Origin: Azolla caroliniana
Taxonomy: Eukaryota > Plantae > Polypodiophyta
Assembly: GCA_043228905.1 (NCBI GenBank)
Contig: JBHGNT010000015.1
Coordinates: 8,308,001-8,372,000, forward strand
Direction of reading: 5' to 3'
DNA length: 64,000 nucleotides
Both the position numbers and the translations under genes were made by a program. Below, one piece after another: positions 1-64,000 of this stretch. Numbering within the stretch: position 1 is the first letter of the stretch; each line of letters begins with the position of its first letter. The notes under the pieces were generated by a model. It worked only from the letters and a program-made list of their open reading frames with translations. It made no database searches and was not told where the DNA came from.

Positions 1-78
1 CATGTCCCTCATCTTCGACTTCCACACTGAATAGTTGGAGCCGGTGAGCTTGAACATGCCTCCCAATGAATCGTCCAT
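1..78 (-). pseudogene. gag: Ty1/Copia gag N-terminus (element continues left of window)
   Basis: Minus strand reads MDDSLGGMFKLTGSNYSVWKSKMRDM, matching the Copia gag starts at 51223(-) and 52481(+). Confidence 0.9.
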
Positions 79-93
79 TGTCTGTGTCGTTTT

Positions 94-105
94 GCTCTGA
101 TACCA
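94..105 (-). promoter_or_regulatory. Primer binding site, tRNA-iMet
   Basis: GCTCTGATACCA = reverse complement of TGGTATCAGAGC, 2 nt from the LTR edge. Confidence 0.92.
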
Positions 106-107
106 TT

Positions 108-910
108 TGACAGGAACTACACGTTCCGTTTACTCGACGCTCGGCCACAACCGAGCCTAGAATAAAACACAGAAAAGAAAAGAAAAAACAGGGAATGAAA
201 CACAACACGATAGAGAGAAGAGTACACAGGATGTTTACGTGGAAAACCCAAACTCGGGAAAAACCACGACAGCCCACAGACCGCGAACTATCACTATGTC
301 AGAATGTACAATAAGAAAGCACTGAGGTCATGACCTCGAGCTTGCTATCTTCGCCACAGGCGGCGGTTACAATCAGAGGCAACAACCTCTTCTTCTCTCT
401 CTCTCTCTCTCTGTACACAGTTGCACGCTCTAATCTTGCGCCAACAAGAATGACAACAACACCCTCTAAAGTTTGCCCTAAGTCATATTTATACTAATGT
501 GACTTTTCGTCTATTTACAAACATAGCCCCGATGGACTCTCAGTAAAACATATTTACGGATATGTCCCTTCATCCGGTGAGCACTCCTCACCGGGCTTGC
601 ATCATCCGGCGCTTGCCGGGTACTCTTCATCCGGTTCTCACCGGGTCTTCCGTTTCCGGGTACTCCTCATCCGGTTCTCACCGGGTCTCCACCATCCGGC
701 TCTCCGTAGTCGGGTACTCGTTATCCGGTTCTCACCGGGTCTGCACCATCCGGCTCTCCGTTTCCGGGTACTCGTCATCCGGTTCTCACCGGGTCTTCCG
801 TGGTTGGGTATTCCTCATCCGGTTTCGGTCTCAGCCTATCGGCCTCGACCGAGTTTGCTCATTAGTATTGTTCTTCTCACTTCCCATCCGGAGGGACCGG
901 TTTCCTAATA
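108..910 (-). repeat. Copia 5' LTR with 54-bp CCGG-rich tandem repeats
   Basis: TGACAGGAAC...GAGGGACCGGTTTCCTAATA; homologous to LTRs at 40598, 46711 and 51320. Confidence 0.88.
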
Positions 911-1074
911 TTAGCCACTGATAAAAAATGGGAAATAAGAATGGAGTGGGAAAACATATGGAGTACGATAACGACATATTTGTCGAGCAAGGGTGAATCC
1001 CCCTTGGCTCTTCTTTTGAACCCAAGTCAATGAGACTTTTCTCTTGGAATGTGCAAGGACTTGGTGGGTCCCAT

Positions 1075-1522
1075 TGTTGTCCACAAGAATAGTAACCGAC
1101 GGACAAGAGCGTAGGAATAGGAAATAGTATAAGATTGTAACGCATGTAACGGTTCACGCAGGAAGCATGAATGGCTAAAAAGACCCTGCGTATATAAAGG
1201 GAAGAAAACCTCTGATAAAGGGGGCGTGTAATTTTGGAATGTAAAGAAGCGTATCGTAATAGAATTCTATCTTCTTTGATACCTGTGTATAGCTACGACT
1301 AATCTACTATGTGCCTGTAATACCTAAGAGTGTAGAAGTAAGCAACGTGAGTGTGTAGCCACAGTTAAGGAGTTTGGTTGTAGCCGTCTCCCTTCTACGC
1401 TGCTAGGTTACGGGGTACATTCCCCTACGTATTACGCACAGACGCCACCGTTCGTTGTTTCATAGTCACTTGGAGGTCTAGGTCGAAGGACTGACTGTAG
1501 ACCGTGTTCCTAATCGTTGACA
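1075..1522 (+). repeat. 5' LTR of deleted Gypsy
   Basis: Direct repeat of 3088-3535; TATA-like TATATAAA near 1191. Confidence 0.93.
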
Positions 1523-1684
1523 CTTTTGGCACGCTTGGTGATCTGTGTCTTCTCACAGACGAACAACGACGAATGGATATTTAGCCGCAGACGCCCCAGA
1601 GAACCAACACGACAAGACCGGCCAATCATAAGGTCCTCAACGACCTTAGTACTACCTGTTGTGAACACACCCGTAGCCCCTAGC

Positions 1685-1835
1685 ATGGCTTTTGCCTATC
1701 CCCGCTTTAACTCATATTCGCATGTTCCTCAATGTCTGGAATGCAAACCACATGGCGTAGAGCCTTTCTGAGGCGGTAGCACACCAGTCCAAAATGACGG
1801 AGTTCGGGTTAACATTGGATGGGCTAACGGCCGAA
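1685..1835 (+). pseudogene. gag: gag N-terminal remnant
   Basis: MAFAYPRF../HIRMFLNVWNANHMA*SLSEAVAHQSKMTEFGLTLDG aligns with MPFQYSKY..AHVHAFEQTWEANHVSQ*..SKIAEFGVTLEG of the element at 61490-61670. Confidence 0.75.
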
Positions 1836-1839
1836 AGGC

Positions 1840-3040
1840 AATAAAAACCCTTGAAGAGAAACTTGTTGCGGAGGTAGCACAACACATCCGGACAAAAGAC
1901 GAAAACGCCCAATTACGGGAGGAAGCGAAGAAATCGGAGGCGGCAATCGCGGGACTCCGGACCTTATTGGAGAGAAAGAAGGTATGGTTCGACGAGCAGC
2001 TGGTGGGCGAACAGGAAAGAAGGCATCAACCCGAAATCCGCCTAAACAATGAAATAGGGAAATTAGAAGAGCTCCATGCAAAGGAATCCCAGCTGTGGGT
2101 GGGCCTGAAGACCACGTACGAAGAAGCGGCGGCGGTTAGTCAACAAGAAATTGCAAACCTCAAGAAGTCGGTGGAAGAAGCACGCAACCGTTGCCAGGCC
2201 ATCACAGACAACGTGCGTATCCTTCTACAAACAAATCGGGAGAGGTTCACAACGCAATTGAAAACGGCGCTAGACAAAAGATGGATGGGGTGGGCAACCC
2301 AAGCAGCGGAATTGCACGCTTATCATGCGGACTGGGAGAACTGGCGAAAAGACGGCCGAGGTTTCTAAAAACTCAATGAGGAGAGCATTGCGGCAGTACG
2401 CGAGGACCTAGCACAAGACTATCGCGCACTCGCGGACCAACATTCCGAAGAACTCGCAAAACTCTTAGATGATTTTGGTGAAAGCCAAGAGGAGCTATTT
2501 CACCAGATCACACAAGCCAGCCGCACGCGAATAAATGAGGAATCCATCGCAACGCCAATTCCGGGCACTGCCGAAGACGAGGAACCTCAGGCCGGGTCAC
2601 CAGAAATTACGACGACGGTGGACAGCGTGGAACGCCGAGCGGAGTCCCCCACATTACCAGACAACGAAACCGCTGCCCAAGAGGAACCCCATCTACAGGA
2701 CCCCACGCTATTGGCCGACCACACGGAGAACGTTGCGGACCAAGCGGAACTACAACCCCACTCCTCGGAGCGTACAACGACGGCCGACACCACAGAGGAA
2801 GTGACGGTTGAGACAGAGCCGCGACCGACCGCAAGCACAACGACGGCTGAGCCCAACCCACTAGCCCAAGAAGAGCCCATCGTACCCGGACCGCCCACAC
2901 AGGATGACCGCGACACCAAGAGAAGCCCTCCCGACCAAATAGGGGAACCACACCACGATGGACCTACGGGCCCTACGTCGCCTCCGGATGCGGACACCGT
3001 AGCAGAGCCAAACATTCGGGCCATTTTGGAAGAAGATTAA
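1840..3040 (+). pseudogene. C-terminal half of the Gypsy extra ORF (coiled coil plus acidic/Thr-rich tail), one internal stop
   Basis: WMGWATQAAELHAYHADWENWRKDG and terminal IRAILEED* match WTKWAQNAAELQLLRADVANWRKEG and ILDILDEE* of ORF 53270-55537. Confidence 0.78.
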
Positions 3041-3087
3041 TGGGATGGGTCTGACGTGCCAGGGCACTGTCCCACAGGCGTGCCAGG

Positions 3088-3535
3088 TGTTGACCGCCGA
3101 AATAGTAACCAACGGACACGAGCATAGGAATAGGAAATAGTATAAGATTGTAATGCATGTAACGGTTCACGTAGAAAGCGTGAACGGCTAAAAAGACCCT
3201 GCATATATAAAGGGCAGAAAACCTCTGATAAAGGGGGCGTGTAATTTTGGAATGTAAAGAAGCGTATCGTAATAGAATTCTATCTTCTCTGATACCTTTG
3301 TATAGCTACGGCTAATCTATTGTGTGCCTGTAATACCTGAGAGTGTAGAAGTAAGCAACGTGAGTGTGTAGCCATTGTTAAGGAGTTGGGTTGTAGCTGT
3401 CTCACTTCTACGCTGCTAGGTTATAGGGAACATTCCCCTACGTATTGCGCACAGACGCCACCGTTCGTTGTTTCACAGTCATTTGGAGGTCTAGGTCGAA
3501 GGACTGACTGTAGACCGTGTTCCTAATCGGCAACA
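3088..3535 (+). repeat. 3' LTR of deleted Gypsy
   Basis: Direct repeat of 1075-1522. Confidence 0.93.
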
Positions 3536-6500
3536 CCCATCATCTGCTTGAGAAGCGAATTTTTATGAAGGAATTTGAAGCTGTTAACTTATGTAGGAAG
3601 ATTGATATTTTGCTCTTACAAGAACATCACCTTGGCCGAGAAAGGACATAACTTTTCAAAGACCCGTTGCTAGGGGATTGGCACACATGGTGGGATCCAG
3701 CTCACGGTGTGCTAGAAAGGAGAGGTGGAGTTTGTATTTCGGTGAGAAAATCACCGGATATCGCCATTTTGGATCATGGCATACTGATAGAAGGAAGGGT
3801 CATGTTCTGCTACCTGGAATGAAGGAATGTGAAATTTGGGGTGTTGAATGTCTATGCACCAAATAGTAGTAGTGAGAGGACCTCTTTTTGGAGTGAGCTG
3901 GCAAACAAAATCCCCTCTTATGACAACTGGATAGTACCAGGAGATTTCAACATCATTGAGAGGACTGATGATTGTCTGGGGGCTCACTCGAACTTGTTAC
4001 AAGGAGAGGAGCTTAGAGCATGGGGTTTCTTAATTGCTATGCTTGGAATCAGAGACTCTTGGTATGCTAGTATGGTGGTTGAGGAGAATTCCTTGCGGTT
4101 TTCACGATTTGGTGGGAAGGAGAGTGAAGGATGTCACTCTAGATTGGACCGCATCTATGTCAGCCCCAAAATTGAGGATTGGAGCGGTTGCACATCCATT
4201 CTAGCTGGCTTTACCTCCTCCGATCACCTTCGAGTTTCCTTGACTCTCGATCCTATTCATAAGAAAAGAGTGAGTGCAATTTGAGGATTCCTCCGAAGAT
4301 TTTTGGTATCCAGAAGGTTAAGGATGAAGTGATTAACATCTGGTTAGCATCTCCATCATCCGACGACCCGTTAGAGGTATTAGAGGATAAGATTATTAAT
4401 TCTTCACATGCTCTTCAGAAAGAGGCTAGAGAGGAGCTGGTAAGGTGTCATTCCTAGCTACAACGCCTGAGGAAGGCATTCATCTTAGCTCAAAAGCTTA
4501 CGCAAGTGGACCCACACTGTTCTTGGGCGAAAGATAGACTGCATGAAGCCACAAGGGTGCTGCAGGAGACTAGGCAGCAACGGGAGCAATTCCTCTTCAG
4601 AAAGTCGGCAGCATGGTGGGTTGTCAAAGGAGATAAAGTTAATAGTGAGTTTTTTCTTACCAAGGCTCCAAAACTTAAGGGAAAGCCTATTCTAACTCTT
4701 AAGTGAGAGGATGATTCGGTGACAACTGACCAAGATGAAATCTTGCAAATGACAACGAAGTATTACAGAGACCTTTTAGCTCCAACATTGGCAGAAGCCC
4801 CACCAATTAACTTGATGCATCATGTAGTTGCATGCTCGAAGACCAGGATTGGAGAGGTAGCCAAATCACAGTTGTCAAAGACCATAGAGAAGGAAGAGAT
4901 TGTCGCGGGGTTAGATAGGATTCATAGCAGGGCTTGCACTGGAGTTGACGGCCTTCCCAAAGCCTTCTTCGTGGAATTTTGGGAGCATATTTTTCCTAGT
5001 TTGGAAGCTGGATTCCAAGAAATGTGGAGAACGGGAAGGATGCCGAGCAACTTCAATGAAGGATTGATATACCTGATTCCTAAATCGGAGAAGGTGTCAC
5101 ACAAGATTAGATAGTGGAGGCCCATCACCATTTTAAATCTCATTTATAAAAAATTTGCTAACATACTAGTGCAGAGAGGCAAGCCCTTTCTAGGAGATAT
5201 CATCCAAACCAATCAAACTGGTTTCATGGAGCATCGATCTATTATGGACAATGTGATATTGTTTTGGGAGGCTGTTGCGACAACAAGGGAGACCAATCAA
5301 AACATAGCTTGTCTGATGGTTGACTTCGAGAAAACCTATGATCGAGTGCAATGGTATTTCCTTGAAGAAGTGATGAAGGTGATTGAGCTACTGTGGGAAT
5401 GGAGGTGTGCTGCTCAAGCCTTATATAAGAATGGCTCAAGTAAGGTGTTGATTGCAGGGAAGAAAGGAGCTAGAATCTCTCTAACTAGATCCATCCGGCA
5501 AGGTTGTCCTCTCACCCCCTTTCTATTCCTCTTTATTACTGAAGCAATGTCTGCCTTTTTGAATAGTCAGACGACAAATTTACATGGTCTTTCAATCCCT
5601 AACACAAGGCAGTCCTTGCTCGACTCGGAGTTCGCGGACGATATGATGCTATACCTCCAAGGTAATGAAGCGAATATGGGGAGGGTACAAATTGCTATCG
5701 AAGCATCGGGAGCCACCATCAATTGGAATAAGTTCAAGGGTTTTTGGATTAGCTCGGAGACCAAGCTGGTATGGAAACCAAATGTTGATTTCAGATGGAT
5801 TGCAAAAGGGGAAGGCACCATATATCTGGGAATGTGGATTGGTGTAGATATCGACAAACGAATACAATCGCAACAAATTCAAAGCAAAATTTGCAACAAA
5901 ATCCGTATCTGGTCAGGGATGAATTTATCATTAGCTGGCAGGATCATAGTAGCTAACCATGTGCTCTTGTCTACTATGTGGCATGCGGTCTCTGTGTGGA
6001 TGTTTGACAGTCATGCTATTCGTATTGTTAAAGCATGTATCAGGGGCTTTCTATGGGATGGGAATAGGAAAGACAACCCAACAGCTAAAAGTATCATGGT
6101 CTACGTTGATTCTTCCCAAAAGTAGGGGGGTTTAGGATTGATCGACCTCGGAGTACAAAGTCAATCATTGCTATGTAAGGTATTGGTAAGGAGCTTGCTG
6201 CCCGGAAATGAGTTAAGAAAAACATTGATTTTTAATGGGAGCATCCTTTGGAGTCCACGACTTGGTGGGCATTGGAAGCCACATAAATCATGGCTATTTT
6301 GTATGGACTTAAAGCTTAGGAGGTCTAATCGGTTGGCTGATCGCACATGTATGTCAATGATGAAGGCGTGGGATATGCTCTGTGGGCATCTTAGCCGTAT
6401 AGGTCCAAATACTAATGCTGAATGGATGCACCAACCCCTATTGTGGAACGAGACCTTAAAGTTGAACAAGGGGAAGATGGTTGGCTAGAGCAAGGGTATG

Positions 6501-7270
6501 TCGTGGGCTATATTGCATGGCGTTGGGATTTAGTCCATGGCAAATTGGATGCAGTTGTCCCCTAGTAATCAGGATAAATTATATGAAGATGCGAGAAAGT
6601 TCAGAAATGGTAGGAAGATGCTTGACCTAGTCAATAAAGTTGTTTACTCTATTCCTATTAGTAATGGGGAAGAGGGTGAATGGTTCAGACAATGTGATGA
6701 TGCAGGAAAAGTTATCAATGCCAAGGGTATAGGAAAGAATGGGAAGATCATCCAATTGGGATTTGTAGTTGTAGGTGCTCGTTGGTCCTCAATTAGAATT
6801 GTGGCACGAGATGGTAAGAAATGGAAGGTGAATCCATCAGTCGATGAGGTTGAGGAGGATTAGATCTTGTATGTAGTTGAAGGCAAGCCACTCGAGTGTT
6901 TAGAATGGGATCCCGCAGAATATACGTGGAGGGACGAACAAGGTAAATCACGTGGTTTCTTTGACTACTCAACTCGCTTGGGGAGACATTTATACTTGCA
7001 TCGTGAGAAGTGTGTCAACAAATGGACCCATGTAGTTGTCGATTCAGTCTTTGTGGATAAAACTAGGAGTAGGATATGGAACTCATCCCTCCCCGAGAGG
7101 GTCAAGGTGTTTTTTTTGCCTAATCACCCATCGGGCTGTTCCAACCGGAGAGTGGTTGGGGAAAAGGGGTGGTATGAGTAATTGCAAGGTCTATGGAGAA
7201 AATTTGGAGGACATCACCCATTGTTTATGGAGCTGCTCGCGAGCCCAAGAAGTTTGGATGAGGAGCTTAA

Positions 7271-8323
7271 TGTTGAGAAATAGCACGGAATATCGCTCGG
7301 CCACAACCGAGTCTTGAACACTTCGATGAGAATGGAGAACACAAAAATGGGAACTAAAGAGTGAACACAAGATGTTTAGATGGAAAACCCTAATACAGAA
7401 AAACCACGGAGCCCACAGACTCTCCGAACTATCACTATGAAGAGAAGGGGTACAATCAGAGACTCGTAGGCAACAACCTCGAGCTCGGTTTCTTTGCCAA
7501 GCGGCGGTTACAATAGAGTATCACTATGTATCTCTCTCTCTCTCTCTCTATCGTTCTCACTGTACAACCGTTACAACAACAATGATCAACTACACATATA
7601 AAATGATTGCTCTAAGTCATATTTATATTTATATGAACTTAGGGCTATTTACAAATATAGCCTCAATGGGCTTACGGAGAAACATATTTACAGATATGTC
7701 TTCTAGATCCGGTTCTCAAGATCCCATCTAGAGGGACCGAAATCCCAACAATCTCCCCCTTCACTCTGGCATGGGATGTTTCGTTAGCTTGATCCGCGTC
7801 CGACATGCGTCCAACTTGTTGGGTGTCAGCACTTTGGTCAGCATGTCCAACCCGTTCTCCTCTGTGTGGATTTTTGTCAGCACGAACTCTTGATCTTCTA
7901 CTCTTTCCCGGATCCAGTGGTACCTCCGCTAGATATATTTTGTCCGGGAATGGTAGGCCGTGTTCTTTGCAAGGTGGATGGCACTCTAACTGTCGCAATA
8001 GAGCCGATATTCCTCTTGTCGGATCCCTAGTTCACCGATGAAGTTCTTCATCTAGATTATTTCCTTGCCGGCTTCTACAACTGCCATGTATTCCGCCTCC
8101 GTGGTTGACAACGCAAGCGTCTGTTGCAGCCTCGACTGCCCATGAAATAGCTCCCCCTGCATAAGTCATGACATAACCAAATGTAGACCGGCTGGTATCC
8201 GCATTAGCCGACATGTCCGAATCCGTGAATCCGTGAATCCGTCGAGTTGAGGTTTATCGGAGGCGAATTGGAGGCATATACTCGAGGTGCCTTTGAAATA
8301 CCGAAGTATCCACTTGATCATGT
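7271..8323 (-). mobile_element. 3' end of a Copia element inserted in the LINE (3' LTR 7271-7750, PPT, degenerate RT/RNase H); host of Gypsy A and B
   Basis: LTR related to the other Copia LTRs but lacking the 54-bp repeats; ATCTCCCCCTTCAC (minus-strand PPT) at 7751; KWILRYFKGT and TSRSTFGYVMTYAGGAISW motifs. Confidence 0.85.
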
Positions 8324-8971
8324 TGCCGTGAAGAAAACCGTCCACAAGCGGAATCGGTCCACCGGAGCGTAGGAACCGGCTCTTCATGCACGCACGCCTT
8401 ATGTTGTACATAAGAAGATCCTAGGTAGGTAGATTCGGTAGGTAGGAAGTTAATGGGAAATGGCTCCTTCCTTGCCTATGAAAGGAGGGAGACGAGGAGG
8501 GGGGAAGGATCGGCGGATAGGGAGGACGAAGTGCTGTCGGATTGTCGACCGAAGGCTTCTCTCTCTCTCCCAAACTCCGTAGCTTCTTTCTATGCAGGTT
8601 TTCGGGAGGCTCGCGCTGCTCTGAGGAATGCCCGAGTGCTTCCGGCAACACCTCCAACCTACTCCTTTCCTTCTGAGCGTTTGTGAACAGGCATCGGCAT
8701 CTGTTCGCCGGCCTGTTCGGTTGTAACCGACTTCGTGCTTCTTGTTGTTTGTGTCTGTTAATATATACTTACATACCTTTGCGCCTCTCTGTGTTGTTTC
8801 CCCCCCCCCCCCCCCCCCCCCCGCTCGCGTCTTCGTGTCGAAGGGTCATGTCCCTGTGGATCTACGCTCGCACATAGTAGGTCCCTTCCCTTCTCCTTTC
8901 CCTATTGCTCTTCGGTACAAGACCCCCGAGGTCCCGCCTCATTCCACACATCCGCGAGGAATACCTCGACA
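8324..8971 (+). repeat. Gypsy A 5' LTR
   Basis: Direct repeat of 30886-31519. Confidence 0.92.
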
Positions 8972-8974
8972 TCT

Positions 8975-8991
8975 TGGTGAACCCGACGTGA
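8975..8991 (+). promoter_or_regulatory. Primer binding site, tRNA-Trp
   Basis: TGGTGAACCCGACGTGA is complementary to the plant tRNA-Trp 3' end (..UCACGUCGGGUUCACCA, recalled); identical copy at 32125-32141. Confidence 0.8.
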
Positions 8992-9013
8992 ACGAGGCGG
9001 CAGAAGAGCAGAA

Positions 9014-11141
9014 GATGAAGGGGTCGGATCTTGCGGAGGCCATGGCTTCGGCCGTGGATCGGATATTGAGCGTGCGCGAGGGCACCGACGCCCTCGACAG
9101 AGCCATTGAGGTGGTCGTCGGTACGATCGGCCGGTTCAGCGGAAAGGATGCCACGAAGTATTTGGCGTCCTACGGGGCAGAAATGCTGATGCGGGACATT
9201 CCGGAAGAGAGGCGTCTTGCCGGGTTCCCTCGAGTGGCGATGCCGAGCGTCCATGCGGAGGTGCTCGAGGTACGGGCAGAGAGCCGTACCTGGGAGGAGT
9301 TCGAAGGCCGACTCCTAGAGAAATACGGGCTGGACGACGCACTCCGGCTTTCGAAACGGGACTTCATGGAATGGGTGGAGTCCCCCGGCAAGGGAAGAAA
9401 CGCGTTGGCACTCCTCCGGGAGTTTGAGGAACGCTTTGCGCGCCTTTCGGTGCTTGACCGAACCGTTGTGGATACGAGCCGGGTCCTACTGTTCGTCAAG
9501 TCGGTGGACGAGCGGGACCGGGATCAAGTCGGCTCCTTGCTGGAAACCGAAGACGGGCTGACGACCAACTAGGTTGCGGTTAAGAGAGTCTGTGGCCGTT
9601 TCGACAAACGGCGAGAATGGGTTGATAATGGGGCGGCCGGTGCGGGCTCGGTCACAGCAAGGAGGCTTGAACCGGCACCGCAAGGGTGAAGGGAAGAGAC
9701 CCGGGAGTGGCTCGAAACCGGTTCGGCTTCGACCGGCATGGTTAATGGCTCGTCCGGAGGAGCAGCGCTGGAGGAGTTGACGCGGGCGATAAAGGATCTC
9801 CAGATCGCCCAGGCTCGAAGGGAAGGCGGCGAACCGGCTCGTGACCAATGGCCGGCAGCAGGGAACAGGTGAATGTGGTGCGACGAGGTCGGCCACATTC
9901 GGAAGGACTGCGGCGATTTCGCAGAGGCGTTGAGGAACCAGGTGGTGTACCTGTGGGAAGGCCGGGTGCATGCCGGCGATACCAGAAGGGCCCTAAACCG
10001 GAATGACGGGCGAGGAGGTATGAAGAGACTGATGGAAGAGGCAGCGGCCCGACACGTGGAGGCCATTCACTACTCGGCGTCGGCCGGTATTCGGGTCGGG
10101 GGCAGCGAGGCCCGAAAGGAAAGCAAAGACGGATTCTGGCCGGCAATGCTGGAAGGCCTCACCGGCGCGCGGCTGAGGAAAGATGAAGCGGACCGCGCTG
10201 AGAGACGGGTCCGGGAAATAACCGGGTGGAGCGACCTGGTCGAGGAGAAGATGGGCTTCGTAGAAGCCGCCTGCCGGAACTACGAGGCTCTGGTAGAAGA
10301 CAAATGAGTGGGGAAGGCCGGAGCGGTCGGGCCCTCACAACGATACGAGACCCGATTCGGGCAACGACGGAACGATGCCGGTGGGTCTGGCGCGCAAGAT
10401 AACCCCAGGAATGGCGGATACCGACTGGGGACGGAAATAGAAAGGGCCACGGACCTACGAAAGGTCCTAGAGGAACGGATCCTCGACAACAAAGTGGAGC
10501 TGTCACTGCGGGAGGTGCTAGGGATCGCCAAGAAGGAGTTCCACGACTCCATCATGGACCTGGTGAAACGGAAGAGGCTGTCGACGGAGACGGAACCGGA
10601 AAGACCGGTGGAGGTGCGGACGATGCACATCGATGACATGGTGCTGGAAGATGAGTGGGCGGAGAGCCACTATTCAAAGCCGCACTGGGCCCGAGCGACC
10701 ACGGAGACCCCGATAAAGATCGGAGATGTTCAGGAACCGGTGGTGGCATTGGTGGACCACGGTTCGGAAATAAACCTGATGTCCATGGACTTCTATAAGA
10801 AGGGAAAGTGGCCGATCAACACCAAGCACGGGTGGAAGATACGGGCGGCGACGCGCGCCACCGAGGAACTGCACGGGGCCTGCCCAAACGTGCGAGTCAA
10901 GATCGGCGGCGTCGAGATTGACCAGCACTTCTTCGTTTAGGAGACGTCCTCGCACCCGGTCATATTAGGGGAACCGTACATCACAGCGGCGCGAATGGAG
11001 ACCAAGGTGCTGGACAATGGTTCGGCCTACGCGAGGGTCAAAAGCCAGGACGGGCGCCATTCGGTCCAATTTCTGACGGTGCAGCCGAACCACGAGCGAA
11101 ACCGCGAATCCCTCGGTGGCGAGAACCGAGAGGATTTTTAG
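9014..11141 (+). pseudogene. gag: Gypsy A gag-protease (several stops)
   Basis: Zn-knuckle remnant MWCDEVGHIRKDC; protease ALVDHGSEIN; ends at GAT TTT TAG. Confidence 0.85.
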
Positions 11142-11371
11142 AGAGGGCTGCCAAGGCGTGGGGCCGAGACAGTTCGGACACTCGGGAAAGACCCCACAGC
11201 TGTACGATAGAACCGAAACCGAAGAAACCCTGTACGATAAGTAAAAATTTTTGCTTCTCCAACAACGGAGGGTGTATGATAGTCGGCATCGTTGGCTGAG
11301 AAAAGGGAAGGGCGGAGGAGCGACTTCGAGCATGCGGAGTTCTCGGCCCAGACGAGGAAATCAACGGAGCC

Positions 11372-14300
11372 GTGGAGGCGGTCTCCTTCGATGACACCTT
11401 GGGGATGCTGAGGAAGGTAGCCGGAGAAGACCTTAACGAAGACCGGACGATACCGGTATGTTCCGAAGAGATGTACGAAGTCATCGCGAACTTCAGTCGG
11501 GGGCTCGGGTTGGATCGGACGGCCCGAGTTAGCACGAAGTACAAGACTGTGGACCGGAAGGTAAGGCCAGTCGCGGCACCCTTACCAGAGGGCAGCGAGT
11601 CCCGGATCAGAGGGGTTGCGTCGGACCCCAGTTTGCAAGATCCGGTTTGCATAGGACACACCTTCACCGACAAGACGCTCCGGGAGCTCAAAATCGGTGG
11701 GGGCGGGTTCCTACTGCCGGCGGAGGAAGACCGGTTTCGGAGGATGCTCGGAAGGCACGGGAAAGCCTTCGCATTCTCACCGGAAGAGATCGGGTGCGTA
11801 GACCCGACAATCATGGAGCCGATGGTGATATTCACGGTACCGCATGTACCGTGGAATCTCAAGCCGATTCCAGTACCGAGAGCTCACATCCCGAAGTTGA
11901 TGGAGCTATTGAGGCAGAAAGTCGATATGGGCATTCTCGAACCGTCAAGTGCCCCGTACTCGAACCGATGGTTTACCGTACCAAAGAAAAACGGAACATT
12001 GCGCTTCATTCAAGACCTGCAGCCGGTCAACAGAGTGACCATTCGGAACGCGGGAATCGGACCGACCATAGACGAGTTCGCGGAGGCCTTCGCCGGAAGG
12101 TCGATTTACTCGGTCGGTGATCTGTACTCGGGGTACGACCAGTTCCAGCTAGCCGTGGAGAGCAGAGACATTACGACGATGCGAACTCCCCTTGGCCTAG
12201 TGCGAATGTGTACCCTGCCACAAGGAGGGACCAACTCGGTGGCCCACATGGTGAATGCAATGAACAAGGTACTGAGGGATTGCATCCTGGACATCACCAT
12301 GCCATTTCTAGATGACATCCCGATCAAGGGGTGCCCGGTGGAAGAGAAGGACGAAACACTCGGGCCGGACGGATGCCGGCGATTCGTGGCAACACACATC
12401 GACGACTGTGAGAAGGTGCTAAAAGGGCTAGAGGATGCGAGGCTCACCTTCTCCGGGGAGGAATCGGCCTTCGGGCAATCAGAAATCCTGGTGGTCGGAC
12501 ACCTATGTGAACCATATGGCCGGAAGCCGTCTCCAGCAAAAGTAGAAGCCATCTCCGCAATGAAGACCGATTGTAGCTCGGTTACGGAAGTTCGGAGGTT
12601 CCTGGGGGCATGCGCATTCTACCACATATGGATCCCGCATTACGCCCACGTTGCGGAGCCGCTATACGGGTTGCTGAAGAAGGGGCGAAAATTCGAGTGG
12701 CGAGACGAGCACACGGAGTCGATCCGGAAGCTGAAGGAAGCTCTTGCGGCAGCACCGGCGCTCCGGAAGGCTGTCTACGAGAAGGGTACCCCGGTATACA
12801 TAACGGTGGATACGAGTCTGACCGGGATCGGATGGGTCGTCAACCAAGAAGACGAGGACGGCATTCGGTTCCCGATCCGATTAGGCGCGGAGGTCCTCAG
12901 TGAGCGACAGCGAGGGTACGCCCAGGTTAAACGCGAACTCTGGGGTATCGTTTCGGCAGTAAACGCCGACAAAGACTACCTGATCGGGACAGAAGTGATT
13001 ATCGAGACGGATTGCCTGCCAATTCTCGGCATGGTTTTCGGGTGCGCGACACCGGACCTGGCAATGCTCAGGTGGATAGCGTACATCAAGTCCTTGGACC
13101 CGGAAATACGACACATTTCCTGAAAGGACAACACCATGGCCGACATGCTTTCGAGGGCGAGGTTTGATAACGAGGGCGGCATGGTTTCGGAGGACGAAGA
13201 AGTCGGCGTGGACTTCTTCGAGGTGGCGTACGTGACGACCGATGGGACGAGCACTCCGGCACTTAACGGCTTCGACGAAAGTAAGTACGACGGCGAGTGG
13301 CTACAGATCGGTGGTTTCTTGAGGACAATGACGCCGGATGCGTCATGGACGAGAGACGAGGCCAACCAGATCCGGAAGAAAGCATACCGATTCTTTCTCC
13401 GGGACGGATACTTATGGAAGCACCCGAAGAAGAGGAACGGCATCCCGCTCCGGGTGGTGGCGATGAAGGAAGAACAGGAGGAGCTGCTAACGGCCTACCA
13501 CGACAGCCCTTGGGCTGGACACCGTGGAACGTGGGCCACGTTCGAGAAGATAAAGGGGAAGTACTGGTGGCCGGGACTGTACCGGGACGTGCATCGGTTC
13601 GTGACAACTTGCGAGAGCTGTCAGATGCACTCCATAGTCCGGCATCAGGACAAGCTTCACCCTACATACCCTCCGACCATCCACTTCAAATGGATGGTAG
13701 ATATGGTGACGATGCCGATGGGAGTAGGACAGATGCGGTATCTGGTCCTGGCTCGGGAAGATCTGACGAACCAGGTGGAAGGCCGAGCCCTTCAAAAGAA
13801 AACGACCGCGGCCGTATGTCGGTTCCTGATCGAGGACGTGATATGCCGGTACGGGTGCGTCGGGAAGATCGTGGCTGATTGCGGGGAGTTGGACGCCGAA
13901 GAGGCCGAGGAGCTGTTCGACCGGCTAGGAGTCAAGCTCTCGCTTACCACTACGTACAATCCGGAGGCGAATGGAAAGGTGGAGCGCGGACATGGACCGA
14001 TCGTCAAGGCGTTAGTTCGGGCATGCGGAGGTCAAGTCGGGAACTGGCCGCGGCTGCTGCCCTACGCGTTGTGGGCTGACCGAACTACGCACAGTTCGGT
14101 AACCGGATTCATGCCGGCAGAGCTCATGTTTGGAGCAGAAGCCGATCATGCCGATGGAACGTACAATCTTCTCATGGGCAACAATGGACTGGAGAGACGA
14201 GATGAGCCGGGAGGAAGTATTGGCGGCGCGCATACGTCAGCTCGAGCGAAGGCCGGAAGACGTGGAGCAGGCTGCGGGAAAGCTTCGGGAAGCAAGGATG

Positions 14301-14588
14301 AGGAACAAAGCCCGGTTCGACTGAACGCACCGGCTCCGACCGAAGAAGATCGAGGAAGGCGACTGGGTGCTAGTCTACGACAGCAGCTTCGACAACCAGC
14401 ACCGAGTGACGTGGAAGTTCGCAAGAAGGTGGTTCGGGCCTTACGTGGTACAAAGCGCCAACGACAACGGGACGTACCATCTGGCGGAACTCGACGGCAC
14501 GAGAATGGCGATACTGGTAGCTGGGAAGCAGATCAAAGCGATCAAGAAGCGTCACGATGACGAGCCGGAACCGGATAACCTGGACTGG
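11372..14588 (+). pseudogene. pol: Gypsy A pol: RT, RNase H, integrase
   Basis: LPQG..FLDD RT; VDTS..E..ETD RNase H; HH-CC zinc finger and YNPEANGKVER integrase; WFGPY motif; no chromodomain seen. Confidence 0.9.
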
Positions 14589-15479
14589 TGTTATGTACGC
14601 ATAACGTTGGTGAGGGTAGGTCACTAATATTTACATTAGTGAAGGGTATGTTCACTATTATTAAAAAGGGGACTAATGATTGGATAGAATGAATAATATG
14701 TGCATGCACTATCATGATTTAGACAACCAATGAATAGAGAGCCTTTTAGAAAGGCACATCTATTCAAGGGGCCTAGGAAAAGGTATAAATATGAGGCTTA
14801 GCTACCCTCATAGAGATCATCACGTCGGAAGGCTGCTGTTGTAGACACCGGTGGTGCGGGCTAGGCTTTCGTCTCGACAATCGTGTTTATCTCTTCCAAG
14901 GTATTAGTCATCCTAATATCCGGCGGTATGGGACGTCAGTGGTAGGTTGGCTATGTCTAGATCATAGCTCGGGGGTGGTCGGGTGAAACGGGTTCTTCTA
15001 TCCAATCTATTTTCTTCCTTTTTACTTGATTTGGTCTATTGATTAGTAATAGACTCTTAACAGTGGTATCAGAGCTTTTACTAACAATTTTTTTGTTGTT
15101 TTGATGTTTTTTTGCGTGTGAGCGAGGGGGATCTAACAAGGCTCGTCATGCTCTTCTCAGGATCAAAACAACACTCTAAACCCGGTATTCTTCTTTTTTG
15201 ATCTCTTCTCTTTTTCTATTATGCGTTCTTTATGGTCGAATCAAATTGGTATTACGTTTTATTCTCTTTCTTTCTACCTCCTACTACGCTACGATTTTAC
15301 TTATTATTATGCATCGGGCCGAGCGTGTTTGCACTAATCGCACACGCTCAACTCATGGCCTTTTGCATATTGCGATATATATCCCACTCTCTCCTCTCTT
15401 GAACTCTTACGATAATAATTATTCTTGTGCATTGGGTCGAGCGTGTTTGCTCTAATCGCACACGCTTATCTCATGGCCG

Positions 15480-15830
15480 TTTTGCATATGATGTTGAGTA
15501 TACCACTCTTCCCCTCTATTGAGCCATCACTTGGCCGATTCTAAGGGATGATGTGGCCTTGACGAGGTGTATGTTGCCTACCTATGCCACTCTACTCTCT
15601 ATTAAGCCATCAATTGGCCGATTCTATGGGATGTTGTGGCCTTGACAAGGTATATGTAGCTTACATATGCCACTTTCCTTTTTAATTAGCCATCAATTGG
15701 CCGATTCTAAGGGATGATGTGGCCTTGACGAGATATATGTCACTTACCTATGCCACTTTCCTCTTTAATTAGCCATTACTTGGCCGATTCTAGGGATATA
15801 TGGTGGTCTTGAGGAGGTGCATGTCAACTA
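15480..15830. repeat. About four 83-bp tandem repeats in the chromovirus F 5' leader
   Basis: TTGGCCGATTCTA recurs at about 15531, 15614, 15697 and 15780. Confidence 0.75.
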
Positions 15831-16819
15831 CCCTAGGGTTTCGTATCTTAGGGCATGTTTGATTCCATACACCTAATTGTTGATTATTCTAATTAAATTT
15901 TAATTTCATAAGTATTGTTTCACTTATATGATTTTCTGGTAATTATTATTTACCCGCCCACAATTAACTCTCCTTTTTCCACTTCCTTTTCATGTATAAA
16001 GTATTTACATCGTTTATTTTTAATGTAACCTTTACGTGTAGACTATTTTTTCGTATGGAGTGGCTTGTTGAACGATTTTTTTTTTCAACGGGTCATCTAG
16101 GTTTAACTCTTATCATCAAGCCTTAGAAAACGAGTAAAACCATATGAGTTCCCTTATTGATGTTTTACTCATGGATTTGAGTATTACATCTTTGCGCACA
16201 ACACCGTCATCACTTGTATCAATTTGTGGCTTATGTCACAATTGTGCAAGTTATAACAATCATATTGGGATGTATATGTGCATACCTTGCACTTCCCATT
16301 TATTTGTGACATTGTTTTTTTCGTAGGTAACACATGGGTTCTTTTTTTTTTACCCTTGTTTTCGTCACTACTTAACTCTTATGAGTAGTGCCTTATTTTA
16401 TCATTTTATCATCACGTTTGCTTATTGCTCGCAAGACTAGAATATTACTTGTGAGTGCACTTGTTTTTTCACGTAATACACTTTCTCGACCATATAATAC
16501 ATAATGGGTTGGCATTAATATAAGGCTATCTAGGAAATTTCATTGATGTAAGAACCATGGTTGAGCCTTGGGGAGCCGCCATGATTACTCAAGATAGAGA
16601 TCCGAGAAATACATCTTAGCTATGGTTTCCCCCATGGTTTTTAAAACACCATAGTGTTACCATAGTTATCGGATCTCGAATCACATCTCATATGTCTAGA
16701 GGGGTAAAGACATGAGATACTTTCTTGGATAAAGTTCTTTCAATCAAAATTTCAAGCATTCATTTTGCTTGGGTATTTTCTGAACCTCCTTATTTTATTG
16801 CATACCCACAGCGTGCATC

Positions 16820-19800
16820 ATGGAACAAGTTTTGAACGCAGTTGGAACGATCTCTCCAAATGAGACCTCTCAACCCCAATCCGCATCTCGCACACAAGCT
16901 GAGATCACTATTGAGCAATTGCTCACTACTACCTTGAATCAATTGGCCGAAATGAGACAGGCCAATATGGCATTGGAAAAGAAATTCCAAGAATTAACTA
17001 TTGAGTCCAAGAAAGAAGGTGAACCTTCCTTCGTAGTCACGCCTTTCAAGGGAGATAAGAAAGAAAGAACCGAGGAGGCTATTAGCACTTGGCTTGGTCG
17101 TTGGGAGTCTCACTTTGAGCTTCATCCCAAGCCCGATGCAGTAAAAATTGGTTATGTCGGTCGTGAGTTAGGTGGCCGAGCTGCTGCTTGGTGGTGTGGC
17201 CTAAGGACCGCAAAAAACTTACCCACAACTTGGGAAGGTTTCGTTGATGTTTTTAAGAAACAATTCTTGCAGCCACCTTCTCAAACCGAACAAGCGCAAC
17301 ACTTGCTCACATTGTCTAGTAAGCCATTTACCTCTCTCGAGGATTATGTGCATCACGCTCGGACCCAGATCCAAAAATCGGGACTTACGGGTGAGAAATG
17401 GTTTGTCGCTTGTTTTTTGAATGGTATTCCCAATGGGGATTATCATTGGATTGTCCATGACAAGGACCCCACAACTTTCGAGGAAGCCGTCAACATTGTG
17501 CTGCGATACCATAGGACTTCCAAGAAAGACCACAATAAACCTGAGTTCGCCAAAACTCCGAATGTCAAGTTCATTGGGAAACGTAAGCAATCCAGTGACA
17601 CTCTTGACCGCGACTCAAAGAAACCGAACCTCTTCTGTGCATATTGCAAGAAGCGGGGCCACACAAAGGATACCTGTCGTCGTCTTGAGAGGAAGTCAAT
17701 GAACACCCCTCCTCAAGACAAATCTACGAGTCACACAGGTGAGTCTTTTGATATTGTTGAAGTTCATACCAATCACTTAAGTTTATGTGAATGCACTTTT
17801 CCTTCACATTTACTTGGACCTAATGATTTACTCCGAGCAGTCGGCTATATCAATGGAACACAAGCACATTTCTTGTTTGATTCCGGTAGTTCTCACAATT
17901 TTCTTAATGATCACTTTGTGCAGCAAATGGAGCTCCACATAAACGCAAGTGATCATATCTATCAAGTTCACATGGCTAATGGAAACGTTCAATACATCAG
18001 TGGCATTGTTTGTCAACTGCCAATTCAAATAGATACTTATTTGGAGAAGCTTGACTTTCATGTTATGAAATTACAATCCGCAGATGTCATTTTAGGATAT
18101 CCTTGGTTTTTTAATAAAAACCCTTCTTTGTCCATTGATTGGGTTAATCACTCAATCACATTTGAACTTAATAATTGTAAACATTTTATTCAATGTTCCA
18201 AACTTCCTTCTCATTCACTTGTGTCTTCTAAATCTTTAAGTGAGTATTCTAGTTCATTAATTTATTCGTGTGTAATTGATCCTGCGGTTCAATTTTATTA
18301 TTTTAATATTGACGCCACACAATTACCACATTTTGAGCAACGATTACTCGACTCTATTTTAGAGGATTTTCAAGATGTGTTTCCTACTGAATTACCGCTT
18401 ACTTTACCACCTAAACGTAATGTGGACCATCAAATTGAACTCATCCCTGGGGCTGCTCCTGTGAGCATTCCACCTTACCGACTTAGTCGATTAGAAGAGG
18501 ATGAGATCGCTAAACAACTTAAGGAATACTTGAGTATGGGCCACATTAGGTATAGTAAATCACCTTGGGGTGCGCCAGTTCTATTAGTCAAGAAGAAGGA
18601 AGGTTCGTGGCGAATGTGTATCAATTATCGCCGTTTGAATAAAATGACAATTAAGAATGCATATCCATTACCTCGTGCCGATGATTTGATTGATCGTTTG
18701 CACGGGGCTCGATATTTTACGAAAATTGACTTACGAACTGGTTATCATCAGATTCGCATCGCCGAGGATGATATTCCTAAAACCGCTTTTCGTACGCGCT
18801 ATGGCCATTATGAGTTTTTAGTCATGCCATTTGGGTTGACTAATGCTCCAGCCACATTCCAACAAGCAATGAATGATGTTTTCCGAAATCAACTCGGTGA
18901 TTTTGTTGTCGTCTTCTTGGATGATATTTTGATATATAGCCGTACCTTGCAAGATCATGTTCAACATGTTCGATTTGTTTTGCGAAAGTTGCGTGACAAC
19001 TCTTTCTATGCAAAACATTCAAAATGTGACTTCTTCCAAAAATCTATTGTGTACCTAGGTCATTTAATTCCAGAAAATGGCGTTGAAATTGAACCTTCTC
19101 GTATTGAAAAGGTTAAACTTTGGCCCATTCCTCATAATATTCGTGAACTTAGATCATTCTTAGGGTTTGTTGGATTTTTATGAAAATCAATTCGTAACTA
19201 TTCCAAATTGACTACGCCATTAACTGACCTATTAAAAGGTCATCCACGTAAGTCTGTCAAACCAATTTCATGGAATGAACAACTTGACAAATCATTTGAG
19301 ACACTCAAGGAGCATGTGTGTCAGGCTCCCACTCTTCTGTTACCAGACCCTTCTAAGCCTTTCTCAATTGAAACCGATGCTAGTGATTATGCTATTGGTG
19401 CCGTTCTTTATCAAGGTGGTCACCCTATTGCTTTTGAAAGTAAGAAGCTTGATGCTGCTCAATCTCGGTATTCGGTTCAAGAGAAAGAGTTGTTTGCGGT
19501 GATACACGCACTTAAAACATGGAGGCACTATCTCTATGGAAATAAATTTGTGGTTACAACAGACCATCAATCATTAAAGTATTTTTGTGACCAGCCCGAT
19601 CTTGTTGGTCGTAAAGGCCGTTGGGCTGACCTTATGCAAGATTTTGATTTTTCCATACGATATCGCAAGGGTTCTATGAACACCGTTGCTGATGCTCTTA
19701 GTCGCATTAAAGAAGTTAACATGCTTAGCTTCACGGAAATAAAATCTGATCTTTTAGATCACCTTCGAGGGAAATACCTTGATGACAGTTATTTCTCAAA

Positions 19801-21222
19801 ATACTGGACGAAAGCCGAATCTGGTTTAGATGCCGATACTAGCACCCTACCCTCGAAGGCGACCTTTCACATTACAAACGGTTTGCTCTACCGTAGTGGA
19901 AAGGTCTGTGTTCCAGATTTACCAAATGTTAAACAGAAAATTTTTCATGAATGTCATGATGCACCATCTGCTGGTCATCCTGGAATACAACGCACACTCG
20001 TTCTCATCTCGTGTACTTTTTTCTGGCCTAAGATGCGCTCTGACGTGCATAAATACGTAACTCAATGCTTACAATGTCAGATTAATAAGTGGAACGACTT
20101 AAAGCTGCTGGTCTTTTACATCCCTTAGATATTCCCAACAATAAATGGGAAAGTATCTCGATGGATTTTATTGTTAGTTTACCTCGTACACAGAGGGGTC
20201 ATGATGCCATATGGGTTGTCGTTGACAGGCTAACAAAATTAGCTAGATTTATTCCTACAAAAACCACGGTAACCGCTCAACAGTTGGCTTATCAATTTGT
20301 TGATGAGTTATTTCGTTTTTATGGATTACCGATGGATATTGTTAGTGATCGAGATTCCAAGTTTACTAGTGACTTTTGGACTCAGGTCTTTAAGAAACTA
20401 GAAACTACGTTGAGCATGAGTTCCGCAGATCATCCTCAGTCTGATGGACAAACTGAACGAGTTAATCAAATTATTGAGGACATGCTTCGAGCTTATGTAG
20501 CAAAAACCCCTTCTAAGTGGGAGCAATACCTTCCTATCTTAGAATTTGCCTATAATAGCTCTAAACATACATCCACTGGATATAGTCCTTTTATGTTGAT
20601 GTATGGTTTTCAGCCACGTGCCCCAGTTGATGTCACGATTCATCGTGATACATTAGACAATACACGCAATTTTTTGCAAGACATGAACCAAATGTTGCAT
20701 ATTGCCAAAGAAAATGTCAAGACAGCTCAAGATCGTGCTCGATTTTATGCTGATCAGGATAGACGTCCTCGTGCATTTACTATTGGTCAAAAAGTTTTTT
20801 TGCGTGTCCCGACTGATTCTACGTCATTATCTACGGGCAAGTGCGCTAAGTTAGCCCCACGATATTGTGGCCCATTTGAAATCCTTAAGCGAGTTGGGTC
20901 ATCTGCTTATCACCTTGCCTTACCTCGTAACGTTGGTATTCATCCTGTTTTTCACGTCAGTCGTCTAAAACCATTTTTAGGCTCTGGTGATAACACCATC
21001 ACAATCCAAGATCTTGTAACATTAGAGGATTTTTCTTACAAACCTCATGTTCCTGAACGAATCCTTGATTCTCGTACTAAACGTTTACGTTCTAAAGAGA
21101 TTCGGCTATTCAAGATCAAATGGATGGATAAACCTATTGATGATGCCACATGGGAACGCGAGCATTCGCTTAAGGCACAATTTCCTCACTTTATATTGCA
21201 AGAGTGCAATCTTTTGAAGTAG
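16820..21222 (+). pseudogene. gag-pol: Chromovirus F gag-pol (gag, protease, RT, RNase H, integrase, chromodomain); stop at 19181, frameshift near 20089
   Basis: [14 protein letters not shown]; [11 protein letters not shown]; [13 protein letters not shown]; ETDASD; HPQSDGQTER; ILDSR..KW..ATWE chromodomain. Confidence 0.93.
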
Positions 21223-21807
21223 GGGAGTATGTTATGTACACATAACGTTGGTGAGGGTAGGTCACTAATATTTACATTAGTGAAGGGTATGTTCACTATT
21301 ATTAAAAAGGGGACTAATGATTGGATAGAATGAATGATATGTGCATGCACTATCATGATTTAGACAACCAATGAATAGAGAGCCTTTTAGAAAGGCACAT
21401 CTATTCAAGGGGCCTAGGAAAAGGTATAAATATGAGGCTTAGCTACCCTCATAGAGGGGTGAAAGCATGCGAGTGGAAACAATTAGCTATGTCCTTGACA
21501 TAGCTAATTAGCTATGCAAAAAGCTACCATTGATAAATAGTCATTTTAGTAAAAAGCCATCATTAATAAATTAAGTATGCAAAAAACTACCATTGAAAAT
21601 ACTAGAGTGTTTTAATTACATATGTAAATGAGTGCCATAAATGTGCAACATAAATTGATGTGTGCACCATAAATGTGTACCATAAATTATATATCGAATT
21701 CCTAGGTCCATTATGCATGATCCTTTGCCACATCACGTAGGCCATCTCTAGTTGAGTACTGTGGGTTAGTTGCTACCACTGTTGCTAAACCCTATCGAGT
21801 CCACCTG

Positions 21808-22660
21808 CCGCCACTCTACACTGAAGGGCCACTACTGTGCGTTCCAAGCATCATCAAAGAGCTGCTCAATCTGACGGGGTTCTCTTCTCTGTGACACTCT
21901 ACACTCAGGGGCCACTACTGTGCATTCCAAGCATCATCAAAGAGCTGTTCAATCTGACGGGGTTCTCTTCTCTGTGCCACTCTACACTCCGGGGCCATTA
22001 CTGTGCGTTCCAAGCATCATCAAAGAGCTGTTCAATCTGAGGGGGTTCTCTTCTCTGTGCCACTCTACACTCAGGGGCCATTACTGTGCGTTCCAAGCAT
22101 CATCAAAGAGCTGTTCAATCTGAGGGGGTTCTCTTCTCTGTGCCACTCTACACTCAAGGGCCGCTGCTGTGCGTTCCAAGCATCATCAAAGAGCTGTTCA
22201 ATCTGACGGGGTTCTCTTCTCTTTGCCACTCTACACTCAGGGGTTGCTACTGTGCGTTCCAAGCATAATCAAAGAGCTATTCAATCTGACGGGGTTCTCT
22301 TCTCTTTTCCACTCTCACTCAGGGGCCGCTACTGTGCGTTTCAAGCATCATTGGTAACTGTTCAATCTGACGGGGTTCTCTTCTCTTTTCCACTCTCACT
22401 CAGGGGCCGCTACTGTGCGTTTCAAGCATCATTGGTAACTGTTCAATCTGACGGGGTTCTCTTCTCTATGCCACTCTATTCTCAAGTGCCTTCTATGTGC
22501 GTTTCAAGCATCATCGGTAACTGTTCAATCTGACGGGGTTCTCTCCTCCATTGCCATCATTCTATACTCAGTTGCCACTACTGTCCAGTCCCGGATTGCT
22601 TCCACATTTCGATTTGACGGAGTTCACTCATCCAACGGCAACATTCTACACTCAGTTGTT
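21808..22660. repeat. 83-bp minisatellite, about 9-10 copies decaying rightward
   Basis: Unit CCACTCTACACTCAGGGGCCACTACTGTGCGTTCCAAGCATCATCAAAGAGCTGTTCAATCTGACGGGGTTCTC..; ORF-track starts are spaced 83 bp apart. Confidence 0.92.
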
Positions 22661-22879
22661 GCCATTGGTCGGTCTTGGATCGCCTCCTCAATTGTTGGAT
22701 CCAACAGAGTGAAATCCTCTACTGTTCGGTCTTGGATTGCAATAACTTTTCTGTCTATTGATTATCTTGTGTATTGTTGTGTCTAATCTTGTGTATTGTG
22801 TGGAATATTTTTGTGTATTGTTGTTGCCCATAGCCATCTTTAATACTTGTTTTTTTTTCTGGAAATTTAGGGTTTTAAC

Positions 22880-23628
22880 ATGTCTAGCCAAATGGAAGGG
22901 GAAGAAGGGTGTTTAGAATTACCCCTCAATGATCATAAGGATAGGGATGATGTTATCAGGACACAACAAGCCATACGAAACTATTGGGCAGAAAAAAGAA
23001 GGAAACATCGTCAATTGTTGAAGGATACGAAAGCCACACTCAGTAAGGTAAGGATAGTTTAGCTGAGAATGTAAGTAATGCGACTACCATCATAGAGAGA
23101 AAGGTTGTAGACTATTTCAATGTTCAAACCAAGCACATCAGCAATGAAGAAAAGAAGGTAGTACTTTATGGAATACGTAATGATCCATCGATAAAGGACT
23201 TAGTTGATTGTGATGGTCTTAATGCAAACATATCATCTATTTTAGTAAATAATCTTCGTAATAGTTTCGTATCCATGAGCAGGTCAGAAGATGATCTTGT
23301 CTTAAAAAGGTCTAGTCTAATGATGTTACTTAATAGTGATGTTGACGATATAAACATCAGTGAGCTATCTAAGGTAATTGGTGTTAGTAGAAAAACAGTG
23401 TACAATACAATGAACCGTATAATTTCCTCGGGTGAAGGAACTAGTCTACTAAAGCTAACTACAAGATGTAAGCCAATGACACCCATAACATTTGAAATCA
23501 AGGATGTAATCACAATGTTTTGGACTAATGAGAGTAGGGTTTCACCCAATAAAAAGGATTTATGCAGGAAACGTGTTGGAAGAAATCAATACGAGGAGCA
23601 TCCCATTCATCTTCTTGATGTACCTCAG
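22880..23628 (+). pseudogene. Transposase N-terminal exon (HTH-like plus FWxxESRVSPNKKD motif)
   Basis: ISELSKVIGVSRKTVY HTH-like segment; FWTNESRVSPNKKDLCRKRVG..HPIHLL motif recalled from Sola2-type transposases; donor CAG|GTATTT at 23628. Confidence 0.65.
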
Positions 23629-23669
23629 GTATTTACATTTATCTCAACATTTGTTTTGACTCTACTCGG

Positions 23670-24950
23670 AAAGTTAATTAGCTCAGTTAGCAGAAAAGCT
23701 AATTAGCTTATCAGTTACATTTACCTCAGTTAGCTACTAGGATCGCTACTACATAGGTAACTAGCTACTCTCAATAGTTACTACCATGATAGCTAATTAG
23801 CTATTCTCAATAGCTAATTTAGGTACTACCAGATAATTAGCTGTACTGCTAGCTAGTTAGCTATCATGGTAGCTAGTTAGCTATTTCGTTATTACCAGCT
23901 AATTAGCTACTAGGAAAGCTAATTAGCTACCATGATAGCTAATTAGCTACTATGATAGCTACTACATAGGTAACTGGCTACTCTCAATAGCTACTACCAT
24001 GATAGCTAATTAGTTAGGATAGCTAATTAGCCACCATTATAGCTAATTAGCTACTAGACCAGCTAATTAGCTACCATGATAGCTAATTAGTTACTAGGAC
24101 AGCTAATTAGCCACCGTGATAGCTAATTAGCTACCATGATAGCTAATTAGCTACCATGATAGCTAATTAGCTACCATGATAGCTAATTAGCTACCATGAT
24201 AGCTAATTAGTTACTAGGAAAGCTAATCAGCCACCATTATAGCTAATTAGCTACTAGACCAGCTAATTAGCTACCACGATAGCTAATTAGCTACTAGACC
24301 AGCTAATTAGCTACCATGATAGCTAATTAGTTACTAGGAAAGCTAATTAGCCACCATGATAGCTAATTAGCTACTAGACAAGCTAATTAGCTACCATGAT
24401 AGCTAATTAGTTACTAGGAAAGCTAATTAGCCACCATGATAGCTAATTAGCTACTAGAGCAGCTAATTAGCTACTAGGACAACTAATTAGCTACTAGGAC
24501 AGCTAATTAGCTACCATGATAGCTAATTAGCTACTACGACAGCTAATTAGCTACCATGATAGCTAATTAGCTACTACGACAGCTAATTAGCTACCATGAT
24601 AGCTAATTAGCTACTAGGACAACCAATTAGCTACTAGGACAGCTAATTAGCTACCATGATAGCTAATTAGCTCTACGACAGCTAATTAGCTACCATGATA
24701 GCTAATTAGCTACTAGAATAGCTAATTAGCTACTACAATAGCTAATTAGCTACCATGATAGCTAATTAGCTACTACGACAGCTAATTAGCTACCATGATA
24801 GCTAATTAGCTACTAGGACAACCAATTAGCTACTAGGACAGCTAATTAGCTACCATGATAGCTAATTAGCTACTAGAATAGCTAACTAGCTACTAGAATA
24901 GCTAACTAGCTACTAGAATAGCTAATTAGCTACTAGGATAGTTAGCTAGT
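23670..24950. repeat. Array of the palindrome (T)AGCTAATTAGCT(A), mostly 20-bp period
   Basis: e.g. (AGCTAATTAGCTACCATGAT)n at 24121-24210. Confidence 0.95.
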
Positions 24951-24961
24951 TACGAGAATAA

Positions 24962-25228
24962 CAGTGTGCAAGGCAGAATATTGTAGATGCATGGGGAAAT
25001 TTTGTATCTGCCGGGACATTCTACATCGAAGGCATTTTTTATGCAAAACTAGATGACTACGAATATGTGTACAGGCTGTTAGAAGACAAACCAGCGGCGT
25101 ATATGTACTCTCATTTGGTCAGATGCATCAACGTCCCAATGTCAGAATACAATAGCTGCTCCGGTTTATACACTGTTGGTGCTAATGTGTATGAATGTAT
25201 TTACAATAGTATGCCATGGAATTTGTAG
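24962..25228 (+). pseudogene. Probable transposase C-terminal exon fragment
   Basis: Open frame IVDAWGNFVSAGTFYIEGIFY..YMYSHLV..MPWNL*; no catalytic core is present between this and the N-terminal exon. Confidence 0.55.
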
Positions 25229-25960
25229 CTACAAGTAGCACTTACCATGTTCTCTTGTAAAACAAACATGTATTTCGCGAAAACAGATCAATAAATTCGT
25301 TTGGAATCAATTTCTTGTATACAGTCTGCTTTCTGTGCTTCTTTCTCAATAAAATCATGTCTTTTTTGTTAAGTTTTAAGTTATAAGTTATAGCGAAATA
25401 GTCATCAGTAGCTAATTAGCTGTACAAATGCAGCTAATTAGCTGTACAAATGTATTTACAATAGTATGCCATGGAATTTGTAGCTACAAGTAGCACTTAC
25501 CATGTTCTCTTGTAAAACAAACATGTATTTCGCGAAAACAGATCAATAAATTCATTTGGAATCAATTTCTTGTATACAGTCTGCTTTCTGTGCTTCTTTC
25601 TCAATAAAATCATGTCTTTTTTGTTAAGTTTTAAGTTATAAGTTATAGCGAAATAGTCATCAGTAGCTAATTAGCTGTACAAATGCAGCTAATTAGCTGT
25701 ACAAATGTATTTACAATAGTATGCCATGGAATTTGTAGCTACAAGTAGCACTTACCATGTTCTCTTGTAAAACAAACATGTATTTCGCGAAAACAGATCA
25801 ATAAATTCGTTTGGAATCAATTTCTTGTATACAGTCTGCTTTCTGTGCTTCTTTCTCAATAAAATCATGTCTTTTTTGTTAAGTTTTAAGTTATAAGTTA
25901 TAGCGAAATAGTCATCAGTAGCTAATTAGCTGTACAAATGCAGCTAATTAGCTATACAAA
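25196..25960. repeat. 255-bp tandem triplication
   Basis: TGTATTTACAATAGTATGCC at 25196, 25451 and 25706; near-identical copies. Confidence 0.92.
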
Positions 25961-26244
25961 TGCAGCTAATTAGCTGTCAATAGCTAAATAGTCATCAATA
26001 GAATGAAATCAACAATCTGCAACATATTCCTCAAATTACACAGTAGATAAGTACAGTGGGAACAAGTAATTAAATTCTTCATTGAATAATGTCATCTCTT
26101 TACATATTTATAAATTACCATTGGAAATGTCTACAAATCTCCTATAAACAGCTAAGCTCTTGCTAGTCAGTGGAACGAGTCTACATATATTATCCGCATA
26201 TTGAGCTCGGTATGGAGTCCACAACCATGCACCTAGTTGGCAGC

Positions 26245-29200
26245 TCACTGTTTGCACCTTGCTTCTAGGACCCAATGCGCAAGTGTGTCCTCCTCCGACA
26301 ACCTTCCCATCGCCTCAGCAGCTAATTGCACATCAGCCGTTTCTTGAACTAGCTTTTCAAGTACAGAGGGATCTGTTTGGACATTTTCAGTAGTTGGGCT
26401 TGGTGGGGTGGAATCAAGGTCTTGAGACTCGAAGAAATGTTGCATCAAGTGTTCATAAACACTGTTGTTGTGAACCTCAGTTTTACATGTTGTTTCCACT
26501 ATTTCATGGCATTTCACATCGTTGCCTAATTCAGTACACTGTTCCAAAAGAATAGGGTGCAGCTGATCTGAAGGAGATGTGATAGCAGGACTCTTACTTT
26601 CAGCCACATTGGCAGTAGTATCCTCATCTGTTGCAGCATCATCAGCACCAGACACATCATGTGCCGTCCTTAATCCACAAGATTCTACAATAACATGACA
26701 GTTATTTAGGATAGCTAATTAGCTACTTTACTAAACTATGGTAGAAGCTAGGATAGCTAATTAGCTAGTACGATAGCTAATTAGCTAGTATGATAGCTAA
26801 TTAGGTACTTTACTCAACTATGGTAGTAGTTAGGATAGCTAATTAGGTACTTTACTCAACTATGGTAGTAGTTAGGATAGCTTATTAGCTACTAGGACAG
26901 CTAATTAGCTGCCAGTAGCTAATTAGCTACTAGGATAGCTAATTCGCTAGGATAGCTAATTCGCTAGTAGGATAGCTAATTAGTTGCCAGCAGCTAATTA
27001 GCTAGTAGGATAGCTAATTAGCTACTAGGATAGCTAATTAGTTGCCAGTAGCTAATTAGCTAGTAGGATAGCTAATTAGGTACTTTACTCAACTATGGTA
27101 GTAGCTAATTAGCTAGTAGGATAGCTAATTAGGTACTTTACTCAACTATGGTAGTAGCTAATTAGCTAGTAGGATAGCTAATTAGGTACTTTACTCAACT
27201 ATGGTAGTAGCTAATTAGCTAGTAGGATAGCTAATTAGCTGCTAGGATTAGCTGCTAGTAGCTAATTAGCTACTAGGATAGCTTATTAGCTACTTTACAC
27301 AACTATGGCAGTAGCTAATTAGTTACTAGGATAGCTAATTAGTTGCCAGTGGCTAATTAGCTAGTAGGATACCTAATTAGCTTTTTTACACAACTATAGT
27401 ACTAGCTAATTAGCTAGTACCATAGCTAATTACCTACTAGGATAGCTAATTAGCTAGTAGGATAGCTTATTAGCTACTTTACACAACTATAGTAGTAGCT
27501 AGGATAGCTAATTAGCTACTATGGTAGCTAATTAGCTACTTTACTCAACTATGGTAGTAGCTAGGATAGCTAATTAGCTACTTTACTAACTATGGTAGTA
27601 GCTAGGATAGCTAATTAGCTACTTTACTAACTATGGTGGTAGCTAGGATAGCTAATTAGCTACAATGAAAGCTAATTAGCTACTTTCTCAACTATGTAGT
27701 AGCTAGGATAGCTTATTAGCTACTAGGACAGCTAATTAGCTGCCAGTAGCTAATTAGCTACTAGGATAGCTTATTAGCTACTTTACACAACTATGTCAGT
27801 AGCTAATTAGCTACTATGATAGCTAATTAGCTAGTAGGATAGCTAATTAGCTAGTAGGATAGCTAATTAGTTGCCAGTAGCTAATTAGCTAGTAGGATAG
27901 CTAATTAGCTATTTTACACAACTATGCTACTAGCTAATTAGCTAGTACCATAGCTAACTAGCTACTAGGATAGCTTATTAGCTACTTTACACAACTATGT
28001 CAGTAGCTAATTAGCTAGTAGGATAGCTAATTAGCTTTTTTACACAACTATGGTACTAGCTAATTAGCTAGTACCATAGCTAACTAGCTACTAGGATAGC
28101 TTATTAGCTACTTTACACAACTATGGCAGTAGCTAATTAGTTACTAGGATAGCTAATTAGTTGCCAGTGGCTAATTAGCTAGTAGGATAGCTATTTAGCT
28201 TTTTTACACAACTATGGTACTAGCTAATTAGCTAGTACCATAGCTAATTAGCTACTAGGATAGCTAATTAGCTAGTAGCTCATTAGCTGCCAGTAGCTAA
28301 TTAGCTAGTAGGATAGCTAATTAGAAAAGACTAAGCTTATTAGCTACAGTATGGTATACCTGTTTGTTTTCTCCACTCATTTGGTAGAGTTGTACTGCAA
28401 TCTCCCAAACAGAATGCAACAATTCGACAGGCATGTTGAAAACAAAGCAGATGGTATGTGTGGTTGCCTGGTTGTAGGTGAACCAACAAAGACGCAGTTT
28501 TGTCCTCCACACCTAACCCGCAAGCGATGCAACGTGCTTGAACTGTCAATAAATCATTTTCTGGTTCTACTTCATTTGGTAAGGGAGCAAGAATGTTCAG
28601 GTCCAAATCCTGTCTGGTCCTTACCATTCCCTCCACAAAATGTAGCTTCTTCTTAAGGCAGCTAACTACCTGTTCTTGATGAATGTATTGTTCCTTCAAC
28701 GCAACAGAGAAATTTACCGATTAATTATTCTTGTTGTTGAAAGATACACCAACTTTGCTCAGGAATCGTTAACTTACTTGAAGCTTATCCAAATTGTAAT
28801 CTGCAACAGTATTTACACCTAGAAGGTCCAGGTTCATTGAAAGAACCTGGATCTCTATTTGCAGTTCTATTTTACGCTGGGGATCCAGTGGCCCCTCTAA
28901 TTCAAGCTCCTGTTGCGCAACCTATTCCAGATAATGCTTGATTAGCACATTTTACCCGTTATTTATAACACAATCACATACCAGCAAAACAATAGTTACC
29001 TGAATCTTATTTCTAATTGTTGTAACAGCAGAAGTAACTTTGCTCTCCATTGCAGAAGCCATTGTGGCTTTCTCTAAATCAGTCTTAAAAAATGCCAATG
29101 TCTCACAGGCTTCATGGACATTTTTTAGCATATAGCTAACCAATGTCTCACCTGTATCATCGACATTGGCTTTCCTTGGGTGTCGGTGTGGTGTATGCCC

Positions 29201-30026
29201 CCGGTCTTGCTGGGAGTCGGCAGTTGCATCAACAGCTGCCATGCTCCAAAATCTGTCTATTTTTTGTGCCAAGGTCCCCATCTTTCGGCATCTTTTTACC
29301 GATGCCTCACCATAGACTGCCCAAGCTACCCTATACATTTCAGGGTCTCTAGATTCCTTCGTTGTTTTGCAGTACTCATATGCAAATGCTCTAGCAAATG
29401 AAACTGACAACTCATTGTTGACTGGGATCTCCTGATGAACTTTCTGGTGCAGTCTCATGCAGTCATCGTACAAGTCGGCTCGTACATGCTTCAGCTTGAC
29501 CTTGCCTTTGACTCTAGGCACTGTATATACTGTCATCCAGTCTATATCACTGATCAATTTATCACTTAGGACAGCAGGGTCAACACCCTCGAGTGACAGA
29601 CCATAGGTGTTGTGGAAGTCCTCCTTTGTCTCGCAAAATTTTGCGAAGTTTAGCACTCTCGTATACGGAGGAACGAGCCATCTGAAATATCATTTCAGAA
29701 ATCAGAAATAGTGCAAAATCAGAATATGTGAGAATCAAAAACCCCAATCAACAACAACAAAAATGGTGCAAAATCTTTAACTTAGCAAATCAGAAACCCT
29801 AATCATAATTTGTAATCAAATTTCTAATTTGTAATCAAAATTTGTAACCAAAAACCCTATTCAGAAATTCTAATCAGAAATTTATAATCAAAAACCCTAA
29901 TCAGAAATTTCAATCACAAACCCTAATCAGAAATTTCAATCACAAACCCTAATCACTAAAGACAGGATTAAACACAAAAAAAGTAATATAAACACACCTG
30001 TTGCTACTCCCCGATTTGCGAGACAT
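26245..30026 (-). CDS. Spliced transposon accessory gene, about 542 aa, coiled coil plus RING-like finger
   Basis: Exons 30026-29998, 29681-29000, 28921-28778, 28693-28360 and 26684-26245 all have GT-AG borders and join in frame; CIAC..HTYHLLC..CLGDC motif. Confidence 0.7.
26705..28325. repeat. Second AGCTAATTAGCT palindrome array (intron 4 of the RING-like gene)
   Basis: Dozens of TAGCTAATTAGCTA cores with GTAGGA / CTTTACACAACTATGG spacers. Confidence 0.95.
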
Positions 30027-30885
30027 CCTTGTATGGGACTCCAAGGACTTCGCCCTATTCGATTTTGGGGAAATATGAATCGGCACCAAAGTTCAGACAG
30101 TAGTCAAAAAGAAAAAACAAATGTTTGGGGTTTCTGTAACTGAAACATACCTGGACGATGATCGAGCGGGTTCTGTGTTGTAGCTCTCAATCTGCAATGT
30201 CGATTTTTTGCTGTTGCGGGAGCTACGTCTGCGTTCGTGCTCTGAGTAATCCATCTGCGTTCAAAATCAGACTTAGGCTAAACAGGAAATTGATGACATT
30301 GAAGTCGACCTTAGATGATGGTGATATTCCCCAAGTTCCACTACGTCTGAAACAGAAGTTCAAATATTTGAGTTTTTTCATAAATTAGTTTTTCAAATAT
30401 TTGATTTTCCCACAAGAAAGACTAGCTAAACAAATAGCTAATTAGCTATGGCCATTTTAGTAGCTAATTAGCTATAATAGTGTTTCCACTCGCATGCTTT
30501 TACCCAGAGATCATCACGTCGGAAGGCTGCTGTCGTAGACACCGGTGGTGCGGGCTAGGCTTTCGTCTCGACGATCGTGTTTATCTCTTCCAAGGTATTA
30601 GTCATCCTAATATCCGGCGGTATGGGACGTCGGTGGTAGGTTGGCTATGTCTAGATCATCATAGCTCGGGGGTGGTCGGGTGGAACGGGTTCTTCTATCC
30701 AATCTATTTTCTTCCTTTTTACTTTATTTGGTCTATTGATTAGTAATAGACTCTTAACAACTGGGATGACAAACGATCCGAAACCGAGGAAGAACCGATG
30801 GGCGGGGAATGAAGGCTGGACCGGTTTTCTCCGTCCCAACTCAATTTGGCGCATGCCGGTGGATGCGCGGTTAGGTGGGGGCGGA

Positions 30886-31519
30886 TGTCGTGAAGAAAAC
30901 CGTCCACAAGCGGAATCGGTCCACCGGAGCGTAGGAACCGGCTCTTCATGCACGCACGCCTAATGTTGTACATAAGAAGATCCTAGGTAGGTAGATTCGG
31001 TAGGTAGGAAGTTAATGGGAAACGGCTCCTTCCTTGCCTATAAAAGGAGGGAGACGAGGAGGGGGGAAGGATCGGCGGATAGGGAGGACGAAGTGTTGTC
31101 GGATTGTCGACCGAAGGCTTCTCTCTCTCTCCCAAACTCCGTAGCGTCTTTCTATGCAGGTTTTCGGGAGGCTCGCGCTGCTCTGAGGAATGCCCGAGTG
31201 CTTCCGACAGCACCTCCAACCTACTCCTTTCCTTCTGAGCGTTTGCGAACAAGCATCAGCATCTGTTCGCCGGCCTGTTCGGTTGTAACCGACTTCGTGC
31301 TTCTTGTTGTTTGTCTCTGTTAATATATACTTACATACCTTTGCGCCTCTCTGTGTTGTTTTCCCCCCCCGCTCGCGTCTTCGTGTCGAAGGGTCGTGTC
31401 CCTGTGGATCTACGCTCGCACGTAGTAGGTCCCTTTCCTTCTCCTTTCCCTATTGCTCTTCGGTACAAGACCCCTGAGGTCCCGCCTCATTCCACGCATC
31501 CGCGAGGAATACCTCGACA
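30886..31519 (+). repeat. Gypsy A 3' LTR
   Basis: TGTCGTGAAG...CTCGACA; repeat of 8324-8971. Confidence 0.92.
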
Positions 31520-32164
31520 ACGTTGTCATGAAGAAAACCGGCTCTTACACAGATGGACGCGTGAATTGATATTTTGATATTGATTCATAAATGGATCGGC
31601 TGATGTAAATACTAAGTAGTACACATTTATTAGGGGATTGTGTGTATCTCTGTCAGAAGAGATAGGGAATAAAGCGATTTGACTAGGGAAGAAGGGCACC
31701 CCCTTTTGGGAACTATTTAAGGAGAGAAGGAAGAGAAATCATGGCGCGTTGGCGAGGACGAAGTGCTACTGCAGAACCGAGTGCCGAGCTCTCTCTCCTC
31801 CGATCGTCGTTCTCTGCGGGTATCGGGAGTTCGCTGCCTTTGCTTCGTGGACAGCCCGTGTGCTTCCAGTAGAGTCTCTCTCCTCCCCCTTTCCCCTTTT
31901 GTTTCTTCGAGTCGTGTGGCTATCGTCGGTGTGCATGAGTAGGACCCCGTGTCGGGTCCTTTACCGGGTTGCTGGTTGTAAGCTAGTGACTATAGTAATC
32001 GGATTACTATTTTCCTTGCTCTTAATCTCTCTCTGTGTACTTGCGTCTCTCTCTCTCTCCTTGGTTCGAGACCCCTGTGGTCCCGCCTCTTTCTACACGC
32101 ACGCGTGTAACAACGCGACATATTTGGTGAACCCGACGTGAACAAGCAGCAAAGGAGTCGAAAG

Positions 32165-33772
32165 ATGAGGGGATCGGAGCTAGCAGAGGCAATGGCGGTA
32201 GCCGTCGACCGGATGGTAAGCGCTCGTGAGGGGATGGGTACCCTCGACAGAGCCATCGAATCGATCGTCGGCACTATAGGCCGGTTCGGAGGGAAAGACG
32301 CCACAAGTTATTTGGAGGCTTACAGGGCCGAAATGATCATGAGGGATATCCCGGTGGACAGGCGGCTGTCCGGATTTTCTCGGGTGGTAATGCCGAGCAT
32401 CCATGCGGAGGTGCTTGAGGTGCTGGCCGGATGCCAGACTTGGGAGGAGTTCGAGTTGCGACTCCTTGAGAGGTACGGGTTTGACGACTCGCTTCGGCTG
32501 TCGAGGCGGGACTTCATGGCATGGGTGGAAAGCGCCGGAAAAGGGAGGAACACGTCGGTGCTCCTCCAGGAGTTCGAAAAATGGTTCGCACGGCTGTCGA
32601 TGCTGCACCGGACAGTGCTCGAAACGAGTCGAGTACTACTATTTGTCAAGTCGGTGGACATGCTCGACAGGGAAAAGGTGGGTCCCCTATTGGAAACGGA
32701 CGAAGGGCTCATGACAGACTGGGCCGTGGTAAAACGGGTTTGCAGCTGTTTCGACAAACGGCGCGATTGGAGCGACGGAAGCTCGTCGGGGTCAGGGCCG
32801 GTCCCGGGGAGGAGGCTCGAGGAGCCAGTATCGGTGCCGGCCAGTAGGAAGGAAGAGACCCGAATCTGGCTAGAGTTGGGGTCGGCATCGAATGACGTGG
32901 TCAGAGGCCCATCCGGAGGAGCGGCTCTAGAGGAGCGGACACAAATGGTGCGCGACTTGAAGATTGCACAAGACCGGAGAGACAGCGGGGAACAACCTCG
33001 CGACCGGAGGCCGTCGGTTGGGCAGCGGTGCATGTGGTGTGACGCGATCGGTCGCATTCGGAAGGATTACGCAGATTTCGCCGACGCGCTCAGGACGAAC
33101 GTGGTGTACCTTTGGAACGGGCGGGTGCACGCAAGCGAGACCCGGAGAGCCCTAGAACTAAATACGGGACGCGACGGAATGAAGAGGTTGATGGAAGAGG
33201 CCGCGGCACGGCACGTTGAAGCCGTTAACTACTCAGTATCGGCGGGAATTCGGGTCGGGGGTGATGAGACCCGGAAGGCGAAGGACTCCGGATTCTGGCC
33301 ACTAGTGCTAGAAGGCCTCTCCGGAGTTTGGCTAAAGAAGGAAGAGGCGGACCGCACGGAACAGTGGGTCCAGGAGGTCACCGGTTGGGACGATCCGGTC
33401 GAAGAGAAAACGGGCTTCGTAGAAGCCGCTTGCCAAAACTACGAGGTTCTGGTGGAAGACAAATAGGCAGGAAAGGCCGGAGCGGTCCGTCCCCCGCTGA
33501 GGTATGAGACCCGGTTCGGACCGAAGCCAACCAGTGCCGGCAACCCAGGCGCGCTGGACAGAAAGAAACAGGCGGGGTTTCGGTTGAGCACCGAAATCAA
33601 AAGGACCATAGACCTGCGAAAGTTCCTGGAGACCAAGGTGTTGGACAATGGTTCGGCCTATGCAAGAGTCATGAGCCAAGACGGGCGTCACTCAGTCCAA
33701 TTCCTGATGGTGCGACCAAACCATGAGCGTAACCGCGAGACCCTCGGTGGTGAAACCCGAGGGGATTTTTAG
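32165..33772 (+). pseudogene. gag: Gypsy B gag; about 0.5-kb deletion removes the protease near 33628
   Basis: Colinear with A gag; DLRKFL joins directly to ETKVLDNG, skipping the ALVDHGSEIN region present in A. Confidence 0.85.
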
Positions 33773-34149
33773 AGAGGGCTATCAAGGCGTGGGGCCGTGA
33801 TAGTCCGGACACCCCGGAAAAACCCCACAAATGTGCAGTAGGGAAGAAGACATGTACCATAGGTAGGAAATTTTGGTTCTCCGAAAACGGAGGTTGTACT
33901 ATAGCCGGCGTCAGCGGCCGGGAGAGGAAACGAGCGAAGGAGCGGTTCAAGGGATGTGGAGTCCTCTCCCCCGACGAAGAAATCAACGGCGCCGTGGAGG
34001 CGGTCTCTTTTGATGACACCTTGGGCGAGTTGCGAAAGGTGATCGATGAAGAACTTAGAGAACACCGGACTGTTTCGGTTGGTTCGATGGGAATGTACGA
34101 AGTCATTGCGGACTTCGGGGAAAGGATCGGGTAGGATTGGACGGCCCGC

Positions 34150-36330
34150 GTGGATACCAAGTACAAGACTGTGGACCGGAAGGTGAGGCCAGTTGCGGCA
34201 CCCTTTCCGGAGGGCAGCGAGGAGCGGATAAAAGGGGTCGCGTCGGACCCGAGTTTACGGAATCCGGCTGGTATAGGGCACCAGCTCACCGACATAACGC
34301 TACGGGAGCTCAAGGTCGGTGGGGCTGGCTTTCTACCACCGGCGGAGGAGAACAGGTTTCGAAGAATGCTCGAAAAGCATGGGAAAACCAGAAGAGATCG
34401 GGTGCGTGGACCCGACGATCGTCGAGCCGATGGTGATCTTCACGGTACCGCATGTATCGTGGAATCTCAAACCGATTCCGGTGCCGAGAGCTCACATCCC
34501 GAAGTTGATGGGGCTTCTGAAGCAAAAGGTGGAGATGGGCATCCTCGAACCGTCGAGTGCCCCGTATTCGAATCGGTGGTTTACGGTGCCGAAGAAGAAC
34601 GGCACGCTACACTTCATTCAGGACCTGCAACCGGTCAACAAGGTGACCATCCGTAACGCAGGAATCGGATCGACCATAGACGAGTTCGCGGAGGCCTTCG
34701 CTGGAAGGTCGATCTATTCGGTTGGTGACTTATACTCGGGGTACGACCAATTCCAGCTAGTCGTGGAAAGCAGGGATATCACGACGATGCGAACTCCTCT
34801 AGGCCTAGTACGGATGTGTACCCTACCACAAGGCGGGACGAATTCGGTGGCGCATATGGTGAACGCAATGAACAAGGTGCTGAGGGACTGCATCCCGGAC
34901 ATCACCATGCCATTCTTGGACGACATCCCGATAAAGGGGTGTCCGGTGGATGACGCGGACAAGACTGTCGGGCCAGACGGATGCCGGAGGTTCGTCGTGA
35001 ACCACATCAACGACTGCGAGAAGGTGCTGCAGAGGCTCAAAAACGCACGACTCACCTTCTCCGGAGAAAAATCGGCATTTAGACAATCGGAGATCTTGGT
35101 GGTCGGACACCTGTGCGGGCCCCTACGATAGGAAACCGTCTCCGGCAAAGGTAGAGGCCATCTCCGCAATGAGGGACGATTGCGGGTCGGTCACGGAGGT
35201 CTGCACATTCTTGGGGGCGTGTGTGTTCTACCACATCTGGATTCCACACTACGCGCATGTTGCGGAGCCGCTCTACGGGCTATTGAAGAAAGAGCATGGG
35301 TTCGAGTGGAGGACGGAGCACACGGAGTTGGTCCGGATACTAAAGGAGGCGCTTACGGTAGCGTTGGCCCTCCGTAAAGCAGTTTACGGCAAGGGTGTCC
35401 CCATTTGCGTGACGGTGGACACGAGCCCGACCGGGATCGGGTGGGTAATCAGTCAGGAGGACAAGGACGGCGTACGATTCCCAATCCGGTTCGGGGCGAA
35501 GGTATTGAGCAAGCGGCAGCGAGGGTATGCCCAAGTTAAGCGCGAGCTTTGGGGTATCGTTTCGGCAGTCAAGGCCGACAAGGACTATCTGATCGGAACG
35601 GAGGTGATCATCGAGACAGATTGCCTACCGATACTCAGCATGGTTTCCGGATGCGCGACACCGGACCTAGCAATGCTCCGATGGATAGCGTACATTAAGT
35701 CCCTGAACCCGGAGATACGGCACATCTCCGGAAAGGACAACGCCATGGCCAACATGCTTTCCAGAGCGAGGTTCAATGACGAAGACGACATGGTTTCGGA
35801 TGACGAAGAAGTCGGCGAGGACTTCTTCGGGTCGGCTAACGTAACGACGAGGAAAAGGGATACTCCGGCGCTTAACGAATTTGACGAAAGCAGGTACGAC
35901 GGGGAGTGGCTCTAAATCGGGAGGTTCCTACGGACGATGACGCCGGGTGCAACATGGACGAGAGAAGAGGCGACCGGGTACGGAAGAAGGCGTACCGATT
36001 CTTCCTGCGGGACGAGTGCATATGGAGGCCCCCAAAGAAGAGAAACGACATCCCGCTCCGAGTAGTGGCAAAGAAAGAAGAACAGGAGGAACTACTGGTA
36101 GCATTTCACGAGAGTTCCTGGGCCGGGCATCGCGGAACGTGGGCCACGTTCGAGAAGCTGAAGGAGAGGTACTGGTGGCCGGGGCTGTACCAGGACGTGC
36201 ATTGGTTCGTAACAACTTGTAAAAGTTGTCAGATGCACTCCGTAGTCTGACATCGGGACGAGCTACACCCGACTTACCCGCCTGCGGTCCATTTCAAGTG
36301 GATGGTGGACTTGGTGACGATGCCGATGGG
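34150..36330 (+). pseudogene. pol: Gypsy B pol (RT, RNase H, integrase N-terminus)
   Basis: LPQGGTNS..PFLDDIPIKG; VDTSP..ETDC; GHRGTWATF..CKSC. Confidence 0.9.
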
Positions 36331-36825
36331 TGTCAGGAATAGTACTAAGCAGAGATGGAATTAGTACTAAAGAAGAGCAGTACTATTAGTACTAAGAGGA
36401 CGGGACTACATAAGACTCCCGAGAGAGAGAGAGAAAGAGAGAAGCGAAAGGAGAGATAGCGAGGATGAGAGAGAGAGAGAGAGAGATGATGATGACAGCC
36501 AATATATTATGTGAAGGATAAGTACAAAATGGCTAAAAGGCTTAAGACTGGCGTTGAACCAATTTGGTTCAACATAATGCCTAGTGCCCTCTTTTATAGT
36601 GTTCTGAGGAATAATCCTGAAGCTTCTAGAATGTTCCAGAGAGATCTGGAATATACATCAATTTTCTATGATAAAGTATAAGTGAAAATAATATCCTACG
36701 TATTACAATTCATAGTCTAATGGTAAGAGCTCGACCCATGTAGCATAAGGTCCTGGGTTCGAGTCTTGCCATATCATGACACTATCTCCCCCTTAAAGAC
36801 GACGAGTGGAATGAGTCGGCGCTGA

Positions 36826-39800
36826 TTACGGACCGGGTTTGTCCGGATACTTTCGGTGGATATCAGCAAGAAGATCCTGAGCATTGGCAACATGCTCTAC
36901 GGGTTCCCAAGTACGTTCGCTTGGACTATAACCGAGCCAATCGACCAAATAATAAAGTTTGTTGCGAACAAGTTTGGAATCGAGGATGGCAGCAACTTCA
37001 TACTGTGGGCCGACATCCAACTCCAGCGGGGGCGGCGGTGGTGTAACACGATCGGGAATGGTGTTTGCTTTATAAGGTTCAAGAAGAGAACAATGGAAAA
37101 CCGGATGTATCTGAAGCCGCGGAGGGAGATCAAGGCGGAATGTGACATCATTAACCTTACCCGTAATACGGAAAGGACTGAGTCGTCGATAATCCAACTT
37201 GTCGTACGGTCGAGTAGTCTTGATGTGACGACGTAAGAGCCATACTCGATCTCCGATGGCAAAAGAGGAGGGAAGCCGATGACGATCCGCGTAAGTGTTC
37301 TGCGTTTGTTGAGCATGACGAAGATGAGTCGAGAGATCTGTCTGGATCTTGCGTAGTCTCTCCAAATGATCCCCGGCACGAGGATTGGTAGGTAGCTCCG
37401 GGGTGTCGATCACCGACCAGCGAGGATGAGAACCGGTATAAGCGAAAAATGGGGAGACCCGAGTCGAGGAGTGAATAGAATTATTATACGCAAACTCCGC
37501 AAAGTGGAGAATCTCGGCCCAATCGTCCTGTTGATAACTCAGGAAACACCGGAGATATTGCTCCAATGTTTGGTTTGTTCGTTCCGCCTGCCCGTCGGTC
37601 TGAGGATGGTAGTCGGATGGGAGGTTGCAGGAGACCTTGAGCATCTTGAAGAGATGCTGCCAAAATTTGGAGACAAATTGCGGTCCTCGGTCACTGATGA
37701 TATTATCTGGGAGGCCATGATGCCGAAATACCTCACGCATAACAAGGGTGGCGGTTTCCTCGCTAGTGATGGCTTTAGTACACGGCACAAAATGTGCCAT
37801 CTTCGTATATCGATCGACAACGGTTAGGATAGCATCGAACCCCTTTGAGACCGGCAGATCTGTGATAAAATCAAGACAAATAGAGTGCCACGGCTTACTT
37901 GGAATCAGTAAGGGTTCCAACAAGCCATATGGATGGTGTCGTGGCATCTTTGCTCGGCAGCAAGCATCACAGGTTTGAACGTAGTCGTCGACAAAACGGC
38001 GCATGTGGGGCCACCAAAAAGATCGTTGCACTAGCTCCAACGTCTTAGTACTACCGAAATGTCCCGCCGTATGGGTGTCGTGACAATGCTGGACGATTTG
38101 AAGGCGACAGGAGCAATCGGGGACATATACGCTCTTTTTAAAGAATAACAAACCCTCATGATATTCGAATTGTCGGTAGTCAATACCTGGTTGTTGAGAC
38201 TGAGAACAGGATGCCCGAGAAGTATCAATGTGCGCCAGGATGTCTTGAGCAAAACTATCCGTCTTCAAGGTTGCACGTATGTCATCGGTAATCCGTGAAT
38301 CCATCGGGGTGTGAAAAATCCGCGTCGTGTGCAATCGTGTTGGTCCCAAGATTACTTGCTTTTGATTATCAAATGTTGCATCACCAGGACGAGGTGCAAG
38401 ATATGACCGCCGTGATAGTGCATCTGCTTTTCCTTGCTGCTTCCCCGGTCGATATGTGATTTTGAAGTCGAAATGCGTGAGGAATTGCGCCCACCGAGGT
38501 TGCCGTCGATTTAGTACGTGACCGTTCTAAAAATAAGCAAGATTTTTATGATCGCTAAAGACAATGACCTGATGTGGAGAGCCCTCTAAGAAATGCCGTC
38601 ATTGCACAAATGAATCCACGATGGCTAATAACTCTTTGTCATGTATTTCGTAGTTGATTTCTGCGACATCAAATTTGCGCGAATGGAAAGCCACCGGATG
38701 CAACTCTTCTTTATCTCCTTGTTGAGAAAGGATGCTACCGAGGGCGAAATCTGATGCGTCGGCCTCCATGATGAATGGTTTGCTTGTATCCACATGAGCT
38801 AGAATCGGTGCTGATGTAAAGGCTTTCTTAAGATGCCGAAAAGCCATATCTGCTTCGATGGACCAAAGAAATGCTTGGCCCTTCTTCGTAAGTTGTGTGA
38901 GAGGTAAAATAATCTTCGAGTAATCCTGTATAAACTTACGGTAGAAGTTAGCAAAACCTAGAAAACATTGTACATCTCGTACCGACCGTGGAATTTGCCA
39001 CTCTAGTACAGTTTGGATTTTAGCTGGATCCATGTCGATGCCTTTTGAGGAGATGACGTAGCCTAGAAATTCCACTTGCTTGCAGTCAAAGCTACATTTT
39101 TCTAGCTTGGCATAAAGACCATTCTCGCGGAGTCGCTTTAGTACTAATAGTACATGAGAATCGTGCTCTTCCTGGGTCTTCGAATAAATCAATAGATCAT
39201 CCAGATAGATGATCAAACAAATATCCAAGAGGTCTCTAAATATATCATTTGCCATGTGTTGGAAGACTGCGGGTGCATTGGTTAGGCCGAACGGCATAAC
39301 AGTATACTCGAAATGCCCATACCGCGTGCGAAAGGCGGTCTTCCATTCATCTCCCAGTCGGATCCGCACGAGGTTATACGCTCCTCGTAGGTCGATTTTA
39401 GTAAAAAACTTGGTACCATTTACTCACTCTAAAAGACTTGATATAAGAGGAAGTGCATACCTATTCTGGATGGTGACTTTATTCAATCCGCGGTAATCAA
39501 CGACGAGACGAAGTGAGCCATCTTTCTTCTTGACAAAGAAGATGGGTGCACCGGCCGGAGATTTCGAATGATGGATGAACCCGCTTGCCAAGTTCTCCTC
39601 TATGTAGGCTCGAAGGACTTCTAACTCGGTGGGTGACAAGTTGTAAATTGGTCCCCATGGTGGCTCGGTTCCTGGTTGTAAATCGATGGGACAGTCATAG
39701 GGACGGTGATGATGAAGGGTACCGGCTTTTACCTTGTCAAATACATCAGCATAAGGATGATATTTTGCCGGAAGTTGTACTGAGGAGTCCTTCTTAATAG

Positions 39801-40365
39801 TGCTGGAAGGATATACTGATATGGCAAATAGGAACATTGCCTCCTTGGGTCCTTCTTCGCGTAGTTGATGGAGTGAAATGATCGAAACTCGGTGAGTTGA
39901 TTCTTGGGGTGGTCGATATCGGACTTCTCTTGTTCTCCAATCTATGGCTGGATTATGTAATTCAAACCAAGGTAATCCTAGGACAATGGGATGCTCTGGA
40001 CTACTAATTATATTAAATGATATTATACACACAAAACTACCTAGGACAACTTGAATGGGTTCTGATTCTTCTACAATATTCCCGGAAGCAATGGGACAAC
40101 CATCAATGACTACTACAGATGCGGGACAAGGAGGTTTTCTTAAGGATATCTGAGAAGCTTAGGCAAAATTTCGATCCATGAAACAAGAATTAGCTCTGGA
40201 ATCTAAAAGTGCTAGGACGGGTACTGGGGGAGTACTTTTAGTACTAACAATGACTTGGGCTAGGAACACATTGCTAACTTGCTTGGAAGGAATGGAACCA
40301 CTAATGGGCTGTACAGATCTAGGGTTGTTGTCCAACCAAACGGCTCCTATTTTGGCTGGACTCAA
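36826..40365 (-). pseudogene. pol: Chromovirus G pol: protease, RT, RNase H, integrase, chromodomain
   Basis: ALLDSRANSCF; [13 protein letters not shown]; EADASD; YHPQTDGQAER; YEVAAILDS..YLVDWLGY..TWEP. Confidence 0.92.
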
Positions 40366-40597
40366 TCGTTTAACTCTTCATCTAATTGACTAAGGATTTC
40401 AAATTTATTTGAGATACTTGGGCTATTAGTACTATGAATACTATCTGACACTCTATTAGTACTATTAATACTATCAAACACTCCGAAGGGAAGAATTGAC
40501 TCGGGTTTAGTACAGGCGACGATTTGATTTACCTGTCTTCTTGGCCTATGGGGACAATTGATGGCGATATGTCCTGGTCCACCACAATAAAGACATA

Positions 40598-43500
40598 TGA
40601 CGGGAACTCAACGCTCCTTATGCGCAATGCTCGGCCACAACCGAGCTTAAAATCATACACCGAAAATAGGAAATGAAACGCACGACACAAAGAGGAGAAG
40701 AGTACACAGGATGTTTACGTGGAAAGCCCAAAGTAGGGAAAAACCATGGCGGCCCACAGGCTGCAAACTATGACTATGCTAGAATGTACAACAGTGAGTT
40801 CACGGAGGCAACGACCTCCTGCTCACAATCTTCGCCACACGCGGCGGTTACAACAGAGGCGACGACCTCTTTCTCTCTCTCTCTCTCTCTCTCTGTACAC
40901 AGTTCCGCGCTCTCTTTCTCCTTGCACCAACAAGAATAATAACAACCGTTCACTAGAAGTTTGCCCTAAGTCATATTTATACTAATATGACTTTTCGGTT
41001 ATTTACAAATATAGCCATGATGGACTCTCATAAACATATTTACTAATATGTCTCTTCGTCCGGTGAGCACTCCTCACCGGGTCTGCATCATCCGGCTCTC
41101 CGTAGCCGGGTACTCCTCATCCGGTTCTCACCGGGTCTCCACTATCCTGCTCTTCGTAGCCGGGTACTCCTCATCCGGTTCTCACCGGGTCTGCACCATT
41201 CGACTCTCTGTAGTCGGGTACTCCTCATCCGGTTCTCACCGGGTCTGCACTATCCGGCTCTCTGTAGTCGGGTACTCCTCATCCGGTTCTCACCGGGTCT
41301 GTACCATCCGGCTCTCCGTAGCCGGGTACTCCTCATACGGTTTCGGCCTCGACAGAGTTTGTTCATCAACACTGTTCTTCTCCCTTCCCATCCGGAGGGA
41401 CCTGTCTCCCAACAAACTCCCCCTTCACTCCGGTATGGGGTGTCTTACTAGTCCGATCCTCTTCCGGCATGCGTCCAGCTTGTCGGGTGTCAGCACTTTG
41501 GTCAGCATATCTGACCCGTTCTCGGCCGTGTGGATCTTCGTTAGTGCGAACTCCTGGTCATCTACTCTTTCCCGGATCCAGTGATATCTTCGCTGGATAT
41601 GCTTCGTCCAAGAATGGTAGGCCGCATTCTTAGCAAGATGGATGCCACTTTGACTGTCACAATAGAGCCGGGTATTCATCTTGCCAGATACCGAGCTCTC
41701 CGATGAAGTCCTTCATCCATAAGATTTCCTTGCCGGCTTCCACAACCGCCATGTACTCCACCTCCGTTGTTGACAACGCAACCGTCTTCTGCAGCCGCGA
41801 CTGCCATGAAACAGCTCCCCCTGCATATGTCATTACATACCCGGATGTGGACCGGCTGGTATCCACATCAGCCGACATGTCCAAATCGGTAAAACCGTCA
41901 AGTTGAGGTTTTCCGGAGCTGAATCGGAGACACATATTTGAGGTGCCCTTCAAGTACCAGAGTATCCATTTGACCATGTTCCTGTGCTCCTTGTCGGGAT
42001 TGCTCAGAAACCGGCTTACCACTCCGACTCTTTATCCTATATCCGGTCGGGTACACACCATTGCGTACATCAAGCTCCCGACGGCAGAGGCATATGGAAT
42101 CTTCATCATATCCGCCTTCTCTGCTTTCGTCTTCGGGCTTTGCTTGCCGGATAGCTTGCAGTTTGCCGAAAGTGTCGATCCGGCCGGTTTTGCATTTGAC
42201 ATGTTGAACCGGTGAAGCACCTTTGTCACGTACTTCTCCTGTGACAGCCATAATTGCTTCGCTCACCGGTTCCGGATGATGTGCATCCCCAGCATCTGTC
42301 TTGCCGGACAGAAGTCTTTTATTGAGAAGGTCCGGTTGAGAGCCTTCTTCAGCATCCGTATTTTGACTTGGTCCTGTCCGATGATCAACATGTCATCCAC
42401 GTAAAGAAAGGAGTATCAGGAAGTCGCCTCCTTCGAACTTCTTCACAAACACGCAGTGATCGGCCTACGTCTTGTGGTACCCTTGATCGGTCATAAAGGA
42501 GTCGAACTTCCGGTACCATTGTCGAGGAGCCTGCTTCAGTCCGTACAGGCTCTTCTTCAACTGGCATACCAGGTGCTCCTTCCCTTTCTCCACGAATCCT
42601 TTCGGTTGCTGCATGTAGATCTCCTCTTCGAGGTCGCCGTGAAGGAATGTTGTCTTCACGTCTAGCTGTTCTACCTCGAGGTCCATGCTTGCCTCTATAC
42701 TCAGCACCGTCCGGATGGAGGTCATCTTTACTACCGAGGCAAATATCTCATCAAATTCCACGCCCTTCTTCTGTTGGAACCCCTTCACCACGATCCTGGC
42801 TTTGTATCTCGGGGGGTTGTCGACATCTCCCGGTTTCAACTTGTACACCCACTTGTTTCGGAGTGCCCGCTTTCCTTTCGGCAACTCCACCAATTCGTAC
42901 GTATGGTTCTTATGCAGGGAGTCCATCTCGTCCTGCATGGCACTTAACCATTTTCGGTTGTGGGTGTCATCCTTCACTTCTTCGAAGCTTTCCGGCTCCC
43001 CCCCATCGGTCAACAGAACATGCTCTGCATCCGGAAATCTCTGGGGGGCCCTTCTCTCTCTGAGAGGATATCTCCGTCTTCCGGCTTCGGTAACTGGCTC
43101 CTCCATTTGCTCTTCATCCGAATCTGATTCGGGGTCTTGGCCAGTTCCGGTTTCAACTTCCTCTACTACTTCTTCTGGTGGTTCGATATCCTCATCGTAA
43201 CCGGCTGGCTCCTCCAGTGCTAACCGGTCTCTTGCCAGTTGGGTCTGCTCATTGTAGAGTCTATCCTTACCGGTCGACTCGGAGTTCCTTATCTTCTTCT
43301 CCGACTCCCAGTCGGCGATCGTCGTGTCCTCCATGGAGATAATATCTCGACTCCGGAATACCTTCTTGTCGACCGGGTCCCACACTCGGTAGCCGAACTC
43401 ATCGTCGTCGTAACCGAGGAATATGCATGGTCGGGTCTTTGGATCTAACTTTCCTCTCCGGTTCTTAGCTACATGCACGTACGCGAGACACCCGAACACC

Positions 43501-43898
43501 TTCAGATGCTGGTAGGACACTTCCTTACCGGTCCATACTCTCTGTGGCGTGTCTCCGTCCAAGGGTACTAAGGGTGATCTGTTTATCACGTATGTCGTCG
43601 TCGACAATGCCTCAGCCCAAAACTTCTTGGGTAGTTTTGCATGCGCTAGCATACTCCGGACCCTCTCCATTATGGTCCGGTTCATCCTCTCGGGCAGCCC
43701 GTTTAGTTCCGGCGTCTTCGGCACGGTAAATTCGAGCCGGATTCCCTTCGAGCGGCAATACTCCTCGAACTGCCCCCGGTATTCTCCTCCGTTATCTGCT
43801 CGAACCGCCTTCAACTTCCGGTCGGTTTCTCTTTCCACTCTCGCGAGGAGTTTGTTCATCAGCAATGTTCTTCTCCCTTCCCATCCGGAGGGACCTGT
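40598..43898 (-). mobile_element. Copia H, internally deleted (3' LTR 40598-41414, RT-RNase H, part of integrase, about 50 bp of 5' LTR)
   Basis: PPT AACTCCCCCTTCAC; YGLKQAPRQW, LYVDDM and TKHIQRRYH motifs; integrase fused to the LTR end near 43849. Confidence 0.88.
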
Positions 43899-44805
43899 AC
43901 ATCGTCTTTGCTTTTCTTCTTCCAATAACGCGTCGACGCATGGTATCGATCTCCATCGGTGTCGAAGTATTTGCTTGAGGTATGTCTTGTGCAAACGGTT
44001 TGGCCGCGACTGCGGCGTAAGTGGTCTCCGGCCTAGAGCGTGGTATCTGTAATTGATGTTCTGAACGTCGTTCGAAAAGGCGGTTGTCAAATCGGACCGC
44101 TCGACTGATTGCCTCCGTAAGAGACTTTGGTTCTTCGAGGAAAGTTAGAAGTAGATCTTTGACATCCTTTTGCAAGCCATAGCGAAACTGCTCCATTAGT
44201 TCTTGATCATCCCAAGGTATATCTGAAGCAAGTAGGCGGAAATCCGCTGCGTAGGCAGAGGCTGGACGATCGCCTTGATGCAATCGCCAGATCTTGTTGA
44301 TCGTCGTCCTGATGCTATCGGTGTCTCCAAAGCAGGCTTTAAACTCACTAATAAAATCTTCAAAGTTATTAAGCAAAGGCGATTGTTTTTCTAGAAGCGG
44401 AGCGAACCATGCTAAGGTTGAGCCGCTAAGTAATGTGCTCATTAAGCCGACTCGGGATGCATCATTGGGATAATGGGAAGGATGCATTTGGAGGACTAAT
44501 CGTACCTGATTAAGGAATCCCCTGAATTGCAATCGTGTTCCATCAAATTTCACAGGAAGTCCAATCTTCGGCTCTTTATGAAATCCTTGGGGACTTGATC
44601 CTTGTTGTTGCAATGCCGCTTCGAGTTGTTGCACCCGTAACGCTAACTCCCCATGCTGTTGCTGCGTTCGTTGTTTTTCTAGAGCGATTTGTTGCAGATC
44701 CCCTATCAGCCATTGGTTTTCTTGTTCCAAGGCAACAAATTTTTCTTTTAAGCACTGTAGCTCGGAGAAAACGGATTGATATTCTCGGGTGCTAACAGTA
44801 GCCAT
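43899..44805 (-). pseudogene. gag: Chromovirus G gag (continues at 40597 with Zn knuckle CLYCGGPGHIAINC)
   Basis: EPKIGLPVKFDGTRLQFRGFLNQV..WDDQELMEQFRYGL..PMEID, typical of sushi/Tcn1-type gag. Confidence 0.88.
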
Positions 44806-45330
44806 AGTATAGGGAAAAGGGTAGGAGGATGAGGGAGAACGAGAAGTAGGTTGGAGAAACCAAATTGGTTCAAATTGTCAGGAATAGTACTAAGCAGAGA
44901 TGGAATTAGTACTAAAGAAGATCAGTACTATTAGTACTAAGAGGACGGGACTACGTAAGACTCCCGAGAGAGAGAGAGAAAGAGAGAAGCAAAAGGAGAG
45001 ATAGCGAGGATGAGAGAGAGAGAGAGATGATGATGATGACAACCAATATATTATGTGAAGGATAAGTACAAAATGGCTAAAAGGCTTAAGACTGGCGTTG
45101 AACCAATTTGGTTCAACATAATGCCTAGTGCCCTCTTTTATAGTGTTCTTAGGAATAATCCTGAAGCTTCTAGAATGTTCCAGAGAGATCTGGAATATAC
45201 ATCAATTTTCTATGATAAAGCATAAATGAAAATAATATCCTACGTATTACAATTCGTAGTCTAATGGTAAGAGCTCGACCCATGTAGCATAAGGTCATGG
45301 GTTCGAGTCTTGCCATATCATGACAATGGG

Positions 45331-46217
45331 AATAGGACAAATGCGATACCTGGTGCTTGTGCGGGAAGACTTAACGAACTAGGTGGAAGGCCGTGCACTG
45401 CAGAACAAGACAACCGCGGAGGTATGCCGGTTCCTGATCGAAGAGATAGTGGGTCGGGAGGATCGTGGCGGACCGGGGAGACCTGGATGTGCGAGAAGCT
45501 GAGGAGCTGTTCGACCGGCTGGGCGTCAAACTCTCCCTCACTACGGCGTACAATCCGGAGGCAAACGAGAAGGTAGAACGTGGGCACGAGCCGATCGTAA
45601 AGGTGTTGGTGCGTGCATGCGGAGGGCAGGTCAGGAATTGGCCGCGGCTCCTTCCTTACGCACTATCGGCAGACCGAACTACGCATAGTTTGGTGACAGG
45701 GTTTATGCCGGCAGAGCTAATGTAAGGATAGAAGGCGATCATGCCGGTGGAACAGACGGTTTCTTCCTGGGCAGCGGTAGATTGGAAGGACGAGATGAGC
45801 CGGGAGGAGCGGATTCGGCAACTCGAACGGAGGCCGGAGGACATGAAAAGGTCGAAGGAAAAGCTGCGGGCGGCAAGGGAGCGGAACAAAACCCGGTTCA
45901 ACCGGACACACCGGTTGCGACAAAAGAAGATCAAGGAAGGCGATTGGGTCTTGGTGTACGACAACAACCTCGACAATCAGCACAAGGCAGTGCGAAAGTT
46001 TGCTAGGAGGTGGTTCGGGCCCTACATGGAGACGAGCACGAACGACAACGGCACGTACCACCTCGCGGAACTCGACGGGACACTGTTAGCAGTGCCGGTT
46101 GCCGGGAAGCGGATCAAAGCGTTCAAGAAGCGGTTCGAAGACGAGCCAGAGCCTGCGAGCGGGAGCGACAACGACGATCAGTTCGGGCCCGGCGGAGAAT
46201 TGGAGACCGACGAGTGA
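45331..46217 (+). pseudogene. pol: Gypsy B integrase C-terminal part
   Basis: YNPEANEKVERG, RRWFGPY; resumes directly after the TSD. Confidence 0.88.
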
Positions 46218-46710
46218 AGCCGGTTTTCTTCGGTATCTACCCGTCTCTGGCGCATATCGGTGGATGCGTGGTTTGGTGGGGGTGGATGTCGTGAAGAAAA
46301 CAGGCCATAGGCAGAATCAGACAAAAAGGCGCATGAATCGGCTCTTACACGGATGGACGCGTGAATTGATATTTTGATATTGATTCATAAATGGATTGGC
46401 TGATGTAAATACTAAGTAGTACACATTTATTAGGGGATTGTGCGTATCTCTATCAGAAGGGACAGGGAATAAAGCGATTTGACTAGGGAAGAAGGGTACC
46501 CCCTTTTGGGAACTATTTAAGGAGAGGAGAGAAGGAAGAGAAATCATCACGCGTTGGTGAGGACGAAGTGTTGTTGCATAACAGAGTGCCGAGCTCTCTC
46601 TCCTCCGATCGTCGTTCTCTGCGGGTGTCGGGAGTTCGTTGCCCCTGCTTCGTGGACAGCCCGTGTGCTTCCAGTAGAGTCTCTCTCCTCCCCCTTTCCC
46701 CTTTTGTTTC

Positions 46711-49700
46711 TGACGGGAACTGCACGCTGCCTATACGCAACGCTCGGCCACAACCGAGCTTAGAATCATACACAGAAAACGGGAAATAATGAACAACACA
46801 AAGAAGAGACGAGTACACAGGATGTTTACGTGGAAAACCAAAATTAAGGGAAAAACCACGGCAGCCCACAGGCTGCAAACTATCACTATGTTAGAATGTA
46901 CAACAGTAAGTTCACGGAGACAACGACCTCGTGCTCACGATCCTCGCCACAGGCGGCGGTTACAACAGAGGCAACGACCTCTTTCTCTCTCTCTCTCTCT
47001 CTCTTTGTACATAGTTACGAGCTCTCTCTCTCCTTGCACCAACAAGAATGACATTAGCGCTCACTAAAAGTTTGCCCTAAGTCATATTTATACTAATATG
47101 ACTTTTCGGCTATTTACAAATATCGCCACGATGGACTCTCAGAGACATATTTACGAGTATTTCTCTTCATTCGGAGAGCACTCCTCACCGGGTCTGTACC
47201 ATCCGGCTCTCCGTAGCCGGGTACTCCTCATCCGGTTCTCACCGGGTCTGTACCATCCGGCTCTCCGTAGCCGGGTACTCCTCATCCGGTTCTCACCGGG
47301 TCTGCACCATCCGGTCCTCCGTAGCCGGGTACTCCTCATCCGGTTCTCACCGGGTCTGCACCATCCGGAGGGACCTGTCTACCAACAAACTCCCCCTTCA
47401 CTCCGGTATGGGGTGTCTTACTAGTCCGATCCTCTTCAGGCATGCGTCCAGCTTGTCAGGTGTCAGCACTTTGGTCAGCATATCTGACCCGTTCTCGGCC
47501 GTGTGGATCTTCGTCAGTGCGAACTCCTGGTCATCTACTCTTTCCCGGATCCAGTGATATCTTCGCTGGATATGCTTCGTCCAAGAATGGTAGGCCGCAT
47601 TCTTAGCAAGATGGATGCCACTTTGACTGTCACAATAGAGCCGGTATTCATCTTGCCGGATACCGAGCTCTCCGATGAAGTCCTTCATCCATACGATTTC
47701 CTTGCCGGCTTCCACAGCCGCCATGTACTCCGCCTCCATTGTTGACAACACAACCGTCTTCTGCAATCTCGACTGCCATGAAACAGCTCCCCCTGCCCCC
47801 TGCATATGTCATTACATACCCGGGTGTAGACCGGTTGGTATCCCCAAATTAGCCAAGATGTCTGAATCGGTGAAACCGTCAAGTTGAGGTTTTCCGGAGC
47901 CGAATCGGAGACACATATTTGAAGTGCCCTTCAAATACAGGAGTATCCATTTGACCGCGTTCCAGTGCTCCTTGCCGGGATTGCTCATAAACCGGCTCAC
48001 CACTCCCGACGTTCCAGTGCTCCTATATCCGGTCGGGTACAAAGCATTGCGTACATTAAGCTCCCGACGGCAGAGGCATATGGAATCTTCATCATATCCG
48101 CCTTCTCTGCTTTCGTCTTCGGGCTTTGCTTACCGGATAACCTGCAGTTTGCCGAAAGTGTCGATCCGACCGGTTTTGCATCTGACATGTTGAACCGGTG
48201 AAGCACCTTTGTCACGTACTTCTCCTGTGACAGCCATAATTGCTTCGCTGATCGGTTCCGGATAATATGCATCCCCAGCATCTGTCTTGCTGGACCCAAG
48301 TCTTTCATTGAGAAGGTCCGGTTGAGGGCCTTCTTCAGCATCCATATTTTGACTTGGTCCCGTCCGACGATCAACATGTCGTCCACGTACAAAAAGGAGT
48401 GAAGGAATGTCGTCTTCACTTCTAGCTGTTCTACCTCGAGGTCCATGCTTGCTGCTACACTCAGCACTGTCCGGATGGAGGTCATCTTTACTACCGGGGC
48501 AAATATCTCGTTGAAGTCCACGCCCTTCTTCTGCTGGAACCCCTTCACCACGATCCTAGCTTTGTATCTCGGGGGGTTGCCGGCATCTCCGGGTTTTAAC
48601 TTGTACACCCACTTGTTTCGGAGTGCCCGCTTTCCTTTCGGCAACTCCACCAATTAGTACGTATGGTTCTCATGCAGGGAATCCATCTCGTCCTGCATGG
48701 CACTTAACCATTTGCGGCTGTGGGTGTCATCCTTCGCTTCTTCGAAGATTTCTGGCTCCCCCTCATCGGTTAGTAGCACATGCTCTGCATCCGGAAATCT
48801 ACGGGGGGCCCTTCTCTCTCTTAGAGGATATCTCCATCTCTGGGCTTCGGTAACCGGCTCCTCTATTTGCACTTCATCCGAATCTGATTCGGGGTCCTGG
48901 CCAGTTCCGGTTTTAGCTTCCTCTACTTCTTCTTCTGGCGGTTCGATATCCTCACCGTAACCGACTGGCTCCTCCAGTGCTAACCGGTCTCTTGCCGGTT
49001 GGGTCTGCTCATTCTAGAGTCTATCCTTACCGGTCGACTCGGAGTTCATTATCTTCTTCTCCGACTCCCAATCGGCAATCTTCTTGTCCTCCATGAAGAT
49101 AATATCTCGTCTCCGGAATACCTCCTTGTCGACCAGGTCCCACACTCGGTAGCCGAACTCATCGTCATCGTAACCGAGGAATATGCATGGTCGGGTCTTT
49201 GGATCTAACTTTCCTCTCCGGTCCTTAGCTACATGCACGTACGCGAGACACCCAAATACCTTTAGATGCCGGTAGGATACTTGCTTATTGGTACAGACTC
49301 TCTATGGTGTGTCTCCGTCCAAGGGTACTGAGGGTGATCTGTTTATCACATATGTCGCCGTCGACAGTGCCTCAGCCCAAAACTTCTTGGGTAGTTTTGT
49401 ATGCGCCAGCATACTCCGGACCCTCTCCATTATGGTCCAGTTCATCCTCTCGGCCAACCCGTTTCGTTCCGGCATCTTCGGCACGGTAAATTCGAGCCGG
49501 ATTCCCTTCAAGCGGCAGTACTCCTCGAACTGCCCCCGGTATTCTCCTCCGTTATCTAATCGAACCGCCTTCAGCTTCCGGCCGGTTTCTCTTTCCACTC
49601 TCGCGTGGAGCTCTTTGAAGACGGATAGCACCTGATCCTTCGTCTTCAACGGTGTGGCCCACAGCTTCCGGTTGTGGTCATCTATGAACGTCAGGAAGTA

Positions 49701-51319
49701 CTGCGCTCTAGCATGTGACTTCGTGTCTACTTGACACACATCCGTATGCACCAACTCCAGTGGTGCATTACGTCTCATCAGTGGCCTTGGTCGGAAGGAG
49801 GTTCGGTTTTACTTACCGTCCAGACAATCAGTGCACTTCTCCAAGTGCACGTTCTTCACTGGAATGAGGCTGTCGTCTGCAAGCTTCTTCATCCCCTTCT
49901 CACTCATATGACAAAGCCTCTTGTGCACAGCTCACCGGCAGTGTCGGATGCCACGTTCACTTCTTCCGGATATAACCGGCCATTCATTAGGTACAGTGTG
50001 TTGACCTTCCGGGCCCGAACCACAATCAGGCTCCCTTTGTTGAACTTCATGACACCGTTCCGGATGCTACCCGTGTAGCCTTCATCATCTAGCCGACCGG
50101 CTGATATCAGGTTCAGTCGAACCTCCGGAACGTGTCGGACATCCTTCAGCAGCAACTTGCATCCGGTTGGTGTTGTCAGCCACACGTCTCCTATGCCGAC
50201 AATTCGGCATGTACCTTCATTCCCCATCCGGACACAGCCGTGATCACCGGCTGCATAGAATGAGAAGCATTTCCGGTCCGGGGTAAGGTGGAACAACGCT
50301 CCGGAGTCTACCACCCAAGTCATCTCGTCGCCGGCAAAGTTTATTTCACTCTCCTCGGTGATTAGCATCAATTCTTCTTCACTTGCCGCGATTGCCGTTG
50401 TTCCCTTCCGGTCCGGCCCCCTCCGGTCTTTACCGTTTCGGTCCGGGGTCCGCTTCGAATCGGTACCGTCAGTTTCCTTGTCTTTTCGGAAATGCCGACA
50501 GTTCTTTCGGAAGTGTCCTGGCTTGCCACAATAGAAGCAAGTAGGCCTTCCCCTTGACTTTGACCATGTCCCCGACTTCTCCCGGTTCTAGGGACTACGG
50601 TTTCTATGTCTTCCGCGTTCCGATTCGGTAAGGAGCGCTTTGGAGTCGGAGCTCGTATCTTTATCTTTCCGACGCGCCTCCTCATCTAGCAAGCTCGACT
50701 TTACTCTTGCTAGGGATAACCGTTTTCCTTCCGGCCCGGCGTTGCCCAAAGTGACAACCAACGTTTCCCAGCTATCCGGGAGGGAACCGAGCAGGAGTAG
50801 CACTAGTACCTCATCGGCGAGAGGTACTTCCAATGAAGTTGCCTGGTGGATCAGCCCCTGGAAGGCATTCATGTGCTCTGCCATGCCGGAGCCATCTTGG
50901 TACCGAAGTCTTACTAGCTTCCGGAATACCGAAACCTGATTAACAACATTTTTGTTTTGAAACATAATGCCGATCTTCTCCCAGAGCTCATGAACCTTGC
51001 TCTCTTCATTGAAGTTTTTGTATAGGCTCATGTCGATGAAGCACCGTATGTACGTCGTTGTCTTCATGTGCATCACCTCCCATATTGTGGTGTCGATCTT
51101 GTCCGGTCTCTTGTCCCCGAACTGATCCGGTAACCAAAGATCTTTAACCATGAGCATCTCCCTCATCTTCGACTTCCACACTGAATAGTTGGAGCCGGTG
51201 AGCTTGAACACCGATTCGTCCATTTTCTGTGTCGTTTCGCTCTAATACCACTTGACGGGAACTGCACGCTCCCTATACGCAATGCTCAGCCACAACCGAG
51301 CTTAGAATCAAACACAGAA
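46711..51319 (-). mobile_element. Copia C (Tnt1/Tork-like) inserted in the Gypsy B 3' LTR; its 5' LTR is interrupted at 51320
   Basis: 3' LTR 46711-47387; PPT; gag-PR-INT-RT-RH order on the minus strand; PBS GCTCTAATACCA 51239-51250; 5' LTR begins 51253. Confidence 0.92.
47398..51223 (-). pseudogene. gag-pol: Copia C gag-pol (frameshifts, deletion in RT)
   Basis: WVVDSGA protease; LELVHTDVC..DNGGEY..NGLAERMN integrase; YVDDM RT. Confidence 0.9.
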
Positions 51320-51384
51320 TGTTGGGAGACAGGTCCCTCCGGATGGGAAGGGAGAAGAACACTGCCGACGAACAGACTACGGAG

Positions 51385-51995
51385 TACCCGGCTACGGTAT
51401 GAGGAGTACCCGGCTACGGAGAGCCGGATGATACAGACCCGGTGTGAACCGGATGAGGAGTACTCGGCTATGGAGAGCCGGATGGTGCAGGCCCGATATG
51501 AACCGGATGAGGAGTACCCGGCTACGGAGAGCCGGATGGTGCAAGCCCGGTATGAACCGGATGAGGAGTACCCTGCTACGGAGAGCCGGATGGTGCAGGC
51601 CCGGTATGAACCGGATGAGGAGTACCCGGCTACGGAGAGCCGGATGATACAGACCCGGTGTGAACCGGATGAGGAGTACCCGGCTACGGAGAGCCGGATG
51701 ATACAGACCCGGTGTGAACCGGATGAGGAGTACTCGGGTACGGAGAGCCGGATGGTGCAGGCCCGGTATGAACCGGATGAGGAGTACCCGGCTACGGAGA
51801 GCCGGATGGTGCAAGCCCAGTATGAACCGGATGAGGAGTACCCGGCTACGGAGAGCCGGATGGTGCAGGCCCGGTATGAACCGGATGAGGAGTACCCGGC
51901 TACGGAGAGCCGGATGGTGCAGGCCCGGTATGAACCGGATGAGGAGTACCCGGCTATGGAGAGCCGGATGATGCAGGCCCGGTATGAACCGGAGG
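51385..51995. repeat. About 11 copies of a 54-bp CCGG-rich unit in the Copia D LTR
   Basis: GAGTACCCGGCTACGGAGAGCCGGATGGTGCAGGCCCGGTATGAACCGGATGAG repeated. Confidence 0.95.
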
Positions 51996-53269
51996 AAGAG
52001 ACATATTTGTAAATATGTTTCTGAGAGCCCATTGTGGCTATATTTGTAAATAACCGAAAAGTCATATTAGTATAAATATGACTTAGGGCAAACTAATATT
52101 ATGTTGTTGTTATTCTTCCTTGTTGGTGCAAGAAGAAGAGAGAGTGCGTAACTGTACAGAGTGAGAGAGAGAGACGAGGTCATTGCCTCTGTTGTAACCG
52201 CCGCCTGTGGCGAAGATTTGTGAGCACGAGGTTGGTGCCTCAGTGAACTCACTGTTTTGTACATTCATACATAGTGACAGTTTGCAGCCTGTGGGCTGCC
52301 GTGGTTTTTCCCCTAGCTTGGGGTTTTCCACGTTAACCTCCTGTGTACCATTTCTCCTCTTTGTGTTGTGTTCTATTTCCCGTTTTCTGTGTATGAAAAG
52401 AATCTCGGTTGTGGCCGAGCGTTGGACATAAGGAACGACAAGTTCCCGTCAAGTGGTATCAGAGCGAAACGACACAGAAAATGGACGAATCGTTTGGCGG
52501 CATGTTCAAGCTCACCGGCTCCAACTAATCAGTGTGGAAGTCGAAGATGAGGGACATGCTCGTGGTTAAAGACCTCTGGCTGCCGGTTCAGTTCGGGGAC
52601 AAGAGACCGGACAAAATCGACGCCGCGATATGGGAGGTGATGCAAATGAAGACAACGGCGTACATACAGTGCTTCATCGACATGAGCCTGTACAACAACT
52701 TCAATGAAGAGAGCAAGGCTCATGAGCTCTGGGAGAAGATCGACATAATGTTTCAAAACAAAAATGATGTTAATCAAGTTTCTGTTAACTCTTCGGGCCG
52801 GACAATGGCCTAACACAGGGTGTCTACGGGAGACACTTCACCAAAGGGTGTTACGGCAACCGGATTAGACTTCAACGCCTAATTCGACTTATTTAAGTTA
52901 CTTATTAGGATCGTCTTCATAACACGCGTAAGATATAACAATTAAGACAGGACGGCAATTAACACAGAGATATAACAACGCTTAACCTTTCATTAATTAA
53001 CCGCTAACTATTACATTGTATTCGGGCCTTTAAATAGGTTTCCAGTCTGTATTACAAAACGGTGCCATCCGCACCTGTTCGGGATCGGTCCGGATCCGGA
53101 ACGGCATACCGATTCCGGTCCGTCCGTCCACACTCATAGCTTAATTACAACCACATTCCTATTACTTAATTAGCTCTCCGTTTCCCACTCTGGACTCCTT
53201 TGTCGGCCGGTAACACATGGCACGCCCGTGGGACAGTACCTTGTACGTCGAATCCACAACCGACCCTTG

Positions 53270-56060
53270 CTATTCTTCGTCCAAAATGTCCAGAATGCTT
53301 TGTTCGAGAGGCTCCAATGGTTCATCTGGAAGTGGTTGTTGTTGTTGTTGTTGTTGTTGCGCTGTTGTTGTTTGCTGCGGCGGGTCCGTTGGTGGTTGTT
53401 GCGGCTGCTCCTCCGTTTGTGGCTCTGACACCGGCGTCTCTGTCGTTGCTCCCTGCGTCGTAGTGGTCTCCGGTTGACTGGTTCCCGGCTGGCCCTCAGC
53501 CGCCGACGGTTCCTCATCACTAAGGTTAACCGTTGTCGCTTCCCGTGCTTTTTCTTCCCGTACCCGGGACCGCTCGTAGCTTTCAAACTGGATTTGAGCG
53601 TCCAGCCTATCATCGTCCAGCTGAGCTACGAGCTGCTTGACCTGCGCCAGCTGTTCATCTGCCAGGACTTGGAAGTCGTCGGCCAGCTCGTCCCGTATGG
53701 CGGTGAAGTCCTCAGAAGTCAACGTATAACAATCATCTCCTTCCTTCCGCCAGTTTGCCACATCCGCCCGTAGCAACTGGAGTTCCGCCGCGTTTTGTGC
53801 CCACTTTGTCCACCATTTCACGGAGCTTTCATCAATCAAGTGTTTCGTCTGATTCAGCCATGCCCGGAGGATGGACTGAATCCGGCTCGTTCCCAATTGC
53901 GATTTGGTTTCCGCCGCTTGCCGTTCCTCCTTCAGTTGTTTGATGATTTTAACGTTGTCCTCTGCCTGCGCCTTGTAATGCATCAATTGCCTTTCATATG
54001 TGCTTTGTAATTTCTGCAATACTGTTGACGCTCCTCTCTCTTTGTCTTCCTGCTGCTGCATCTGGAGCTCCATCCGGACCTTCTCCGCCTCTTCCAAGCG
54101 TCTTGTATTTTCTGCTCGTTCGTCGGTGATCGCCGTCGCGGCCCGATCAACTGCCTGCTGGAGCTCGGCCATCCGTTCTTTATGCTCCGTTTCCAGCCGT
54201 TTGTAGTCTCGGTGCAGGTGCTCAAAATCATCCGTCTTTTGCTTGAGTCGTGCGTTGATCTGACGACGGGCCCAGTCCTCGCGGTCCTTCTGCTGGCGGA
54301 GCTCTTCCTTTAGCCATTCAATCTCTGTTTCCGCCGTTTTCTGCAGCTTGTCCCTTTCCTGCAGCACTTTGTCTTTCTCCTCCTTTAGCCGGTCGTACGC
54401 TTGATGGCCTTTCCGGAGGCTCTCCTCTGCCTGGCAGAGGTTCTCAGCAGTCTTCTTTACTTCGGCTTCGGCCGCCGTCTTCAATTCTCGTTCACGGCTC
54501 CTTAGCGCTTCTTGTGCGGCAAGTTCCTCTCTTAATTCCGCAAGCTCCCGAGCTTGCGCTGCATCTCTCGCCGAAACGGTTTCCGTTGTCAAGGTCTTAT
54601 TGCTATGCACAGGTCGTTCCGTTTCTTTATTCTGTACACTTACCGGAGTCACCGGTGATTGGATCCGTATTTTGGCCATCTCTGTCGTGACCTGATCCAA
54701 ATCTTTTTCAAGGCACCGGATTCTGGACCGGGCCGTCTCTAGTTGTTCGGTTGTGACGAGCAACCGTTCGCTTTGCGCTCTTTCTTCCGCCTCTATATAC
54801 CCCACTGCTCCGGCTATCTGTTCGCCTATCCACCGGAGCCACAAGCTACCGGCGCCTTGTTGTGCTTGCACGGAGGTTTGATAGATGGGCTCACTTGTAG
54901 AGGGGTGGTCCCACCTGGTTGCTCCGAGTTGCAGCTCCTTTTCCGCCCGTGGACCATCCTGTTGTCCTGGTTCCCCTTGCGCTTCCTCTTGGCTGACCGA
55001 GGGAGGCTGCAGTGACCTTTCCGGCTCTGGCGGGATGGGACTTGCCGGTGTTGCCGGTGGTGCCGGGTCTTTTGTTTCTGGTGCCATCTGCACCGGTTCC
55101 GGTTCCGGTTCTGGTTCCTTCCTTGGCGTGGGAGTCTCAGTCTGGGGAGCCGGTGTTCCCTCCGTCTGAGGGTCTGAACGTTTCCCGGCTGTCTCAACGG
55201 TCCTTGCCGACGACCGTCGCTGGAGGTGCTCCATAGGCTCCTCCTCTATTTCCTCCTCCTGAGCTCCGGCATTGAGTTTTGCCGCCAAGGGGTCCACTTC
55301 TTGATTCACGGGTCGGCGGAGTGTGACCTTTACGGGCCGTGCCGGTGGTTTCTCATGCGCCTCCGTTGGGCGCTTCCGGCTTCCGCTTCCTGCTGCCGCC
55401 TGTTCTGCATCCACCGCCTTTCCCTTACTGGCCTTAGAGGCCAACAGGTGTTGCCGTTTGGAAGCCGTCCTTGGGGTGCCGTCCGGCACTCTTCCTCGCT
55501 TCTTGGGCTGGACGGTCTGAACGGGTGGCACCAGCAAGGTGAGCCACTGCGTTACGACGTGCCATATCCTTCGTCCGTCTCAGCCTTCTTTGCCGTCTTT
55601 GCCTCTGATGATCTTGATCGCCACACACAACCCGTCTGCAATCAATACCGGCCAATCCACCTTGATCCCTTCATAGGTGGCGATGATCATCCCTGCCTAG
55701 TTCTCCGGCATGACAGGTGGTCTAGGGTATACGTGGTTGTATTCATGGAGCACACGAGCAATTTCGCGGACCAGCATATCTCCGCCGCCCTGTGTCTGGT
55801 AGCCCTTGCTGGCTAGAGAGTACTCACCAAAATACCTGATGAGTTGCTCCGGGGTTGGATTGTCGATCGTGAGTATGCCTCCCTCCGGAAGGCCAGTTAA
55901 CGCTCGAATCGCCTGTGCCGTTATGACCTCTGTATCAATTTCCTTGATCACTTTGTCGGCTTCTTTGTGTGGCGGTACTTCCATCATCATCAAGAAGCCC
56001 TCGAGCCCGTGTTGCTTCAGCCATGTCTTGGCGGCTTCCGACAGCGTTTGCGGGTCCATT
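53270..56060 (-). pseudogene. Gypsy E extra ORF (globular N-terminus, Pro-rich linker, long coiled coil, Q/T-rich tail); stop at 55697 and frameshift near 55540
   Basis: ORFs 55697-56281 and 53270-55537 lie downstream of integrase on the sense strand; homolog at 1840-3040. Confidence 0.78.
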
Positions 56061-56432
56061 TCTGTGTCGGGGTCGGACTGCGGTGACGAGGATGGATGGT
56101 GATGAGAGTGGGGTTGAGAAAGAGAGAGTTCAGAAGGCGGGGGTTCTCTGTGCGCAGGTTCTCGTCTGATGATCTTGCAGCGTTTCGGTGCTTCTGTGCT
56201 CCTGGGTTCGCGAAAATAGAGGGTCTCTACGCGCAATGGTTTTTGTCTGTGCATTCTGGCGCCTATTTCGAGTTTGTGCATGTCGCGTACTTAAAATAGC
56301 ATTATGTCCTATGGTGGCGCTTTAAATTCCCACTACGTACCTTTTCGCTCCACGCTCTTTCATCCATTCATTCCTCGCTTTTGCATGATTGTTTTTTTTT
56401 TTTTTTCTGTTATTATTATTATTAGTGTGACG

Positions 56433-59400
56433 TCACATGTCCGTTGGTTCTCTCGGACCCTTACCGGCCTCATTCTCTCTGGTTCCCGGCTTGCCGTCTC
56501 TGCCGTCTTGGTGGTTGCCGTCAGTCCTTTCCTCAAACGGGTTCTCTGGCATTGGTCCTCTATATGCCTTTAACCGGAATCCGTTGACCCATTTGCCCAG
56601 CACTTCGCCGGCAAGTGTCCCCAACTGGTAGGACCCATTATACTCCCATGTTAGCCAATATGGTCCGGTCCATCGAAACCTTAGTTTACCCGGCAATTTG
56701 CCCATCCGGGTTTGGAATACTAACACCGGTTTGCCGATTGCGAACATTTTTTCGTTACCTTTCCTGTGTCGGTCGACGAATGCTTTCCGTCGTCGTTGCT
56801 CCAATTCTAAATGTAGGATGCTGGCCAACCGTTGTTCCTCCAGCTCACACAACGTTGTCAACCTTATTGTCTCCGACTCCTTCTCGTTCAGCCGTTCTCG
56901 TAGCTGGATCCATAAGCTAGGTACTTGAAATTCTACCGGCATGACCGCCTCGAGTCCGAACGCCAACCGGAACGGTGTTGTTCGAATGCTCGTTTTGTAT
57001 GCCGTCCGGTATGCCCAAAGCGCGCTATGTAGCTTTGTGTCCCAATCCGTCCGGTTTTCGTTGACGATCTTCCGAAGGATGTTCTGGAGCGTCTTGTTTG
57101 TTGATTCCGCTAATCCGTCCGCCTGTGGATAGTAAGGTGTGCTTCGTTTGTGGACCACGGCATAGAAGGTCGTTAGGCTTTCCACTACTTGTCCGAGAAA
57201 GTGCCCCCCTTGGTCACTTATCAATTCAATGGGGCATCCGTAACGGCACCAGATGTACTCATATAGAAACTTTGTCGTTGACGCAGCGGTGTTATCCCGT
57301 AACGTTTTGGCCTCCACCCATTTCGTGCAGTAATCCGTAGCAACGATAACGTACCGATTACCCGTTCTCATTGCCGGTGGCTTGAACGGTCCTAAAAAGT
57401 CCAGCCCCCACTTTTGGAATGGCTCGAGTGGTAGTACCGGCTGGTGTGGCATACGAGCCTGCTCCGTTGGTTGGCCCATTCTCTGGCATAGGTCACATTC
57501 TTTTGCGTACCGTACCGCATCTCTTAATGTCGTTGGCCACCATAGGCCACTTTGCCATATTTTTCTGGCCGTCGCATCTCCAGCATAGTGACCTCCGGCA
57601 ACTCCGCAGTGGGCTTCCCTCAGTATCAGTTCCTTTTCATCACTGCGCACCGCCCGTCTCCATATGCCGTCAGCACCCTTGTGGTACAGTGTGTCTTGCA
57701 GTAAGCAGAAATGTCGGCTTTGTACCGCCAGGCGTTTCCGTTCGTCCCGGTTCAGCTCTTCCGGAGGCAGTCCTGTGCTCAGAAACTGGTGCATATTTGT
57801 GAGCCACTTGTCTTCCTGGGCCACTGTCTCATTTGCTGCCGTCTCCGTAGTGACTCGAAATAGCTCCGCATCCGGAAACTCATCCGGTACTCCGTCACCC
57901 GTCTATCCGGACTCCAATCGGCTTAAGTAATCTGCTACGGCATGCTGTATACCGGGTCGGTGGAATATTTCAAACTCGAACTCCTGTAACAATAAGGTCC
58001 ACCGGGCCAATTTGCCGATGAGTGACGCTTTGGACACCAAGTAAAGGAGTGCCAAATGATCTACATGGAAGGAAAACTTCCTTCCCAATAAATAATGCCG
58101 AAACTTTGTCACACTGTAGATCATTCCTAGAGCTTCCCGTTCCGTAGTAGAGTAGTTCCGTTCTGCTTGGGATAGCTTCAGGCTGGCATAGTACACTGGC
58201 CGGTACCACTTTGGTTCCGTAAGCTGCATCAGTACGCTTCCGATTGCGATGTCGGAGGCGTCCACGAACACGTGAAATTCTTTACTCCAATCTGGAGGTT
58301 GTACTACCGGTGCCTGCGACAATAGTACCTTGAGGGCCTTATACGCCCTATCCTCAGTATCGGTCCACTGGAATGGTGTCCGATGTACGGCGGCATGTAA
58401 TGGTGTAGCCAGGTCGGCCAAGTCTCGGAGCATCCGGCTGTGCCACCGGATCTGGCCTAAGAACTGGCTTAACGCCTTTGTCGTTGCCAGCGCCGGTGCT
58501 TCTAATATGGCTTTCACTTTGTCCGGGTTGACTGCAATACCTTCCTGGCTCATGATATGTCCTAATAAAGTTCCACTGGACACGCCAAATACACACTTTG
58601 CCAAATTCAAGCTTAGCCGGTACGCTCTACACTTTTCTAGACAAAGACGGAGGTGCTGAAAATGGTCCTCCTCCCGGCTATAGATGGCGAAATCGTCAAG
58701 GAAAACCTGCATAAAAGCCGGTATATATTCACCGAAGATTTCCATGATGATTCGTTGAAACGTTGCCGGTGCCGTTTTGAGTCTGAACATCATCACCACG
58801 ACCACAAACACCCCCCATTCGGTGACGAATGTCGTTTTCTCTTGGTCGTCGGGGTGCATCCGGATCTGATTATACCCGCTGAATCCGTCTAGGAAGCTAT
58901 AGACCTCGTGGCCGGCGACGGCATCCAACACTCCATCTGTGAACGGAAGTGGAAACGCATCCGTTACCGTAGCCGCATTGAGTTTCCGGTAGTCCACGCA
59001 AACTCGAATTTTTCCGTTCTTCTTCGGTACGACTACGATCGGGCTCAGCCATGTCGCTTTCTTTACCGGACGGATAAAGCCAACTCTTAGCAGTTTGTCG
59101 ATTTCTTCCTTGACCTTGGCAGCATAATTGGGATTCATCCGGTACCGTCTTTGTGCCACTGGTTTTGCGTCCTTGCATAAGTGCACTTGATGCTGGTATA
59201 CATCGAGTCCTCACATGTCTTCGTATGACCAGGCGAATACGTCGCGAAATTCCGTGAGAAGTGTTATCATCGCCGTTTTGTCTCCGGACTTCATCTCCTT
59301 GGCGATGTGCACCAATTTTTCTTCGTCCGTGGTGCCTAAATTCCCCTCTTCCAGTTGCGATGCTTTTACGCGCTGTGAAACGGCCATTTCCCGTTCCAAC

Positions 59401-62260
59401 GCTTCCTGCGCTTGCCGTAACTCCCGGATTGCGTCTTTATCCGGTTCTGCTTCCGCCTCTTCCGGTTGCGGTAAGTACGGTGCTACGGCTTCGGCAATGT
59501 CAATTTCGAAGAGGGGTATGATCTTCGGGTTTTCCTGCAGGTATTGAGCTTCTTCTTCGTCCGCTAACCCTTCGAGCATGTTGACGCATTCCGCATACAA
59601 CGGTGTACATTCCTTGCCAGTGCTCGTCCTTGGTTGTGTTGGTACCCGTACCTTGGCTTTTCCTCGCCGGAAGGTAATTATATTTTTTCGCCAATTCTGT
59701 TTGATATGTGCCGTTTTCAACCATGGCCGCCCCAGCAATAGCGGGTATGCGCCCTGTGCCTGTAATTGTAGCACTATGGCCTAGATGTGAAATGTATGAC
59801 CGCCGACGGTGACTTCTAATTTCCGTATTAATCTTGCCGGCCGTACTGAGCTTGTATCAGCCATCCGCAACCAGAACGGACACGGCTCCCACTCGTGGAT
59901 TCCTAGGTCATCACACATCCGGAGGCTTATTACATTTACCCCAGAGCCTCCATCTATGACTGTGCCGGGAAGTTCTTTCCCTTTTACAATGGCAGTGATT
60001 ACCGGACTGCTGGTGTCTACCACCGTTGGTCCCTCCTCCGGATTCAAGAAGAGTACCGGTGCCGGTGATGGTTCTCCTGCCGTCATGGCCGTCTTCAGTC
60101 CTTCCGTGAATCTTGGCACGAGTTGTAGGAGTCTTCCTAGTGGTAACGTAATCTGGCATTCTTGCAACGCCTGCCATGTCTCGTTCTCGGAGTGACTGCC
60201 GTCGGCAAGCCCTGCGGTGTTCTCCTTTTGCTGCTGTAAGTCTGTGACATTCTGCTCGTTTGCTTTCTTTACCCATTCCGTTGCTTGTTTCCGGATGGTC
60301 TCCTGTGTCTCCCATTCTTTGGCCATGCCCTTCGACCTTGTGGTCACCTGCTGCAGGTCTGCCACTTCAGGGACTACCATATTTACCGCCGGTCGTTTTT
60401 CATAGCTCTTCACCGGGCATTGGTTACTATAATGGCCTTCCTGTCGGCAGTAGTAGCAGTAGGCCTTCCGGGTATTGCTAGATTCGGCATTGTCTGTTGT
60501 GCCCGGGACAGGTCCTACGGTACGCGCGGGGTTTTGTACTGGTTGGCTACTTGGAGCTCCTTGTTCCGGATCCCGGGGGTAGCCGCCTTTTTTAAAATGC
60601 CGTTTCTTGTTATAGCTTTTCTTATTACGGTACTCTTGAAGGGGTTGCCCGTTATATCTGTCGTATTCCTCCCGTTGCTGACGATACCCGGGGGAGTGCT
60701 CCCGGTCGTATTGTTCGTATCGTCTATTGTAATCCTGGTATCGATTATGCCGGTCATAGTTCTCTCGCCGGTCTCCGTACCGGACATCATTTTCCCGTTG
60801 ATCGCCATCCCGGACATCATTTTCCCGTCGCTCGCCATACCGGACATCATTTTCCCGTCGCTCGCCATACCGGACATCCTGTGCCGGTCGGTCACGGGCC
60901 ATTCGCCGCCAGCGTTCGTCTTCTTCATCCCGGTTGCTGCGTGGCTCAATTTGTCGGACGGGCGGTGCTTGCCGAGTCAACAGATTATACTCACACCTAT
61001 CCGTCGTATGGCTCTTGGATTGACAGATTACACATTGCGTCCTCATAGTGCATTCTAGAGCCGAGTGTCCGGAGTTCAAGCAGGTTGTGCACTGTATTGC
61101 TTGCCGAAACCGGAGGTCTTCATCGGACGGTAACGCTCGTTGAAGTGCGCCCAGTGTGAGCCAGGAGCTTGTCTTTTCCATCTCTTTCACCCGGTCAATG
61201 ACCTGGTCGATGGTACTTGTGCGGAAATCGATTACCGTGCAAACCGTGCGTAGCCGGAGCGCGTTTAAGAATATCGTCCGTAATTCCTCCTCCGGGGGTG
61301 CACGGGTAAGCTGACTATGCATCCATTGAAACCGGATGACAAATTGGGGAATGCTCTCCCCTGCCTCTTGCCGGATGGTATAAAATAAGCCTACCATTAC
61401 GGTCTATTCCACCTCCTTTTGAAAAAAATGCATGAATTTAGCTTTTAAATCTGCAAAGGTGTTGATGGTAGACGGGTCCTGCGTCCGGCGCCATCTTGCT
61501 GTTGGTCCCTCCAATGTGACGCCAAATTCCGCTATCTTAGAGCGTTCTTCTTCTTCTGGGGTCAGTCATTGGGACACATGGTTGGCTTCCCATGTCTGTT
61601 CAAAGGCGTGCACATGAGCTTCCGCGTCCGGATCATCTCTATACTTGGAGTACTGGAACGGCATGTCGTCGTCCGGTATCGGTGCGCGGGCTGGTAGTGT
61701 TGGTGCTCGTTCCGGAATTTTCTCCGGTGTCGGTGGTCTTTCCCGATTTGATTCCGGTGTCGGTTGTTTCTCTTCCTTTGGTGACGGAGGCCTCTCCTCT
61801 TCGACTTCTGGTGTCGGAGGTCGTTCTTCCTTTGCTGGTTCCGGGGGTTCCAGCGTTAGCACTTCCGGTTCCGGTTCCGGTGTCGGTAAGGTATCCGATC
61901 CTTCGTCCTCCGGTCCGCCCGGGGTTTCGTTGCTGCTACGGTAGTTCGTGTGCACGTTGTATTCCCCTTCGGAGTCCGATTCGTATGCTGAAAAGGCCTC
62001 TGCTTCGCCTTCTCCGTTTGCCAACGCGTGGAGAAGGGATTCGGTTTCCCGGAGGCTGCTTAGGCTGCTGCCGTCGTCCGGCTGCGATGTTTGCTGTAAC
62101 CAGAGGGAGTCCTCTACTACTCTCCGGATTACGTTGGAAAACGAGCGATCCGCTCTAATTTCCTGTGCCGCTTGCTGGAAAGCCTTGCGTCTCCTTTGCC
62201 TTTCGGCAAGGCGTCGAGTTCGATCTGTAACCAGGTCGTGCATTGATCTAGACATCCATC
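56433..62260 (-). pseudogene. gag-pol: Gypsy E gag-pol
   Basis: Three CCHC knuckles; VIDGGSGVN protease; FLDGFSGYNQI..FLDD RT; FVDASD RNase H; HCG..GHY..CDLC and YYPQADGLAE integrase. Confidence 0.92.
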
Positions 62261-62746
62261 CGTGCCGTCGTTCGCTGCAAAAACAGGAATCGTGGTCGCC
62301 AAAAGCTGTGTTAACTCTTTGGGCCGGACAATGGCCTAACACAGGGTGTCTACGGGAGACACTTCACCAAAGGGTGTTACGGCAACCAGATTAGACTTCA
62401 ATGCTTAATTCGACTTAATTAAGTTACTTATTAGGATCGTCTTCATAACACGCGTAAGATATAACAATTAAGACAGGACGGCAATTAACACAGAGATATA
62501 ACAACGCTTAACCTTTCATTAATTAACCGCTAACTATTACAATGTATCCGGGCCTTTAAATAGGTTTCCGGTCTGTATTACAAAACGGTGCCATCCGCAC
62601 CTGTTCGGGATCGGTCCGGATCCGGAACGGCATACCGATTCCGGTCCGTCCGTCCACACTCATAGCTTAATTACAACCACATTCCTATTACTTAATTAGC
62701 TCTCCGTTTCCCACTCTAGACTCCTTTGCCGGCCGGTAACAGTTTC

Positions 62747-64000
62747 GGTATTCCGGAAGTTAGTAAGACTCCGGTACCAAGATGGCTCCAGCATGGCAGA
62801 GCATATGAATTCCTTCCAGGGGCTGATACACCAGGCAACGTCATTGGAAGTACCCCTTGCCGATGAGGTATTAGCGTTACTCCTGCTCGGTTCCCTCCCG
62901 GATAGCTGGGAGACGTTGGTTGTAACTTTGGGCAACGCCGGGCCGGAAGGAAAACGGTTATCCCTAGCAAGAGTAAAGTCGAGCCTGCTAGATGAGGAGG
63001 CGCGTCGGAAAGACAAAGATACGAGCTCCGACTCCAAAGCGCTTCTTACCGAATCGGAACGCGGAAGACATAGAAACCATAGTCCCCAGAACCGGGAGAA
63101 GTCGGGGACACGGTCAAAGTCAAGGGGGAGGCCTACTTGCTTCTATTGCGGCAAGCCGAGACACTTCCAAAAGAATTGTCGGCATTTCCGTAAAGACAAG
63201 GAAATCGACGGTACCGATTCGAAGCAAACCCCGGACCGGAACGGTAAAGACCGGAGGGGACCGGACCGGAAGGGAACGACGGCAATCGCGGCAAGTGAAG
63301 AAGAGTTGATGCTCATCACCGAGGAGAGTGAAATAAACCTTGTCGGCGACGAGATGACCTGGGTGGTAGACTCCGGAGCGTCGTTCCACCTTACCCCGGA
63401 CCGGAAATGCTTCTCATTCTATGCAGCCGGTGATCACGGCTATGTCCGGATGGGGAATGAAGGTACATGCCGAATTATCGGCATAGGAGACGTGTGGCTA
63501 TCAACACCAACCGGATGCAAGTTGTTGCTGAAGGATGTACGACACGTTCCGGAGGTTCGTCTGAACCTGATATCAGCCGGTCGGCTAGATGATGAAGGCT
63601 ACACGGGTAGCATCCGGAACGGGGTCATGAAATTCAGCAAAGGGAGCCTGATTGTGGCTCGGGCCCGGAAGGTCAACATGTTGTACCTGATGAATGCCCG
63701 GTTATGTCCGGAAGAAGTGAATGTGGCATCCGACACTGCCGGTGAGCTGTGGCACAAGAGGTTGTGTCATATGAGCGAGAAGGGGATGAAGAGGCTTGCA
63801 GACGACAACCTCATTCCAGTGAAGAACGTGCACTTAGAGAAGTGCATTGATTGTCTGGCCAGTAACCAAAACCGGACCTCCTTCCGACCAAGGCCACCGA
63901 TGAGACGTAATGCACCACTGGAGTTGGTGCATACGGATGTGTGTCAAGTAGACACGAAGTCACATGCCGGAGTGCAGTACTTCGTGACATTCATAGATGA
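62747..64000 (+). pseudogene. gag-pol: Copia D gag C-terminus, protease, pre-integrase and integrase start
   Basis: LLLGSLPDSWE; CFYCGKPRHFQKNC; WVVDSGASFH; LWHKRLCH; LELVHTDVC. Confidence 0.9.

What the first reader, a model, noticed from the sequence alone, without database searches (positions are those of the whole stretch)
3053..3087. The same inverted tRNA-like motif in a second, diverged family
Seen: the 2.46-kb element has LTRs with no obvious similarity to E, yet it also lacks a PPT. It has GACGTGCCAGGGCACTGTCCCACAGGCGTGCCA-GG|TGTTG versus GACGTACAAGGTACTGTCCCACGGGCGTGCCA-TG|TGTTA in E, the same motif with the same 2-nt spacing. A small upstream stem covaries (GTGC..GCAC vs GTAC..GTAC). 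In this element the motif is also complementary to its own 5' PBS (TGGCACGCTTGGTG, 1527-1540), so end-to-end RNA pairing is possible; that pairing is not conserved in E. Inference: conservation across diverged families argues for a functional cis-element rather than a one-off rearrangement.
Basis: partly seen in the sequence, partly recalled or inferred. Interest (0 to 1): 0.75.

Follow-up and report, generated by a model that had tools for sequence, protein, structure and literature searches.

The report
tRNA site replaces polypurine tract
Two diverged families of plant jumping genes lack the purine-rich signal that normally starts the second DNA strand and carry at that spot a conserved, hairpin-split copy of an arginine tRNA's 3' end, so a second host tRNA likely starts that strand, a route I found in no paper searched.

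Summary
Observation confirmed. Element A (1075-3535, non-autonomous, TSD CCCAT) and element E (62741-52783, Ty3/Gypsy, TSD GAAAC) have no PPT; the window's three other LTR elements checked have one. A and E share 28 of 33 nt at the junction, against about 54% in the flanks. The motif is larger than reported (3045-3085). It copies the 3' arm of tRNA-Arg(UCU) in two pieces, T-arm and last 18 nt with CCA (one base missing), split by a 4-bp hairpin and ending 2 nt before the LTR. Of 13 metagenome loci found through the extra ORF alone, 12 keep it and none has a PPT. It follows the tRNA, not the PBS: E has a different PBS. Pairing to A's PBS is a by-product of both sites matching one tRNA. Covariation is one pair, not significant. 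Best reading (0.62): a tRNA anneals to minus-strand DNA and primes the plus strand. This is inferred: no priming data, and the tRNAs compared are prokaryotic stand-ins. The scan noted this motif before in at least 11 other places of this genome.

The parts
1070..1074 (+). Target-site duplication CCCAT, left copy (right copy 3536-3540)
1075..1522 (+). Element A 5' LTR (TATA-like word at 1191)
   Evidence: 92.2% identical to 3088-3535
1527..1540 (+). Element A PBS, 4 nt after the LTR; 14-bp duplex (2 G-U) with the 3' end of a tRNA-Arg(UCU) stand-in
1772..3040 (+). Remnant of the 3' extra ORF (in-frame stop at 2366-2368); no gag-pol, so A is non-autonomous
3045..3054 (+). 5' piece of the tRNA copy (T-stem 5' strand and T-loop, about tRNA positions 49-58)
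   Evidence: related contigs read C at 3052 in 87-95% of depth
3055..3068 (+). 14-nt insert with a 4-bp hairpin (stem 3056-3059/3064-3067)
3069..3085 (+). 3' piece of the tRNA copy (positions 59-76 with CCA, one base missing); an inverted PBS on the minus strand
3086..3087 (+). 2-nt spacer before the 3' LTR
3088..3535 (+). Element A 3' LTR
62309..62741 (-). Element E 5' LTR (TSD GAAAC at 62742-62746 and 52778-52782)
62291..62301 (-). Element E PBS, 7 nt after the LTR, different from A's
56433..62363 (-). Element E gag-pol (zinc knuckle, RT, RNase H, integrase; no chromodomain or second RNase H found), broken by stops
53270..56290 (-). Element E 3' extra ORF, sense orientation, no Pfam match
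53218..53260 (-). Element E copy of the split tRNA motif (T-arm piece 53260-53248, insert 53247-53235, 3' piece 53234-53218)
52783..53215 (-). Element E 3' LTR, 2 nt after the motif

Best explanation
These Ty3/Gypsy elements have no PPT and carry in its place a conserved, hairpin-split copy of the tRNA-Arg(UCU) 3' arm, and a second host tRNA likely anneals to the minus-strand DNA there and primes plus-strand synthesis. Shown: the position, the missing PPT, the conservation and the sequence match. Inferred: once RNase H has cleared the RNA, the minus-strand DNA presents an inverted PBS. The tRNA (or an 18-nt 3' fragment of it) would pair by its last 18 nt, with one base bulged, and by its T-arm across the looped-out DNA hairpin. 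RT would extend from the CCA, so the plus strand begins 2 nt before TG, the geometry a PPT gives. Speculative: the bulge and the three-way junction may shield or position the tRNA against RNase H until it has primed. The site is inherited through the RNA and not recopied from the tRNA, which would explain the fixed missing base.
For: No PPT in A, E or 13 of 13 relatives that reach the LTR. 12 of the 13 keep the motif 2 nt from the LTR; they were found by the extra ORF only. Of 124 loci hit by the motif pattern, 2 overlap a tRNA gene and both are Arg(TCT). E also matches the stand-in in 7 of 7 upstream bases that the pattern did not fix. The 3' piece covers the standard 18-nt PBS span with CCA; the break falls at position 58/59, where a modified A stops RT (numbering and m1A58 recalled). 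Co-folding gives the two-piece duplex with the hairpin looped out in A, E and L003. The motif is unchanged while the PBS differs between A and E. All three family-level differences in A (G>A, T>C, G>A) are wobble-compatible with minus-strand pairing, while A's PBS shows the opposite type, C>T. In A-like contigs loop base 3062 differs in 69-82% of depth and stem bases in under 10%.
Against: No priming was observed. The tRNAs are prokaryotic or phage stand-ins picked with a pattern drawn from the motif, so part of the match and the duplex energies (RNA parameters used for an RNA-DNA hybrid) are circular. The wobble count is 3 of 3 (about p=0.125), depends on the stand-in (with L018, position 3076 is a match), and G>A is also what methylation produces. 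Covariation is not significant. The 13 loci hold only 10 distinct junctions, all E-like. L014 lacks 16 nt of the motif and L002 has 3 mismatches. A tRNA on DNA is an RNase H substrate, and how it would survive is unexplained.
Confidence: 0.62

Rival explanations
1. The element's own RNA at this site is a tRNA-like piece that resists RNase H and primes the plus strand as a non-purine PPT.
For: Same position and spacing as a PPT. The sense RNA of E-like loci can pair the T-stem around the hairpin. Needs no second tRNA.
Against: Folding is not unusual (z -0.06 in A, -0.93 in E, -1.86 and -1.8 in L003 and L006). A breaks the outer T-stem pair, and there is no 5' acceptor strand. Mimicry of shape would not need an exact tRNA-Arg acceptor sequence. 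The RNA is unfolded in the RNA-DNA hybrid.
Confidence: 0.2
2. The motif is a structural or packaging signal (for example end-to-end RNA pairing with the PBS), and the plus strand is primed by a cryptic site elsewhere.
For: In A the PBS-motif duplex is -25.4 kcal/mol. Ty3 uses 5' and 3' sites together for tRNA binding (PMC5371799, passages).
Against: In E the duplex is only -12.3, and A's PBS pairs almost as well with E's motif (-22.1), so pairing follows the tRNA. The Ty3 3' site is complementary to the tRNA, whereas this one is identical to it. The left LTR end must be set by a primer at this position.
Confidence: 0.1
3. The motif is a non-functional relic of one old tRNA capture.
For: One origin is likely, since A and E share the extra ORF. 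Most sampled loci are closely related.
Against: Identity is 85% between families whose flanks are at about 54%, and 91-95% against 68-73% among E relatives. The spacing is fixed and there is no PPT to do the job.
Confidence: 0.05

Closest known systems
Canonical Ty3/Gypsy reverse transcription (yeast Ty3; PMC5371799, passages read)
   Same: LTRs, TSD, tRNA PBS after the 5' LTR, gag-PR-RT-RH-INT order; the plus-strand primer site lies just before the 3' LTR; split tRNA-binding sites exist.
   Different: Ty3 primes the plus strand from an RNase H-resistant purine tract. Its bipartite PBS is complementary to the tRNA on the RNA. Here there is no purine tract and the 3' site is identical to the tRNA, so it can bind only on the minus strand.
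Plant non-chromovirus Ty3/Gypsy, OTA/Athila side (Neumann et al. 2019, PMC6317226, passages read)
   Same: No chromodomain and no second RNase H found, a 3' extra ORF in sense orientation, 5-bp TSD, non-Met tRNA PBS.
   Different: The passages read give a PPT as the general rule and describe no 3' tRNA site. The extra ORF has no Athila ORF-1 match. Lineage placement against REXdb was not possible.
Helenus/Ajax/Cassandra TRIMs (Kojima 2024, PMC10886601, passages read)
   Same: Non-autonomous LTR elements that carry small-RNA-derived sequence.
   Different: Their tRNA- or 5S-like sequence lies inside the LTR as a promoter, and they keep PBS and PPT.

Membership tests
Ty3/Gypsy LTR retrotransposon | Two LTRs (TG...CA) and a TSD | tested here: met
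Ty3/Gypsy LTR retrotransposon | RT-RNase H-integrase order | tested here: met
   E. A has no pol; linked through the extra ORF
Ty3/Gypsy LTR retrotransposon | PBS after the 5' LTR | tested here: met
   A: 14-bp duplex with the Arg(TCT) stand-in. E: TGG-initiated site conserved in 5 loci; its tRNA is not identified (4 Arg, 4 Asp, 1 Trp)
Ty3/Gypsy LTR retrotransposon | PPT before the 3' LTR | tested here: not met
Chromovirus | Chromodomain after integrase | tested here: not met
   No Chromo hit in E; found in two other window elements; E lies apart from them in the RT tree
OTA/Tat | Additional archaeal-type RNase H | tested here: not met
   No second RNase H family in the E ORFs scanned
OTA/Athila | 3' extra ORF in sense orientation, no aRH | tested here: met
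OTA/Athila | Groups with Athila in RT/RH/INT phylogeny | not testable with these tools
   No lineage-labelled references; the quick tree puts E nearest two Adiantum nelumboides proteins among the named rows
tRNA gene or tRNA-derived SINE/TRIMp3 | Full tRNA fold or pol III boxes | tested here: not met
   ARAGORN 0 genes in the window; Rfam 0 matches at 2950-3150

The most novel reading that the evidence does not exclude
A whole lineage of plant Ty3/Gypsy elements has replaced the PPT with a second, inverted, two-piece tRNA-binding site and primes both DNA strands with host tRNAs.
Probability: 0.6. Interest if true: 0.86.

Novelty: new variant of a known kind. Interest (0 to 1): 0.72.

Why it matters
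PPT priming of the plus strand is treated as general for LTR retrotransposons and retroviruses (PMC5371799, PMC10886601, PMC6317226; passages). A successful lineage without a PPT would break that rule. It would give a natural system for asking how RT selects, protects and removes its second primer, and it gives a direct test (swap the site and the tRNA). Pipelines that look for a PPT, or that orient elements by the PBS, could miss or invert such elements.

Tried and rejected
No whole genome is held, so copy counts and the host tRNA set were not available. Viral contigs gave no relative of E's RT and no motif match. Rfam and ARAGORN found nothing at the motif. The Neumann supplements held as text (5 files, 17 kB) had no PBS strings; its Additional file 1 table seems not to be among them and may bear on lineage and PBS type. 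A literature search for the PBS string gave 18 unrelated papers. No RNA holder was listed, which says nothing on expression. Run X16 laid nothing. E's primer tRNA was not identified. Loci left out of the junction count: L001 (turns to unrelated sequence before the stop), L009 (junction broken by other sequence, then the contig ends), L012 and L013 (end before the junction). The careful tree did not finish; the quick tree is reported. Rejected: a misplaced LTR boundary (TSD and LTR pairs fix it); the element read backwards (gag-pol, extra ORF and TATA-like words are on the strand used); self-pairing with the PBS as the conserved function. I have a vague, unverified recollection of a Repbase liverwort Gypsy group called Halcyon; two searches found nothing relevant, and three candidate papers were not held.

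Full report
Observation. The quoted 35 nt are at 3053-3087, and the 3' LTR starts at 3088. Element A runs 1075-3535, with 448-bp LTRs at 92.2% identity and TSD CCCAT. Element E runs 62741-52783 on the minus strand, with 433-bp LTRs at 97.7% and TSD GAAAC. The 19-nt core occurs twice in the window, against 0.01 expected. The longest purine run in the 20 nt before the 3' LTR is 3 in both, against 7, 5 and 10 in the three other LTR elements checked. The A and E LTRs do not align better than shuffles (28 vs 22.4+/-2.6), although their first ~13 nt and a TATA-like word are alike.

What the elements are. E encodes zinc knuckle, RT, RNase H and integrase, broken by stops, with no chromodomain or second RNase H found, then a sense extra ORF without a Pfam match. 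A keeps only the 3' part of that extra ORF (E=5.7e-19 against a profile of E's relatives), so it is a non-autonomous member of the same lineage. The extra-ORF domain has 208 clusters at 50% identity. Named RT relatives come from Adiantum, Riccia, Calypogeia and seed plants at 41-57% identity. A quick tree puts E nearest two Adiantum nelumboides proteins among the named rows (SH-aLRT 97), so a fern host is plausible but not shown.

Conservation. A and E share 28 of 33 nt over the motif, against 54% over the first 100 nt of LTR and 55% over the last 100 nt of ORF. Thirteen reach the LTR. Twelve keep the 17-nt core with 0-3 mismatches, L014 has lost 16 nt of it, all 13 have the 2-nt spacer, and none has a PPT. 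They hold 10 distinct junctions, all E-like, so they are not 13 independent tests. Identity to E is 95% in the hairpin insert and 91% in the 3' piece (L014 included), against 73% in the ORF end, 68% in the spacer and 69% in LTR positions 21-160; the T-arm piece is at 78%. In four public runs, summed contig depth at E's motif is 9-18 times that at the ORF end, with loose ends on both sides. None of the 40 listed variants lies in 53204-53252, and 54 more were not shown. This fits sharing by further families, but such depth is no copy number and a similar peak lies inside the LTR.

The motif is a split tRNA 3' arm. A pattern made of motif pieces with a variable gap hit 124 listed viral and prokaryotic loci. 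Two overlap a tRNA gene, and both are Arg(TCT). Against L053, E matches 12 of 13 nt of the T-arm side, then has a 13-nt insert, then 17 of the last 18 nt including CCA with one base missing; A shows the same layout with a 14-nt insert. These tRNAs are stand-ins; the host's were not available. That plant tRNA-Arg(UCU) ends alike is my recollection. Co-folding with the minus strand gives a two-piece duplex with the 4-bp hairpin looped out: -43.6 kcal/mol for A (shuffles -27.4+/-4.1) and -58.1 for E (-26.3+/-3.6), using RNA parameters and partly circular.

tRNA or PBS. A's PBS pairs with the same tRNA over 14 bp with two G-U pairs and keeps the base that the 3' motif lacks. E and five of its relatives have a different PBS but the same motif. 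The PBS-motif duplex is -25.4 in A, -12.3 in E, and -22.1 for A's PBS with E's motif. So the end-to-end pairing in A is a by-product of both sites matching one tRNA.

The hairpin. Over 11 aligned junctions 95.5% of cells pair, but only one pair changes on both sides (127 of 500 shuffles reach that). Better support comes from A-like contigs in three runs: loop base 3062 differs in 69-82% of depth and 3060 in 7-19%, while no stem base exceeds 10%.

Which strand pairs. These contigs read C at 3052 in 87-95% of depth, so the window's T is particular to this copy. The three remaining differences of A from L053 are G>A, T>C and G>A, all tolerated by wobble if the minus strand pairs with the tRNA. 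A's PBS differs by C>T, tolerated if the sense RNA pairs. This is suggestive only (about p=0.125, dependent on the stand-in, confounded by methylation). The sense strand does not fold better than shuffles (z -0.06 to -1.86).

Mechanism. In the canonical scheme an RNase H-resistant PPT just upstream of U3 primes the plus strand (PMC5371799, passages). Here that position holds an inverted PBS. I infer that a second tRNA-Arg(UCU), or its 3' fragment, anneals to minus-strand DNA and primes the plus strand 2 nt before TG (0.62). Rivals: the element's own tRNA-like RNA as primer (0.20), a structural signal with cryptic priming (0.10), a relic (0.05). How a tRNA on DNA escapes RNase H is unexplained.

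Novelty. Nine searches for a precedent (listings seen) found none; one search was swamped by other meanings of PBS. Passages of PMC6317226, PMC5371799, PMC10085805 and PMC10886601 describe PPT priming only. The library lacks most subscription papers and Repbase reports, so absence from print is not established. The scan's own notes report the same motif at 11 other places in this genome, and one weak fungal case. They are unchecked AI notes and are not counted as support; they gave me the lead that the motif extends upstream of the hairpin, which I then tested. Verdict: a real, conserved feature and a new variant of LTR retrotransposon; interest 0.72.

Noticed in passing
window 62302-62308 (-) and 1523-1526 (+): The 5' PBS lies 7 nt (E and five relatives) or 4 nt (A) from the LTR end, longer than the 2 nt at the 3' side; this bears on how integrase or RNase H trims the right end.
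   Followed up: partly
window 53071-53132: A G+C-rich, partly palindromic block in E's LTR, upstream of the TATA-like word, shows a depth peak and loose ends like the motif, so it may be shared between families.
   Followed up: no
window 1080-1087 / 3093-3100 and 1517-1519 / 3530-3532: A's two LTRs differ in clusters at both ends; related contigs suggest both copies drifted at the start (3093 and 3100 are minority letters).
   Followed up: partly
L003, L006, L007, L016, L017: Junction, one LTR, then a PBS (and gag in L007, L016, L017) in a single contig: assembly collapse, tandem copies or one-LTR circles; not resolved.
   Followed up: no
L014:697-745: 16-nt deletion that removes most of the 3' tRNA piece but keeps TGCCA, the spacer and the LTR start.
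   Followed up: partly
window 21700-28400: Satellite arrays (83-nt, 20-nt and 255-nt units; many TAGCTAATTAGCTA-type palindromic words) with an HTH-bearing ORF at 23047-23706.
   Followed up: no
window 584-850, 41034-41354, 47145-47411, 51286-52108: A 54-nt tandem array shared by several copies of a Copia-type family.
   Followed up: no
window 8324-31519 and 32057-36338: A second Gypsy-type family with a very divergent RT (23-25% identity to E, DUF4100), a normal PPT and nested insertions.
   Followed up: partly
window 3540-7200: A is inserted in a degraded element with a LINE-like RT ORF (RVT_1 at 5115-6122).
   Followed up: no
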